Source of the DNA: Plasmodiophora brassicae
Taxonomy: Eukaryota
Length of the DNA stretch: 64,000 nt
Reading direction: 5' to 3'
Assembly (NCBI GenBank): GCA_036867785.1
Contig: CP145426.1
Span: 558,001 to 622,000, forward strand
Below the pieces are notes generated by a model, which was given only the letters and a program-made list of their open reading frames with translations, made no database searches and was not told the origin of the DNA. A program made the translations under genes and the position numbers. Positions 1 to 64,000 of this stretch are shown in pieces. How positions within the stretch are numbered: the first letter of the stretch is position 1; each line of letters opens with the position of its first letter.

Positions 1-367
1 ATCTGCTGAATAGTTACTTGCCGCAGTTCTATGACGAGTTTACTCCAGATGGCTGTCAGCATTTGCGCGATGTGTTCGGTTGCTCGCGCTTGACGAAGGA
101 ATTTATCGAGAAGTTCTGCGACGGTCACGTTCATGCAACGCAATTAGAAGATGCTGCTCCCGAAGGCGTTCCGAATGATCCACGGGTCACCATTCACTGA
201 AAGCCCACGTTATTCCCATGATCAGTCATGACGGAAATAATACATGGATCATGATCCACATGTTTTTTCCGCTTGATCCACTTATTTCTTCCTGTTGATG
301 CAAAAATTTCTTCCGAGTGATCCAAGTGTTTCTTCCGAGTGATGCAAATATTTGTTTCCACCGTAAG
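1..367 (+). mobile_element. 3' end and TIR of the Tc1/IS630-like transposon (duplicate copy, cut by the window edge)
   Basis: Transposase C-terminus ...NDPRVTIH* ends at 200. The TIR ends ...TCCACCGTAAG at 367 and is followed by TA. Confidence 0.9.
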
Positions 368-1699
368 TATCTTTAATACATATCAACTTCTCCGAAATAT
401 ATGCTCGCTAGGTTGCAAAAATGGCTTAAAACATGAATAGTTGCACCGAAATAATTCGTTGTATTCAACTATTGGTCACCAAGGGTCGGGAATGTCAGAC
501 ACGAGCCGGAATCGGTCATCCATCATAGAGAACCGCAGCTTTCGTGTCACGTTCTCCAACAGGACGGCGTTGAAAGTCGCCATGTCAGCGGATACTTGAT
601 CAAACGAGCGTTCATCCCGGAACACGTCGTGGTCGGCGTCGATGCCGGTGTTGTCGATGGCATCCTTGAAACTGCCCAGGAAATCCATCAGTAGGGACTT
701 GGCCCGACAATGGCCTTCTTCACAACCTTGACTTTTCTGGAAGAGGAACTGTCAGAAATTCCCAAAGTGCGCCTTCTCTTGTTAATTTGGCTGTGTATAA
801 CTGCAAGCGTGGCCAAATCAGAAGAAATATCTCAGATCCGTCACAAGCAACGCCACATACTGTTGCCGGTCTTCCTTTCGGGGAATTGTGCGGCTATATC
901 CTTTGCTATGAACTTCTCTCGCACTAGCCAGGAAATTGCAGCCCTGCGAATTTCCGTCCTTAAGGAATTTGGGACTGCGTCCGTCAGGTTGCCATCGGCC
1001 ACCGTACTAATTAACGTGAATCAATCCATTAGAAAGGCAGCATGACAAAATACCTTTCCGTCAGGCTGACGCACACATCCCGTAGCTGGCCGCGTTCTGA
1101 CTCCACTTTCTGCCTCTTGGAGTTGCCGAGGTACGGCACAAGCAGTGTCGGTTCAAGAGGAACGGGGTCTTTGCGTTTGAAACACTCGACGGTTGCACCA
1201 TCTTTCCGGGTATAGGCGTGGCCACTCCATTGCGATCCCTGGCCTGAAACGGATTCATCTAGGGGAGTCTCACTGTCTCCTATTTCCAAGGACCGGCCAC
1301 GGCCACCGTTAACGGTGGCCCGTCCTTGGAATTAGGAGGTTGCCATTCACTTCAAGCTGGCGGTCCGGTACAGGCCGACTTACCGGTATCGATGGCGGCT
1401 TCACGATCGGCAGGGCCGTGGATGGACGACGGTTGCGCGTCAGCGGCGCCATGTCACTTGGGCGATTTGAACTGAGCGCCCCACCAAGTCCCCGCAATCC
1501 GTGGCGGACTCCGCGGCGCTTTACTTTAGGGCCTGCTTCATATAAGGCGACGTGATGAGTTTTTTGGCCGCCTCAGGTCGACCGGTTAAAAAACGATTCT
1601 CCAGTGTGCCTTGTGCGGCCACCGGATCCGTCGTCGTCATTGGGCACGCGATGACCTCGGTGAGTCACGGCTGTATGGCTTGTGGTCGTGAGCCGCGTA

Positions 1700-2068
1700 G
1701 CCACGATTTCGGGCTGTGTTTACTGATCAAGCAGCCCAAAGTGCCAGAGACATTAGGGGTCTCGCTTGAGCGTCTGGGAGGTAAAGGAACGGCCCGTAAC
1801 AAGTGTATGTCGGCTCCCCGGCATAGGCGGTATGGCGAAAGAGGTCCGATAAGAGTGCAGTCGACAAGTCCGAGCGAATCACGTCCCCGTTCCGATATCG
1901 TCCAAGGCGCGATGAACCCAGTACAAAGGTGACGGGCCGGCACGGCCAGGCCGGGGGATGTTGGCGTTCTGCTGCTGAACCTTCGATCCTCAGACTCGAG
2001 ACCAAGGCGCCTGCGTGACGAAAAAGCGCGAAAAACAAATAAAACTAAACTAAGTAACTAACTAAACT
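1700..2068 (+). mobile_element. Retroelement terminal/3' segment with AACT-type tandem tail (mirror copy ~22924-23292); homologous to 31012-31441
   Basis: Shares blocks such as CCCAGwACArAGGTGAC...GCGTTCTGC and AGGCGCCTGCGT...AAAAGCGCGAAAwACAAATAAA with 31012-31441 and ends in (AACT/AAACT)n. The 5' boundary is uncertain. Confidence 0.55.
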
Positions 2069-2204
2069 CAAGACCTCCCGGCGATTCGCCTACAATTTCG
2101 TCAGTCGCTGTCGAAACTAGAGACGCTGTCTCCTATCCTGCTGATGACGATTTCCGTATGATGCATGTGCCGTTGACTTGTTCCGTCTTTGTGCTAAGTA
2201 TCGT

Positions 2205-2370
2205 GAATTTACAGTCCATTCCCTGGATCATGTTCCGGATATCGTCGAGTCTTTGGCCCGATGTCCGGATTAGTGTGGACGTTTCCCATTGAAAGATGGA
2301 TGAAACTTATCAAAGCCCTATGCACATCCACACGGGGTCAATCTGCCAACATCGTTGCCAACTACCGTAA
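2205..2370 (+). pseudogene. CACTA/EnSpm-like transposase C-terminal fragment (DUF4218-like); mirror at ~22622-22787 (-)
   Basis: Frameshifted translation EFTVHSLDHVPDIVES..PMSGLVWTFPIERWMKLIK matches the H-L-H...GP..W.FP.ER motif. Confidence 0.65.
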
Positions 2371-2564
2371 TTTCCGCCCTAATAACCCCCGCCAATGTGC
2401 TCTACGGACATTTCCAACTGGCTGGGTGGGGATATTTGGGCGGGACTTTTCACCCTAGGGGGACAACGAGAGCAGGAAAATGGCGCCAAACGAAAGCGCG
2501 CGTCGAGAGGAGTCCAAGGTATCCGCATTTCCTATTGTCGAGGTCGCTGATGGGCCGTGGTGTC

Positions 2565-3513
2565 TGTCGAGGACCATGTCCTACCACCGGCACACGATGA
2601 CGCTGTGACTGTGCGCGGCTGTGTCACGTCCACAAAAGAGGCTCCGCCACCGTCGCCGTTGCCGGTAACGGCTTTGGCAAGCCCTGTTACACTGCGTTAC
2701 GTCGCCATCGTCTCGCGCCGATGTTAGTGGAATAAATCACTTCGTTATCGTCTTCATCAGATTAACAGTCGTACGCGTTCTACGCGCTTCGAGGCGGCGA
2801 GCCCGCCGGCGCCCCGCGCGCCGGTGCCATCCAGTGCCAGTCCCGCGTCACTGTGTCTCTGCCCTGACCCTGCTTCTGCACAACGCGCCACGAACGCCCA
2901 CTCCAGACCGCGCCACGCGCAAGAGAGTCCAGGCAGATCGCGCTAGCAGGGCAGGTCGTCCTACGGGAATCCAGAACCATTACCGGAACGTAAGCGCCAG
3001 GCGTACGCCGGTCGTACGGGCCTCAATCGCTTGCCTCAACCTCTTCTCGATATAACGTTGTCCGCCGGCGCCTTCGGCGTCGGTGTCGTCCCGAGCCAGG
3101 TCCTCCTCTCTGTGTCGTCATTGACGACTTTGCCCCAGCATATCGCGCCACACCTGTCAGCTCTAGCTACGCCACGATCCGTCTCGTGTCGCGTCAACAA
3201 GCCAAGACATACGAGCACGAGCAAGGTCGTGTTGTACATGATCCAGAGTCGAAGGTCCAGCCGGGACACGTCCGTTCGACCGCCTTCCGCATGCAACCGC
3301 GTGCCGTTGGAGGGGGCGTGTCGAGGACCATGTCCTACCACCGGCACACGATGACGCTGTGACTGTGCGCGGCTGTGTCACGTCCACAAAAGAGGCTCCG
3401 CCACCGTCGCCGTTGCCGGTAACGGCTTTGGCAAGCCCTGTTACACTGCGTTACGTCGCCATCGTCTCGCGCCGATGTTAGTGGAATAAATCACTTCGTT
3501 ATCGTCTTCATCA
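2565..3513 (+). mobile_element. Complete TRIM (non-autonomous mini LTR element), 949 bp, LTR type A
   Basis: Two apparently identical 195-bp TG...CA LTRs (2565-2759, 3319-3513), PBS GATTAACAGTCGTACGC, PPT GGAGGGGGCG, 559-bp non-coding interior, 5-bp TSD GTGTC on both sides. Confidence 0.95.
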
Positions 3514-3578
3514 GTGTCGTCCGGTTCACCCTCGGCGAGAAGATCGCCATCGCCATTGAGGCGTACGAGGAACATGGC

Positions 3579-6500
3579 TGTCGAACAACGTATCCACTAC
3601 GACCAGCAGCACATGCCTGCAGCACGTGAACGCCGTCACGCACTCCGCGACTCCGTGCCCGCCGGCGTTGGCAACCGTTACACCGTCGGCGACTACGTCG
3701 CCACTGTAACGTCCGCCGCACACGCCGTACGTAATATATCCACTCCATTATTGTCTTTCTCAGATTAACAGTCGTATAGGCGCAGGCGCTGAGCCTCTAC
3801 TCGCCATGGCCGAGAGGTGACGCCTAACACGGATGACGACCCGCTGCGTCATCTGTCGCTCGAGGAGATCGACACCCGAATTGCCGAAGCGGAGGCAACG
3901 ATCGCCAGGCAGGAGAAGATCGACCGCCTCCGCGTCCCGCAGCAGCAGCTGGCGCGTCCGACCAGCTGTCCATCGACCCCGGCCATGCCGATCATCGCCG
4001 AGGCGCACAGCCGAAGCGACGCAGGCCGACTGCCCATGCCCAAGTTCGACGGTACTCGAGACTCGTTCACGTCCTGGGTTCAGACAGCTGCACTCTGGTT
4101 TCGCAATCGTGGGTACGCGGACGTCATCGGGATCAACGAAGATGGCTCACCGAATGCGACAACCGGTACGGCACACGACCCACCTCTCGAGGCAGCCGCG
4201 CGCGAGATTCTACTCGTCCACATGCTGGACCACAAGATCGCGTCCGCGTTGTCTTTGTTTCAGGCAGGCTCGGCTGCCAAGTGCTGGCGCGTGCTGTTCC
4301 AGGCGTACAGCCCATCGTCGCTGGCATCGGTCGTGCGCGCCGTCCGCGACCTCGTCACGGTCCAGCACATGCCCGGCGAGTCGGTCGCTGTCGAGGACCA
4401 TGTCCTACCACCGGCACACGATGACATTGTGTGGGTGCGCGACTGTGTCACGTCCACAACAGAGGCTCCGCCACCGTCGCCGTTGCCGGTAACGGCTTTG
4501 GCAAGCCCTGTTACACTGCGTTACGTCGCCATCGTCTCGCGCCGATGTTGGTGGAATAAATCACTTCGTTATTGTCGTTCTTAGTCGCCACGTACGCCGC
4601 CCGAGTTCAAGCAGCGGCTCATCGCGTCCGGTCGACGGTACCGACGGAGATGCTGTCCCTCACCGACGCATTGGTCGCCGTCCTCATCTTGGCCAACGCA
4701 TCATCCGATCTCGACGCCGTCGTCGCTGGCCTGCACAATCGTGCTCTGGACACGCTGCCCAGTGTCTCCGAGGTCGTCGGGTCGTTGACAAGCGAGGAGA
4801 TCAGGGTCCAAGACGTGCGGGACCGACACGACGCGTTCCAAACGGCCAACCGCTCCAGTTGCGCCACATCGACGCGTCCCCGTGGACCACGACGCAACGA
4901 GTCCTGCGTCTTCCATCCCGGATCCAAGCACACTAACGGCGAATGCACGCTGCAACGACACATCTGGTACCGCGACAGCAACGCGAAAACCAATACATCC
5001 TCACCAACGTCCAACGAGTATCCAACGTCTGGCGCTCATCCGGTCGATCCGGCGCCCGAGCCGATGCGTGCTTTGTCGGCACGCCACGCCATCGACGTGT
5101 ACGCGAACTCAGTAGGCCTACTGGACTCAGCGTGTTCCACGACGATGACGCCCCTGCGCCGACATCTCAGCTGCTATCGCCAAGGCACCGGACCGGAAGT
5201 TGAGCTAGCCGATCTGTCGCGTACGACCACTTCCGGTCGAGGCGTGACGTCATTCGGCATGGATGTCCAGGCGACGAGTATCGATTCGCTGCACGTTCCC
5301 CGACTTGGCCAAGCGCTAGTATCAGTTGGCCAGCTCACCAGATCAGGTCACAAGATCGTGTTCGACGGCGATACCGCGAAGATCTACTCGGGGGCCAACT
5401 GGACGGCGCCCGTCGGTCAGCCAGTGGCCGTCAGTCAACGAGGACACGATAACCTGTACCGGATTCCATTATCCGCTCCAACATCCGCGCCCGGCACACT
5501 TCATTCCGCCCGAGTCTGCTCCTTGATCGCATCCAGCGTCTCATGCCGCGTCGCTAAGGTCACCGCCGCAGCTCCAGCTGTCTGGCACGCTCGAACCGGC
5601 CACCTGGGTTACGGCAACCTGCGCATCTCGTCCATAGCAATCTGTCCGGACGGTGGCCTGTCGTCGGTGTCGGCGGCTTTGAGTACTACCAGACCATGCT
5701 GGACGATTCCTCTCGGTACCTGTCCGTCTATCTGCTACGTCGCAAATCGGAGGCGCTCGACGTCATCAAGGACTATGACGCGCGTCTTCGCAACCAGGAA
5801 GGACGTGGTATCCGGACGTTCCAGACTGACGGTGGCGGCGAGTACAACTCCAAGGCGTGCGTCCTGTTCTACAACGAGTCCGGCATCCTGCACCGCAAAT
5901 CTGTCCCGTACACGCCCGAGCAGAACGGCCGCGCTGAAAGCGTCAACTACACGCTCTGCGGTATCGAAAGCTCAATCCGGTGCCACTCTAGCATGCCTGA
6001 CTCCACGTGGCCCTGGTCGCTGTCCTACTCTGCGATACTGTACAACATCCACCCGAGATCAGTCCTTCCCGGGCGTCGCACATCGTTCGAGGCTGCTCGT
6101 CGCGCCCTACCTAACATCTCGACCCTTCGTGTCTTGCGATGCCTATGCCATGCGACCACATCCAGCCACGAAGAAGCCGAGCAAGTTGGAGCCTCGTCGT
6201 GTTCGCGCTGTGTTCATCGGTTTCACGCCCGGCATGAAGGCTTGGCGGTTCTACGACGTGGACCGGGAAGACACGTTCGAGAGCACGACTGCCGAGTTCC
6301 TGGAGACCTCGTTCACATTCGGCTTTGGAAGATCCAGCCCTGCTAGTTCATCATCAGCGCCACCGTCCAGTCCCGAGTCGAGCTCTGCGCCGAACGTTGA
6401 CACGATCGTCCCGACGCCCGTCTCTTCCGACGCCGTCATGGCACCTCTACCATCGACGTCAGCATCCTCTCTCGCAGCATCCCCTCCCGAGCCTCCGTCA

Positions 6501-6841
6501 CCTGCCGCTGCGTCATCGCCTTCCGAGATCGTCCGACCGTCGCGCTCACCGTCTCCTGATGACGTATCCACCGACGAAGATGATGATGACGCTGAAGATG
6601 ATCCCGACTACGAAGGTTCGGCGTCCAGCAACGACTCTCCCAACGAAGCTGCCGATCCCGACGTCCACGACAATTCCGATGCTGCTGATATCGTCGACCA
6701 CAATGTCATCGACGTGCCACGCCCTCGCCGATCGAATCGTCGTCGTCAACCGCCTGGTGAATGGTGGAAGGCGCCGGAGGCGGCCAATCGTTCGTCGACA
6801 CGGTGGTCCTCGACGGTCGACGCCTGGTTCCAGAATCCGAC
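3579..6841 (+). mobile_element. 5' half of the Ty1/copia element (LTR-B, gag, protease, integrase), truncated at the duplication breakpoint
   Basis: 184-bp LTR 3579-3762, PBS, gag (KFDG...W...), protease LLDSACS, WHARTGH, integrase TDGGGEY...TPEQNGRAE, SKLEPR. Frameshifts are present and there is no RT. Confidence 0.92.
4389..4583 (+). mobile_element. Solo LTR-A inserted in copia gag (mirror 20409-20603)
   Basis: 195 bp, TG...TA ends, TSD GTCGC. It splits PGESVA|TYAARVQ. Confidence 0.92.
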
Positions 6842-6921
6842 ATTTGCGGAGGCCGCGAAACGGTCTTCTTAGATGCCAGACGCAGATTCTTACAATCTTA
6901 CATTTGTCTGTGCGGAGTCCG

Positions 6922-7117
6922 TGTCGAGGACAATGTCGTACCACCGGCACCCGGTGACGTCGTGACTGTGCGCGACTGCGTAACGTCCACGGCAGAGGCT
7001 CCGCCACTGACGCCGTTGTCGGTAACGACTTGGCAACCCCTGTTAAAACAGCGTTACGTCGCCGCCGTCTCGCGCCGATGTCGGTCGGAATAAATCACTT
7101 CGTTATCGTCTTCATTA
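6922..7117 (+). mobile_element. Solo LTR-A variant
   Basis: 196 bp, TG...TA ends, TSD GTCCG (6917-6921 / 7118-7122). Confidence 0.9.
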
Positions 7118-7361
7118 GTCCGTACGGCGTACGGACGTCAAAGGCGCTGTCGCAAGTTGGGTGTGGTCAAAGTGATGACTGATGTCGGCGAACGGGGAGC
7201 CGAAGAAGAAGCGCAAGTCATCGCCTAACTGGCACGACTCCGATATCGGCGTCCTGTTGGATGTGATTGAGATTGCCATGCCGTTAGGTGGAATGGGCCT
7301 GCGACCAGCCGTCAACACAATCAAAGCACTCGTGTGAAGCATTTCTTACTGATATGGTCAT

Positions 7362-8347
7362 CATATGAGCACGTGCAAGGCGGTGTTGTTCATGATTCAG
7401 AGTCAAAGTCAAAGGTCCAGCCGGGACACATCCGTTCGACAGTCTTCCGCATGCAACCGCGTGCCGTTGGAGGGGGCGTGTTGAGGATCAAGCCGTTACC
7501 GACAACGGCGTCAGTGGCGGAGCCTCTGCCGAGGACGTTACGCAGTCGCGCACTGTCACGGTGTCACCGTGTGCCGGTGGTACGACATGATCCTCAACAC
7601 GCCCCCTCCAACGGCACGCGGTTGCATGCGGAAGACTGTCGAACGGATGTGTCCCGGCTGGACCTTTGACTCTGAATCATGAACAACACCGCCTTGCACG
7701 TGCTCATATGCCTGGGCTCGTTGACGCGGCACGAGACGGATCGTGGCGTAGCTTGGGGTGACATGAATGGCGCAATTTGCTGAGGCGGGTTCGACGATGA
7801 CGCGCAGGGTGTTGGATCTGGCTCAGGACGACGTCGACGCAGATTGCGCCGACGGACAACGTTATCTTGCGAAGCGATTGAGGCAAGCGATTGAGGCCCG
7901 TACGACCGGCGTACGCCTGGCACTTACGTCCCGGTACTGGTTCTGGATCCCCTTAATGACGGCCTGCCTTGCTGGCGCGATCTGCCTGGACTCTCTTGCG
8001 CGTGGCGCGGACTCGAGCGGGCGTTCGTGGCGCGTTGTGCAGAAGCAGGGTCAGGGCAGAGACACAGTGGCGCGGGACTGGCACTGGATGGCACCGGCGC
8101 GCGGGGCGCCGGTGGGCTCACCGCCTCGAAGCGCGCAGAACGCTTACGACTGTTAATCTAAGGAAGACAATAGCGAAGTGAAGTGTATTACGTACGGCGT
8201 TTGCGCAACGGCACGGTGGACGTTACAGTGGCGACGTAGTCGCCGACGACGTAACGGCTGCCAACGGCGGCGAGCGCGGAGTTTCGGAGTGCGTGACGGC
8301 GTGCTGCAGGCATGTGCTGCTGGTTGTACTGGACATGTTGTTTGACA
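7362..8347 (-). mobile_element. Rearranged TRIM: B-like 5' LTR, internal region, truncated A-type 3' LTR and a fold-back duplication
   Basis: LTR at 8159-8347 and PBS ending at 8158. The interior is homologous to 2760-3318, with a PPT at ~7600-7609 and a partial LTR-A at 7491-7599. Positions 7362-7490 are an inverted copy of 7588-7710. Confidence 0.8.
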
Positions 8348-8399
8348 GCTGGCCCTAAATACTCCATCTCAGCGAGAGCGGCGCGAAATTCCAAAGCAA

Positions 8400-9900
8400 T
8401 ATTGTCAAGGGCAGACTTGGGAATTGCCTTTGACAAAAGGAGGTTTTGCCTTTGACAAAAGGAGGTTTGCGCAGTGAAGAAAAGTAAAGAATGCCGACCA
8501 GAAACGCATCCGTGTCAGGCTATTCAAGAGAACGGAAGGATTGCAGAGAGAGAAGAAAACAGCGATACCAAAGTCGCCGATCCAGGGCATGGTATTGTGA
8601 CCCTTCCAGCCAGACCTGTTGAAGCAATTCGAAGGCCGATCTCCGTTTCCTAAACTTTCCTTATCAAATACGGCGTCACTATACCATGACATTACAGTTA
8701 CCAGTAGGCCACTTGATAGAGTCCAGGACCTCGTGCAGTCGCTTCGACAGAGAGGTTCCACTTGCAGTGGCAGGATACCGTGTAGGGTCAACTGGAATGT
8801 GCCACGGCGGACAGTCGCTGCAAGTTCCATCGAGGCTTGAACAAGAATGGAAGACAGTCCGTCCGAAGTACTCCTCCAGCTAATTAAACATGTCAATTAC
8901 CCCACTGATTCTTCGCGCACACTGCATGCAACCTTACCGGGGGGATGTAGAAGTTTCGATGGCCTTTGAAGTTGATGATATCAAAAACGCGAGGCAGGAA
9001 GTTTAACAGAAGACAGTGTAGCGTGCATAGTACGAACATGACCGTACTATTAAATCCGGATACCAGACCGGTACTATACGCATCCGTTCTAGATGCACTG
9101 GCAGGTTTCGATTTGAACCCTAACGTAGACGTTAATATCTATGGTTCAGCTAAGTCGGTAATACTCACGATTAGGTATGTCGCGAATTGCGTCCCTTATG
9201 GACGCCCACCTTGCTGCCTAGGGTGCCTTCTTGAAGGTTCTCTCACACCTTCGTCGAACGGGGTGCCCATTCGGTAGACAACCCCAGACGTGCGGAAACA
9301 GTTTGCGGTCACTGCAGTAGATGCCCGCGACATCACAGCGGTTGCACGCGTTGGACAGCCCTTGTGACGACAAGGATGCCACTTTTGCCAGTTCTACATA
9401 ATCATGACCCTGACATATGTCAGAACACTGGCAGACGCGCTCGAGCAACGATGAGTACCTGGTGGACGTGGAGAAGACGCATCCACTTAAGGGACCCATC
9501 GGACGCGTCCCGGAAAGGTACCGCAAACTTGAAGCCAATGTTGTGCTCCACGACTTGTAACCTGAAGATTGAATTTAATTATATTATTGCAATCTGAACA
9601 GGGATAAAGCATATCAAACCGGCGAAAAAGATGCTGGACCGCTTTCGGGGAACTGGCCGGCATGAGGCCAATGAGCATGACGAAGCCGCGGTTGCACCGT
9701 AGTTCCTGTCTCAATGCGAGATTTACGAGCAGCATCGGGATCAAGGACTCGTTCGTCCACTTCGTAACGCGCGCGCCATCTATGCCAACAGATGTTGCAA
9801 TGGGAAAGACGTCTTCCCTATTGAAGAGTATCACACGGACGCGATAATAAGCAGGTGAAGTGGACTACCGATCGCATTCGCTCATGAAAGGAGCAAAAGT
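8400..9900 (-). pseudogene. Degenerate CACTA/EnSpm-like transposase (Transposase_21-like core)
   Basis: Fragments GIDGARVTKWTNESLIPMLLVNLAL..R...MLIGLMP, AKVASL...CNRCDVAGIY and SGWKGHN...W, with stops and frameshifts. Confidence 0.65.
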
Positions 9901-10622
9901 TTCCTGAAAAACGGAAGCATCACTCCAATCGTTGTACGTGTGGGATGGGTGCACCTGAGTCCGTCTATACTGTTGTAGCTGCTCATTCATGTTTTCCGCC
10001 AGGAATCTGCAGCCCCACTGCAATATGATCTGTCACAATGGAAATGTCAAAAGAGCAAAGGATCTCATCATTTGCGCGAACCTGCAACAACATTGGCAGA
10101 TAATAACAGGAACTTGTACGATTTCGGCAGCACGGCGGCCGTACACGGTTCACGTTATGGGCAGGCCAAACATGGCCTACATCACAATACCTATACTCGA
10201 TAAACGGGCAAGTTGAGAAAGACAATAATGGAGTGGATATATTACGTACGGCGTGTGCGGCGGACGTTACAGTGGCGACGTAGTCGCCGACGGTGTAACG
10301 GTTGCCAACGCCGGCGGGCACGGAGTCGCGGAGTGCGTGACGGCGTTCACGTGCTGCAGGCATGTGCTGCTGGTCGTAGTGGATACATTGTTCGACACGC
10401 CCCCTCCAGCAGCACACGGCCTGGGACTTGTGTCGATGATGCCGGCCAGGAGCAGGTTCGCATTGTGACGACAGAGCAAGATGTGTCAACCACACGGATT
10501 GACCGACTGAGGTCGGTCCAACGCCGTGGACGTTTATTGTAGTAGTGCGCTGCGGAGGAGCCCAATTAGGTGCCGGCTGAGTCGCCAAGACAGCGACTCG
10601 ACCGTGACATAATAGTCCCCTT

Positions 10623-13600
10623 TTACGGGCGGCGAAGACGGGGTCCGGGCTTGTCTGGGTACCGAGCGTGGAATGCCGCGAGCAGGCGATCGAATCCGCC
10701 GGTGCCCTGCAAGTTGGAGGCGGGTTCCCAGGTGCGCTCGGATGCAGGGTAGCCTTCCCAGTCGATAAAATACTGCAGCTTACCAGCACGATATCGAGAG
10801 TCCAGGACCTCCTTCACGATGAACAGCGGTTGGTCGTCGTCGTCGAGCAGAATCGTGGGTGGCGGAGGCTGCACACGATGGGGTATCACGTTCGGGACGT
10901 ACAGTTCCAGTTGGGATGCGTGGAAGACGTTGTGGATGCGGAAGGATGCCGGGAGCAGGAGTTCGTAGGAAACCGGATTAACGATGCGACTAACTTCGAA
11001 AGGCCCGAGCATTTGGACATCCAGCTTACAGCATGGCCGGCCAGTCGCAATTGCCCCTCGACGGAGCATGACCAACTCCCCGATCTTGAAGTCGGGATGA
11101 GGTCGGCGTTTCCGATCCGCAGCTCGTTTAATGGTGCTGACAGCACGATGCAGTTGGCGGTGTAGGTAACGGCGAATGGCCGTCAAGTTCTCCACGCGTT
11201 CATCGGCAGAGGGATTGGAGCTACCGTGTTTGCAAGGACGAGGGTCGCGTAGCTGAGGGTGGTAGCCGTAGTTCGCGAAGAAGGGAGACATTCCAGTGGA
11301 CGAATGGTCGACGTTATTGTAAGAGAATTCGGCCAGCGGCAATAATGGCTCCCAGTCGTCTTGCAGGTAGCACACATAACAGCGAAGGTATTGCTCTAAT
11401 ATCTGGTTGACGCGCTCGGTCTGGCCATCAGATTCGGGATGGCGGGATGATGACAGATGGCGTTCAACGCCGAGACGGCATAGGAGGTGCTTCCAGAACA
11501 ACGATACGAACTGGGGTCCGCGATCCGAGACAATGTCGTCGGGCAGGCCATGCAGACGGAACACGTTCTGAAGAAACAGATCGGCAAGCTGATCCGCGGA
11601 AATGGATTCTCGACACGCCACAAAGTGGGCCATCTTCGAATAACGGTCGACCACGACCAGTACAGAGTCATAGCCACGGGAGGAGGGGAGCTTGACGATA
11701 AAGTCCATTGAGATGGAGGACCAGAGAGCGTTTGGAATTGGTAGCGGAAGTAGCAGGCCGGATGGTCGATGGCGAGGAGGTTTGACGCGGCGACACGTGT
11801 CACAAGTCGCCACGTAACCCTTGATGAACGAGGACATCTTGGGCCACCAGAACTCGCGCTTGACGAGCTGCAATGTCTTGCGAACCCCAAAATGACCGGC
11901 GGTAACGTTGTCGTGAAGGCTGTGCAGAACTTCCAGCTTGCAGGCCTCACCAGCGACGACGAGAGCGGTTCCGTAATAACGTCTTCTGGACGAAGGGGTC
12001 ATCGGCTTGTTCGCGACGAATACGTTCGACAAGGGAGATGCCTGATGTACCGGTCTGGAGAAAGAGAATAGCTGGGTCCGGGCGGAAGAAGCGATGCGGT
12101 GGAAGCAGCTGTTGAGACATTGCTAGAATTTCTTCGTCGCCAGGCGAAGGTTGGTATTCCGGACGACGAGTGAGGGCGTCCGGCTTCCCATGAAGTCGCC
12201 CCGGACGATGATGAATCACGAAATCGAATTCGCTAAGCAGTTGAGACCAGCGAACCTGACGTCTGTTTAACTTGTGGGTAGACATGAAGTGGACGAGGTT
12301 ACGATGGTCGCTATGCACGACAGTTTGGTGCTGATCTGAGTCGAGGAACTGCCGCCACTTAGTGAACGCTTCCACAACCGCCAGGAGTTCCTTGTCGTAA
12401 ATGGGATAGCTAATCTCGGCAGCAATCAGCTTCCGCGAGAAGTAGGCGATCGGGTGCAACTCCCCATCTGCGCCGCCCTTTTGCGAAAGGACCATAGCGA
12501 TGGCAAAGTCTTGATGAAGACGATAACGAAGTGATTTATTCCGACCGACATCGGCGTGAGACGGCGACGACGTAACGCTATGTAACAGGGGCTTGCCAAG
12601 CCGTTACCGACAACTGCGTCAGTGGCGGAGCCTCTGCCGTGGACGTTACGCAGTCGCGCACTGTCACGGCGTCCCCGTGTGCCGGTGGTACGACATGATC
12701 CTCGACAAGTCTGAGGCGTCGGTCTCGACATCACACGGTTGATGAGGATCGAAATGGCCCAAGACAGGTGCCGATGTGAACGCAACCTTCAGAGAGCCGA
12801 ATGCAGCTTGAGCGTCAGCATCCCAGACAAAGGCGACACCGTCACGCGTCAGGTTTGTGAGTGGTAGAGCAATTTCCGCGAAGTGAGGAATAAATTTGCG
12901 ATAAAAATTGGCGAATCCCAAGAATACTTGGAGACCATGGATATCTCGTGGCGGTTGCCAAGACAGGATAGTGTCGATACGGGCAGGGTCGAGGCGCAGT
13001 CCGTCTCGAGAAACGAGGTAGCCGAGAAACTCGACCTCCTTGGCGCCGAAAACACACTTCTCCATATTAGCGGTAAGACTGCTAGCCCGAAGTCGTTCCA
13101 GGACGAGGCGCACATGGTGTTCATGGTCGGCGACGTTCGCAGAAAAAATAAGGATGTCGTCCAGATATACGACAACGAACTGGTCGAGGTAATCCTTGAA
13201 CATATCATTCATGAACGACTGGAACGAAGCCGGTGCGTTTGCGAGGCCAAACGGCATAACCAAATATTCGAAGAGTCCATACGGGGTGCGAAACGCCGTC
13301 TTCCACTCATCCCCTTCGCGGATACGAATTTGATTATACGCGCTGCGCAGGTCGATTTTCGTGAAGATCGTGGCCCGACTAAGGTTGGCAAGAAGTTGGT
13401 CAATAAGAGGCAGTGGATACCGGTTCTTGATCGTGGCAGAATTTAGGCCGCGATAATCGACACAAAGTCGCAGCGAGCCGTCTTTCTTGCGTACAAACAG
13501 AATGGGCGCACCGGCCGAAGAACGGGAAGGACGAATGAAATTCGACTTTAAATTGGCTTCCAGATACTGCTTGAGGGCCACCTGCTCTCGTTGGGAGAGA

Positions 13601-15024
13601 CCATATAACCGACAAAATGGTGGCTCCTTGCCGGGCTTAAGATCGATGGGGCAATCGGAAGCGCGGTGAGGAGGCAGGCACGCCGGGCTGCCAGTGGCGA
13701 ACACGTCCGAGAACTCGCGATAGGCGTCAGGAAGCGCAGGCCCGGAGACTGAGTCCGAGTCGAGTTCGGTCCAAGTATAATGCAGAAGGTAACAAGCTGC
13801 GTCGTCAACGATAGCATCCAGAAACGGCTCAGCGCTGATGAACGCAATCGAGGTTGATGACCCCGGGTCACCGTCTGGTGAGACCAGGGGCGTAAAGAAG
13901 GACTCGTCGGCGGCGTTCGAGATCAGGGGCTCCGCAGAGGCGCCGGAAGGGAGCCGCGTGAATGGAAGATAAGTCCACCCAAGGACCCAGGCCAGGGCGA
14001 CCAAGGATGCAGTCATCAAAAGATTAATAATGTGGCGACCACGAAGCCCGCCAGAGGGGCGAGGCGGCGAGAGGCGTTGTCCCGCCCCTCGACGGACGGG
14101 TCCACGGTGCCGGACGCACGACGGCTCGGGGCCCGAGGGGAACGATGATAACGGATCGTTGTGGCACGCTGCCACAGTAGCAGCGGCAGCGACCTCGGAG
14201 AGGCAGTCATGCGCGAGGGCGGGAGAGCTAGAGCTGTCGACAACAGCAGCAGGCGGTTCACTGTGACCGGCGGCCACCGTATCAGTGACAGCGACCTCCG
14301 AGAGGCAATCGGGAGCGATGACGGAAGCGCTAGAGCTATCGACGCCCGCAGCCGGGACGGTCCCGAACTCGGAGTAATCGTCGTCGTCCTCGTCGTCAGA
14401 AGCCAACTCAGGGAGGGCAATTACCTCCACCTCGGCTACCTCAGATGCTGAGGCAGTCGGCAACGTTTCGACTGATGCCGCCGAATCAACTGCATGCGTA
14501 GACGCAGGGAGGTCTCCTGCCGGGATTGAGATCCCCGCGATGCGAGGGCCGCGATGCTGGAGACGGTGGCTCCGCCAATCGATGTCAGGGTTTGTATCCG
14601 CCAACCACGGCAGGCCGAGGATGACAGGATGCTGCGGCGAATGGATCATGTTCAGGACGACGTCACTGTCGAAACATTCGTCGACGGTGATTCGTAGCGG
14701 GGCGGTTTCCTGAGTAATTGGGGCCAGATGACGGCCGTCAATGACGCGAACCGGAATAGCACGCGATTTGGCGCGAACAGGCACTTCGTGATGACGACAG
14801 AACGACCAGTCGATAAAATTGGACGTCGCGCCACAGTCTAACAAGGCGAGCGTACTGACGCGACGTGAGCCGATAACGAGACAGACCGGTACCAATAGAT
14901 GTGGTATAGATGTAGCCGACGTAAAGAATAAATCCGTAACATGAAGAAAGTCGGGTTCGGAACCAAAAGAAATGTTTACTGGGCGACTGGGGAACCCGTT
15001 CACAGACGCCCGGGCACATTTCCC
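10623..15024 (-). pseudogene. pol: Gypsy-1 pol (PR-spacer-RT-RH-IN-chromodomain), split into three ORFs
   Basis: ORFs 12664-15186, 11947-12495 and 10623-12032 carry the domains in order. The chromodomain reads IVKEVLDSRYRAGKLQYFIDWEGY...TWEPASNL. Confidence 0.9.
12512..12707 (-). mobile_element. Solo LTR-A (copia/TRIM family) inserted in Gypsy-1 RNase H
   Basis: 196 bp, TG...CA ends, TSD AGTCT. It splits TDASD|FAIA. Confidence 0.93.
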
Positions 15025-16097
15025 GGGGGACCAGCCTGCGGGACGCTGGCGCTGGGTGGGGGCGACGGAGGACCAGCAGCGGCAGGCCGCTCGGGGCACA
15101 GCGCGGAGCGGTGACCAACCTTGTGACAGTGCTGGCACGGAGGTCGCTTGGGGCAGGACGCAATGAAATGTCCAGCCTCGCGACAATAGTGGCAGACCAA
15201 AGGTTGCGCCCCTCCGACCTCGATAGCGTTGACAGCGGCGATCGGATACTTCGGTTCGAGATGGATCGCCATCTCGAACATCTTGTCGTACTCGGTGTAG
15301 TTGTAAATGAAGAGGGCATCAGAAAGTGCAGGGTGCAAGGACATGCGGAACTTTTCCGCCAAACGGGACGGACTCAGCCTATACAAGGGGTCGAGTTGTT
15401 GAACCTTCTTGTACAAGCGCTGGAACTCCCGCGCATGGTGAACCACACTGGAAGTCTGCTTCAAATTGTCAAAATCAGCTTCGACCCGCTTTAACGACGG
15501 CTCCGGAAAATCATGAAGCAGGGCGGATGCCACGTCCGCCATTGACGCGTCCTCGGACAGGTCAAGATAAGTCTCCAAGGCGTATCCTTTCAAGGCCGTC
15601 GTCAAGATGCATTGCACAGCGTCGGAAAGCGGACTGGTAGACGTTAACGGCGTCTGGGTGATCCGCGCGAAAGCGGTCAACCAACGCATCGTCGACAGAC
15701 CGTCCGCCCCCGAAAATCGCGGGATATCGTGGGACTGGACAACAATAGGCGGCGGCGGCGGCGGGGACACGGGATGCTGCGTCGACGGGGCGACAGAATT
15801 CGGCAGAGACGAAGCCACAGAAGCGTGGAGAGGCAATAGGGAAGGCACAGCGCTGATGACCGGGGGATCCGACGAGTCGTTGCGCACTTCGGGAGACGAG
15901 ACAGCTGGCGCTGCGGGGGGGCTGGCCCTAGGCAGCGAGCCATGCGCGAATTTCAACTGGGCTAAGAGGTCGAGGATCTCCGCCTTCAGGTCGCGCAGCT
16001 CGATAGCGCCAGCAACATCCGCCGCAGCTGCAACATCCGGATTCGCGGACGAGGGCGGGTCCGACAACGCCGGAATCAACCCATCACCTCCCGCCAT
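15000..16097 (-). CDS. gag: Gypsy-1 Gag with two CCHC zinc knuckles
   Basis: MAGGDG...IPRFSG...LKQTSSV...CHYCREAGHFIASC...CQHCHKVGHRSALC. Confidence 0.85.
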   Translation of the reverse strand: MAGGDGLIPALSDPPSSANPDVAAAADVAGAIELRDLKAEILDLLAQLKFAHGSLPRASPPAAPAVSSPEVRNDSSDPPVISAVPSLLPLHASVASSLPNSVAPSTQHPVSPPPPPPIVVQSHDIPRFSGADGLSTMRWLTAFARITQTPLTSTSPLSDAVQCILTTALKGYALETYLDLSEDASMADVASALLHDFPEPSLKRVEADFDNLKQTSSVVHHAREFQRLYKKVQQLDPLYRLSPSRLAEKFRMSLHPALSDALFIYNYTEYDKMFEMAIHLEPKYPIAAVNAIEVGGAQPLVCHYCREAGHFIASCPKRPPCQHCHKVGHRSALCPERPAAAGPPSPPPSASVPQAGPPGNVPGRL

Positions 16098-18150
16098 AGC
16101 TGCGATGATACAGGGCCGAGACGAGACGAGACGATAGTCGATACGGGCCGAGACGAGACGAGACGATAGTCGATACGGGCCGAGACGAGACGAGACGATA
16201 CGCGTACGACCGAAGAGTAGTCGGTCAAAATGTGACGACAGAGCAAGATGTGTCAACCACACGGATTGACCGACTGAGGTCGGTCCAACGCCGTGGACGT
16301 TTATTGTAGTAGTGCGCTGCGGAGGAGCCCAATTAGGTGCCGGCTGAGTCGCCAAGACAGCGACTCGACCGTGACACGCATGATACGAGGTGCTGAGAGC
16401 GGGCTTCGTGAGGTAGTCTGCAGCCATCTCGGCGGACGGGCACTTGTGGACCACGATCAAACTGGCCTCGACGGCCTCCCGGGTGTAGTGAAACTGCACC
16501 TCGATGTCCTTCGTGCGATCATCCATCCGACGATAGCCAGACCAGGCCTTCGCGCCTTGATTGTCCTCGTATACGATCGTCGGACTGGAGCGTGCGAAGC
16601 CGATTTCGGTCAGGAATGACCGGATCCAGGCCAGCTGGCGGGTAACAGCACACAGCGACTTGATCTCTGCATGTGTGGACGATAAGCTAACTTTGACTGC
16701 GCCCAGGTCTTGGCGACGTGACTGCCAGTGCACGGGGCCGCCAGCCAGCAGGATGATGTGGCCGGAGCGCGACCGTCGCGTGTCAGGGTCGGATGCCCAA
16801 TGAGCGTCGGCGTATGCGATCAGACGATCTTCGGGCTGGCGTTCGTATCGGATGCCGTGCGTCATGGTGCCGGCGAGGTACTTAAGAACGCGTTGCCCCG
16901 CACGCCAATGCTGGATGCCGGGATTCGAGGAGAATTGGGCCAGTACATTCGTTATGTACGCGATGTCGGGACGGCATCGATGGGCGAGCCATGTCAGGCA
17001 GCCAATGAGTTTGAGGTACGGCTTGGTCGCCATTTCGTCGCGGTCGAGGTCGCTTTGTGGACTCATTGTCGTTAATAGGTGAACGCCAGGCTGGTGCGGC
17101 GTGTCGACCGGATGACAATGCGACATGTTGAAGTCGCTCAACACCTTCTCGATGTACTCGGCTTGGTCAAGGGTGATGGCGCCGGTGCCAGGTTCGCGTC
17201 GGATGCGCATGCCAAGCAGGGTCGACGGTTCACCTTGATCGGTGATCTCGGCCATCGTGGAGAGCTTCTCGAGAACGGATTCCGCGAACGGGACGTCATT
17301 GTACGCCAGCAGACCGTCGTCGGTGTGCACCGACATGATCATGAACTTTCCATCGCGATCGTACCGGAAGACGCAGGGGTCCGCGATGATCGATTCGAAT
17401 CCGAGTGATAACAGCATCTCCCGAAGCGTCTTGTACCAACGTTCGGCGCCTTGTTTCGTTCCATAAAGGGCCTTTTGCAGTTGACGAACTCGGTACGGGA
17501 CGTGATGATCGGTGAAGCCATCCGGCTGACGAATGTAAACATCATGGAGCATGTCGGCGTTCAGGTATGCGGCCACCCAGTCGACCTGGCGAAGATGCAG
17601 GCCGTGCTGCGCCGCGAGTGCTAGGATAACGAGGAACGCAGTGGCACGGGCGGTCGGCGCGAACGTATCGTCGAAGTCGATGCCGGGGCGTTGTCGGAAG
17701 CCCTGAGCACAGAGTCGGGCGGTGAACTTGCGGATGCCACCGTTGCCACTGAGCGAGGACTTCACTCGGAACACCCACTTGGCGCCAACAGCGATCTTAC
17801 TTTTCGGCAGCTCGATTAGCGGGCCGAACGTGTTCTTGGCGTCCAGTGTTGCCATCTGGGTGACGGCGGCGTCCCACCAGTGGCCAGCGAAAGGTGATGA
17901 GAGGGCATCGGCCATTGAGTTGGGTACGGGAATGTCGGTCGCTTTCAGCTTCGACAGGTCGGGTCGTGGTAGACGGGCTGGGTCGATCGGGGCGGATACC
18001 TTGGCTCGACATGCCTTGGCAGCGGCGCCGCGACATGTCGGACGGTTGGACCTGATGGCCTGATCGATCAGACGGCGCTCCTCAACCTGCTGCCAATGCC
18101 GGATCAGTCGGCGGGAGCGACGAGGAGGGCGCTGTGTCGGGGACGTTAGG

Positions 18151-21100
18151 GTCGGATTCTGGAACCAGGCGTCGACCGTCGAGGACCACCGTGTCGACGA
18201 ACGATTGGCCGCCTCCGGCGCCTTCCACCATTCACCAGGCGGTTGACGACGACGATTCGATCGGCGAGGGCGTGGCACGTCGATGACATTGTGGTCGACG
18301 ATATCAGCAGCATCGGAATTGTCGTGGACGTCGGGATCGGCAGCTTCGTTGGGAGAGTCGTTGCTGGACGCCGAACCTTCGTAGTCGGGATCATCTTCAG
18401 CGTCATCATCATCTTCGTCGGTGGATACGTCATCAGGAGACGGTGAGCGCGACGGTCGGACGATCTCGGAAGGCGATGACGCAGCGGCAGGTGACGGAGG
18501 CTCGGGAGGGGATGCTGCGAGAGAGGATGCTGACGTCGATGGTAGAGGTGCCATGACGGCGTCGGAAGAGACGGGCGTCGGGACGATCGTGTCAACGTTC
18601 GGCGCAGAGCTCGACTCGGGACTGGACGGTGGCGCTGATGATGAACTAGCAGGGCTGGATCTTCCAAAGCCGAATGTGAACGAGGTCTCCAGGAACTCGG
18701 CAGTCGTGCTCTCGAACGTGTCTTCCCGGTCCACGTCGTAGAACCGCCAAGCCTTCATGCCGGGCGTGAAACCGATGAACACAGCGCGAACACGACGAGG
18801 CTCCAACTTGCTCGGCTTCTTCGTGGCTGGATGTGGTCGCATGGCATAGGCATCGCAAGACACGAAGGGTCGAGATGTTAGGTAGGGCGCGACGAGCAGC
18901 CTCGAACGATGTGCGACGCCCGGGAAGGACTGATCTCGGGTGGATGTTGTACAGTATCGCAGAGTAGGACAGCGACCAGGGCCACGTGGAGTCAGGCATG
19001 CTAGAGTGGCACCGGATTGAGCTTTCGATACCGCAGAGCGTGTAGTTGACGCTTTCAGCGCGGCCGTTCTGCTCGGGCGTGTACGGGACAGATTTGCGGT
19101 GCAGGATGCCGGACTCGTTGTAGAACAGGACGCACGCCTTGGAGTTGTACTCGCCGCCACCGTCAGTCTGGAACGTCCGGATACCACGTCCTTCCTGGTT
19201 GCGAAGACGCGCGTCATAGTCCTTGATGACGTCGAGCGCCTCCGATTTGCGACGTAGCAGATAGACGGACAGGTACCGAGAGGAATCGTCCAGCATGGTC
19301 TGGTAGTACTCAAAGCCGCCGACACCGACGACAGGCCACCGTCCGGACAGATTGCTATGGACGAGATGCGCAGGTTGCCGTAACCCAGGTGGCCGGTTCG
19401 AGCGTGCCAGACAGCTGGAGCTGCGGCGGTGACCTTAGCGACGCGGCATGAGACGCTGGATGCGATCAAGGAGCAGACTCGGGCGGAATGAAGTGTGCCG
19501 GGCGCGGATGTTGGAGCGGATAATGGAATCCGGTACAGGTTATCGTGTCCTCGTTGACTGACGGCCACTGGCTGACCGACGGGCGCCGTCCAGTTGGCCC
19601 CCGAGTAGATCTTCGCGGTATCGCCGTCGAACACGATCTTGTGACCTGATCTGGTGAGCTGGCCAACTGATACTAGCGCTTGGCCAAGTCGGGGAACGTG
19701 CAGCGAATCGATACTCGTCGCCTGGACATCCATGCCGAATGACGTCACGCCTCGACCGGAAGTGGTCGTACGCGACAGATCGGCTAGCTCAACTTCCGGT
19801 CCGGTGCCTTGGCGATAGCAGCTGAGATGTCGGCGCAGGGGCGTCATCGTCGTGGAACACGCTGAGTCCAGTAGGCCTACTGAGTTCGCGTACACGTCGA
19901 TGGCGTGGCGTGCCGACAAAGCACGCATCGGCTCGGGCGCCGGATCGACCGGATGAGCGCCAGACGTTGGATACTCGTTGGACGTTGGTGAGGATGTATT
20001 GGTTTTCGCGTTGCTGTCGCGGTACCAGATGTGTCGTTGCAGCGTGCATTCGCCGTTAGTGTGCTTGGATCCGGGATGGAAGACGCAGGACTCGTTGCGT
20101 CGTGGTCCACGGGGACGCGTCGATGTGGCGCAACTGGAGCGGTTGGCCGTTTGGAACGCGTCGTGTCGGTCCCGCACGTCTTGGACCCTGATCTCCTCGC
20201 TTGTCAACGACCCGACGACCTCGGAGACACTGGGCAGCGTGTCCAGAGCACGATTGTGCAGGCCAGCGACGACGGCGTCGAGATCGGATGATGCGTTGGC
20301 CAAGATGAGGACGGCGACCAATGCGTCGGTGAGGGACAGCATCTCCGTCGGTACCGTCGACCGGACGCGATGAGCCGCTGCTTGAACTCGGGCGGCGTAC
20401 GTGGCGACTAAGAACGACAATAACGAAGTGATTTATTCCACCAACATCGGCGCGAGACGATGGCGACGTAACGCAGTGTAACAGGGCTTGCCAAAGCCGT
20501 TACCGGCAACGGCGACGGTGGCGGAGCCTCTGTTGTGGACGTGACACAGTCGCGCACCCACACAATGTCATCGTGTGCCGGTGGTAGGACATGGTCCTCG
20601 ACAGCGACCGACTCGCCGGGCATGTGCTGGACCGTGACGAGGTCGCGGACGGCGCGCACGACCGATGCCAGCGACGATGGGCTGTACGCCTGGAACAGCA
20701 CGCGCCAGCACTTGGCAGCCGAGCCTGCCTGAAACAAAGACAACGCGGACGCGATCTTGTGGTCCAGCATGTGGACGAGTAGAATCTCGCGCGCGGCTGC
20801 CTCGAGAGGTGGGTCGTGTGCCGTACCGGTTGTCGCATTCGGTGAGCCATCTTCGTTGATCCCGATGACGTCCGCGTACCCACGATTGCGAAACCAGAGT
20901 GCAGCTGTCTGAACCCAGGACGTGAACGAGTCTCGAGTACCGTCGAACTTGGGCATGGGCAGTCGGCCTGCGTCGCTTCGGCTGTGCGCCTCGGCGATGA
21001 TCGGCATGGCCGGGGTCGATGGACAGCTGGTCGGACGCGCCAGCTGCTGCTGCGGGACGCGGAGGCGGTCGATCTTCTCCTGCCTGGCGATCGTTGCCTC

Positions 21101-24100
21101 CGCTTCGGCAATTCGGGTGTCGATCTCCTCGAGCGACAGATGACGCAGCGGGTCGTCATCCGTGTTAGGCGTCACCTCTCGGCCATGGCGAGTAGAGGCT
21201 CAGCGCCTGCGCCTATACGACTGTTAATCTGAGAAAGACAATAATGGAGTGGATATATTACGTACGGCGTGTGCGGCGGACGTTACAGTGGCGACGTAGT
21301 CGCCGACGGTGTAACGGTTGCCAACGCCGGCGGGCACGGAGTCGCGGAGTGCGTGACGGCGTTCACGTGCTGCAGGCATGTGCTGCTGGTCGTAGTGGAT
21401 ACGTTGTTCGACAGCCATGTTCCTCGTACGCCTCAATGGCGATGGCGATCTTCTCGCCGAGGGTGAACCGGACGACACTGATGAAGACGATAACGAAGTG
21501 ATTTATTCCACTAACATCGGCGCGAGACGATGGCGACGTAACGCAGTGTAACAGGGCTTGCCAAAGCCGTTACCGGCAACGGCGACGGTGGCGGAGCCTC
21601 TTTTGTGGACGTGACACAGCCGCGCACAGTCACAGCGTCATCGTGTGCCGGTGGTAGGACATGGTCCTCGACACGCCCCCTCCAACGGCACGCGGTTGCA
21701 TGCGGAAGGCGGTCGAACGGACGTGTCCCGGCTGGACCTTCGACTCTGGATCATGTACAACACGACCTTGCTCGTGCTCGTATGTCTTGGCTTGTTGACG
21801 CGACACGAGACGGATCGTGGCGTAGCTAGAGCTGACAGGTGTGGCGCGATATGCTGGGGCAAAGTCGTCAATGACGACACAGAGAGGAGGACCTGGCTCG
21901 GGACGACACCGACGCCGAAGGCGCCGGCGGACAACGTTATATCGAGAAGAGGTTGAGGCAAGCGATTGAGGCCCGTACGACCGGCGTACGCCTGGCGCTT
22001 ACGTTCCGGTAATGGTTCTGGATTCCCGTAGGACGACCTGCCCTGCTAGCGCGATCTGCCTGGACTCTCTTGCGCGTGGCGCGGTCTGGAGTGGGCGTTC
22101 GTGGCGCGTTGTGCAGAAGCAGGGTCAGGGCAGAGACACAGTGACGCGGGACTGGCACTGGATGGCACCGGCGCGCGGGGCGCCGGCGGGCTCGCCGCCT
22201 CGAAGCGCGTAGAACGCGTACGACTGTTAATCTGATGAAGACGATAACGAAGTGATTTATTCCACTAACATCGGCGCGAGACGATGGCGACGTAACGCAG
22301 TGTAACAGGGCTTGCCAAAGCCGTTACCGGCAACGGCGACGGTGGCGGAGCCTCTTTTGTGGACGTGACACAGCCGCGCACAGTCACAGCGTCATCGTGT
22401 GCCGGTGGTAGGACATGGTCCTCGACAGACACCACGGCCCATCAGCGACCTCGACAATAGGAAATGCGGATACCTTGGACTCCTCTCGACGCGCGCTTTC
22501 GTTTGGCGCCATTTTCCTGCTCTCGTTGTCCCCCTAGGGTGAAAAGTCCCGCCCAAATATCCCCACCCAGCCAGTTGGAAATGTCCGTAGAGCACATTGG
22601 CGGGGGTTATTAGGGCGGAAATTACGGTAGTTGGCAACGATGTTGGCAGATTGACCCCGTGTGGATGTGCATAGGGCTTTGATAAGTTTCATCCATCTTT
22701 CAATGGGAAACGTCCACACTAATCCGGACATCGGGCCAAAGACTCGACGATATCCGGAACATGATCCAGGGAATGGACTGTAAATTCACGATACTTAGCA
22801 CAAAGACGGAACAAGTCAACGGCACATGCATCATACGGAAATCGTCATCAGCAGGATAGGAGACAGCGTCTCTAGTTTCGACAGCGACTGACGAAATTGT
22901 AGGCGAATCGCCGGGAGGTCTTGAGTTTAGTTAGTTACTTAGTTTAGTTTTATTTGTTTTTCGCGCTTTTTCGTCACGCAGGCGCCTTGGTCTCGAGTCT
23001 GAGGATCGAAGGTTCAGCAGCAGAACGCCAACATCCCCCGGCCTGGCCGTGCCGGCCCGTCACCTTTGTACTGGGTTCATCGCGCCTTGGACGATATCGG
23101 AACGGGGACGTGATTCGCTCGGACTTGTCGACTGCACTCTTATCGGACCTCTTTCGCCATACCGCCTATGCCGGGGAGCCGACATACACTTGTTACGGGC
23201 CGTTCCTTTACCTCCCAGACGCTCAAGCGAGACCCCTAATGTCTCTGGCACTTTGGGCTGCTTGATCAGTAAACACAGCCCGAAATCGTGGCTACGCGGC
23301 TCACGACCACAAGCCATACAGCCGTGACTCACCGAGGTCATCGCGTGCCCAATGACGACGACGGATCCGGTGGCCGCACAAGGCACACTGGAGAATCGTT
23401 TTTTAACCGGTCGACCTGAGGCGGCCAAAAAACTCATCACGTCGCCTTATATGAAGCAGGCCCTAAAGTAAAGCGCCGCGGAGTCCGCCACGGATTGCGG
23501 GGACTTGGTGGGGCGCTCAGTTCAAATCGCCCAAGTGACATGGCGCCGCTGACGCGCAACCGTCGTCCATCCACGGCCCTGCCGATCGTGAAGCCGCCAT
23601 CGATACCGGTAAGTCGGCCTGTACCGGACCGCCAGCTTGAAGTGAATGGCAACCTCCTAATTCCAAGGACGGGCCACCGTTAACGGTGGCCGTGGCCGGT
23701 CCTTGGAAATAGGAGACAGTGAGACTCCCCTAGATGAATCCGTTTCAGGCCAGGGATCGCAATGGAGTGGCCACGCCTATACCCGGAAAGATGGTGCAAC
23801 CGTCGAGTGTTTCAAACGCAAAGACCCCGTTCCTCTTGAACCGACACTGCTTGTGCCGTACCTCGGCAACTCCAAGAGGCAGAAAGTGGAGTCAGAACGC
23901 GGCCAGCTACGGGATGTGTGCGTCAGCCTGACGGAAAGGTATTTTGTCATGCTGCCTTTCTAATGGATTGATTCACGTTAATTAGTACGGTGGCCGATGG
24001 CAACCTGACGGACGCAGTCCCAAATTCCTTAAGGACGGAAATTCGCAGGGCTGCAATTTCCTGGCTAGTGCGAGAGAAGTTCATAGCAAAGGATATAGCC

Positions 24101-24991
24101 GCACAATTCCCCGAAAGGAAGACCGGCAACAGTATGTGGCGTTGCTTGTGACGGATCTGAGATATTTCTTCTGATTTGGCCACGCTTGCAGTTATACACA
24201 GCCAAATTAACAAGAGAAGGCGCACTTTGGGAATTTCTGACAGTTCCTCTTCCAGAAAAGTCAAGGTTGTGAAGAAGGCCATTGTCGGGCCAAGTCCCTA
24301 CTGATGGATTTCCTGGGCAGTTTCAAGGATGCCATCGACAACACCGGCATCGACGCCGACCACGACGTGTTCCGGGATGAACGCTCGTTTGATCAAGTAT
24401 CCGCTGACATGGCGACTTTCAACGCCGTCCTGTTGGAGGACGTGACACGAAAGCTGCGGTTCTCTATGATGGATGACCGATTCCGGCTCGTGTCTGACAT
24501 TCCCGACCCTTGGTGACCAATAGTTGAATACAACGAATTATTTCGGTGCAACTATTCATGTTTTAAGCCATTTTTGCAACCTAGCGAGCATATATTTCGG
24601 AGAAGTTGATATGTATTAAAGATACTTACGGTGGAAACAAATATTTGCATCACTCGGAAGAAACACTTGGATCACTCGGAAGAAATTTTTGCATCAACAG
24701 GAAGAAATAAGTGGATCAAGCGGAAAAAACATGTGGATCATGATCCATGTATTATTTCCGTCATGACTGATCATGGGAATAACGTGGGCTTTCAGTGAAT
24801 GGTGACCCGTGGATCATTCGGAACGCCTTCGGGAGCAGCATCTTCTAATTGCGTTGCATGAACGTGACCGTCGCAGAACTTCTCGATAAATTCCTTCGTC
24901 AAGCGCGAGCAACCGAACACATCGCGCAAATGCTGACAGCCATCTGGAGTAAACTCGTCATAGAACTGCGGCAAGTAACTATTCAGCAGAT
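18151..24991 (-). repeat. Right arm of the large inverted duplication
   Basis: Reverse complement of 1-6841. Here the copia and Tc1 elements continue past the arm boundaries. Confidence 0.97.
21479..22427 (-). mobile_element. TRIM copy in the right arm of the inverted duplication
   Basis: Mirror of 2565-3513. Confidence 0.95.
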
Positions 24992-26791
24992 CCTCGACGT
25001 CGAGGGGGAGGGCTGGGCACGTGCGCGCTTCATCTCCGTGATGCGCCGACTCGTAGAGCTTCTGCGTGAAGACGGGTCGTCGATCCTTACAGTACGCGAG
25101 GAACTCCCTCATATGGTCGTACGTTCGCCGGATATCGTCAACTGATATACGATTCACCTCATCCAGTAAGCATCGCTTCATAGTCGCCTTCCCTATGTGA
25201 ACCGAGGACTCTGTCGCAGAACTGACCCAAATGCGTATCTTGAGCAGCCCGAAGATCTCCTCGCAAGGGTTCAGGAATGGCGAATACTCAGGCAAGAACT
25301 GCATCTTGAAGTGCTTCGAGACACTGTCCCCCTTGAAAAACGTTTCGACGCGCTGGACATGATGAATGCGGGCATTATCGAGAATGAAGAGGCGCGGGCG
25401 TGAATTGTCACATGTCGTCTGCACGTAGTGCTGGACCATGCTCTTGCAAAACTCCAGAAACACGTCGCCGTCAACTGTTGTGTCCATTGTTTCGTACCAG
25501 ATGAGACCAAGGGCCGGCGACAACGCTAGCAGTAGTGATACGTGCTTGCCGGACATAACAGGCTCCTCAGAGAGAGACGGGACCCAGCCTCGAACTGACC
25601 AGACTTTCCGGTTTGACACGCGTGTAAGAGGCATCTCATCGAAGTAAACCGCATCGTAGAGTGGATTCGGCCCAAATATTCGACGGTACTCGTCCGACTC
25701 CAAACGCGAAACGTACTGGAAGCGCATCTCAATGGTCTCAATGGCGTTACGTTTGACGTTGAAGGATTTGAAGTCCCCTAGACGGAAGCCGGCTCGATCA
25801 CGAAGATGCTTGCTGAGGGTTCGAGAGGTGACGCGGACGTTGAAAGCCACTTTCAAGAACTTAGCAGCGACGGCAATTGTCGCCCCGATGCAGAGGAACA
25901 TGAATCTGGCAGCCGCATTGATCATCTCATCGGAAAGTTTGTCCGGGCGGCCTCTTCGTTTCCCCGATTCAGCCTTCGAAACTCCATTGACATGGCGAGA
26001 CACAGTCGATTGCGAACACCCAACTTCAGCAGCAATGTCGCGCTGAGACTTGGACCCATCAAGAGCGTTGATCATCTCCTCGCTTTCCAAAGAGATGTGC
26101 GGTTTCTTGGGGACAAGCGCCTTTCGGAAATGAACCGGAACAGAGTCGATGTCGACTTCACCTGCTAGCATCTTGACTTGCCACTGGGACAACTCTTGAG
26201 CGAACGCTCGTTCGCGATCCGATATCGACCTGTAACGTTCGATTTTCCTGTTCGCGACCTCGCGAACATGATCAACTGCACACTGGAGCTGCTGTAGTTG
26301 TTGCAATGCACGCTGACGGCTTTTCTCTCGAGCAACTCGGCGTTGTTCATCAAGTCGTCGCTGATTGGCAGCGTGCAGGGTACCGGAAACCGCTGGGGTG
26401 AACCGGATGTCTGCGACTCGTGGATCACACGCGATGGTCGGATCCAGCCGCGGGATGCTTTCTGGGTTCTTCGCCGGACGGCCGCGCCGAGCTGCAGACG
26501 ATGGATCCTGTAAGCTATCCTCCAAATGTTGGCACTGACAAGTAGGTGTACCTCTCGAGCTACGTTGCTGCGCTGCAGCGTTCGATGCTGAGGTGGCCGC
26601 CTCGTCGTCGCCAGCTAACGTCGGCTCCCGGTGATCCATTAATTTTTGACGGTTGATCCACAGATTTCTTCCGGATGATGCAAACATTTTTTCCGATTGA
26701 TCCACTTATTTCTTCCTGTTGATGCAAAACTTTCTTCCGAGTGATCCAAGTGTTTCTTCCGAGTGATGCAAATATTTGTTTCCACCGTAAG
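24625..26791 (-). mobile_element. Tc1/mariner-IS630 superfamily DNA transposon, 2167 bp, apparently intact
   Basis: TIRs of ~105 bp start CTTACGGTGGAAAC, carry 2 mismatches and are built of ~22-bp subrepeats. TA dinucleotide on both sides. Confidence 0.93.
24792..26705 (-). CDS. DD38E transposase (HTH + DDE_3-like); the real start may be MDHREP at ~26639
   Basis: HTH SQRDIAAEVGCSQSTVSR and RGRP; catalytic YFDE, ILDNARIH and LPEYSPFLNPCEE, with 38 residues between D and E. Confidence 0.9.
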   Translation of the reverse strand: MDQSEKMFASSGRNLWINRQKLMDHREPTLAGDDEAATSASNAAAQQRSSRGTPTCQCQHLEDSLQDPSSAARRGRPAKNPESIPRLDPTIACDPRVADIRFTPAVSGTLHAANQRRLDEQRRVAREKSRQRALQQLQQLQCAVDHVREVANRKIERYRSISDRERAFAQELSQWQVKMLAGEVDIDSVPVHFRKALVPKKPHISLESEEMINALDGSKSQRDIAAEVGCSQSTVSRHVNGVSKAESGKRRGRPDKLSDEMINAAARFMFLCIGATIAVAAKFLKVAFNVRVTSRTLSKHLRDRAGFRLGDFKSFNVKRNAIETIEMRFQYVSRLESDEYRRIFGPNPLYDAVYFDEMPLTRVSNRKVWSVRGWVPSLSEEPVMSGKHVSLLLALSPALGLIWYETMDTTVDGDVFLEFCKSMVQHYVQTTCDNSRPRLFILDNARIHHVQRVETFFKGDSVSKHFKMQFLPEYSPFLNPCEEIFGLLKIRIWVSSATESSVHIGKATMKRCLLDEVNRISVDDIRRTYDHMREFLAYCKDRRPVFTQKLYESAHHGDEARTCPALPLDVEDLLNSYLPQFYDEFTPDGCQHLRDVFGCSRLTKEFIEKFCDGHVHATQLEDAAPEGVPNDPRVTIH

Positions 26792-26793
26792 TA

Positions 26794-27088
26794 CATTCTA
26801 TGACGCCGGTGTATCGGGAACGTCACCTGACCAGTTGCATTGCAGGTACATTTCAGATGGCCATGCATCTTCAATGTACCTGTACGGTTGCGTTTAAGAT
26901 ACATTTTTGGGGCCGATGTATCTTCAACATATCGGTTTCCGTGCATTGCCGTTACATTCTGACGCATATGAAATGTATCGTCAGATGCAGCGCAGATACA
27001 ACACATTGTATCCGCAAAGTAACGCTGTCCGATACATTCACGATGCACGCATAAACGCATCTCCAATGCATCCAAATTCGGTCCAGTG
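26794..27088 (-). mobile_element. CACTA-type terminus with subterminal repeats
   Basis: Ends in CCAGTG (CACTGG on the - strand) exactly where gypsy integrase sequence begins. Multiple ATG(T/C)ATC / GATACA motifs occur in both orientations. Confidence 0.7.
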
Positions 27089-28068
27089 CCGCCATCCCGA
27101 ATCTGATGGCCAGACCGAGCGCGTCAACCAGATATTAGAGCAATACCTTCGTAATTATGTGTGCTACCTGCAAGACGACTGGGAGCCATTATTGCCGCTG
27201 GCCGAATTCTCTTACAATAACGTCGACCATTCGTCCACTGGAATGTCTCCCTTCTTCGCGAACTACGGCTACCACCCTCAGCTACGCGACCCTCGTCCTT
27301 GCAAACACGGCAGCTCCAATCCCTCTGCCGATGAACGCGTGAAGAACTTGACGGCCATTCGCCGTTACCTACACCGCCAACTGCATCGTGCTGTCAGCAC
27401 CATGAAACGAGCTGCGGATCGGAAACGCCGACCTCTTCCCGACTTCAAGATCGGGGAGTTGGTCATGCTCCGTCGAGGGGCAATTGCGACCGGCCGGCCA
27501 TGCGGTAAGCTGGACGTCCAAATGCTCGGGCCTTTCGAAGTTAGTCGCATCGTCAATCCGGTCGCCTACGAACTCCTGCTCCCGACATCCTTCCGCATCC
27601 ACAACGTCTTCCACGCATCCCAACTGGAACCGTACGTCCCGAACGTGATACCCAATCGTGTGCAGCCTCCGCCACCCACGATTCTGCTCGACGACGACGA
27701 CCAACCGCTGTTCATCGTGAAGGAAGTCCTGGACTCTCGATATCGTGCTGGTAAGCTGCAGTATTATATCGACTGGGAAGGCTACCCTGCACGAGCGCAC
27801 CTGGGAACCCGCCTCCAACTTGGAGGGCACCGGCGGATTCGATCGCTGCTCGCGGGCATTCCACGCTCGGTACCCAGACAAGCCCGGACCCCGTCTTCGA
27901 CGCCCGTAAAAGGGGATTATTATGTCACGGTCGAGTCGCTGTCTTGGCGACTCAGCCGGCACCTAATTGGGCTCCTCCGCAGCGCACTACTACAATAAAC
28001 GTCCACGGCGTTGGACCGACCTCAGTCGGTCAATCCGTGTGGTTGACACATCTTGCTCTGTCGTCACA
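27089..28068 (+). mobile_element. 3' fragment of a second Gypsy-1 copy (integrase C-terminus, chromodomain, PPT, 3' LTR)
   Basis: Near-identical to the reverse complement of 10464-11444. LTR at 27923-28068; frameshift in the chromodomain. Confidence 0.92.
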
Positions 28069-28577
28069 TCCGGCATTGGCAGCACTTGTCGCCTACACTG
28101 CCCGTTTGATGTACCTCAGGTACCCTCAGTTACCTTACCGGCATGTCGAACTTGCATCCTCCCCGATGCCCTTCATCGGGTCATCCGGAACTTCGAGGGC
28201 GAACCGCAAGCAAAGTGGCGTCGCGCACGCGCAATTGGTACGTTACGAGCTGACATGGGCAACAGCCGCTCGGCATGCCTCGCCTCGAATGCCCGCACGT
28301 GATGCGGCCCTCCGCCACCGGATCAAACATGGAGGAGCTAGACTCGTGCATCATTTTCCATTTCTGTTTGTCCCTTATGATTTCCTGTATTGTTGCGGTC
28401 AGGTACGTCGGGCTGGAATCGCAGCACAATGCGATATACGCGGACAGTTCTCGTGTACTCCAACGCCAATGAGCGAATGCTGCATCACTGAAATTGCCCT
28501 GCGTAGTAATGCTTAATTAACTTCTACAACTAAACCAACTGAACAACTATTAGTTAACTAAACTGAATTGGTTGGAC

Positions 28578-28880
28578 TAGTTGTGCAAGAAAGAGGCCGT
28601 CAGAATTTGAAGTTAACTATAGTTGTGCAAGAAAGAGGCCGTCAGAATTTGAAGTCAACTATAGTTGTGCAAGAAAGTGGCCGTCAGAATTTGAAGTCAA
28701 CTATAGTTGTGCAAGAAAGAGGCCGTCAGAATTTGAAGTCAACTATAGTTATGCAAGAAAGAGGCCGTCAGAATTTGAAGTCAACTATAGTTGTGCAAGA
28801 AAGAGGCCGTCAGAATTTGAAGTCAACTATAGTTGTGCAAGAAAGAGGCCGTCAGAATTTGAAGTTAACTATAATTGTGC
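28578..28880 (+). repeat. 42-bp tandem repeat, ~7 copies, directly upstream of a Gypsy-1-like R/U5
   Basis: Unit TAGTTGTGCAAGAAAGAGGCCGTCAGAATTTGAAGTCAACTA with few SNPs and no spacers. Confidence 0.93.
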
Positions 28881-28899
28881 GACAACTGAGTCCATGTTT

Positions 28900-30585
28900 T
28901 TGTATATAACTGTATAAACGTCCACGGCGTGGACCGTCGACTTCAGTCGGTCAATCCGTGTGGTTGACACATCTTGCTCTGTCGTCACACTTTGACCGAC
29001 TACCCTTCTGTCGTATCGTCTCGTCTTATCTCGGCCCGAAACGACTCGTATATTATCGTACCGCGTCAACATTGTCTCGTCTGGTATAGTATCGCAGTCA
29101 TGACAGGAGGCGATGTGCTGATTCCGTCGTTGGCGGATGTCCCATCGTCCGCGAATCCGGATGTTGCGGTTGCGTCGGCGTCGAGCTGCGCGACATTAAG
29201 TAGGAGATTCGCGTTCTCCTATTGCAGTTGACACTCGCGCAGGGTGTTGTGCCCCGCGCAGGGCCGCTCAACCCGCCTCAGCTCAACACCACCGCCGATT
29301 TACCCGACAACTCTCAGTCCTCTTCGGACTATTCCGCCCCGCCTGCCTTATCGTCACTACGCGTTTCTGTTGCCTCGACGTCCCTAAAGGACCCCTCTGG
29401 CGTGCCTCAGCAGGATCCTGCCCCCTCGACGGCAGTGCATATTGGCACGTCGCCCGTTGGGGCTCCAGTGACAGCGCCACGGGTGTCCCCGGCCCTTTAA
29501 CGTCTATTGTTGTCCAATCCCAAGACACCTTGCTTTTCTCCGGAACGGATGGTCTCTCGACAACGCGTTGGTTGACCGCCTTTCTCGGATCAACCAGACG
29601 TCGTTAACGTCTACCTGTCCTCTATCCGCTGCTGTGCAATGCGTCTTACCAACGGCCTTGCGAGGTCCAGCTCTTGAGACTTACCTTGACTTGCCCGAGG
29701 ACGCGTCTATGGTGGGCGTGGCGTCCGCCCTGCTCCATGACTTCCCGGAGCCTTCGGTAAAGCAGATTGAAGCGGATTTTGACAACCTGAAGCAAACTCC
29801 AAGTGTCTCCAGTCACATGCGGGAATTCCAACGCCTGTACAAGCAGCTTCAACGATGTGACCCCTTGTACAGACTGAGTCCGTCCTGTTTGGCGGTGCAC
29901 CCTGCGCTCTCTGAAGCCTTGTTTTTCTATAATTTCACAGAGTACGACAAAATGCGCGATATGGCGATTCATCTTGAGGCAAAATACCATTAGCTTGTAT
30001 TGATAATACATACAGAAGTCCCTATTGCCGCCGTGGACGCTGGCGGCGCTGGAAGGGCACAACTCCTGACCTGCCACTATTGTCATGAAGTTGGGCATTT
30101 TATTGGGTCCTGCCCGAAGAGGCCACCGTGCACGCACCGTCATAACTCATAAGGTTGGCCACCGCTCGTCGCTGTGTGCAGAGCGGTCCGCTGCTGCTTG
30201 CTCCGACAGCCCTCTCCACGTTACTGATGTGTTCTTTATGACGGCCTCCTCAATACCGCATCTGTTCGTACCGGTATGTTTCGTGATCGGCTCACGCCGC
30301 GTTAACACCTTCGTCTTGTTAGATTGTGGCGCGACTTCAAACTTCACCGACTGGTCGTTCTGTCGTCACCACGAAGTACCGGTTCGCTCTAAATCGCGAG
30401 CGACTCCTGTTCGCGTCATCGACGGCCGTCAACTGTCTCCAATAACTCAGGAAACGGTCCCAATACGCGTTACCGTCGACGGGGGGTTTCGACAGTGACA
30501 TTGTTCTGAACCTGATCCATTCGCCTCAGCACCCTGTCATCCTCGGGCTGCCTTGGTTGGCGGATACAAACCCTGACATCGATTC
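28900..30585 (+). pseudogene. Degenerate Gypsy-1-related element (LTR 3' part, PBS, gag, protease)
   Basis: LTR end GTCGTCACA at ~28989 followed by CTTTGACCGACTAC; gag and [10 protein letters not shown] fragments with stops and frameshifts. Confidence 0.85.
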
Positions 30586-31011
30586 GGGTCCACGCCGCGT
30601 GCGGCGCCGCGGACGTAGAAGCCTCGCTCAGTGTCATTTGGAAACGCGCACTCGAAAATCTGTCCAAAGGATGGCTTATCGATGTTCCCGTCAGTGAAAA
30701 GAGAGCGTGCTGGACGGAAAAGGGCCGCCGTCGATCGAGACGCAATCAGATATCCCTACTCCGTGGGCTTCACCGTAATATATTACGGTTTAGACTTTGG
30801 CCTGTCTCCATAATTTTATAAAGGATCCGAAAATTCGTCTAGCTGTACAGTTCGACAGGACCTGCCGGCCAATGAATTTTGGCGAAGACGGGAAGGACTG
30901 ATCGTTCGTCCTCATCGCACGACATTTTTTACAAGCTCCCTCACAAGTCCGGTGGACCTGCGCAAACCGTAATATATTACGGTTTGAAATGAAAATTTGT
31001 GGAAAGCCAGT

Positions 31012-31441
31012 AACAACGTATAAGGTGCAGAAGCGCTGCACCACCAAGGCAACGCCGCCTTTGTCCTGTGGGTGCCCGACAGCCCAGTAATTAAGTGTCG
31101 TTTAGGACTGACCATAGGGGGTCAATTGAGCAGGTGGAAGGTGAAGGGGCGCCTGTAAAAAGGTGACCACCTCCCACAGGGGGGTGGATGTCGTCAGTAG
31201 TGTAGGCCGGTCAACCGAAGTGAGGAAGACCAATCACCTACGAACCTTGGAGGACTCGATGAGCCCTTAGACTCGCCCCGGAGCCGCCACCCTGCAAGAC
31301 CCCAGAACAGAGGTGACAGACCGGCTCTGCCAGGTCGGGGAAAGTGAGCGTTCTGCGAGCCTCCCTACGGTCCTCGGATCCGAGAACGAGGCGCCTGCGT
31401 TAAAAGCGCGAAATACAAATAAACTTAACTTTTAACTTAAC
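31012..31441 (+). mobile_element. 430-bp non-coding retro-insertion with 15-bp flanking duplication and (AACTT)n tail
   Basis: TTGTGGAAAGCCAGT at 30997-31011 and 31442-31456; tail AATAAACTTAACTTTTAACTTAAC; homologous to ~1700-2068. Confidence 0.75.
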
Positions 31442-32946
31442 TTGTGGAAAGCCAGTTACGTTCTTAGCGACAGTGATGTCTGTGTGTAAAATTCAGTTAT
31501 GATCCCCGTGAGCGGCAGAGCGCGTTCGGAGCGCGATTGGGGTTTCACTCTGATTGCACACCTGGTATCCTCCTGAACCTGAGCGACGCCAGCAGTAGGT
31601 CAATGACTCAGTAGAAACTGCAAAGCAGAATGCCATGTGAGACAACCTGTGATTCAATGGTGTCATCGCGACGCTTTCGCGGCCGTCCCCGGCCACGCTT
31701 GGCGGCACCAGCATTCAACTCGGGACCACCGTTGCCATCAGAATGGGCGGCAGGCGAGGCAATGCCAGATGTCTTCTTCGAAGCGACAATTTCTTTGGCG
31801 CGTTGTGAGCGTTGCTCCTCTTCGCCTTCTTTCATACTGTACGCCCGCTTTGGGATCGACCGCTTCTTCATCGGCAAGTGGCGCAGAGCATGGAAGTCGC
31901 AGCACGCACGATGGTCGCTTCCGACAGGAGCAGTACGAACTGTTTACGCGTATAGCAGTAATGGTTTGTCTCGCGGACACACAAGACGCAGCCTCGAACA
32001 CTTCGCTTAAGACGCTCGTTCGTTTCCGGATCTTGGATCAGCTTCTCCATCGGGTGATGGACGGAGCTCCTGTGCAATTGCGGAATCAGAACACAATGTC
32101 AACCACGTTTGGGATGTTACCTACCTGATCGTCCAGCCTTCATCGGTCCTAAAGACGGAAAGAGCATTACGTCGAGGTATCTTGGGGATGAGGTCCCCGA
32201 GATTTTGAACGACGCTTCTCTCTGCAAGTACACCTAGGAACGTCGACAGCCTCGTTGAGAACGTCTCGGCCGGCCTGGATCACGAAGTCTTCTATGGTCT
32301 CCTCTGAAACAAGGTCTCGGCGTAACGCTTTGAAAGTCGACAAGGCCGTCTTCTCGTCCTGAAGGTCGTGTCTGCATTTCCAGTACCTTGGAATATTCAT
32401 TCAGTCAACAGTGGTAAACAAGACTGAGAGCACGTGACTACCTGAAAGCAATACAGGTGTCCAACCCGCAGGCTTGGAAGAGCAGGTGGATGACGTACTT
32501 GACCTCGAATGGAAGGCTGTTTCGTGGGTACCTCAACTTATTGACATCGAAAGTTGCCTTGTCGACGCAACGATCTCGTCGTCGAGGACTAACCAGGTGT
32601 TCTCCTTGACGAACAGTTTCCGCGAAGCGGCGACAATCGCTTGCTCAAGAAATCGATAGTTGGAGTATAGTCTGTGGTGTCCAGGAACGTAATTATTAAT
32701 GTCACAGGAGCCGGACCGCCCGACCGTCTCGAACGCCCGGAGATGGTTGACCAGCGTCCGGAACCGTTTGGAGGGCAGCGCCCTCGTTCCGAACAGCGAG
32801 GCGCCGTACTTGCAGCGCCTGATCGATCCTGGCGGTTGTGGCCTTTTGTCACGATCAGGCAAGCTGATGCAACGAACGCTTTGACGGACTGGCGAAGTCC
32901 GTCGCGGGGTTCGGGATTTATTCAGTTATCACAGAATAGTCCTCTT

Positions 32947-35900
32947 CTAGCGATTGGGTCTCCGCCGGTTTCGGGAGCGAGGGCCAGGTTTATCGGGATA
33001 TCGAGCATGAAATTCAGCAATCGCTTGGTCCAGGCCTCCTGTCCCATGGAGATTGCCCGCGGGTTCCCAGGTGCGATCGGACGGGGAGTATCCTTCCCAA
33101 TCTATGAGATATTGCAACCGCCCCGACCGGTATCGGGAATCCAAGATCGACTTAACGATGAACAGGGGCTGGTCGTCATCTTCCAATACAATGGGCGGCG
33201 GCGGTGGCTGTTGGCGATGTGGAAGGACATTAGGCGTATACGGTTCCAGCTGTGACACATGGAAGACGTTATGTAGGCGCGAGGTAGGAGGCAGCTTCAC
33301 TTCGTATGCGACGGGGTTAACTGTGCGAACCACTTGGAAGGGTCCCAGCAGACGGTCATCCAGTTTCCCGCACGGGCGGCCAGTCGATAAGGTTCCACGC
33401 CTGAGCATGACGAGATCGCCCACCTGCAGTGGTGGTGGTTCGCGGCGACGGCGATCCGCAGAGCGCTTCATAGCGTCGACCGCCCGTTGCAGTTGGCCCT
33501 TCAAGTAGCGGCGAACCTTCTCAAGGAATTCGGCACGCTCATCGGCGGCTGGGTTACAGACTTGGCCATTCCTGGGTCGAGGCTCCGTCACCCTTGGATG
33601 AAACCCGTAGTTGGCGAAAAACGGCGACATGCCGGTGGCCGAATGGTCGGCGTTGTTGTACGCGAACTCGGCCATAGGCAGAAGTTGCAGCCAGTCGTCC
33701 TGCATGTAGCTAACATAGCAGCGTAAGTATTGTTCGAGGATCTGGTTCACGCGTTCCGTCTGGCCGTCGGATTCCGGGTGCCGGGATGAAGACAAGTTCC
33801 GTTGGATACCAAGACGGTCCAGTAAGTGCTTCCAGAAGGCCGACACGAACTGGGGCCCCCGGTCGGAGACGATGTCGTCCGGTAGGCCATGCAGGCGGAA
33901 TATCTGCTGCAAAAACAGGTCGGACAGCTCGACCGCTGTGAGGGTCTCCTTGCACGGAATGAAGTGGGCCATTTTCGAAAACCGGTCGACGACGACGAGG
34001 ACCGAATCGTAGCCGTCGGAAACTGGAAGCTTGACAATTAGATCCATTGAGATCGATGACCACAGAGAACTCGGCAAGGGAAGAGGCAGCAGGAGCCCGG
34101 ACGGTTTGTGGCGCGGAGACTTGCTTCTCTGACAAATGTCGCAGGATGAGACGTACAGTTTGACGAAGGCCCTCATGCCAGGCCACCAAAATTCACGCTG
34201 GACAAGCCCAAGCGTTTTGCGGATACCAAAGTGACCAGAGGCCCTATTATCGTGGAGTTGCCGGAGGATCTCGATCTTGCATTCGTCTCCGGAGACGACC
34301 AAGGAGCGTCCTTTGTACAGGAGGCCGTCTCTCAGGCAATACTTCCTACCTTGAGGTCGGTCGAGCAGACCGGCAATCTTGGCGACGAACGGATCACTCG
34401 CTTGGTGTCGTCGGATACGGTCTAGGAGAGGCTCGGACGGAGCCGCCTCCGCGTGGACGGTGAACGCGTCCACCACGGGGGACGGAACTAGGCGATGAAG
34501 CGGGAGCAGTTGGAGAGATTGTTGCAGGATGCCTTCTTCAGACGCCGTCGGGACGTACTCCGGGCGGCGCGTCAAGGCGTCAGGTTTACCGTGCAAGCGG
34601 CCCGGTCGGTGCTGAATCATGAAGTCGAAGCCGCTAAGCAGTTGGGACCATCGGATTTGGCGCGGATTAAGCTTGTGGGTCGTCATGAAGTACTTGAGGT
34701 TGCGGTGGTCGCTGTGCACAAGTGTCTGATGTTCATCCGAATCCAGGAACTGGCGCCATTTCTCGAAGGACGCAACAACGGCCAGGAGCTCTTTGTCGTA
34801 GACCGCATATCGGATCTCAGCGGGGTCCAGTTTCCTCGAAAAGAACGCCAGAGGGTGTAAGTCCCCGTCACGGCCCCGTTGTGAGAGGACCATGGCAATG
34901 GCGAAGTCGGAGGCATCCGTTTCAATCTCGCACGGCACGCTAGGATCGAAGTGGGCGAGGACCGGAGCGCGTGTGAACGCGCTCTTCAGAGTTGCGAAGG
35001 CGGTCGAAGCAGTCTCGTTCCAGATAAATTCGGTTTCCCCGCGAGTAAGGTTCGTCAAGGGAAGTGCGATCTCCGCGAAATGCGGGATGAACTTTCGGTA
35101 GAAGTTGGCGAACCCAAGGAAGACTTGCAGCCCGTGGAGGTCACGCGGCGGGGCCCACGCGAGTATTGTGTCTACTCGGCTGGGATCCAACCGGAGGCCG
35201 TCCTTGGACACTAAGTAGCCGAGGAATTCGACCTCCGGTGCGTCGAACAAGCACTTAGACAGTTTGGCCGTCAGGCGCGCGGAGCGTAGACGTTCGAGCA
35301 CCAAACGCACGTGCTGTTCATGTTCCTCAGCATTCTTGGAGAAAATCAAGATGTCGTCAAGGTAAACAACAACGAAACGGTCAATGAAGTCGCTGAATGT
35401 CTCGTTCATGAAGGCTTGAAAGGATGCCGGGGCGTTGGCAAGCCCGAAGGGCATAACCAGGTACTCGAACAATCCGTACGGTGTCCGGAATGCTGTCTTC
35501 CATTCGTCACCTTCGCGAATGCGGATCTGGTTGTACGCACTTCGAAGGTCGATCTTGGAGAAGACCGTTGCTTGACCGAGTGTCGAAAGCAGCTGGTCGA
35601 TGAGCGGAAGTGGGTAACGGTTCTTCACGGTGACCGAGTTCAGGCCTCGGTAATCAACGCAAAGCCGTAACGAACCATCCTTCTTCTTCGCGAAAAGGAT
35701 CGGCGCGCCGGCAGATGAACGCGACGGCCGTATGAAGTTCGACTGGAGGTTATCTTCCAAATACTTCTTGAGGGCTACCTGTTCGCGGGGAGACAAGCCG
35801 TAGAGGCGACAGAATGGAGGCTCCGTCCCCGGTTTCAGGTCGATCGAGCAGTCAGAGGCGCGGTGCGGCGGTAAGGATGTGGCGGTGGCCTCGTCGAACA

Positions 35901-37281
35901 CGTCGGCAAAATCCTGGTATTTTTCAGGTATCTTCGTCTGCTCTGACTCGGTGTCCTCGGTCCACGTATAATGGATGAGGTAGCACTGAGCGTCGTCCAT
36001 GAGTGCGTCCAGGAACGGTTCGGCGTCGACTAGATGGATGGGAACGTTGGCCGCCAGAGGTTCTTCAGTGCTTGGTGCCGGCAAGGGAACGTGGTCGATC
36101 CGCGTCCCGTCGCCTTGATTAGAATCCGTGGGCCGTACGTCGCACGACGACTGTGGAGCATCTCCGGCTAGAACGTCAGGGCCGGCGTTCGGCGGGGCGA
36201 TCGGACAGGCGTCGTCAGATGACGTGTTTAGATAAGCACGAAGGTCGACGCGTGCGGGTTCGCGGCACATAGTGACGAAGGCAAGCGCCCAAGCGGCCGC
36301 CACGATGGATGAGCACATGAACAGGCTGACCACCTGGCGTGCCCTGGAACCGTCGTCCAAACGACAATCTGGTAGACGTCGACCGGCTCCCCGCCTGTGT
36401 CGCTGCTCCCGCGCCGGCGACGTTAGCCAGCCTGTCTGGTCGGGGAACGATTCGAGCTCGAGGCAGTTCGCAGGGGTGTTACCGGTGTCAGCCGTTTCCA
36501 GGTCGCCAGCGGCTTTGTCCTGAGTCTCAATTGCGGCTGTCGCCAAGGACTCTGCCACCCGGCGTTCATCGTTGGCCGCAGGCGGCAATGGTGTCACGAT
36601 CAGGTCTTGTGCGGAAGTTGGATCTGGATGTTGTTTTGTGTTAACAGGCGCCTGGGCGATGAGCGGAGCTGCACTAGAGGCGTCCAGGGCCGGATAACGG
36701 CAGTCGTCGTGTGGCGCAGCCACGCTTGCCTCGGTTGTCTCAGCTTCTGCATGGCCAGGATCCGCCACAGTTGTCGGCGTTGACGTTGACGGCGAGGGGG
36801 GGCACTGGCGCGGCGAGACGAGCCGCCGGCGCCAATCCACATCTGGATTAGTCTGGGCTAGCCAGGGCAGACCCAGGATGACGGGATAGGTCGGCGAATT
36901 GATCAGATTCAGGACGATCTCACACGAGAACTGGGCGTCCACCGTCGTTCTCAACGGCTGAGTCTCCTGTGATATAGGTGCGAGCTGGCGGCCGTCGACA
37001 ACGCGGACAGGTATCGGACGATGCGTCGGGCGGGTAGGCAGAACGTGGAGCCGCGCGAAGGACCAGTCGATAAAGTTGCTAGTCGCGCCACAGTCGATCA
37101 AGGCCGTTGTCGAGATACTTTCGGACCCGGTGTATATGGTCATCGGAAGTACGAGATGCGGGACAGAGCGGGCGTGGAGAAACATGAGATCGCTTATTTG
37201 AACAGGGTCGGGTTCGGATGACAATGCAGAGTTTACTGGGTGGCCGGCGAACCCGTTGGCGGTCACCCTTGGACATTTCCC
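32947..37281 (-). CDS. pol: Gypsy-2 Pol (PR-RT-RH-IN-chromodomain), expressed by a probable -1 frameshift
   Basis: 1453-codon open frame with LIDCGA, YLDD, TDASD, integrase HHCC/DDE/GPF and a chromodomain. It overlaps the gag end at G GGA AAT. Confidence 0.95.
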
Positions 37282-38111
37282 GGTGCAACCGGCGGCCGTT
37301 TCGGGCAATCCGCGATCCGGTGGCCATCTTCTTTGCAGTAGAAGCAGAGGCCGTCCTTGCGGGCACGCTCACGGGCATCGGCGGCGACAACCTTCGGAAC
37401 GGGGTAGCGCGGGCAGAGGTGTTTCGCCTTTTTGACCATCTCGTCGAAGTCGGTGATCATGTCCTCGAACAGTTTTTCCGACAAGGCAGTATGCAGCGAC
37501 TTCCGGAACTTCGACGCGCGCCGGGCCGAACTCATCTTGAAGGTTGCATCCGCGCGCTGAAGCGCTTGATACAAATTGTTGAACATCAACACATGCTCTT
37601 CGACAGGTTCGGTCTGGGTGAGGTTGTCGAAGCACTCCTCCAGCTGTTCGAACGTCGGCACCGGAAACCATTTTGACATCGCGTAGGACAGGTCGGCCAT
37701 CGTGGCGTCGTCCGGCAGCCCGAAATAGACTTCCAACGCCGGGCCTTCCAGCGATCTAAGAAGGGCGCTGTGCGCCGCCGGCGGAAGGCGGGTCGTCGAT
37801 GACGGGAGCTGCAGCGTCCTTGACAGACACTTCAGAAAGTCGCGGGAGTTCGTGGAACTGTCGCGAATACGCCCGGTAAAGCGGGGCAGGTGGATCTGGT
37901 GGTCGACGATGTGTCGGGATGTCGGCGACGGCTCGCTCGGCGGCATCTTGTCGGGCAGCGAGCGATTTATCGCTGTCCCAACGGCATCTTCGACCCGGTC
38001 GGCCACTACGGACTGCATAGCTTTCAGCTGGTGCAGCATGTCGCTGACAGTGAGCGTGAGGTCCCGCACTTGATCTGCCAGTGCGGCGATCTGGTCCTCG
38101 CTCGTTGTCAT
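37263..38111 (-). CDS. gag: Gypsy-2 Gag
   Basis: MTTSEDQ...LPRFTG...LTQTEPV...[14 protein letters not shown]. Confidence 0.88.
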
Positions 38112-38144
38112 CGCGAACACACCGGTAGACGGACAGGAAACGGG

Positions 38145-38270
38145 ACGGCAGGAACGGAGCGGGCGGAACGGAGCGGGCGGAACGGAGCGGGCGGAACGGA
38201 GCGGGCGGAACGGAGCGGGCGGAACGGAGCGGGCGGAACGGAGCGGGCGGAACGGGGCGGGCGGGACGGC
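38145..38270 (-). repeat. 14-bp tandem repeat (GGAACGGAGCGGGC)n in the Gypsy-2 5' leader
   Basis: About 8 copies read directly between the PBS and gag. Confidence 0.9.
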
Positions 38271-38573
38271 GGTGACCGTTGGTTAGTCCGTCAAAATGTC
38301 ACGATCAGGCAAGCTGATGCAACGAACGCTTTGACGGACTGGCGAAGTCCGTCGCGGGGTTCGGGATTTATTCAGTTATCACACCTTTGAGTAATCCGCG
38401 AGGCGCTGCTTGAAAACGGCCGACACGAAGTAGTCTTCCATCAACAACTCGAAGCGTGGCGGATCGCTCGAGATATTCCACCCATTGGTCCCGTTGAACC
38501 GCTTCGTAACTGCTGCTTGAACTGACCTACGAGCGCTCGCACTGCTCGACGCCGGCGCCATGGCAACAGCTCT

Positions 38574-41500
38574 TGTGAGGACTGTCCGGAATAAACCGAG
38601 AACCCCGCGACGGACTTCGCCAGTCCGTCAAAGCGTTCGTTGCATCAGCTTGCCTGATCGTGACATTTTGACGGACTACCTATCCCACCACCCTCCTGTC
38701 GATCCCGCCTCGGCATCTCCTGCAGAACGTCAAGGCCTCGGTGGTACCTGGTCGAAGTCCCAGAGTACGTGTCCCGCCGTGCTGTATGCCTCTCAGGCCA
38801 CCGGTGTTCCCCTGACCGCTTGCTGTCTCTTCCCGTCCGTCCGTGCCGATCTCGCCTCGGCATCTCCCGCAGATGTGAGGACTGTCCGGAATAAACCGAG
38901 AACCCCGCGACGGACTTCGCCAGTCCGTCAAAGCGTTCGTTGCATCAGCTTGCCTGATCGTGACATTTTGACGGACTACCTATCCCACCACCCTCCTGTC
39001 GATCCCGCCTCGGCATCTCCTGCAGAACGTCAAGGCCTCGGTGGTACCTGGTCGAAGTCCCAGAGTACGTGTCCCGCCGTGCTGTATGCCTCTCAGGCCA
39101 CCGGTGTTCCCCTGACCGCTTGCTGTCTCTTCCCGTCCGTCCGTGCCGATCTCGCCTCGGCATCCCCCGCAGAACGTCAAGGCCTCGGTCGTACCTGGTC
39201 CAAGTCCCAGAGTGCGTGTCCCGCCGTGCTGTATGCCTCTCAGGCCACCGGTGTTCCCCTGACCGCTTGCTGTCTCTTCCCGTCCGTCCGTGCCGATCTC
39301 GCCTCGGCATCCCCCGCAGAACGTCAAGGCCTCGGTCGTACCTGGTCCAAGTCCCAGAGTGCGTGTCCCGCCGTGCTGTATGCCTCTCAGGCCACCGGTG
39401 TTCCCCTGACCGCTTGCTGTCTCTTCCCGTCCGTCCGTGCCGATCTCGCCTCGGCATCCCCCGCAGAACGTCAAGGCCTCGGTCGTACCTGGTCCAAGTC
39501 CCAGAGTGCGTGTCCCGCCGTGCTGTATGCCTCTCAGGCCACCGGTGTTCCCCTGACCGCTTGCTGTCTCTTCCCGTCCGTCCGTGCCGATCTCGCCTCG
39601 GCATCCCCCGCAGAACGTCAAGGCCTCGGTCGTACCTGGTCCAAGTCCCAGAGTGCGTGTCCCGCCGTGCTGTATGCCTCTCAGGCCACCGGTGTTCCCC
39701 TGACCGCTTGCTGTCTCTTCCCGTCCGTCCGTGCCGATCTCGCCTCGGCATCCCCCGCAGAACGTCAAGGCCTCGGTCGTACCTGGTCCAAGTCCCAGAG
39801 TGCGTGTCCCGCCGTGCTGTATGCCTCTCAGGCCACCGGTGTTCCCCTGACCGCTTGCTGTCTCTACCCGTCCGTCCGTCCGCCAGTGTCGATCCCGCCT
39901 CGGCATCTCCTGCACAACGTCAAGGCCTCGGTTGCGACGTGCTGTCACTAACCAAACCTGTTCGTCCGTCTGCCCGCCCGCCCGTCTCTCCGTCCGTCTG
40001 CTAATCCGTCCGTCTGCCCGTTCGTCCGTCTGTCCGTCCGTCTGCCCGTTCGTCCGTCTGTCCGTCCGTCTGCCCGCCCGTCTGCCTGCTCATCCGCCTG
40101 TCCGTTCGTCTGTCCGTCCGTCTGCCCGCCCGTCTGCCTGCTCATCCGCCTGTCCGTTCGTCTGCGACCCATCAGAGGCCATCCGTCTGCCCTTCTATCC
40201 CGGACCCGTCAGAGGCCCATCGCTAGAAGGGGACTATTATGTGAGGACTGTCCGGAATAAACCGAGAACCCCGCGACGGACTTCGCCAGTCCGTCAAAGC
40301 GTTCGTTGCATCAGCTTGCCTGATCGTGACAGCAGAACGTCAAGGCCTCGGTGGTACCTGGTCCAAGTCCCAGAGTGCGTGTCCCGCCGTGCTGTATGCC
40401 TCTCAGGCCACCGGTGTTCCCCTGACCGCTTGCTGTCTCTTCCCGTCCGTCCGTGCCGATCTCGCCTCGGCATCCCCCGCAGAACGTCAAGGCCTCGGTC
40501 GTACCTGGTCCAAGTCCCAGAGTGCGTGTCCCGCCGTGCTGTATGCCTCTCAGGCCACCGGTGTTCCCCTGACCGCTTGCTGTCTCTTCCCGTCCGTCCG
40601 TGCCGATCTCGCCTCGGCATCCCCCGCAGAACGTCAAGGCCTCGGTCGTACCTGGTCCAAGTCCCAGAGTGCGTGTCCCGCCGTGCTGTATGCCTCTCAG
40701 GCCACCGGTGTTCCCCTGACCGCTTGCTGTCTCTTCCCGTCCGTCCGTGCCGATCTCGCCTCGGCATCCCCCGCAGAACGTCAAGGCCTCGGTGGTACCT
40801 GGTCCAAGTCCCAGAGTGCGTGTCCCGCCGTGCTGTATGCCTCTCAGGCCACCGGTGTTCCCCTGACCGCTTGCTGTCTCTTCCCGTCCGTCCGTGCCGA
40901 TCTCGCCTCGGCATCCCCCGCAGAACGTCAAGGCCTCGGTCGTACCTGGTCCAAGTCCCAGAGTGCGTGTCCCGCCGTGCTGTATGCCTCTCAGGCCACA
41001 GGTGTTCCCCTGACCGCTTGCTGTCTCTTCCCGCCCGTCCGTCCGTCCGTGCCGATCTCGCCTCGGCATCCCCCGCAGAACGTCAAGGCCTCGGTCGTAC
41101 CTGGTCCAAGTCCCAGAGTGCGTGTCCCGCCGTGCTGTATGCCTCTCAGGCCACCGGTGTTCCCCTGACCGCTTGCTGTCTCTTCCCGCCCGTCCGTCCG
41201 TCCGTGCCGATCTCGCCTCGGCATTCCCCGCAGAACGTCAAGGCCTTGGTCGTACCTGGTCCAAGTCCCAGAGTACGTGTCCCGCCGTGCTGTATGCCTC
41301 TCAGGCCACCGGTGTTCCCCTGACCACTTGCTGTCTCTTCCCGTCCGTCCGTGCCGATCCCGCCTCGGCATCTCCTGCACAACGTCAAGGCCTCGGTCGC
41401 AGCTGGTCCAAGTTCCAGAGTGCGCGTGTCCCGCCGTGCTGTTTGCCTCCCAGGCCGCCGGTGTTTCCCTGACCGCTTGCTGTCTCTACCCGTCCGTCCG

Positions 41501-42024
41501 TCCGCCAGTGTCGATCCCGCCTCGGCATCTCCTGCACAACGTCAAGGCCTCGGTTGCGACGTGCTGTCACTAACCAAACCTGTTCGTCCGTCTGCCCGCC
41601 CGCCCGTCTCTCCGTCCGTCTGCTAATCCGTCCGTCTGCCCGTTCGTCCGTCTGTCCGTCCGTCTGCCCGTTCGTCCGTCTGTCCGTCCGTCTGCCCGTT
41701 CGTCCGTCTGTCCGTCCGTCTGCCCGCCCGTCTGCCTGCTCACCGTTCGTCTGTCCGTCCGTCTGCCCGCCCGTCTGCCTGCTCATCCGCCTGTCCGTTC
41801 GTCTGTCCGTCCGTCTGCCCGCCCGTCTGCCTGCTCATCCGCCTGTCCGTTCGTCTGCGACCCATCAGAGGCCATCCGTCTGCCCTTCTATCCCGGACCC
41901 GTCAGAGGCCCATCGCTAGAAGGGGACTATTATGTGAGGACTGTCCGGAATAAACCGAGAACCCCGCGACGGACTTCGCCAGTCCGTCAAAGCGTTCGTT
42001 GCATCAGCTTGCCTGATCGTGACA
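38574..42024 (+). mobile_element. Non-autonomous mini-LTR element (Gypsy-2-related 92-bp LTRs) with an internal 147-bp tandem array; outer copy
   Basis: LTRs 38574-38665 and 41933-42024, TSD GCTCT, PBS TTTTGACGGACT, PPT AGAAGGGGAC. About 9 units plus a (GTCC/GCCC)-rich tract. Confidence 0.93.
38874..40331 (+). mobile_element. Second copy of the same mini-LTR element nested inside the first
   Basis: LTRs 38874-38965 and 40240-40331, TSD GCAGA. Six full 147-bp units start at 39024, 39171, 39318, 39465, 39612 and 39759. Confidence 0.93.
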
Positions 42025-42882
42025 GCTCTGGCTGTGGTGACCCAAAAATTGAAATTGTTGGCCTGGATGTTCGTTCCTATTTTTACAGTTCACCACCATC
42101 AGTTTCGAGCATGACGAGTACCCCAAAGAGACACAGGCAGCACCCCTCTAAACCGTAATATATTACGGTTTAGCCGATCTACAACCAGGACCTCGCAGAG
42201 CTATTTTCGGCTAAACCGTAATATATTACGGTTTACACGGAGTAGGGATATTCCCGCGACGAAGCGTCATTCTGTATTACTGAGCGTTTTGCTAGGAAGT
42301 CCGACGAGCGATGTTTTTTGGAAAATCGGGTCCAGAAATCGGCACCAAAGCGGCACTACCAAGTGCCGATTTGGTGCCGTTAAATAGAGAACTTTCGGAG
42401 CCGCTTTTCCGTTCAGTTTCCCGTTCCGCTGCCCGGCACACGAGCATCGACTCTCGTTGACTTTTCGTCTCCTTTTCGTCTCCTTTGCGCAGCCTTTTAT
42501 GACTGGTTTTCGTCTCCTTTTTGAAAAAGGAGCTCCTCGAGCTCCTTTTTGAAAAAGGAGTTGAGAACAGTGGAACGTCACAGAAGAAGGAGACGAAAAA
42601 GTCGACCCAAAATCACTTCGACCAGGCTCTAATTCGGCACTTCTATTTTTCCAGTGAGATCAGTTCGGTTCGAACTTCTTCAAACCGGTTCCTAACCAAA
42701 CCGAGCAACGCCGACCGATACCCGACATGGGTAACGCGCCACCGTGACACGTAGAGGAGGTATGTCGCGACCATTAAATGACTAACGTACAGTTTACGAT
42801 AAAAAGTACGTAGACGCAAGGCCCATCGGGATATCGCGCGCGCATCCACAGGGCCGCTGATTCCGGGGTGTGCCGTGTGAGC

Positions 42883-45215
42883 CTAACGTCTGACCCGAGG
42901 CCGGGATCGGTTGGACAGCTGTTGCTGTATAGCCGACCCCGTGGAACGACGTTGGGAACTCGATGTCGAATTCGACGCGGCTCGGCGCGCAGTAGCAGGT
43001 GATTGCCGTCGCCCACCCTCCAGATCGCCGTGATGGTCGACATCGTCACTCTGCCCAGGATCATCCATCATGGCCCGCAGCCTGGCCTGCTCAGCAGCTT
43101 GAGAATCAGGGCTGCGCCCATTGGCGTTGCTGGCGCCAGACCCATTGTCCTGCTCGACGTGCTGCCGATAGGCCGCCATCCGAGTTCGGGCCTGGTCGGA
43201 CACGTTGGCGATCGTGACCGATTCGTCCCGTTTCAACTCCTTCTGTAACGCCTGGACACGGCCGATGGCGTACGCCTCGATGGCCTGATTATCGCCCTTG
43301 TCGACGAATTGCACCAATGCGTCGCACAGCTGAAGTTCATGACAGACGCCCAGGCTGTCCCTGTTGTCGTCCTGCAGGTGGACCCGGACCAAGTCTTCAA
43401 TCCGGGTGCGCGACTCCCGCCCCTCTGCATCGATTTCGTACATGACGAGCGGATTGGCTGATGAGCGCGAACGAGTGGACCCGGTGGGGTTGGCCGCTTT
43501 TCGCCGCACGATCTGGATGATGTCATCTGGATTGGCCACCTTATCGACAAATTCCTGACCGAACTGCTGTACGTTGACGGTGGCGTACCCGCCGGTCACA
43601 TCAACACGGAGGCGAATCAGGGGCAACCACTGCGACGAGTGAGTGATGGCAGGCGGGCGTGGCGACTCGATTTCCGCCCGACGAATACACTTGTGAACGC
43701 GTTCCCTGAGGAACGCCTGGACGGCGGCACTGTCCGTTCGACCACCCAGGTCGGCAGCGTATTCGCTTAGGACAACGTCTTCGATGATGAACGGGCGCGG
43801 CGTTGTGAGCGGGATCGGTTGCAATCGCACATCAGACCCACGAACCTCCAGAATGCCAACGTGCCTGCGCAGAGACAGGAAAACCATATCAGGCACACGA
43901 ACGGGGGATGGCAAGCAGCGCGGTTACTTCTTGACGGCTTCGGCAGTGCAGAGCGACGTCGCTGCTGAGGACCCTGGCTGTGTGACCAGGAAATTTCCTT
44001 GCAGACTGCGTTCCAGTTCGATGCGACATTCGTGTTCGTGCGCCCAAACGACCACTGCGTGTCGGCACTGTCGTCAGCGGCCGGATACTACTCGAAGCGC
44101 ACAGGAGGGGCGCGTACGGTCGAGGAAATTAGGCAGAAGGCTTTCTGGGATCGAGTTCTTGTACACCACGCTATGTTGCGTCCGGTTCTGATGCAGGACC
44201 AGCATGTTGTACCTGGGCAGCCGATCTCATAGGAGCATACAGCCTTGCCGTACCGAACAGGCCACCATATCGTACCATTCGTTGGTGTCCTGATTGGGAC
44301 GAGCCCAGGCGACCTTCTTGCCGACCAGCGCCCGATGGAGCCGTTCGTCACGTATGCTGCCCAAACCGTAGAGCGCCAGGCGCGTCGACCCCTTACGAAG
44401 CAGTATCGGGCGGACACAGAACTCGCTAATCTATGCTGGCGCGCATTAGTACAGCATCAGGCTCTGCTCTGCGTCGTTATTAACGTACGTCGTCAACCCG
44501 GCCAAAGTAGTTCAGCAGGCTGGCGCTGTCGAGAATATCGAGCGCAGCGTGGCCGCCGTACCCGGATGGGTCGTCGTGGTTCCCATGGATGGCAAAGATC
44601 GGCAGCGACACGTTGATATTGGGATCCTCGAAGTTACAGCACGACCTGGCGCGGTGCACACACAGAATATCAGAACACGGGGCGCTTTTAGGCAACAGCC
44701 AGCTACATATGGCGAACCGTTCATGAAACACGGTCGCCGGGTCCGATAGCATCTGGAAGGCGACCGGCCGATCACCCAGGCAGTGCTTGCGCAGACTAAA
44801 CGGCGTCGCGCACGCGTTAATCCATGGACCTGAGTCGGCATGCAGGCCGTGGATACATTTGCATGGTGTTGAACAGCGTCTGCCGGGTCGGTTTGTTGTG
44901 ATGGAACAGGTCGCCGCCCAGCAGGACGAAGTCAACGTTGGACGACTTGGCAATGATGAGGATCTCCTCGAACGTGCGCATGGCGTCGTCGCCCCTAATA
45001 GGATCCTGCCCCATCACGATTCAGCCACACAACCGAACGTCGTCGTCGTCGTCGTCGTCGTACCCTCTCATTACACCCGAGATGGTTATCAGTGGCAATC
45101 AGAATGCGGAACGTGTCCTCATCGGGCCTGTTCACACAGCCGTGAATACCGGTGCAGGACCCGCTCCAGGAGGCGGCCTGCCTGACGGGATGTGCAGCCC
45201 GGCAGCGCCCGTCAT
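42883..45215 (-). CDS. MRE11: Double-strand break repair nuclease Mre11 (multi-exon)
   Basis: FRILIATDNHLG, DFVLLGGDLFHHNKP, IFAIHGNHDDP, AHEHEC, TQPGSSATSL, LPLIRLRVD, FVDKVANP. Short GT-AG introns; start inferred. Confidence 0.95.
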
Positions 45216-45384
45216 CGCCCCGAACGTGGCACGCGGCGGGGCGCAGCAGTCGGCAGTCGGCAGTCCGCGACGGACCCCGCCCCCGTCGTGCAGCTCGCGT
45301 TGCGCGCCACGCCGGCGGCCCATCTATGACTCGTTTGGCTTCGTCCTTCATCGCCGCTGTTGTGTATTTGCAGTTGGGGGGTGC

Positions 45385-46212
45385 TCAGGGCGATTTAGCG
45401 GTCTTGGTGGCGGCGGTCGGCGTGGCGACCACGACGACGGCGCCGTCGTTCGGGCGCACATCGCCGTACAGGACGACCTGGCCGACCAGGGCGAGGCAGG
45501 CGCCGATGATCGGCCCGACGATGTAGATCCAGGCCTGCGTCCAGGCGGCCTGCTCCCAGAACTTGAGGACGACGAACGTGCCCAGCCAGCGCGCTGGGTT
45601 GATGCCGCAGCCGGTCACGCCAATCAGGGCCAGGTGCGTCGCCCAGACGCTCATGCCGATGACGAGCGGCGCCTGCGCCCGCAGCGAGTCCTTGTCGGGC
45701 GTCGACCGGCCGCGCGATGTCTGGACGGCCGTGGAGAAGACCGTCATGACCAGGAAGGCGGTGCCCACCACTTCGGCCAGGAACCCGGCGCCGAGCGTCA
45801 CATTCGGGCCGAGCGACAGCGCCCCGGCCACGGTCGGGACAATGCCATCGGCGAGGGCGGCGCCCAGGATCGCCCCCAGGCACTGAGCGACGCCGTACGC
45901 GACGGCCATGATCGGGTCGATGTGCCCGGCCAGCGCCAGCGCCAACGTCACCGCCGGGTTGATGTGCCCGCCGCTGACGCCGGCGCACGAGTAGATCACC
46001 ACGATGAGCGACACGCCGAACGCCGTCGCGATCAGCAGGACCTTGCTGTCGGCGTCAGCGTTGCCGACGACGGCGCTGGACACGGCCAGCACCGACGTCA
46101 TGACGAAGATGCAGGTGCCGATGAACTCGGCGGCGACGGCCCGGTGCGGGTAGAACACCTCGGCCGGCGGCGACATCAGCGACGACGACTTGTTCAGGAC
46201 GACCGACGGCAT
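45385..46212 (-). CDS. Aquaporin / MIP channel
   Basis: AEFIGT, SGGHINPAVT, GCGINPAR and WIYIVGPIIGA, with six hydrophobic helices. An alternative ATG lies at 46239. Confidence 0.95.
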   Translation of the reverse strand: MPSVVLNKSSSLMSPPAEVFYPHRAVAAEFIGTCIFVMTSVLAVSSAVVGNADADSKVLLIATAFGVSLIVVIYSCAGVSGGHINPAVTLALALAGHIDPIMAVAYGVAQCLGAILGAALADGIVPTVAGALSLGPNVTLGAGFLAEVVGTAFLVMTVFSTAVQTSRGRSTPDKDSLRAQAPLVIGMSVWATHLALIGVTGCGINPARWLGTFVVLKFWEQAAWTQAWIYIVGPIIGACLALVGQVVLYGDVRPNDGAVVVVATPTAATKTAKSP

Positions 46213-46495
46213 GGCGCGCAGGGCGGTGTCAGTGGGCATGCACGCGATTGTCAGGTATGAGGAGGGGCGTGGACAGCGCGTGCGCGCGCGTCCCCCCGAC
46301 AGCGCTGGGTGGTGACACATCGAGGGCGGCGGGCGCGTGCCAACCTGCTGCGCGAAGGCACGCACCCCCCTTGGTTGACACGCGCTCCACGGTGACCGAG
46401 CGTACGTTCCTACGAGCGTGTGCGTGTGTGTGCGTGTGTACCTGCGCGTATGCGTCCCTGTATGTAGTAGTGGGCGACAGGGGGGGGGCGCCTTC

Positions 46496-47600
46496 TTACA
46501 GTGCGACCGCGACGATGGCCACGCCGCGAATGCTGACCGGGGCGGGCACCCATCCGGGGCCGATGCGGGCCCGCGTCTTCGGGTACAGGTCCGCGTCGAT
46601 GTCGTGGCGCAACAGCTTGGCCGTCGTCGTGTAGAAATGCGCCATGGCCTGGAACATGGCCGGGTGCGTGCCCTGCAGGCCGTCGGCGTCCGCCAGGAAG
46701 CGCTCGGCGCGCTCCCAGACGAACGCCGACCAGGCCGACGTGCAGTCGTCCCACTGCACGATGCGCATGGCCTGGGCGGCGAGCGCGTCCTCGTACTGGC
46801 CACGCGTCAGCAGCGACCTGGCGGGGACGCCCACCGAATCCCGCAGCATGCCCTGGTCGTCATCGTTGTCGGCGCCGCCGTCGCAGGCGACGTAATCCTC
46901 GATGTAGATGCGCCCGCCGGGACGAAGCCCCTGGTGCACCTGCCGGAACAGCTGGGCCTTGTCGGCGATCTGGCCGACACGCGGGATCGGTCAGTCAAGT
47001 GTCGTGAGCGGGGGCGACGACCGAGACACCACGTACGTGCAGGAAGACGAGCTGGGCGACCATGATGTCGTACTCGCCGCGCAGCGCCATGCCGAGGATG
47101 TCGCCCTGCACGACGCGGATCGTCGCGCTGTCAATGCCGACCAGGTCGTTCAGGCGACGATGGCAGTCGCACAGGTCGTCGCGGATGTCGATGGCGTCGA
47201 CCGCGCCGGTCGACCCGAGGTGCCCGCTGATGGCGCGCGCCGGGCCGCCGATGCCCGCGCCGATATCCAGGACGCGCACGCGGGCGCTGGCCGCATCGCC
47301 GCCGAACGCCGCCTGGGCGTCGCGCAGGAACGCCAGCAGGCGGCGCGTGCCCTCGTAATGCAGCTGGTCGTACGGGGCCAGGTCGTCGGGCCGGATCGGT
47401 CGACGCGGCAGCGACACCACCCTGGACAGGACGAAGGCCAGGCGCTCCGGCCCATACAGCGACGCGCTGATCGGCACGTCGTCCGCCGCGCCCCCGCGCG
47501 CCGCATCGCCGACGACTGGACACAGGTTAACGCCCGCGCCCACGATCCAGATCAGGGTGCTGCCCACCACCACCATCGTCATCATCATCATCATCGTCAT
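46496..47600 (-). CDS. Class I SAM-dependent methyltransferase with N-terminal hydrophobic segment (2 exons, intron ~46970-47035)
   Basis: DQLHYEG, RVLDIGAGIGGPAR, VQGDIL, VFLH|..DKAQLF...LRPGGRIYIED. Confidence 0.85.
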
Positions 47601-48181
47601 GCGTCGTCGATGCCGACGGTCGCATGTGGCGATGGCCACCGCCCCCGCCTACGGCCTGGTCGCGACCGCGTACTGCTCGCCGCGTCATGCCGTCGTCGGC
47701 GTCGAGGCCCTGAAGAACGGGCGCGCGCCTTCGACAAGCCCAAAATCCGGGTCCGAAGAATCCGGGCCCGTCATTCGCGACCGACCGACGTTGGGCATCG
47801 GCTGCGTTCCGTTGATAAACCATCCTTCCGCTAGTCACCTATGTAGGGCCGGTGGTTACCCCCCCTGTGTCGTCGACGGAGCCGCTCATGGCCGCTGCTG
47901 AACGTTCACCCGAGGGCCGGCGCCTGTGGGAATCAGCATCGGGGTCAACAAGGGGGGCGGCGGCGGCGGCGGCGGCGGCGGGCTCCCCCCAAAAGGCGCG
48001 GTCGGGCGCACCAACCCGCGCGCCGTCATACGCCCGTCTTCCGGGGACGACCGCCGGTGCCATCGCTCTGCACGCGGAAGCGCCTCCATCGATCACGTGG
48101 ACCTTCGCCCGCGGTACAACGATGATATGGCATCGCACACAGCGGGGCGTCGGTTGACGACGACCCGTGCGCGTTCAGGTC

Positions 48182-48839
48182 ATGGACAGCGCGACATGGC
48201 TGTCGGACGTATGGCTCGTCAAGCTCAAGGGCGACCTTCGTCAGGCATGCGACCTGATCGACACGGCCGACGCCGGCACGCTGGACGAGGTCCACCGCCG
48301 GATCCTGCTGTGCCTGCTGGGTATACACCCTATGGTGTTGCGCCCCCATGTTGGATGACCTGACTCGCGTTGCTCAGAGGTCGACCAGGAGCCCATTGTC
48401 GACTGCCTGCTGGCCCTCAACGACCAGACACAGATGGCCCTGCAGCAGCTGGCTGCCGGGCAGCGACGCCCGGCCGATCGTCGCCACCTGCTCGACAAGG
48501 TGGACCGACTCCGCATCGGTACGGGCAGACGACGACAGCACCGCCGGCCGGTGGTGGTCGGGAACTAACGCACCGCGATCATGTGTTCGCCCAGATCCAC
48601 CGCCAATGTTGGCCTTGTCGCCGCCGCCCCCGCCCGCGCCGGTGCCAACGACGACGTCGGTCGCGGACGACCCGCTGGACGCCGACTTCCACGCCATTGC
48701 CAGCCGGGGCACGGCGTCGATGGCCGCCCAGCAGCAACGGCCGTCCAGCAACGACGTCGACGACGCGTTCGCTGCCATCGCCAGCGGCGACGACGTCCGC
48801 CTGCTGTTCGACAGCGACCCGGCCCCCAGGCCACGTTAA
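48182..48839 (+). CDS. Small spliced protein, possibly with a GAT-like helical domain
   Basis: Exon pieces MDSATWL..., EPIVDCLLALNDQTQMAL and two DxxFxAIAS repeats, joined by plausible GT-AG introns. The domain call is weak. Confidence 0.4.
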
Positions 48840-49308
48840 TAAGCGATGCGCATCGCTACGTCTGCTGCGTCATCGTGTACACAGTGTAAGCGCCGACGAG
48901 ATGTGGAGCGGCGCCCAGTATATCGTCCTGATCAGCTGGGCCCGCCAACGGGCCACCTCACTGAACAGCGGCGTACACGTGTCTGGCGTATCCCACTGGG
49001 GTGGGTGCCGGCGCCGGGGTTGTCGCTCACCGCTGGATCGATCGGCGAACGACACCGTTTCACGGATGGCGATCGGCGGTCTCGTGAACGCTCCGCAGGC
49101 GCGTTGAAGCCCCCCCCAATTAGGCGGCGCAACGTGGTTGTCGACGGGCCCCCAGCAAGCGCTGCGCTATGGAAGTAGTCCAGTGTACAAGGACCACTTG
49201 TTTGTGCCGCCAGCGGGACCTACAGCAGGGACCACCCAACAATATATATTACTGAACGTTGACGAGCGTCGAGGGGTTAGCCGCGCGCGCGCGCACACAC
49301 ACACACGA

Positions 49309-57799
<8,491 letters not shown>

Positions 57800-58771
57800 A
57801 ACAATGGCTGCCACCCGCTCTGTCTACTGCAGGCGCGAGCGAGGTCAGCGGCGACGTCGACCCATACAGTCGACGGCGGACGGAGGAGGGGGACGACGAC
57901 GATCCAAAATGGCGACGACCCCCACCCCCCCCCCCCCCCCCCGCTGCGGGTTGCTGTGGGGGGGGGGCGCTGTTCCGTCTCTGGTCGCTCTGTCTGTGTC
58001 TGTGTGCGGGCCCCGCCCGGACAATGTTGGCAACATGAAAGACAAACACGGAGAGGGGCGTTGCGGTCCCCTCGCCATTCGGTTCGAGGCCTCTGTCTGC
58101 TTGGCTACGCCGACACCCGATGTTCTGCCCATCAACAGAACAGCACAACTCAGTGCCGCTCTGCCCATTGATCAGGTCATCACTTTGACGTGTACAGCGC
58201 AGTAGACACATAGGTTGACTTAAAGCAACGACTATATGGTACCTTGGCGTGTCGTCATCGGCAAGCGCGTTCGACATGGGGATCCAGCCGTCCTCGGTAA
58301 CGCGGCCGCATGCGACGAAACACACTCAGGTCCGCATGATGCCGGGATTATACGGTGGCCCCTTTGACCACCGGGTCGACGCGTGCAACGCCAGTCTCGG
58401 GTCGACCCGCTGTCATATCTCGTTCCTGGCGCCCTTCAAGGACGCCACAGTTCGTCCCAATATCGTTCCCGTATAGGCAGGTATGGCCATTCCGGTCTAT
58501 CACCCATGGTTATGGAGCATACCAAGGCATATAGCTGTCGCTTCCCGAGCGACGTCGCACACGACTGAATTCGCGACAAGGTTCGCCCGACGCGGGTCGA
58601 CACGTTGACATACTATGCGCGCTGTATGTTGTCCCGACCGGTAGAGGACCTCGTGCGCCCGGCCGCCATTACTCGGGGCAGGCGTTCACCGGATGATCGA
58701 GGATGTGATATGACGGGGGCGGCCCGCGGGTGCGTCTTGCGCGTCTGCCCCGGCCCGACCGACCACCAACC

Positions 58772-59827
58772 CTACCAGGCGGCCGTATGCCGGTGATGCG
58801 CCAGCACCCGCTCGAAGGTGAGTGCCAACAGGTCAGCCGGCGTCGCCTGGTACGCGTCCCGCGCGTCGGCCTCGATGCCGGTGGCGTTCGTCAGCAGGCG
58901 CACGATGTGGCGATGCCCGCGCAGGGCCGCCTCGTGCAGGGGCGTCCTGCGCGCGTCGTCGCGGGCGCGCGCGTTCACGTCGACGCCCGGGACGCTGAGC
59001 AGCAGCGCGGTGATGCGGGCGTACCCGCGCCGCGCCGCATAGTGCAGGGGCGTCCGGTACGTGATCGGGTCGCGCGCGTTCACATCGATGCCGGCGACGT
59101 GCAGCAGCAGCTCGACGACGAGCTCGTCGCCGTCGGATACGGCCCAGTGCAGGGCGTTGCCCGTGGAGTCCCATGGCGTCCCGTTGATGACGCTCGGGTT
59201 GCCGCCGTAGACGACGAGGCGGGCGACCTGCCCGGCGACGCACCTGCCCGGGTCGGTGCGCGCGGCACGTCGCAGGCGGTGCACGCCGACGGAGTGGTCC
59301 AGGGCGAACCAGAAGGCATCGGCGGGCAGCAGGTCGCGCAGGGCGGCGACCTGCTGCCAGGTGCGCTTCGTGGACATGATGGTCGTGGTCAGCGGGCGCA
59401 TCTCGAGGTAGTGAGCGGCCGCCAGCAGCCGGCACTGCGCTTCGGTGCTCGGCCAGTGCCGGTCGAGACGAACCCGGACCCAGGCGGCAACGCGGTCGAC
59501 CTGTCGCACAGCGATCAGCGCGACACGCCGCTGCGGCAGGTCACGCCAGCATACCTCGTGGACGGCCGACATGCTGATGAACTGCGCGATGAACTCCAGC
59601 TCGGGGCGGGCGATCGCGGGCAGCGGCACCGGGACGTCGACGTCGACGCCCCGCTCGCCGAGGTCGTCGACCATGGCCTTCAGGACGCCAGACTGCACCG
59701 TTGCCGCCGACGTGTTCACGACGTGGTCGCCGGCGGCATCGCCGCCAGCATCGAACGTGAGCGCGCCGCCGATGCCCGCTATGCCGATCGCGATGATCAC
59801 CGTCCGGTAGCTGATGCGGGTTCGCAT
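58772..59827 (-). CDS. Signal peptide + SKP1/POZ-like domain + ankyrin repeats (candidate secreted effector)
   Basis: Hydrophobic N-terminus, SGVLKAMVDD...VPLPAI, LLAAAHYLEM, and ankyrin motifs NALHWA, TPLHYAA, TPLHEAA. The ORF probably reads through two short introns. Confidence 0.8.
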   Translation of the reverse strand: MRTRISYRTVIIAIGIAGIGGALTFDAGGDAAGDHVVNTSAATVQSGVLKAMVDDLGERGVDVDVPVPLPAIARPELEFIAQFISMSAVHEVCWRDLPQRRVALIAVRQVDRVAAWVRVRLDRHWPSTEAQCRLLAAAHYLEMRPLTTTIMSTKRTWQQVAALRDLLPADAFWFALDHSVGVHRLRRAARTDPGRCVAGQVARLVVYGGNPSVINGTPWDSTGNALHWAVSDGDELVVELLLHVAGIDVNARDPITYRTPLHYAARRGYARITALLLSVPGVDVNARARDDARRTPLHEAALRGHRHIVRLLTNATGIEADARDAYQATPADLLALTFERVLAHHRHTAAW

Positions 59828-60046
59828 CGGTCAACTCCGTGATGATGGGTCGAATCTGCGCCGGGCCGAGCGGGTCACCGGCAACTGCGGCGCAATACTG
59901 ACCGGTGGCTGTTGTCTTCCTGCCCAGCTGGGGGCCCGTTGACTACGTGGTACGCAACAGGTTTGTTGAAGAGTAACGACTACGTCGCGGGAGGGGCGTC
60001 ATCAATCCTAGACCAGTGCGCGCAGCAAGTTGTTTAACTGCCATCG

Positions 60047-61241
60047 TCATACTCTAGGGCGCCGGTGCCAGTACCGCTCCTTGAGGTGGTCGAACGATCG
60101 CTTCGCTGCACCGAGCGTCCTGGTAATGTGATCAGCCGCGCTGGTCCTCCTCCTGGGTTGGTCGTTGCGATCGCCTTGCGAAAGGCCCTCATGTCGCCGC
60201 GGCCTGAGAAGGTCGACAATGTCAGCGTAGCCGGCGTCGCTGGCTATGTCCAACGCCGTCTGCTGCATGTCGTCTTTGGCATCGAGGTCGACCCCGGGGG
60301 CGCCCAGCAGCAGCTCGACAATATCGCGACGACCGTAGTACGCGGCCAGGTGCAACGGCGACATCCCAGTACCCGAACGCGCGTTGACGTTGACCGCCGG
60401 CGCATCCATTAGCACCTCGAAAATGCGATAATGGCCCTGGACGGCTGCCCAGTGCAACGGCGTCATTTCGTCAGCGTCGTGGCTGTTGACGTCGACGCCC
60501 AGCGCCTTGACCAGCAGCTCGACAATCAACTCCTCACCGTTCGCCGCGGCCCACTGCAGCACGTTACGTCCAGTGCCCAAATCATCCCATATGGCCGTAT
60601 TGATGGGCAGAGTGCCGCCTCCTGCGAGCAGGCGCTCACGAATCTCCCGGACAATGGACTCGCGGATCGCCCCGGCTTCCTGACGAAGGCGGGTGACGGC
60701 AGACGATTTGTCAACGACGAGACGGAGAGCGTCTGACGGCAACATATCACGCAATTCAGCGATATCGTCCCAGGTGCGCCCCGTCAACGCCACAGCAATC
60801 ATTAGCGAGTCCATATCGAGGTAATCTGCGGCTCTCAGCAGACGGCGCCGCTCTTCAGCACTAATCGCGTTGAGACTGAGGCGGGCCCATTGGATGGCGC
60901 CATCGACCTATTGCGGGCGTTCATAAGATTTACCACCATCAACAATGCGAACCTACATCATTGCCTGCATTGCTGCGGATGAACTCGACGATTCGCTCCA
61001 GTTCGCTCTTGGCGATGACGGGCAGAACGAGGGCGTCATCGCGTTCGCCAAGGTCGCTAATCAAATCACTGAGAACCCTCGAGTGCGACATGGCGGTCGA
61101 CGTGTTAACGGAGTAATCACAGGCGTCAACATCGCCCGGCCGTAGCCGGATAGCGCCAGAACTGCTCGCGACAAAGCAGACGCAGGCCACCGCCATGATG
61201 ATGGGCTTCGACAAGCACGGAACAGGACCCTCGTCCTCCAT
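60047..61241 (-). CDS. Paralogous signal peptide + SKP1/POZ-like + ankyrin protein (intron ~60909-60954; start 61241 or 61196)
   Basis: SRVLSDLISD...LPVI, LLRAADYLDM, TPLHWAA, SPLHLAA, TALDIA. Confidence 0.8.
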
Positions 61242-61762
61242 TGTTCCGACCGGTCGCCGCTCGTGCTGCCTGCAACAGCGTACGGACGTGTGTCATCACT
61301 GGCCAACCGGTGGCGTTGCAGAGCACTGGCGGGACGCGGTTTACCTATAATTGTGCGTTGCGCAGTCACGCAGAACCTACACTCTAGATGTGCGCAAGTC
61401 GCGCTGTTCGCAGAATGATGGGAGGACACTGAACCCTGACTGCACATCGTTTCTGTTGTACTTAGCAGTTAACACTGGAGAACACAGGCGATGATGCTCT
61501 GAGCAGCGCATCATCGCTCTGGTGACCGTTCCCTGCTCAGGCTGTTCAGGGACGGCTCCAGCTGTTGAGCGTGGCTGGCGAGCGATCGTGCCGGCCCTGT
61601 GAATCGACGGACCTTGGCGGGGCGAGGTTGCTCGGGGTGAATGGTTCCTGCTAAATCGGGCAGCGGTCCAGTTCACCCGAACCCAGCAGGCGGGCCCTAT
61701 TCTCGGATGCACCCAGCATTGCAGCCAAATCGGTCCTCCTGACGCGTGCGGCCGCCAACTCG

Positions 61763-63081
61763 ATGTTCGGTCGTCGGACAGGTGTCGGCGTGTGGCCGCT
61801 AGCTCGGATGACGACAGTGGTCGTCACGCTGCTGTGCCTGGCGCTGACGTCGCATCACGTCGCGGAGAGCACAGGCGCGCTCGGCATGCCCAGCGATGTC
61901 GACGATTTGCCGCTGACCACGTCGTCTCGCTCGTCAAAGGAATTCACAGGCGCCCTCGACATGCCCGACGAGGTCAAGGATTTGCCGCTGACCATCCCCA
62001 TTCGCTCGTCCAAAGAGGTCGGGCACCCGTCGCTGTCTCCGTGCCCTGCGTCTGATCGCCCAGCCCACAGGCCGTCCTCGACGTTATCATCAAGGCCATT
62101 GAGGCACTGAGAAGCGTCGCTGGGCCGCTCACGAGCGTGTATGGCCTGAAGACGTCGGCGTATAATATGATCAGTGTGCTGGTGTCTAACGACACGCTCA
62201 ACTTCCTTGAGGACGTACGCCACCTCCTCGCTGGCATGCACGACGAAACCCTCAACGTGCTTACCAGCGTACGCGACCACGACCAGGCCGTCAACGACCT
62301 CAACCAGTACCGTCAGAAGGTGATCAAACTTCGTGCCACACTCGACGAGTGCCAGCGCCTCAATCAGGCCGCGCTCCTCGAGGCCGCCGACATCGCCGCG
62401 CGGGACGCCAAGCAGGCCAACGACACGATCCGCTCGCTGCGACGCTCCCTGGCGGCGCTCTCCGACAACAACGCCGCCCTGCGCCTGGCGCTCGACGCCG
62501 CTCGGCACGACAACGAGGAGCGCAATCGAACGGTCGCCGCCTATCGGAAGGCGGTATGGGCCAGCGGGATCATGGGCACCGCCGGCGCCATTGCATCTGC
62601 CGGCGTCGCCTGGCAGAGACTCCCGCCGGCCGCGGCGCCTGGCGTCAGCGCACCGTCCCCAATCGGGTCGTCGTTGAGGTCGGCAGCGCCGCTGGCGTTG
62701 GCGGCCGCCGCCCTGTCCAGCGTCGCCACACGGATGGCGACCCGCACGGAACGCCGCCGCCCAGCCGCCGAGCCAATGTCGTCGCCGACGGACGCCGGCG
62801 GCGACGCTGGCCGCGGCCGACGCTTCCTGAAGGTCGTCATCCACGTCCTGCTGGGCGTCGTCGCCGTCTGCGTCGTGGCCGGCGCCACCACGACCGTCGT
62901 CCTCGTCCGGCGCATCCGCCGCCTGCGCTACACGATCAAGAAGCTGCACAACCGGTTCGGCGTCGTCGAGTACGACACGTCCGGGCGGCGTCGGCGTCGC
63001 GGCCGCCCGCTCGCGTCCGACGCCGACATCTGGAAGCAGATCGACGCCGCGGACACGGCCCAGCCCGCGTTCCCGTTATAA
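61763..63081 (+). CDS. Hypothetical protein with signal peptide, 25-aa duplicated motif, coiled coil and C-terminal TM helix
   Basis: MTTVVVTLLCLALT, two TGAL.MP..V.DLPLT..RSSKE copies, probable intron 62018-62070, heptad-rich middle, and TM VVIHVLLGVVAVCVVAGATTTVVLV followed by RRIRR. Confidence 0.6.
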
Positions 63082-63358
63082 ACCGCCCCCCGGCGCGCGG
63101 CACGACGCTTTTCGGCAGTCGGCGAACCCCATCTGGAAGCAGGTCGACGCCCTAAAGTCCGCGGAAGAGACACGGCGCTGCCCCCCGTTCGGAAACGACG
63201 CTCGACGTTTTTGCAATGGTGGCGGCGGAAAAAACTGCGCATGAAGGGGGGCGTCGGCCCTGTCCCTGAGGGGGCGTCACCGGTCATCGTGTGACGGGCG
63301 AGCCATCGTCGGAGTCGTCGTCTGGCGGCGAACGGACGCGCCGCCGCCCCTGCCGGCA

Positions 63359-64000
63359 ATGTTCACCTGGCTGCAGGTGTGGCTGGCGTGCACGGTGGCG
63401 GCGAGCGCCGTGGTGTCCGGCGCGCTGCTGTACCAGCTGGCGCACCCGGACGTGCGCCTGCCCTGCAAGGTCACCGTGTTCTTCGCCTGGGCGCTCGCCT
63501 TCACCGTCATCTGGGTCACGCCGCTCGACCTGGACGCCGACCACGCCGCCAGCGCCCTGCTGTTCCCCGTCTGGAACGCCACGTACTGGTGCGTCTCCCT
63601 GCTGACCTGGCTGCTGATCCCGCTGCAGCAAGCCTGTAGGGTCGCCGCCGCCGCCGCCATGGCCACGTTGTTCGCCCCCCATCGCCCTAATTCGAACCCG
63701 CGTGTCGCAGATTACGACTCGGGCCATTTCACCGTCCGGGACAAGCTGAAGGATGCGTTCAGGGCCAACGTCCGCTTCTACGTCGTCGCCCTGGTCCTGA
63801 TCAGCGTCGTGGGCGTCACTGCGGCGGCGACCTCGGGCCTGCGCCCCGACGAGCTCGTCGGCCTGGGCATGGCGCTGGCCAACGTCTGGGGCATGCTCCT
63901 CATGGTCCTCCTGCTCGGGTACGGCCTGGTCGACATCCCTCGGAAGCTCTGGTAGGCGTCCCTGGTTGGCACGACCGACCCTGCCGGCTGACTGACGACG
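63359..64000 (+). CDS. LMBR1-domain membrane protein (LMBRD2-like), 5' part
   Basis: TPLDL, YW...LTWLLIP..Q, DSGHFT...KLK...N, ALANVWG, LLGYGLVDIPRKLW. Probable intron 63634-63710; runs off the window. Confidence 0.88.

What the first reader, a model, noticed from the sequence alone, without database searches (positions are those of the whole stretch)
2760..2783. Copia/TRIM family primed by a half-tRNA-Asn
Seen: directly after the LTR, the TRIM, the copia (3763-3776) and the rearranged TRIM (8145-8158) all start GATTAACAGTCGTA. The reverse complement (GCG)TACGAC-T-GTT-AA-TC looks like an anticodon stem-loop with anticodon GTT, ending in the 3' side of the stem. Known: Drosophila copia and yeast Ty5 prime from the 5' half of tRNA-iMet, and Candida Tca2 from an internal tRNA-Arg site. 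Inference: this family uses a cleaved tRNA-Asn(GUU), a primer I do not recall being described.
Basis: partly seen in the sequence, partly recalled or inferred. Interest (0 to 1): 0.72.

Follow-up and report, generated by a model that had tools for sequence, protein, structure and literature searches.

The report
Copia primer site matching half tRNA-Asn
Jumping genes in this protist genome carry a 14-letter site that pairs with the middle of the host's asparagine transfer RNA, so they most likely start copying themselves from a cut half of that tRNA, a known trick already reported with this same tRNA in rust fungi.

Summary
Observation confirmed. GATTAACAGTCGTA follows the 5' LTR at 2760, 3763 and 8158(-) and complements nt 27-40 of the host's four identical, intronless tRNA-Asn(GUU) genes. 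Of 90 genomic 12-mer sites, 4 are those genes. Of the other 86, 84 follow a CA/TA end, 83 match at least 14 nt, and none reaches nt 41. Other Copia families here use tRNA-Lys(CUU) and initiator-type tRNA-Met in the same register. Self-priming and 3'-end priming fail. Half-tRNA (hemivirus-type) priming is very likely (0.88) but not shown biochemically.

The novelty claim fails. Kojima 2024 (PMC10886601) assigns tRNA-Asn-GTT as a primer of rust-fungus Helenus TRIMs, with a near-identical PBS. An earlier scan note gave this lead; the scan noted such sites 9 times in at least 3 genomes, this one included.

What may be new: the host group (likely Plasmodiophora), and a scar. The match breaks opposite tRNA G26, varies there within families, then resumes; two copies run on to the D-arm. 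This fits reverse transcriptase stalling or misreading at m2,2G26 while copying its primer (inferred).

The parts
2565..2759 (+). TRIM 5' LTR (TGT...TCA, 195 nt); TSD GTGTC at 2560-2564 and 3514-3518
2760..2777 (+). TRIM PBS: 14-nt core (2760-2773) complementary to tRNA-Asn nt 40-27, extended to nt 23
3309..3318 (+). TRIM polypurine tract GGAGGGGGCG, also found before the Copia 3' LTR
3319..3513 (+). TRIM 3' LTR, identical to the 5' LTR
3579..3762 (+). Copia 5' LTR (184 nt)
   Evidence: (I13)
3763..3776 (+). Copia PBS, 14 nt = tRNA-Asn nt 40-27; junction TAG, then GCGC
3793..6841 (+). Broken Copia gag/protease/integrase region (Pol_BBD, rve), interrupted by a solo TRIM LTR at about 4389-4584 and cut at the duplication edge
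8145..8158 (-). PBS of a chimeric copy: Copia-type LTR joined to a TRIM body; junction A, then GCG
10214..21413 (-). Longer Copia copy (LTRs 21230-21413 and 10214-10397; RVT_2 reverse transcriptase in 16383-18149), with a Gypsy element nested at 10464-16376
21216..21229 (-). PBS of that Copia copy (duplicate of 3763-3776)
22219..22232 (-). PBS of the duplicated TRIM

Best explanation
The site is the minus-strand primer-binding site of Ty1/copia retrotransposons and their non-coding TRIM passengers, and the primer is a 5' fragment of host tRNA-Asn(GUU) whose 3' end is C40. SHOWN: the PBS abuts the LTR, complements tRNA nt 27-40, never nt 41, and is shared by distant families. INFERRED: (1) the anticodon arm is opened and annealed to the element RNA; (2) the tRNA is cut after nt 40 by an unidentified nuclease; (3) reverse transcriptase extends from C40; (4) in plus-strand strong-stop synthesis it copies the primer back to G26, where m2,2G stops it or makes it misread, which would set the 14-nt length and the variable base 15; (5) the TRIMs are copied in trans by the Copia enzymes. 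Step 4 is less sure (about 0.45) than the primer identity.
For: Genome-wide 12-mer: 90 sites, reversed control 0. Four are tRNA-Asn genes. Of the other 86, exact match from nt 40 is 14 nt in 64, 18 nt in 18, 21 nt in 1 and under 14 nt in 3; 84 follow CA/TA; 0 extend to nt 41. With 2 mismatches allowed, 82 of 98 sites are exact (control 7); 4 element copies carry core substitutions. The same PBS sits in two RT lineages only 33% identical. Same register with other tRNAs: 17 of 17 non-gene Lys sites match nt 27-40, and 12 iMet-type sites also stop at nt 40. Hemivirus priming from nt 40 is in print (PMC1181622). G26 scar: GCG (tRNA 25-23) resumes within 7 nt after the core in 81 of 83 sites, background 21%. 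Column 15 is the only 4-state column among the first 93 in the TRIM family. L065 (Asn) and L169 (Lys) match on into the D-arm with a change opposite G26 (p<0.001 each, 2 of 17 tested). The host encodes Trm1, and m2,2G26 causes RT misincorporation (PMC4697793).
Against: No primer RNA, tRNA half or cDNA end was observed. Copies are not independent: many are young or segmental duplicates, and the first 12 nt were fixed by the search. The junction excess is clear only in the TRIM family; in the two Copia families other columns vary as much. 14 of 17 distal extensions tested had p>0.05. Nine of 12 iMet-type sites carry an unrepaired mismatch opposite nt 36, which argues against faithful re-copying of the PBS from the tRNA in every cycle. 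No half-Asn PBS was found in 24 of 24 metagenome relatives with enough upstream DNA, so covariation with another host's tRNA-Asn was not tested. G26 modification in this host is unmeasured.
Confidence: 0.88

Rival explanations
1. tRNA-Asn anneals by its anticodon arm but the working primer ends elsewhere (for example nt 39 or 41, or is trimmed after annealing), or extra D-arm pairing is selected for primer loading rather than being a copying scar.
For: Six of 7 rust-fungus consensi carry an extra C, matching nt 41 or a 1-nt spacer. Duplex folding finds bulged pairing to the D-arm in all 3 window sites. GCG after the junction is conserved across families.
Against: 0 of 86 sites here match nt 41; Lys and iMet sites stop at the same position. 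Changes cluster opposite G26 in the two long extensions.
Confidence: 0.06
2. The site is an inherited relic or a conserved structural motif and priming uses something else.
For: Many copies are recent, so conservation within families is weak evidence.
Against: The identical 14-mer is kept between RT lineages 33% identical whose flanks do not align. It switches to the exact Lys or Met complement in other families.
Confidence: 0.04
3. Self-priming as in Tf1: the PBS pairs with the element's own 5' end.
For: The Gypsy nested in this window has such a match (10 nt to its own LTR).
Against: Longest complement of the Copia or TRIM PBS is 6 nt in the own LTR and 7 nt in the whole element. The PBS is shared by unrelated LTRs (13 LTR groups).
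Confidence: 0.01
4. Ordinary priming from the CCA end of some tRNA.
For: It is the commonest mode in LTR elements (PMC6317226).
Against: The PBS does not begin TGG. The best match to 38 other sampled tRNA sequences plus CCA is 8 nt. The 12-mer occurs nowhere else in the assembly as an RNA gene found here.
Confidence: 0.01

Closest known systems
Rust-fungus Helenus TRIMs with a tRNA-Asn-GTT primer (Helenus-3_PGr, -2B_PSt, -2_UVF and others; Kojima 2024, PMC10886601)
   Same: PBS complementary to the tRNA-Asn anticodon arm right after the LTR. Helenus-2_UVF starts GATTAACAGTCGAA then GCGCT, the same layout. 5-bp TSD; Copia partners.
   Different: Base 13 differs (A vs T). Six of 7 rust consensi have an extra 5' C. 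Rust primer tRNA genes are reported to have introns; the four here have none. The window TRIM has no tRNA-like gene in its LTR. Host is a protist, not a fungus. Figure 3 could not be seen; the paper also writes 'tRNA-Asp' for Copia-6_PHord, probably the same group (my inference).
Hemiviruses: yeast Ty5, Drosophila copia and 1731, Volvox Osser (PMC1181622; PMC6317226)
   Same: Ty1/copia elements; half-tRNA primer; synthesis from the 3'-OH of nt 40.
   Different: They use initiator tRNA-Met and are shown experimentally (Ke 1999 and Kikuchi 1986, seen only as citations). Priming mode is not monophyletic per PMC1181622, so it gives no lineage assignment.
Fungal FunCo1 (internal tRNA-Lys PBS ATTAAGAGTCT; PMC5445492), plant Bianca (half tRNA-Ile; PMC6317226), Candida gamma/Tca2 (internal tRNA-Arg(UCU); PMC4139406)
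   Same: Non-Met internal tRNA primers in Copia elements. This genome also has half-Lys families.
   Different: Different isotype. Relationship to the window lineage was not tested because no reference sequences were on hand.

Membership tests
Ty1/copia superfamily | RVT_2-type reverse transcriptase | tested here: met
   PF07727 E=4.8e-50
Ty1/copia superfamily | Order protease, integrase, RT between LTRs | tested here: met
   Pol_BBD, then rve, then RVT_2 along the copy
Half-tRNA-primed Copia (hemivirus-type mechanism) | PBS complementary to the anticodon arm, ending at nt 40, adjacent to the LTR | tested here: met
Half-tRNA-primed Copia (hemivirus-type mechanism) | cDNA actually starts from a tRNA fragment | not testable with these tools
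   only assembled contigs, no raw small-RNA or cDNA reads
Classical Hemivirus members (Ty5, copia, Osser, 1731) | Primer is initiator tRNA-Met | tested here: not met
   primer is tRNA-Asn; other families of the genome do have the Met-type site
Classical Hemivirus members (Ty5, copia, Osser, 1731) | RT clusters with these elements | not tested
   no reference sequences available from the tools; trees hold genome and metagenome rows only
TRIM | Under 1 kb, two LTRs, PBS, PPT, no coding region, TSD | tested here: met
   949 nt, 195-nt LTRs, 5-bp TSD; no ORF of 150 aa or more inside it
Helenus (TRIMp3) | tRNA-like sequence in the LTR | tested here: not met
   window TRIM: ARAGORN finds none. Met by another TRIM family of the genome (L014, L024, L026)
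Tf1-type self-priming | PBS complementary to the element's own LTR | tested here: not met
   at most 6 nt

The most novel reading that the evidence does not exclude
The far edge of a half-tRNA PBS is a fossil of tRNA modification. Reverse transcriptase copies its primer back to m2,2G26, stalls or misreads there, and the error is inherited. This would explain the 14-nt length, the variable base 15 and the rare read-through into the D-arm. It would also give a route for primer switching: the Asn and Lys sites differ at only 3 of 14 bases, and a Lys-primed relative nests in the same RT clade as the Asn family. I found no paper stating this (searches, listings only; the older Ty5 and copia papers are not held).
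Probability: 0.45. Interest if true: 0.55.

Novelty: new member of a known kind. Interest (0 to 1): 0.3.

Why it matters
Half-tRNA priming is a known but poorly understood route: the nuclease that makes the primer is unsettled (recalled), and standard annotation tools look only for 3'-end PBSs. This genome adds a rhizarian host with three primer isotypes (Asn, Lys, iMet) in one register, and intronless primer genes, so the intron link noted for rust fungi is not required. The possible G26 scar offers a sequence-only test of whether primer sequence is inherited. The Asn primer itself is not new.

Tried and rejected
Self-priming and 3'-end priming: rejected.

Viral-contig pattern scan: 17 loci, none with Copia coding sequence by tblastn, treated as chance.

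Metagenome relatives: 78 loci, 24 with at least 2300 nt upstream of the RT examined; 0 half-Asn, 1 half-Lys, 9 half-iMet, 7 clear 3'-end, the rest not readable. The closest (L203, 59%) lacks its 5' end.

A gag-protease-integrase homolog search gave only 7 proteins and was not pursued.

Sequencing runs: no RNA holder listed. Four contig runs were laid and cannot show primer ends.

The careful tree did not finish; both trees are quick trees with long branches, so the number and direction of primer switches are open.

The tRNA set is partial: 63 of 457 candidates scored, 39 distinct sequences tested.

L048 and L030 are probably chance hits; L036 is a TRIM body joined to Copia internal DNA.

Ke et al. 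1999 is not held. Figure 3 of PMC10886601 is not held as text, so I could not check its tRNA alignment.

Ten paper searches showed no listing describing this PBS in Plasmodiophora; I did not open the two Plasmodiophora-mentioning papers listed, and preprint supplements are closed.

Full report
1. Observation. The 14-mer GATTAACAGTCGTA occurs five times in the window against 0.21 expected: at 2760 (+), 3763 (+), 8158 (-), and twice more inside a 6841-nt inverted duplicate. Each copy abuts an LTR end. The TRIM spans 2565-3513, with identical 195-nt LTRs, a GTGTC target duplication and a polypurine tract. The second element is a Ty1/copia retrotransposon (Pol_BBD, rve and RVT_2 domains). Its longer copy runs 21413-10214 on the minus strand with a Gypsy element nested inside. 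The 8158 site is a chimera of a Copia-type LTR and a TRIM body. The nearest named proteins are from Plasmodiophora brassicae (89% identity), so the host is probably that protist.

2. The matching RNA. The 12-mer occurs 90 times in G000, the reversed control 0 times. Four sites are antisense to identical, intronless tRNA-Asn(GTT) genes. In the ARAGORN fold the 14-mer covers nt 27-40, and the TRIM's 18-nt match covers nt 23-40. Among 39 sampled host tRNA sequences plus CCA, the next best match is 8 nt. The element's own LTR gives 6 nt. The tRNA sample is partial, but the genome-wide search leaves room only for an intron-split or organellar RNA.

3. Genome-wide pattern. Of the 86 non-gene sites, 68 follow CA and 16 follow TA. 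The exact match from nt 40 is 14 nt in 64 sites, 18 nt in 18, 21 nt in 1, and shorter in 3; none extends to nt 41. They fall into 10 internal and 13 LTR groups. A search allowing 2 mismatches found 98 sites, 82 exact, control 7. Of nine extra sites fetched, three are element copies with core changes. The same PBS occurs in two RT lineages only 33% identical. Many copies are young or duplicated, so these counts are not independent events.

4. Internal control. Other Copia families use other tRNAs in the same register. Of 24 Lys-pattern sites, 7 are tRNA-Lys(CTT) genes and all 17 others match nt 27-40. Of 16 Met-pattern sites, 3 are tRNA-Met genes with initiator features (identity elements recalled), 1 is tRNA-like, and 12 are other sites that also stop at nt 40. 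Three isotypes ending at one position is what a shared priming mechanism predicts. PMC1181622 (passages) states that hemiviruses start cDNA from the 3'-OH of nt 40.

5. The far edge. After the 14-nt core, the base opposite G26 is T in 35, A in 20, C (the match) in 19 and G in 9 of 83 sites. GCG, the complement of nt 25-23, resumes within 7 nt in 81 of 83, against 21% in control windows. Within the TRIM family this column takes four states (C, A, G, gap), the only such column among the first 93. In the two Copia families the junction varies, but so do other columns. Two of 17 tested copies run far into the D-arm (L065 for Asn, L169 for Lys; p<0.001 each) with a substitution or deletion opposite G26; 14 were not significant. 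The host encodes Trm1, and m2,2G26 makes reverse transcriptases misincorporate (PMC4697793, passages). I infer that the enzyme copies its primer back to G26 during plus-strand strong-stop synthesis. Against this, 9 of 12 iMet-type sites keep a mismatch that faithful re-copying should remove, and extra pairing could be selected for primer loading instead.

6. Relatives. Of 78 metagenome loci, 24 had enough upstream DNA: none had a half-Asn site, 1 half-Lys, 9 half-iMet and 7 a clear 3'-end site. The Lys-primed L206 falls in a 96%-supported clade with the window family (quick tree), and the Asn and Lys sites differ at 3 of 14 bases. A switch within this clade is likely; its direction is open. 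A viral-contig scan gave only chance hits. No RNA run was available to show tRNA halves.

7. What is known. PMC6317226 (passages): half tRNA-Met in Osser, Bryco and Gymco-II; half tRNA-Ile in Bianca. PMC5445492 (passages): internal tRNA-Lys in FunCo1. PMC4139406 (passages): internal tRNA-Arg and iMet in Candida. PMC10886601 (section 3.6 whole, supplement searched): anticodon-loop primers in rust-fungus Helenus and Copia, with the sentence that tRNA-Asn-GTT was chosen once, and seven consensi containing GATTAACAG at the start of the internal region. I first missed that sentence and found it after scan note e1-7528977. The Asn primer is therefore already described, by sequence inference as here. 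The scan holds 9 such notes from at least 3 genomes, two of those shown from this genome; notes on other genomes were not tested.

8. Verdict. A real PBS for a tRNA-Asn 5' half ending at C40 (0.88). It works like Ty5 and copia, fails their tRNA-Met criterion, and is closest to the rust-fungus Asn-primed elements. New member of a known kind; interest 0.3. The possible additions are the host group, intronless primer genes, three isotypes in one genome, and the G26 scar (probability 0.45, interest 0.55 if true).

Noticed in passing
L014:1376-1748; also L024, L026, L064, L075: A 373-nt TRIM whose 127-nt LTRs hold a tRNA-like gene (non-canonical anticodon loop, followed by a T run) and which uses the same half-Asn PBS: Helenus-like. 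Already noted by the scan (e1-7152696, e1-7165843).
   Followed up: partly
L095; L146-L169: Half-tRNA-Lys(CUU) PBS at 17 non-gene sites, 9 of them one young family. The gag start of L169 is 47% identical over 83 aa to metagenome element L206, also Lys-primed.
   Followed up: yes
L089, L091-L094; L170-L185: Half-iMet Copia family with non-canonical LTR ends (AAT...ATT instead of TG...CA). Nine of 12 PBS sites have T for A opposite tRNA nt 36, in both subfamilies.
   Followed up: partly
L096: Half-iMet-type PBS with one G missing relative to the tRNA.
   Followed up: no
window 10464-16376 (-): Nested Gypsy element (146-nt LTRs, TSD ATGCG) whose PBS has a 10-nt complement in its own LTR: looks Tf1-type self-primed.
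   Followed up: partly
window 1-6841 vs 18151-24991: A 6841-nt, 100% identical inverted duplication; its edge cuts the Copia copy. A very recent event or an assembly artefact.
   Followed up: no
window 2560-3513: One contig of run X15 joins 2559 to 3514, the empty site of this TRIM: insertion polymorphism (one contig).
   Followed up: partly
window 3574-3578 vs 10209-10213: The flanks of the long Copia copy (ATGGC, ACTTG) are not a matching TSD, suggesting recombination between two insertions.
   Followed up: no
window 16 of 86 PBS sites; solo LTRs near 4389-4584 and 6922-7117: LTRs often end TTA rather than TCA.
   Followed up: no
L177: tRNA-Met-like sequence with an insertion of about 9 nt in the D-arm, not called by ARAGORN: pseudogene or non-canonical intron.
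   Followed up: no
window 38575-41529 and 28536-28927: Tandem arrays of 147-nt and 42-nt units in this retroelement-rich region, possibly centromeric (untested).
   Followed up: no
window 58772-59830 and 60047-60907 (-): Two ORFs that look like ankyrin-repeat proteins, one with a hydrophobic N-terminus (judged by eye, not searched).
   Followed up: no
window 24792-26705 (-): 637-aa frame that looks like a Tc1/mariner-type DDE transposase between inverted repeats (24623-24741, 26675-26793); label recalled, not searched.
   Followed up: no

What the first reader, a model, noticed from the sequence alone, without database searches (positions are those of the whole stretch)
16219..16300. tRNA-independent (Tf1-type) self-priming supported by covariation, plus a U3/R hairpin that may mask the 3' copy
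Seen: neither gypsy has a TGG-type tRNA PBS. The Gypsy-1 PBS TTGACCGACT is the complement of AGTCGGTCAA in its own LTR. Gypsy-2 (38285-38340) and the mini-element use TTTGACGGACT / AGTCCGTCAAA, so the G/C swap is compensated. The target starts at an Inr-like (T/C)CAGT about 30 nt after AATAAA (TATAAA in the copy at ~28913). A third covarying copy lies just upstream in U3 (GACCGAC vs GACGGACT) and forms a hairpin with the same target. Known: S. pombe Tf1 primes from its own 5' end. Inference: the hairpin forms only at the transcript 3' end, where U3 is transcribed, and would stop that R copy competing for the PBS.
Basis: partly seen in the sequence, partly recalled or inferred. Interest (0 to 1): 0.8.

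Follow-up and report, generated by a model that had tools for sequence, protein, structure and literature searches.

The report
Self-priming retrotransposons with anti-primer hairpin
Two young gypsy-type jumping genes with very short end repeats appear to start copying themselves with the first 10-11 letters of their own RNA, as the yeast element Tf1 does, and a small conserved hairpin just upstream can hide that primer wherever the upstream part is present.

Summary
Both chromoviruses on the minus strand (Gypsy-1, LTR 146 nt; Gypsy-2, LTR 87 nt) and a non-autonomous mini-element lack a TGG-type PBS. The 10-11 nt that follow the 5' LTR are the exact complement of a stretch inside that LTR. None of 20000 random interior windows reaches this length.

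That stretch ("B") begins 30-32 nt after an AATAAA/TATAAA box, at a C|A step. A U3 arm ("A") pairs with B in a 7-8 bp hairpin.

Inside the window the covariation is one compensated G/C swap, which is not significant alone. The real support comes from 80 related metagenome loci. Many unrelated B/PBS sequences keep the complementarity and the box-to-B spacing. In 6 of 20 families a 7-11 bp hairpin again uses B as its 3' arm (p<0.05 each).

Tf1/sushi-type self-priming is a known mechanism, so the elements are new members of it. The U3 anti-primer hairpin turned up in none of my literature searches, but the key primary papers are not held.

Its role, masking the 3' R copy or something else, is untested. 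No RNA data were available, so the TSS is inferred. Empty-site contigs show that Gypsy-2 is a genuine, polymorphic insertion.

The parts
10464..16376 (-). Gypsy-1, a full-length chromovirus (gag, PR-RT, IN-SH3-chromodomain) with 146-nt LTRs and TSD ATGCG, inserted into a copia-type element
16231..16376 (-). Gypsy-1 5' LTR (146 nt, TG..CA)
10464..10609 (-). Gypsy-1 3' LTR, 100% identical to the 5' LTR. It carries the same box, U3 arm and target (target at 10499-10508).
16300..16305 (-). AATAAA box, 30 nt before the start of the self-primer. Read as a TATA-like box; this is an inference.
16279..16285 (-). U3 arm 'A' (GACCGAC), the 5' arm of the hairpin with the self-primer
16266..16275 (-). Target 'B' (AGTCGGTCAA): the predicted self-primer and first bases of the transcript
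16219..16228 (-). PBS 'C' (TTGACCGACT), 2 nt after the 5' LTR and the exact complement of B
10610..10625 (-). Gypsy-1 polypurine tract region (AAAAGGGGACTATTA) abutting the 3' LTR
32847..38383 (-). Gypsy-2, a full-length chromovirus (gag 37263-38120, pol 32947-37308, intact 1453-aa ORF) with 87-nt LTRs and TSD AAAGG. An empty-site allele is present in 4 of 4 public runs laid.
38297..38383 (-). Gypsy-2 5' LTR (87 nt)
32847..32933 (-). Gypsy-2 3' LTR (87 nt, 100% identical; target at 32880-32890)
38367..38372 (-). AATAAA box, 32 nt before the start of the self-primer
38346..38353 (-). U3 arm 'A' (GACGGACT). The loop TCGCC is at 38341-38345.
38330..38340 (-). Target 'B' (AGTCCGTCAAA), the predicted self-primer
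38285..38295 (-). PBS 'C' (TTTGACGGACT), 1 nt after the 5' LTR
38575..42024 (+). Non-autonomous mini-element array. Its LTRs of about 91 nt lie at 38575-38665, 38875-38965, 40241-40331 and 41934-42024. The last 66 nt of each are identical to the Gypsy-2 LTR and include the A arm, B and U5. The Gypsy-2 PBS follows the first two LTRs (38667-38677, 38967-38977). The interior is 147-bp tandem repeats.
28913..29001 (+). Variant Gypsy-1-type 5' LTR end. It has TATAAA, an A arm with a 3-nt insertion, B at 28945-28954 and the PBS at 28992-29001. 42-bp tandem repeats lie upstream.
27923..28068 (+). A further full Gypsy-1 LTR copy (100% identical), at the 3' end of a truncated plus-strand copy. B is at 28024-28033.

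Best explanation
Gypsy-1, Gypsy-2 and the mini-element are young retrotransposons of the Tf1/sushi branch of the chromoviruses. They prime minus-strand DNA synthesis with their own RNA rather than a tRNA.

Proposed mechanism, with each step marked:
1. Transcription starts about 30 nt after the AATAAA/TATAAA box, at the A of (C/T)CAGTC. The first 10-11 bases (B) are therefore the 5' end of the RNA. This is inferred.
2. B folds back onto the complementary PBS that sits 1-2 nt after the 5' LTR. The complementarity is shown; the fold is predicted.
3. By analogy with Tf1, RNase H cuts after B and the freed 3' end is extended. This is inferred from the literature.
4. The plus strand later copies the primer, so the PBS is rewritten from B in every cycle. 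This explains why B and the PBS always match.
5. A U3 arm (A) just upstream of B pairs with B in a local hairpin. The arm lies upstream of the predicted start, so the hairpin cannot form at the 5' end of a correctly started RNA. It can form wherever U3 is present: the 3' end of the RNA, read-through RNAs, and plus-strand strong-stop DNA.
6. I read it as an anti-primer that keeps B off the PBS in those contexts.

My odds: self-priming about 0.8. The hairpin is under selection about 0.7. Its role is sequestering B where U3 is present about 0.45. The confidence figure given for this explanation (0.6) is for the statement as a whole.
For: Complementarity in the window:
- Exact 10- and 11-nt complements between the post-LTR site and the LTR.
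- 0 of 20000 random interior windows reach that length in either family.
- There is no TGG after either LTR.
- RNA folds starting at B pair B with the PBS, with z -2.2 and -3.1 and P>=0.92 in 6 of 6 families.

Evidence for the start site:
- A TATA-like box lies 30-34 nt before the start of B in G1, G2, the 28913 copy, the mini-element, L003, L004, L076, L007, L010 and L040. It lies 37-43 nt before B in L070 and in 7 more distant families (L013, L032, L036, L053, L062, L063, L069). No such box is seen in L008 or L046.
- B starts at a pyrimidine/purine step in 15 of 18 families (my count).

Related families:
- Loci show the same LTR-end/PBS complementarity with unrelated sequences. Examples are L003, L004 and L076 with 11-12 nt and L010 with 13 nt.
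- They include compensated changes among fungal-like families: L013, L032, L036 and L062.
- Automatic criteria give 24 hits on the sense strand against 5 on the antisense strand.

Placement:
- The pol proteins carry the Tf2-1-type SH3 domain and a chromodomain.
- In a quick tree they sit with fungal and vertebrate relatives, apart from plant chromoviruses.
- Published accounts of Tf1: the first 11 bases pair with the PBS and RNase H cuts between bases 11 and 12 (PMC7175516, passages). Self-priming is a common feature of Tf1/sushi elements (bioRxiv 10.1101/2022.12.06.519325 and PMC6317226, passages).

Hairpin:
- Stems of 7-11 bp whose 3' arm is B occur in G1, G2, L004, L076, L008, L010 and L073. 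The p values are 0.063, 0.022, 0.0035, 0.002, 0.0005, 0.005 and 0.006. That is 6 of 20 families at p<0.05.
- The stretch from -32 to the end of B is more structured than shuffles in 10 of 18 families. A window downstream of B is not.
- With U3 included, the arm captures B even in cis in L004, L076 and L008, and in G1 under DNA parameters.
- The 66 nt that the mini-element shares with Gypsy-2 include the arm.
Against: - No transcript start, primer cleavage or strong-stop DNA was observed. All 24 listed runs are kept as Logan contigs, and the 4 laid behave as DNA assemblies.
- No genome is held, so a host tRNA or tRNA fragment matching the PBS cannot be excluded directly.
- Within the window the covariation is one event between sister families.
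- The hairpin with B as its 3' arm is absent or weak in 13 of 20 families, including near relatives L003, L007 and L040. It is therefore not required for self-priming.
- In G2 and L010, and in G1 with RNA parameters, the PBS beats the U3 arm when both are present.
- The two flanking duplexes of the published 'pretzel' are only partly seen.
- The AATAAA box could also be a poly(A) signal. That would leave a very short R if the start is where I place it.
- I picked the set of outside families by eye from the lists, before the automatic check.
Confidence: 0.6

Rival explanations
1. The primer is a host RNA (a tRNA, a tRNA half or another small RNA) complementary to the PBS. The matching LTR stretch has another cause.
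For: No genome was available to scan for tRNAs. Half-tRNA priming exists in copia-type elements (PMC6317226, passages).
Against: - There is no TGG at the PBS.
- The window has no tRNA gene and no Rfam match.
- The LTR carries the exact complement in both families, and the G/C difference is matched.
- Many related families have entirely different PBS sequences, each matched by its own LTR at a fixed distance from the TATA-like box. A host primer would not produce that pattern.
Confidence: 0.05
2. The hairpin serves 3'-end formation rather than primer masking. In these very short LTRs the A/T box would act as the TATA box in DNA and as the poly(A) signal in RNA. The hairpin, which is present only in 3' transcripts, would hide cleavage sites and push cleavage downstream of B so that a usable R remains.
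For: - AATAAA lies only 30-32 nt before B, in LTRs of 146 and 87 nt.
- The hairpin sits between the box and the rest of R.
- Several distant families have a hairpin that ends just before B without covering it: L013, L062 and L069.
Against: - Relatives with LTRs of about 290-420 nt and room for separate signals (L004, L076) have the strongest B-containing hairpins.
- Their box is TATAAA or TATATA, not AATAAA.
- No 3' ends were observed.
Confidence: 0.15
3. The hairpin acts on DNA. Plus-strand strong-stop DNA carries U3, B and a 3'-terminal PBS copy, so it can fold back on itself and self-prime a dead-end product. The A-B hairpin would keep the 3' end free for the second strand transfer.
For: Under DNA parameters the U3 arm captures B in 4 of 6 families when U3 through the PBS is folded as one strand: G1, L004, L076 and L008. 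Fold-back self-priming of strong-stop DNA as a known hazard in retroviruses is recalled, not read here.
Against: In G2 and L010 the PBS still wins. There is no experimental handle here. Most self-priming families lack the arm.
Confidence: 0.15
4. The palindrome around the start site is a DNA-level promoter element, or it has no function and persists by chance and descent.
For: It straddles the predicted start site. G1 and G2 are sister families, so they share it by descent. The label is only moderately clustered on the tree: 5 changes, with 8 of 500 shuffles as low.
Against: The arm sequences differ completely among G1/G2, L004, L076, L008, L010 and L073 while the pairing is kept. That does not fit a protein-binding site. 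A chance origin does not fit 6 of 20 families at p<0.05.
Confidence: 0.1

Closest known systems
Tf1 and Tf2 of Schizosaccharomyces pombe, and the Tf1/sushi group (Tj1, Tosmo1-3, Tcn1, sushi-ichi, Maggy, Skippy and others)
   Same: - A chromovirus pol with a chromodomain.
- No tRNA-type PBS.
- The PBS lies right after the 5' LTR and is complementary to the predicted first 10-11 bases of the transcript, with a TATA box upstream.
- Self-priming is described as a common feature of the group (PMC7175516, PMC4600332, PMC6317226 and bioRxiv 10.1101/2022.12.06.519325, passages read).
   Different: - The LTRs are far shorter, at 87 and 146 nt. I recall the Tf1 LTR as about 350 nt; this was not read here.
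- The distance from primer to PBS is only 34-37 nt.
- The published three-duplex 'pretzel' is only partly recognisable.
- A U3 arm pairs with the self-primer. The passages I could read do not mention such an arm, and the primary papers (Levin 1995 and 1996, Lin and Levin 1997 and 1998, Butler 2001) are not held.
- The closest named proteins come from a plasmodiophorid, not from a fungus or a vertebrate.
TAR and poly(A) hairpins at the U3/R border of retroviral LTRs
   Same: A stable local hairpin lies near the start of R, and its presence or effect differs between the 5' and 3' ends of the same RNA.
   Different: As I recall them, the retroviral hairpins lie wholly inside R and so are present at both ends. 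Here the 5' arm lies upstream of the predicted start, so the hairpin can exist only where U3 is transcribed or copied. This is a functional analogy only.
TRIM and LARD-type non-autonomous LTR elements
   Same: The mini-element at 38575-42024 has short LTRs, a PBS and a PPT but no coding capacity. It shares its cis signals with an autonomous partner.
   Different: It shares a self-priming PBS and primer with Gypsy-2 rather than a tRNA PBS. It is arranged as LTR-interior-LTR arrays with 147-bp internal tandem repeats.

Membership tests
Tf1/sushi self-priming LTR retrotransposons | The sequence immediately downstream of the 5' LTR is complementary to a stretch inside the LTR instead of to a tRNA 3' end | tested here: met
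   10 nt in Gypsy-1 and 11 nt in Gypsy-2 and the mini-element, all exact. 0 of 20000 random interior windows reach this length. No TGG is present.
Tf1/sushi self-priming LTR retrotransposons | The complementary LTR stretch is the very 5' end of the element's mRNA | tested here: inconclusive
   There are no RNA data. Indirect support: an AATAAA/TATAAA box 30-32 nt upstream and a C|A step at the start, with the same spacing in 6 related metagenome families (L003, L004, L076, L007, L010, L040).
Tf1/sushi self-priming LTR retrotransposons | A three-duplex 'pretzel' RNA structure, made of the primer-PBS duplex plus two duplexes between PBS-adjacent and LTR sequences (bioRxiv 10.1101/2022.12.06.519325, passage) | tested here: inconclusive
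   The central duplex is present. The duplex with the sequence just upstream of the PBS is modestly better than shuffles in G1, G2 and the mini-element (p 0.019-0.043). The duplex with the downstream sequence is not (p 0.47-0.76).
Tf1/sushi self-priming LTR retrotransposons | RNase H cleavage after the self-primer (between bases 11 and 12 in Tf1) | not testable with these tools
   This needs biochemistry. The RNase H domain is intact in Gypsy-2.
Tf1/sushi self-priming LTR retrotransposons | No host tRNA is complementary to the PBS | not testable with these tools
   No genome is held. The window has no tRNA gene and no Rfam match.
Tf1/sushi clade of chromoviruses (Ty3/gypsy) | PR-RT-RH-IN order, a chromodomain at the integrase C-terminus, and grouping with fungal and vertebrate elements rather than plant chromoviruses | tested here: met
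   - Pfam hits: RVP_2, RVT_1, RT_RNaseH, Integrase_H2C2, rve, SH3_Tf2-1 and Chromo.
- The best named hits are from Plasmodiophora (62-68%), then fungi, amphibians and fishes (42-50%).
- In the quick tree the plant and algal rows split off at support 99, and G1 and G2 fall inside the fungal/vertebrate group.
- Caveats: no named reference elements (Tf1, sushi-ichi) were in the tree, the careful tree search did not finish, and the root is at the midpoint.

The most novel reading that the evidence does not exclude
The U3 arm is a selected 'anti-primer' that makes self-priming depend on where the RNA starts. Only a transcript that begins exactly at the first base of the primer lacks the arm, so only that transcript can pair primer with PBS. 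Any molecule that carries U3 has its primer locked in a local hairpin. Such molecules are the 3' end of the genome, read-through RNAs and plus-strand strong-stop DNA. This would be a built-in 5'-end sensor for reverse transcription. It arose or was kept in several divergent families, and it is tightest in elements with miniature LTRs.
Probability: 0.35. Interest if true: 0.7.

Novelty: new variant of a known kind. Interest (0 to 1): 0.5.

Why it matters
Self-priming is the one well-studied alternative to tRNA priming in LTR elements, and it has been dissected only in fission yeast. These elements show the same logic compressed into an 87-nt LTR, in a host whose closest named relatives are plasmodiophorid protists.

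They also add a feature that none of my searches turned up: a U3 arm that competes with the PBS for the primer. If the arm is functional, it shows how a self-priming element avoids mis-priming from its second copy of the primer or from badly started RNAs. It would also give a simple rule for annotating such elements: box, hairpin, primer, PBS.

The families are young and polymorphic, and one has spawned an abundant non-autonomous parasite that keeps the same cis signals. The predictions can therefore be tested on living material.

Tried and rejected
- Whole genome of the window: not held. No genome-wide tRNA scan and no family-wide LTR census were possible.
- RNA evidence: no RNA holder is listed. 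All 24 runs are Logan contigs. The 4 runs laid (X1, X3, X6, X7) cover the flanks and the empty site and behave as DNA. They show no starts or ends of molecules (table 6 empty).
- Primary Tf1 papers and the Esnault and Levin review: not held. Supplementary files were not consulted. The PBS tables in the additional files of PMC6317226 might list similar hairpins.
- A generic search for the triple (primer, PBS complement and upstream arm) over all loci was not discriminating: 43 hits on the plus strand against 45 on the minus strand. A loose positional filter was also not discriminating: 0.49 against 0.39 hits per kb. Only the stricter criteria were: ACA end, TATA-like box 27-45 nt upstream and k>=9, giving 24 against 5 hits.
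- Counting primer bases paired upstream in the minimum-energy fold has little power, with combined p 0.08 for near families and 0.92 for far families. I rely on the stem-length test instead.
- The first run of the energy test used wrong coordinates for L040 and cut the L004 stem. It was redone.
- L070 was dropped as ambiguous: it is AT-rich, and the pair appears under the criteria only on the other strand. L067 has a degenerate post-LTR region with no PBS.
- A structure-aware count of A-B pairs across G1 and G2 was not possible on the MAFFT alignment, because the arms are out of register.
- Organism: a host aquaporin has no close named relative, the best being 44% to plants. The organism is therefore not settled.
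- The careful tree search did not finish in the time allowed.
Full report
**Anatomy**

The region 10-42 kb of the window is a nest of transposable elements.

Gypsy-1 lies on the minus strand at 10464-16376.
- It has two 146-nt LTRs that are 100% identical, start with TG and end with CA. They are flanked by a 5-bp duplication, ATGCG.
- It is inserted into a copia-type element. The 1806-aa ORF that runs through its 5' LTR is an accident of that nesting.

Gypsy-2 lies on the minus strand at 32847-38383.
- It has two identical LTRs of only 87 nt, a duplication AAAGG, a gag ORF and an intact 1453-aa pol.
- Both pols carry protease, RT, RNase H, integrase, the Tf2-1-type SH3 domain and a chromodomain.

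A plus-strand array at 38575-42024 is a non-coding mini-element.
- Its LTRs share their last 66 nt with the Gypsy-2 LTR.
- It also shares the Gypsy-2 PBS and a similar polypurine tract.

Two further Gypsy-1-type LTR copies lie at 27923-28068 and 28914-28989.

Yes.
- After the Gypsy-1 5' LTR comes TT and then TTGACCGACT (16228..16219). The LTR holds the exact complement at 16275..16266.
- After the Gypsy-2 5' LTR comes T and then TTTGACGGACT (38295..38285). The complement is at 38340..38330.
- Neither site has the TGG of a tRNA-type PBS.
- I took 20000 random 14-nt windows from each element's interior. None has a complement in its LTR as long as the real site.
- The complementary stretch, which I call B, begins 30 nt (Gypsy-1) and 32 nt (Gypsy-2, mini-element, 28913 copy) after the first base of an AATAAA or TATAAA box, at a C|A step.
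- Just upstream, GACCGAC (Gypsy-1) or GACGGACT (Gypsy-2) pairs with B in a 7- or 8-bp hairpin with a 4-5-nt loop.

**How strong is the covariation?**

Inside the window it is one event.
- Of the 11 B-PBS pairs, one differs on both sides between the Gypsy-1 and Gypsy-2 types. 65 of 500 shuffles score as high.
- The two families are sisters in the RT-RNase H tree.
- If the element self-primes, the plus strand copies the primer and so rewrites the PBS in each cycle. B/PBS agreement is then automatic. That makes it diagnostic of self-priming, but it is not evidence of selection.
- Agreement between the U3 arm and B is not automatic, so it is the more telling part.

**Outside families**

A search of metagenome contigs with a pol alignment gave 597 confirmed relatives, of which 80 loci were kept.

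By eye, from the lists, I accepted 16 LTR-end/PBS junctions. One search added L038 and L073. I later dropped L070 as ambiguous.

An automatic rule required a complement of at least 9 nt, the PBS 0-3 nt after ACA, and a TATA-like box 27-45 nt before B. It finds 24 hits on the sense strand and 5 on the antisense strand. It recovers 12 of my 16.

The B/PBS sequences are unrelated among families:
- AATTCGAATCAA in L003.
- ATTCCGGTTCAA in L004.
- AAGGTGAACAA in L076.
- TCAGTGGTAATAT in L010.
- ACGCTACCA, ACGCAACCA, ACGCTACCT and ACGCAATCTA in L032, L036, L013 and L062.

Each is matched by its own PBS.

The spacing from the box to B is 30-34 nt in the window's elements and in L003, L004, L076, L007, L010 and L040. 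It is 37-43 nt in L070 and in seven more distant families. L008 and L046 show no box.

So the 5' edge of B, defined only by complementarity to the PBS, sits at a fixed distance from a TATA-like box. This is my main argument that B is the transcript's 5' end.

**The hairpin outside the window**

The test required a contiguous stem whose 3' arm overlaps B by at least 5 nt. It compared the observed stem with 2000 shuffles of the 45 nt upstream.

| Family | p value |
|---|---|
| G2 | 0.022 |
| L004 | 0.0035 |
| L076 | 0.002 |
| L008 | 0.0005 |
| L010 | 0.005 |
| L073 | 0.006 |
| G1 | 0.063 |

- The other 13 families are not significant. That gives 6 of 20 families below 0.05.
- L001 and L002, for which only 3' LTRs are on the contigs, show the same arms as L076 and L004.
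- The arm sequences are all different, so what is conserved is the pairing.
- Seven of the eight hairpin families fall in one clade of 14 rows of the quick tree, and L008 falls outside it. The label needs 5 changes, and 8 of 500 shuffles need as few.
- More loosely, the stretch from 32 nt before B to the end of B folds better than shuffles in 10 of 18 families. The Fisher p values are 7e-10 for near families and 7e-5 for far families.
- A control window downstream of B does not fold better than shuffles. Some distant families have a hairpin that ends just before B (L062, L069, L013).

**What the hairpin could do**

Folding shows a switch.
- If the strand starts at B, B pairs with the PBS with probability at least 0.92 in 6 of 6 families.
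- If 40 nt of U3 are added, the arm takes B away from the PBS in L004, L076 and L008 under both RNA and DNA parameters. It does so in G1 under DNA parameters only.
- In G2 and L010 the PBS still wins.
- For the window's own elements the arm can therefore matter mainly where the PBS is not next door.

The same logic fits read-through RNAs and plus-strand strong-stop DNA. A role in placing the poly(A) site in these miniature LTRs cannot be excluded either. None of these roles was tested.

**Comparison with what is known**

- Tf1's first 11 bases pair with its PBS, and RNase H cuts between bases 11 and 12 (PMC7175516, passages).
- Self-priming and a three-duplex 'pretzel' are described as shared by Tf1/sushi elements of fungi, vertebrates and some non-seed plants (bioRxiv 10.1101/2022.12.06.519325, PMC6317226 and PMC4600332, passages).
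- The window's elements meet the sequence-level criteria and the domain and tree criteria. The pretzel is only partly seen.
- None of the passages I read, and none of my full-text searches, mention a U3 arm pairing with the self-primer. The primary papers are not held, so I cannot say it is unpublished.

**Activity**

- Four public runs each hold a contig that joins 32841 to 38384 across the element, with 5 letters shared. This is the empty site (table 5).
- Each of the four runs also holds a single interior contig of about 5.3 kb, at 5-12 times the word depth of that empty-site contig. The tool warns that depth is not copy number.
- Several different sequences abut the LTR edges, which points to other insertion sites (tables 7 and 8).
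- Pieces that cover the PBS and the LTR end and run on into mini-element sequence have depths of 117, 397 and 2113 in X1, X3 and X7.

**Host**

- The closest named pol relatives are Plasmodiophora brassicae proteins, at 62-68% identity.
- A host aquaporin in the window has no close named relative.
- The organism is therefore probably a plasmodiophorid-like protist, but this is not settled.

**Verdict**

Tf1-type self-priming is the best explanation, at about 0.8, and it is a known mechanism. The U3 anti-primer hairpin is real, recurrent and probably selected. Its function is open.

Noticed in passing
window 32847-32933 and 38297-38383: The LTR of the autonomous, intact Gypsy-2 is only 87 nt. 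It still holds a box, a hairpin, a primer and U5. From memory this is near the lower limit reported for autonomous LTR elements; I did not check this in print.
   Followed up: partly
window 38575-42024: A non-coding mini-element is arranged as LTR-interior-LTR-interior arrays with 147-bp internal tandem repeats. It shares 66 nt of LTR, the PBS and a similar PPT with Gypsy-2. In 3 of 4 runs laid, pieces that run from the shared PBS into mini-element sequence have much higher word depth than the Gypsy-2 interior.
   Followed up: partly
window 32841/38384: An empty-site allele of the Gypsy-2 insertion is present in all 4 public runs laid. The insertion is therefore polymorphic or absent in those samples (table 5).
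   Followed up: yes
window 28536-28927: Nine copies of a 42-bp tandem repeat replace the upstream U3 of a Gypsy-1-type LTR that keeps the box, primer and PBS. The U3 arm of this copy has a 3-nt insertion and a weaker hairpin.
   Followed up: partly
window 16377-21175 and 2565-7117: Copia-type (RVT_2) elements in opposite orientations share repeats. Gypsy-1 sits inside one of them, and an ORF stays open across its LTR by accident.
   Followed up: no
window 30772-30983 and 42149-42235: Long perfect inverted repeats are built around AAACCGTAATATATTACGGTTT, with arms of 20 and 29 nt. They may be ends of a DNA transposon or a MITE. A DDE_3 transposase ORF lies at 24792-26705.
   Followed up: no
L001-L005, L026, L040, L076 (3' LTRs): A conserved motif CAACACCAGT(C/T)T follows the self-primer directly in the near metagenome families. 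The primer ends in CAA and the PBS starts with TTG in most near families.
   Followed up: partly
L013, L032, L036, L062: Fungal-like relatives show a series of compensated primer/PBS changes: ACGCTACCT/AGGTAGCGT, ACGCTACCA/TGGTAGCGT, ACGCAACCA/TGGTTGCGT and ACGCAATCTA/TAGATTGCGT.
   Followed up: partly
window 42883-57814: Host genes lie beside the transposon nest, in DNA of 64-76% G+C: an Mre11 DNA-binding domain (42883-43914), a MIP aquaporin (45385-46803) and a large BEACH-domain protein (50847-57814).
   Followed up: partly
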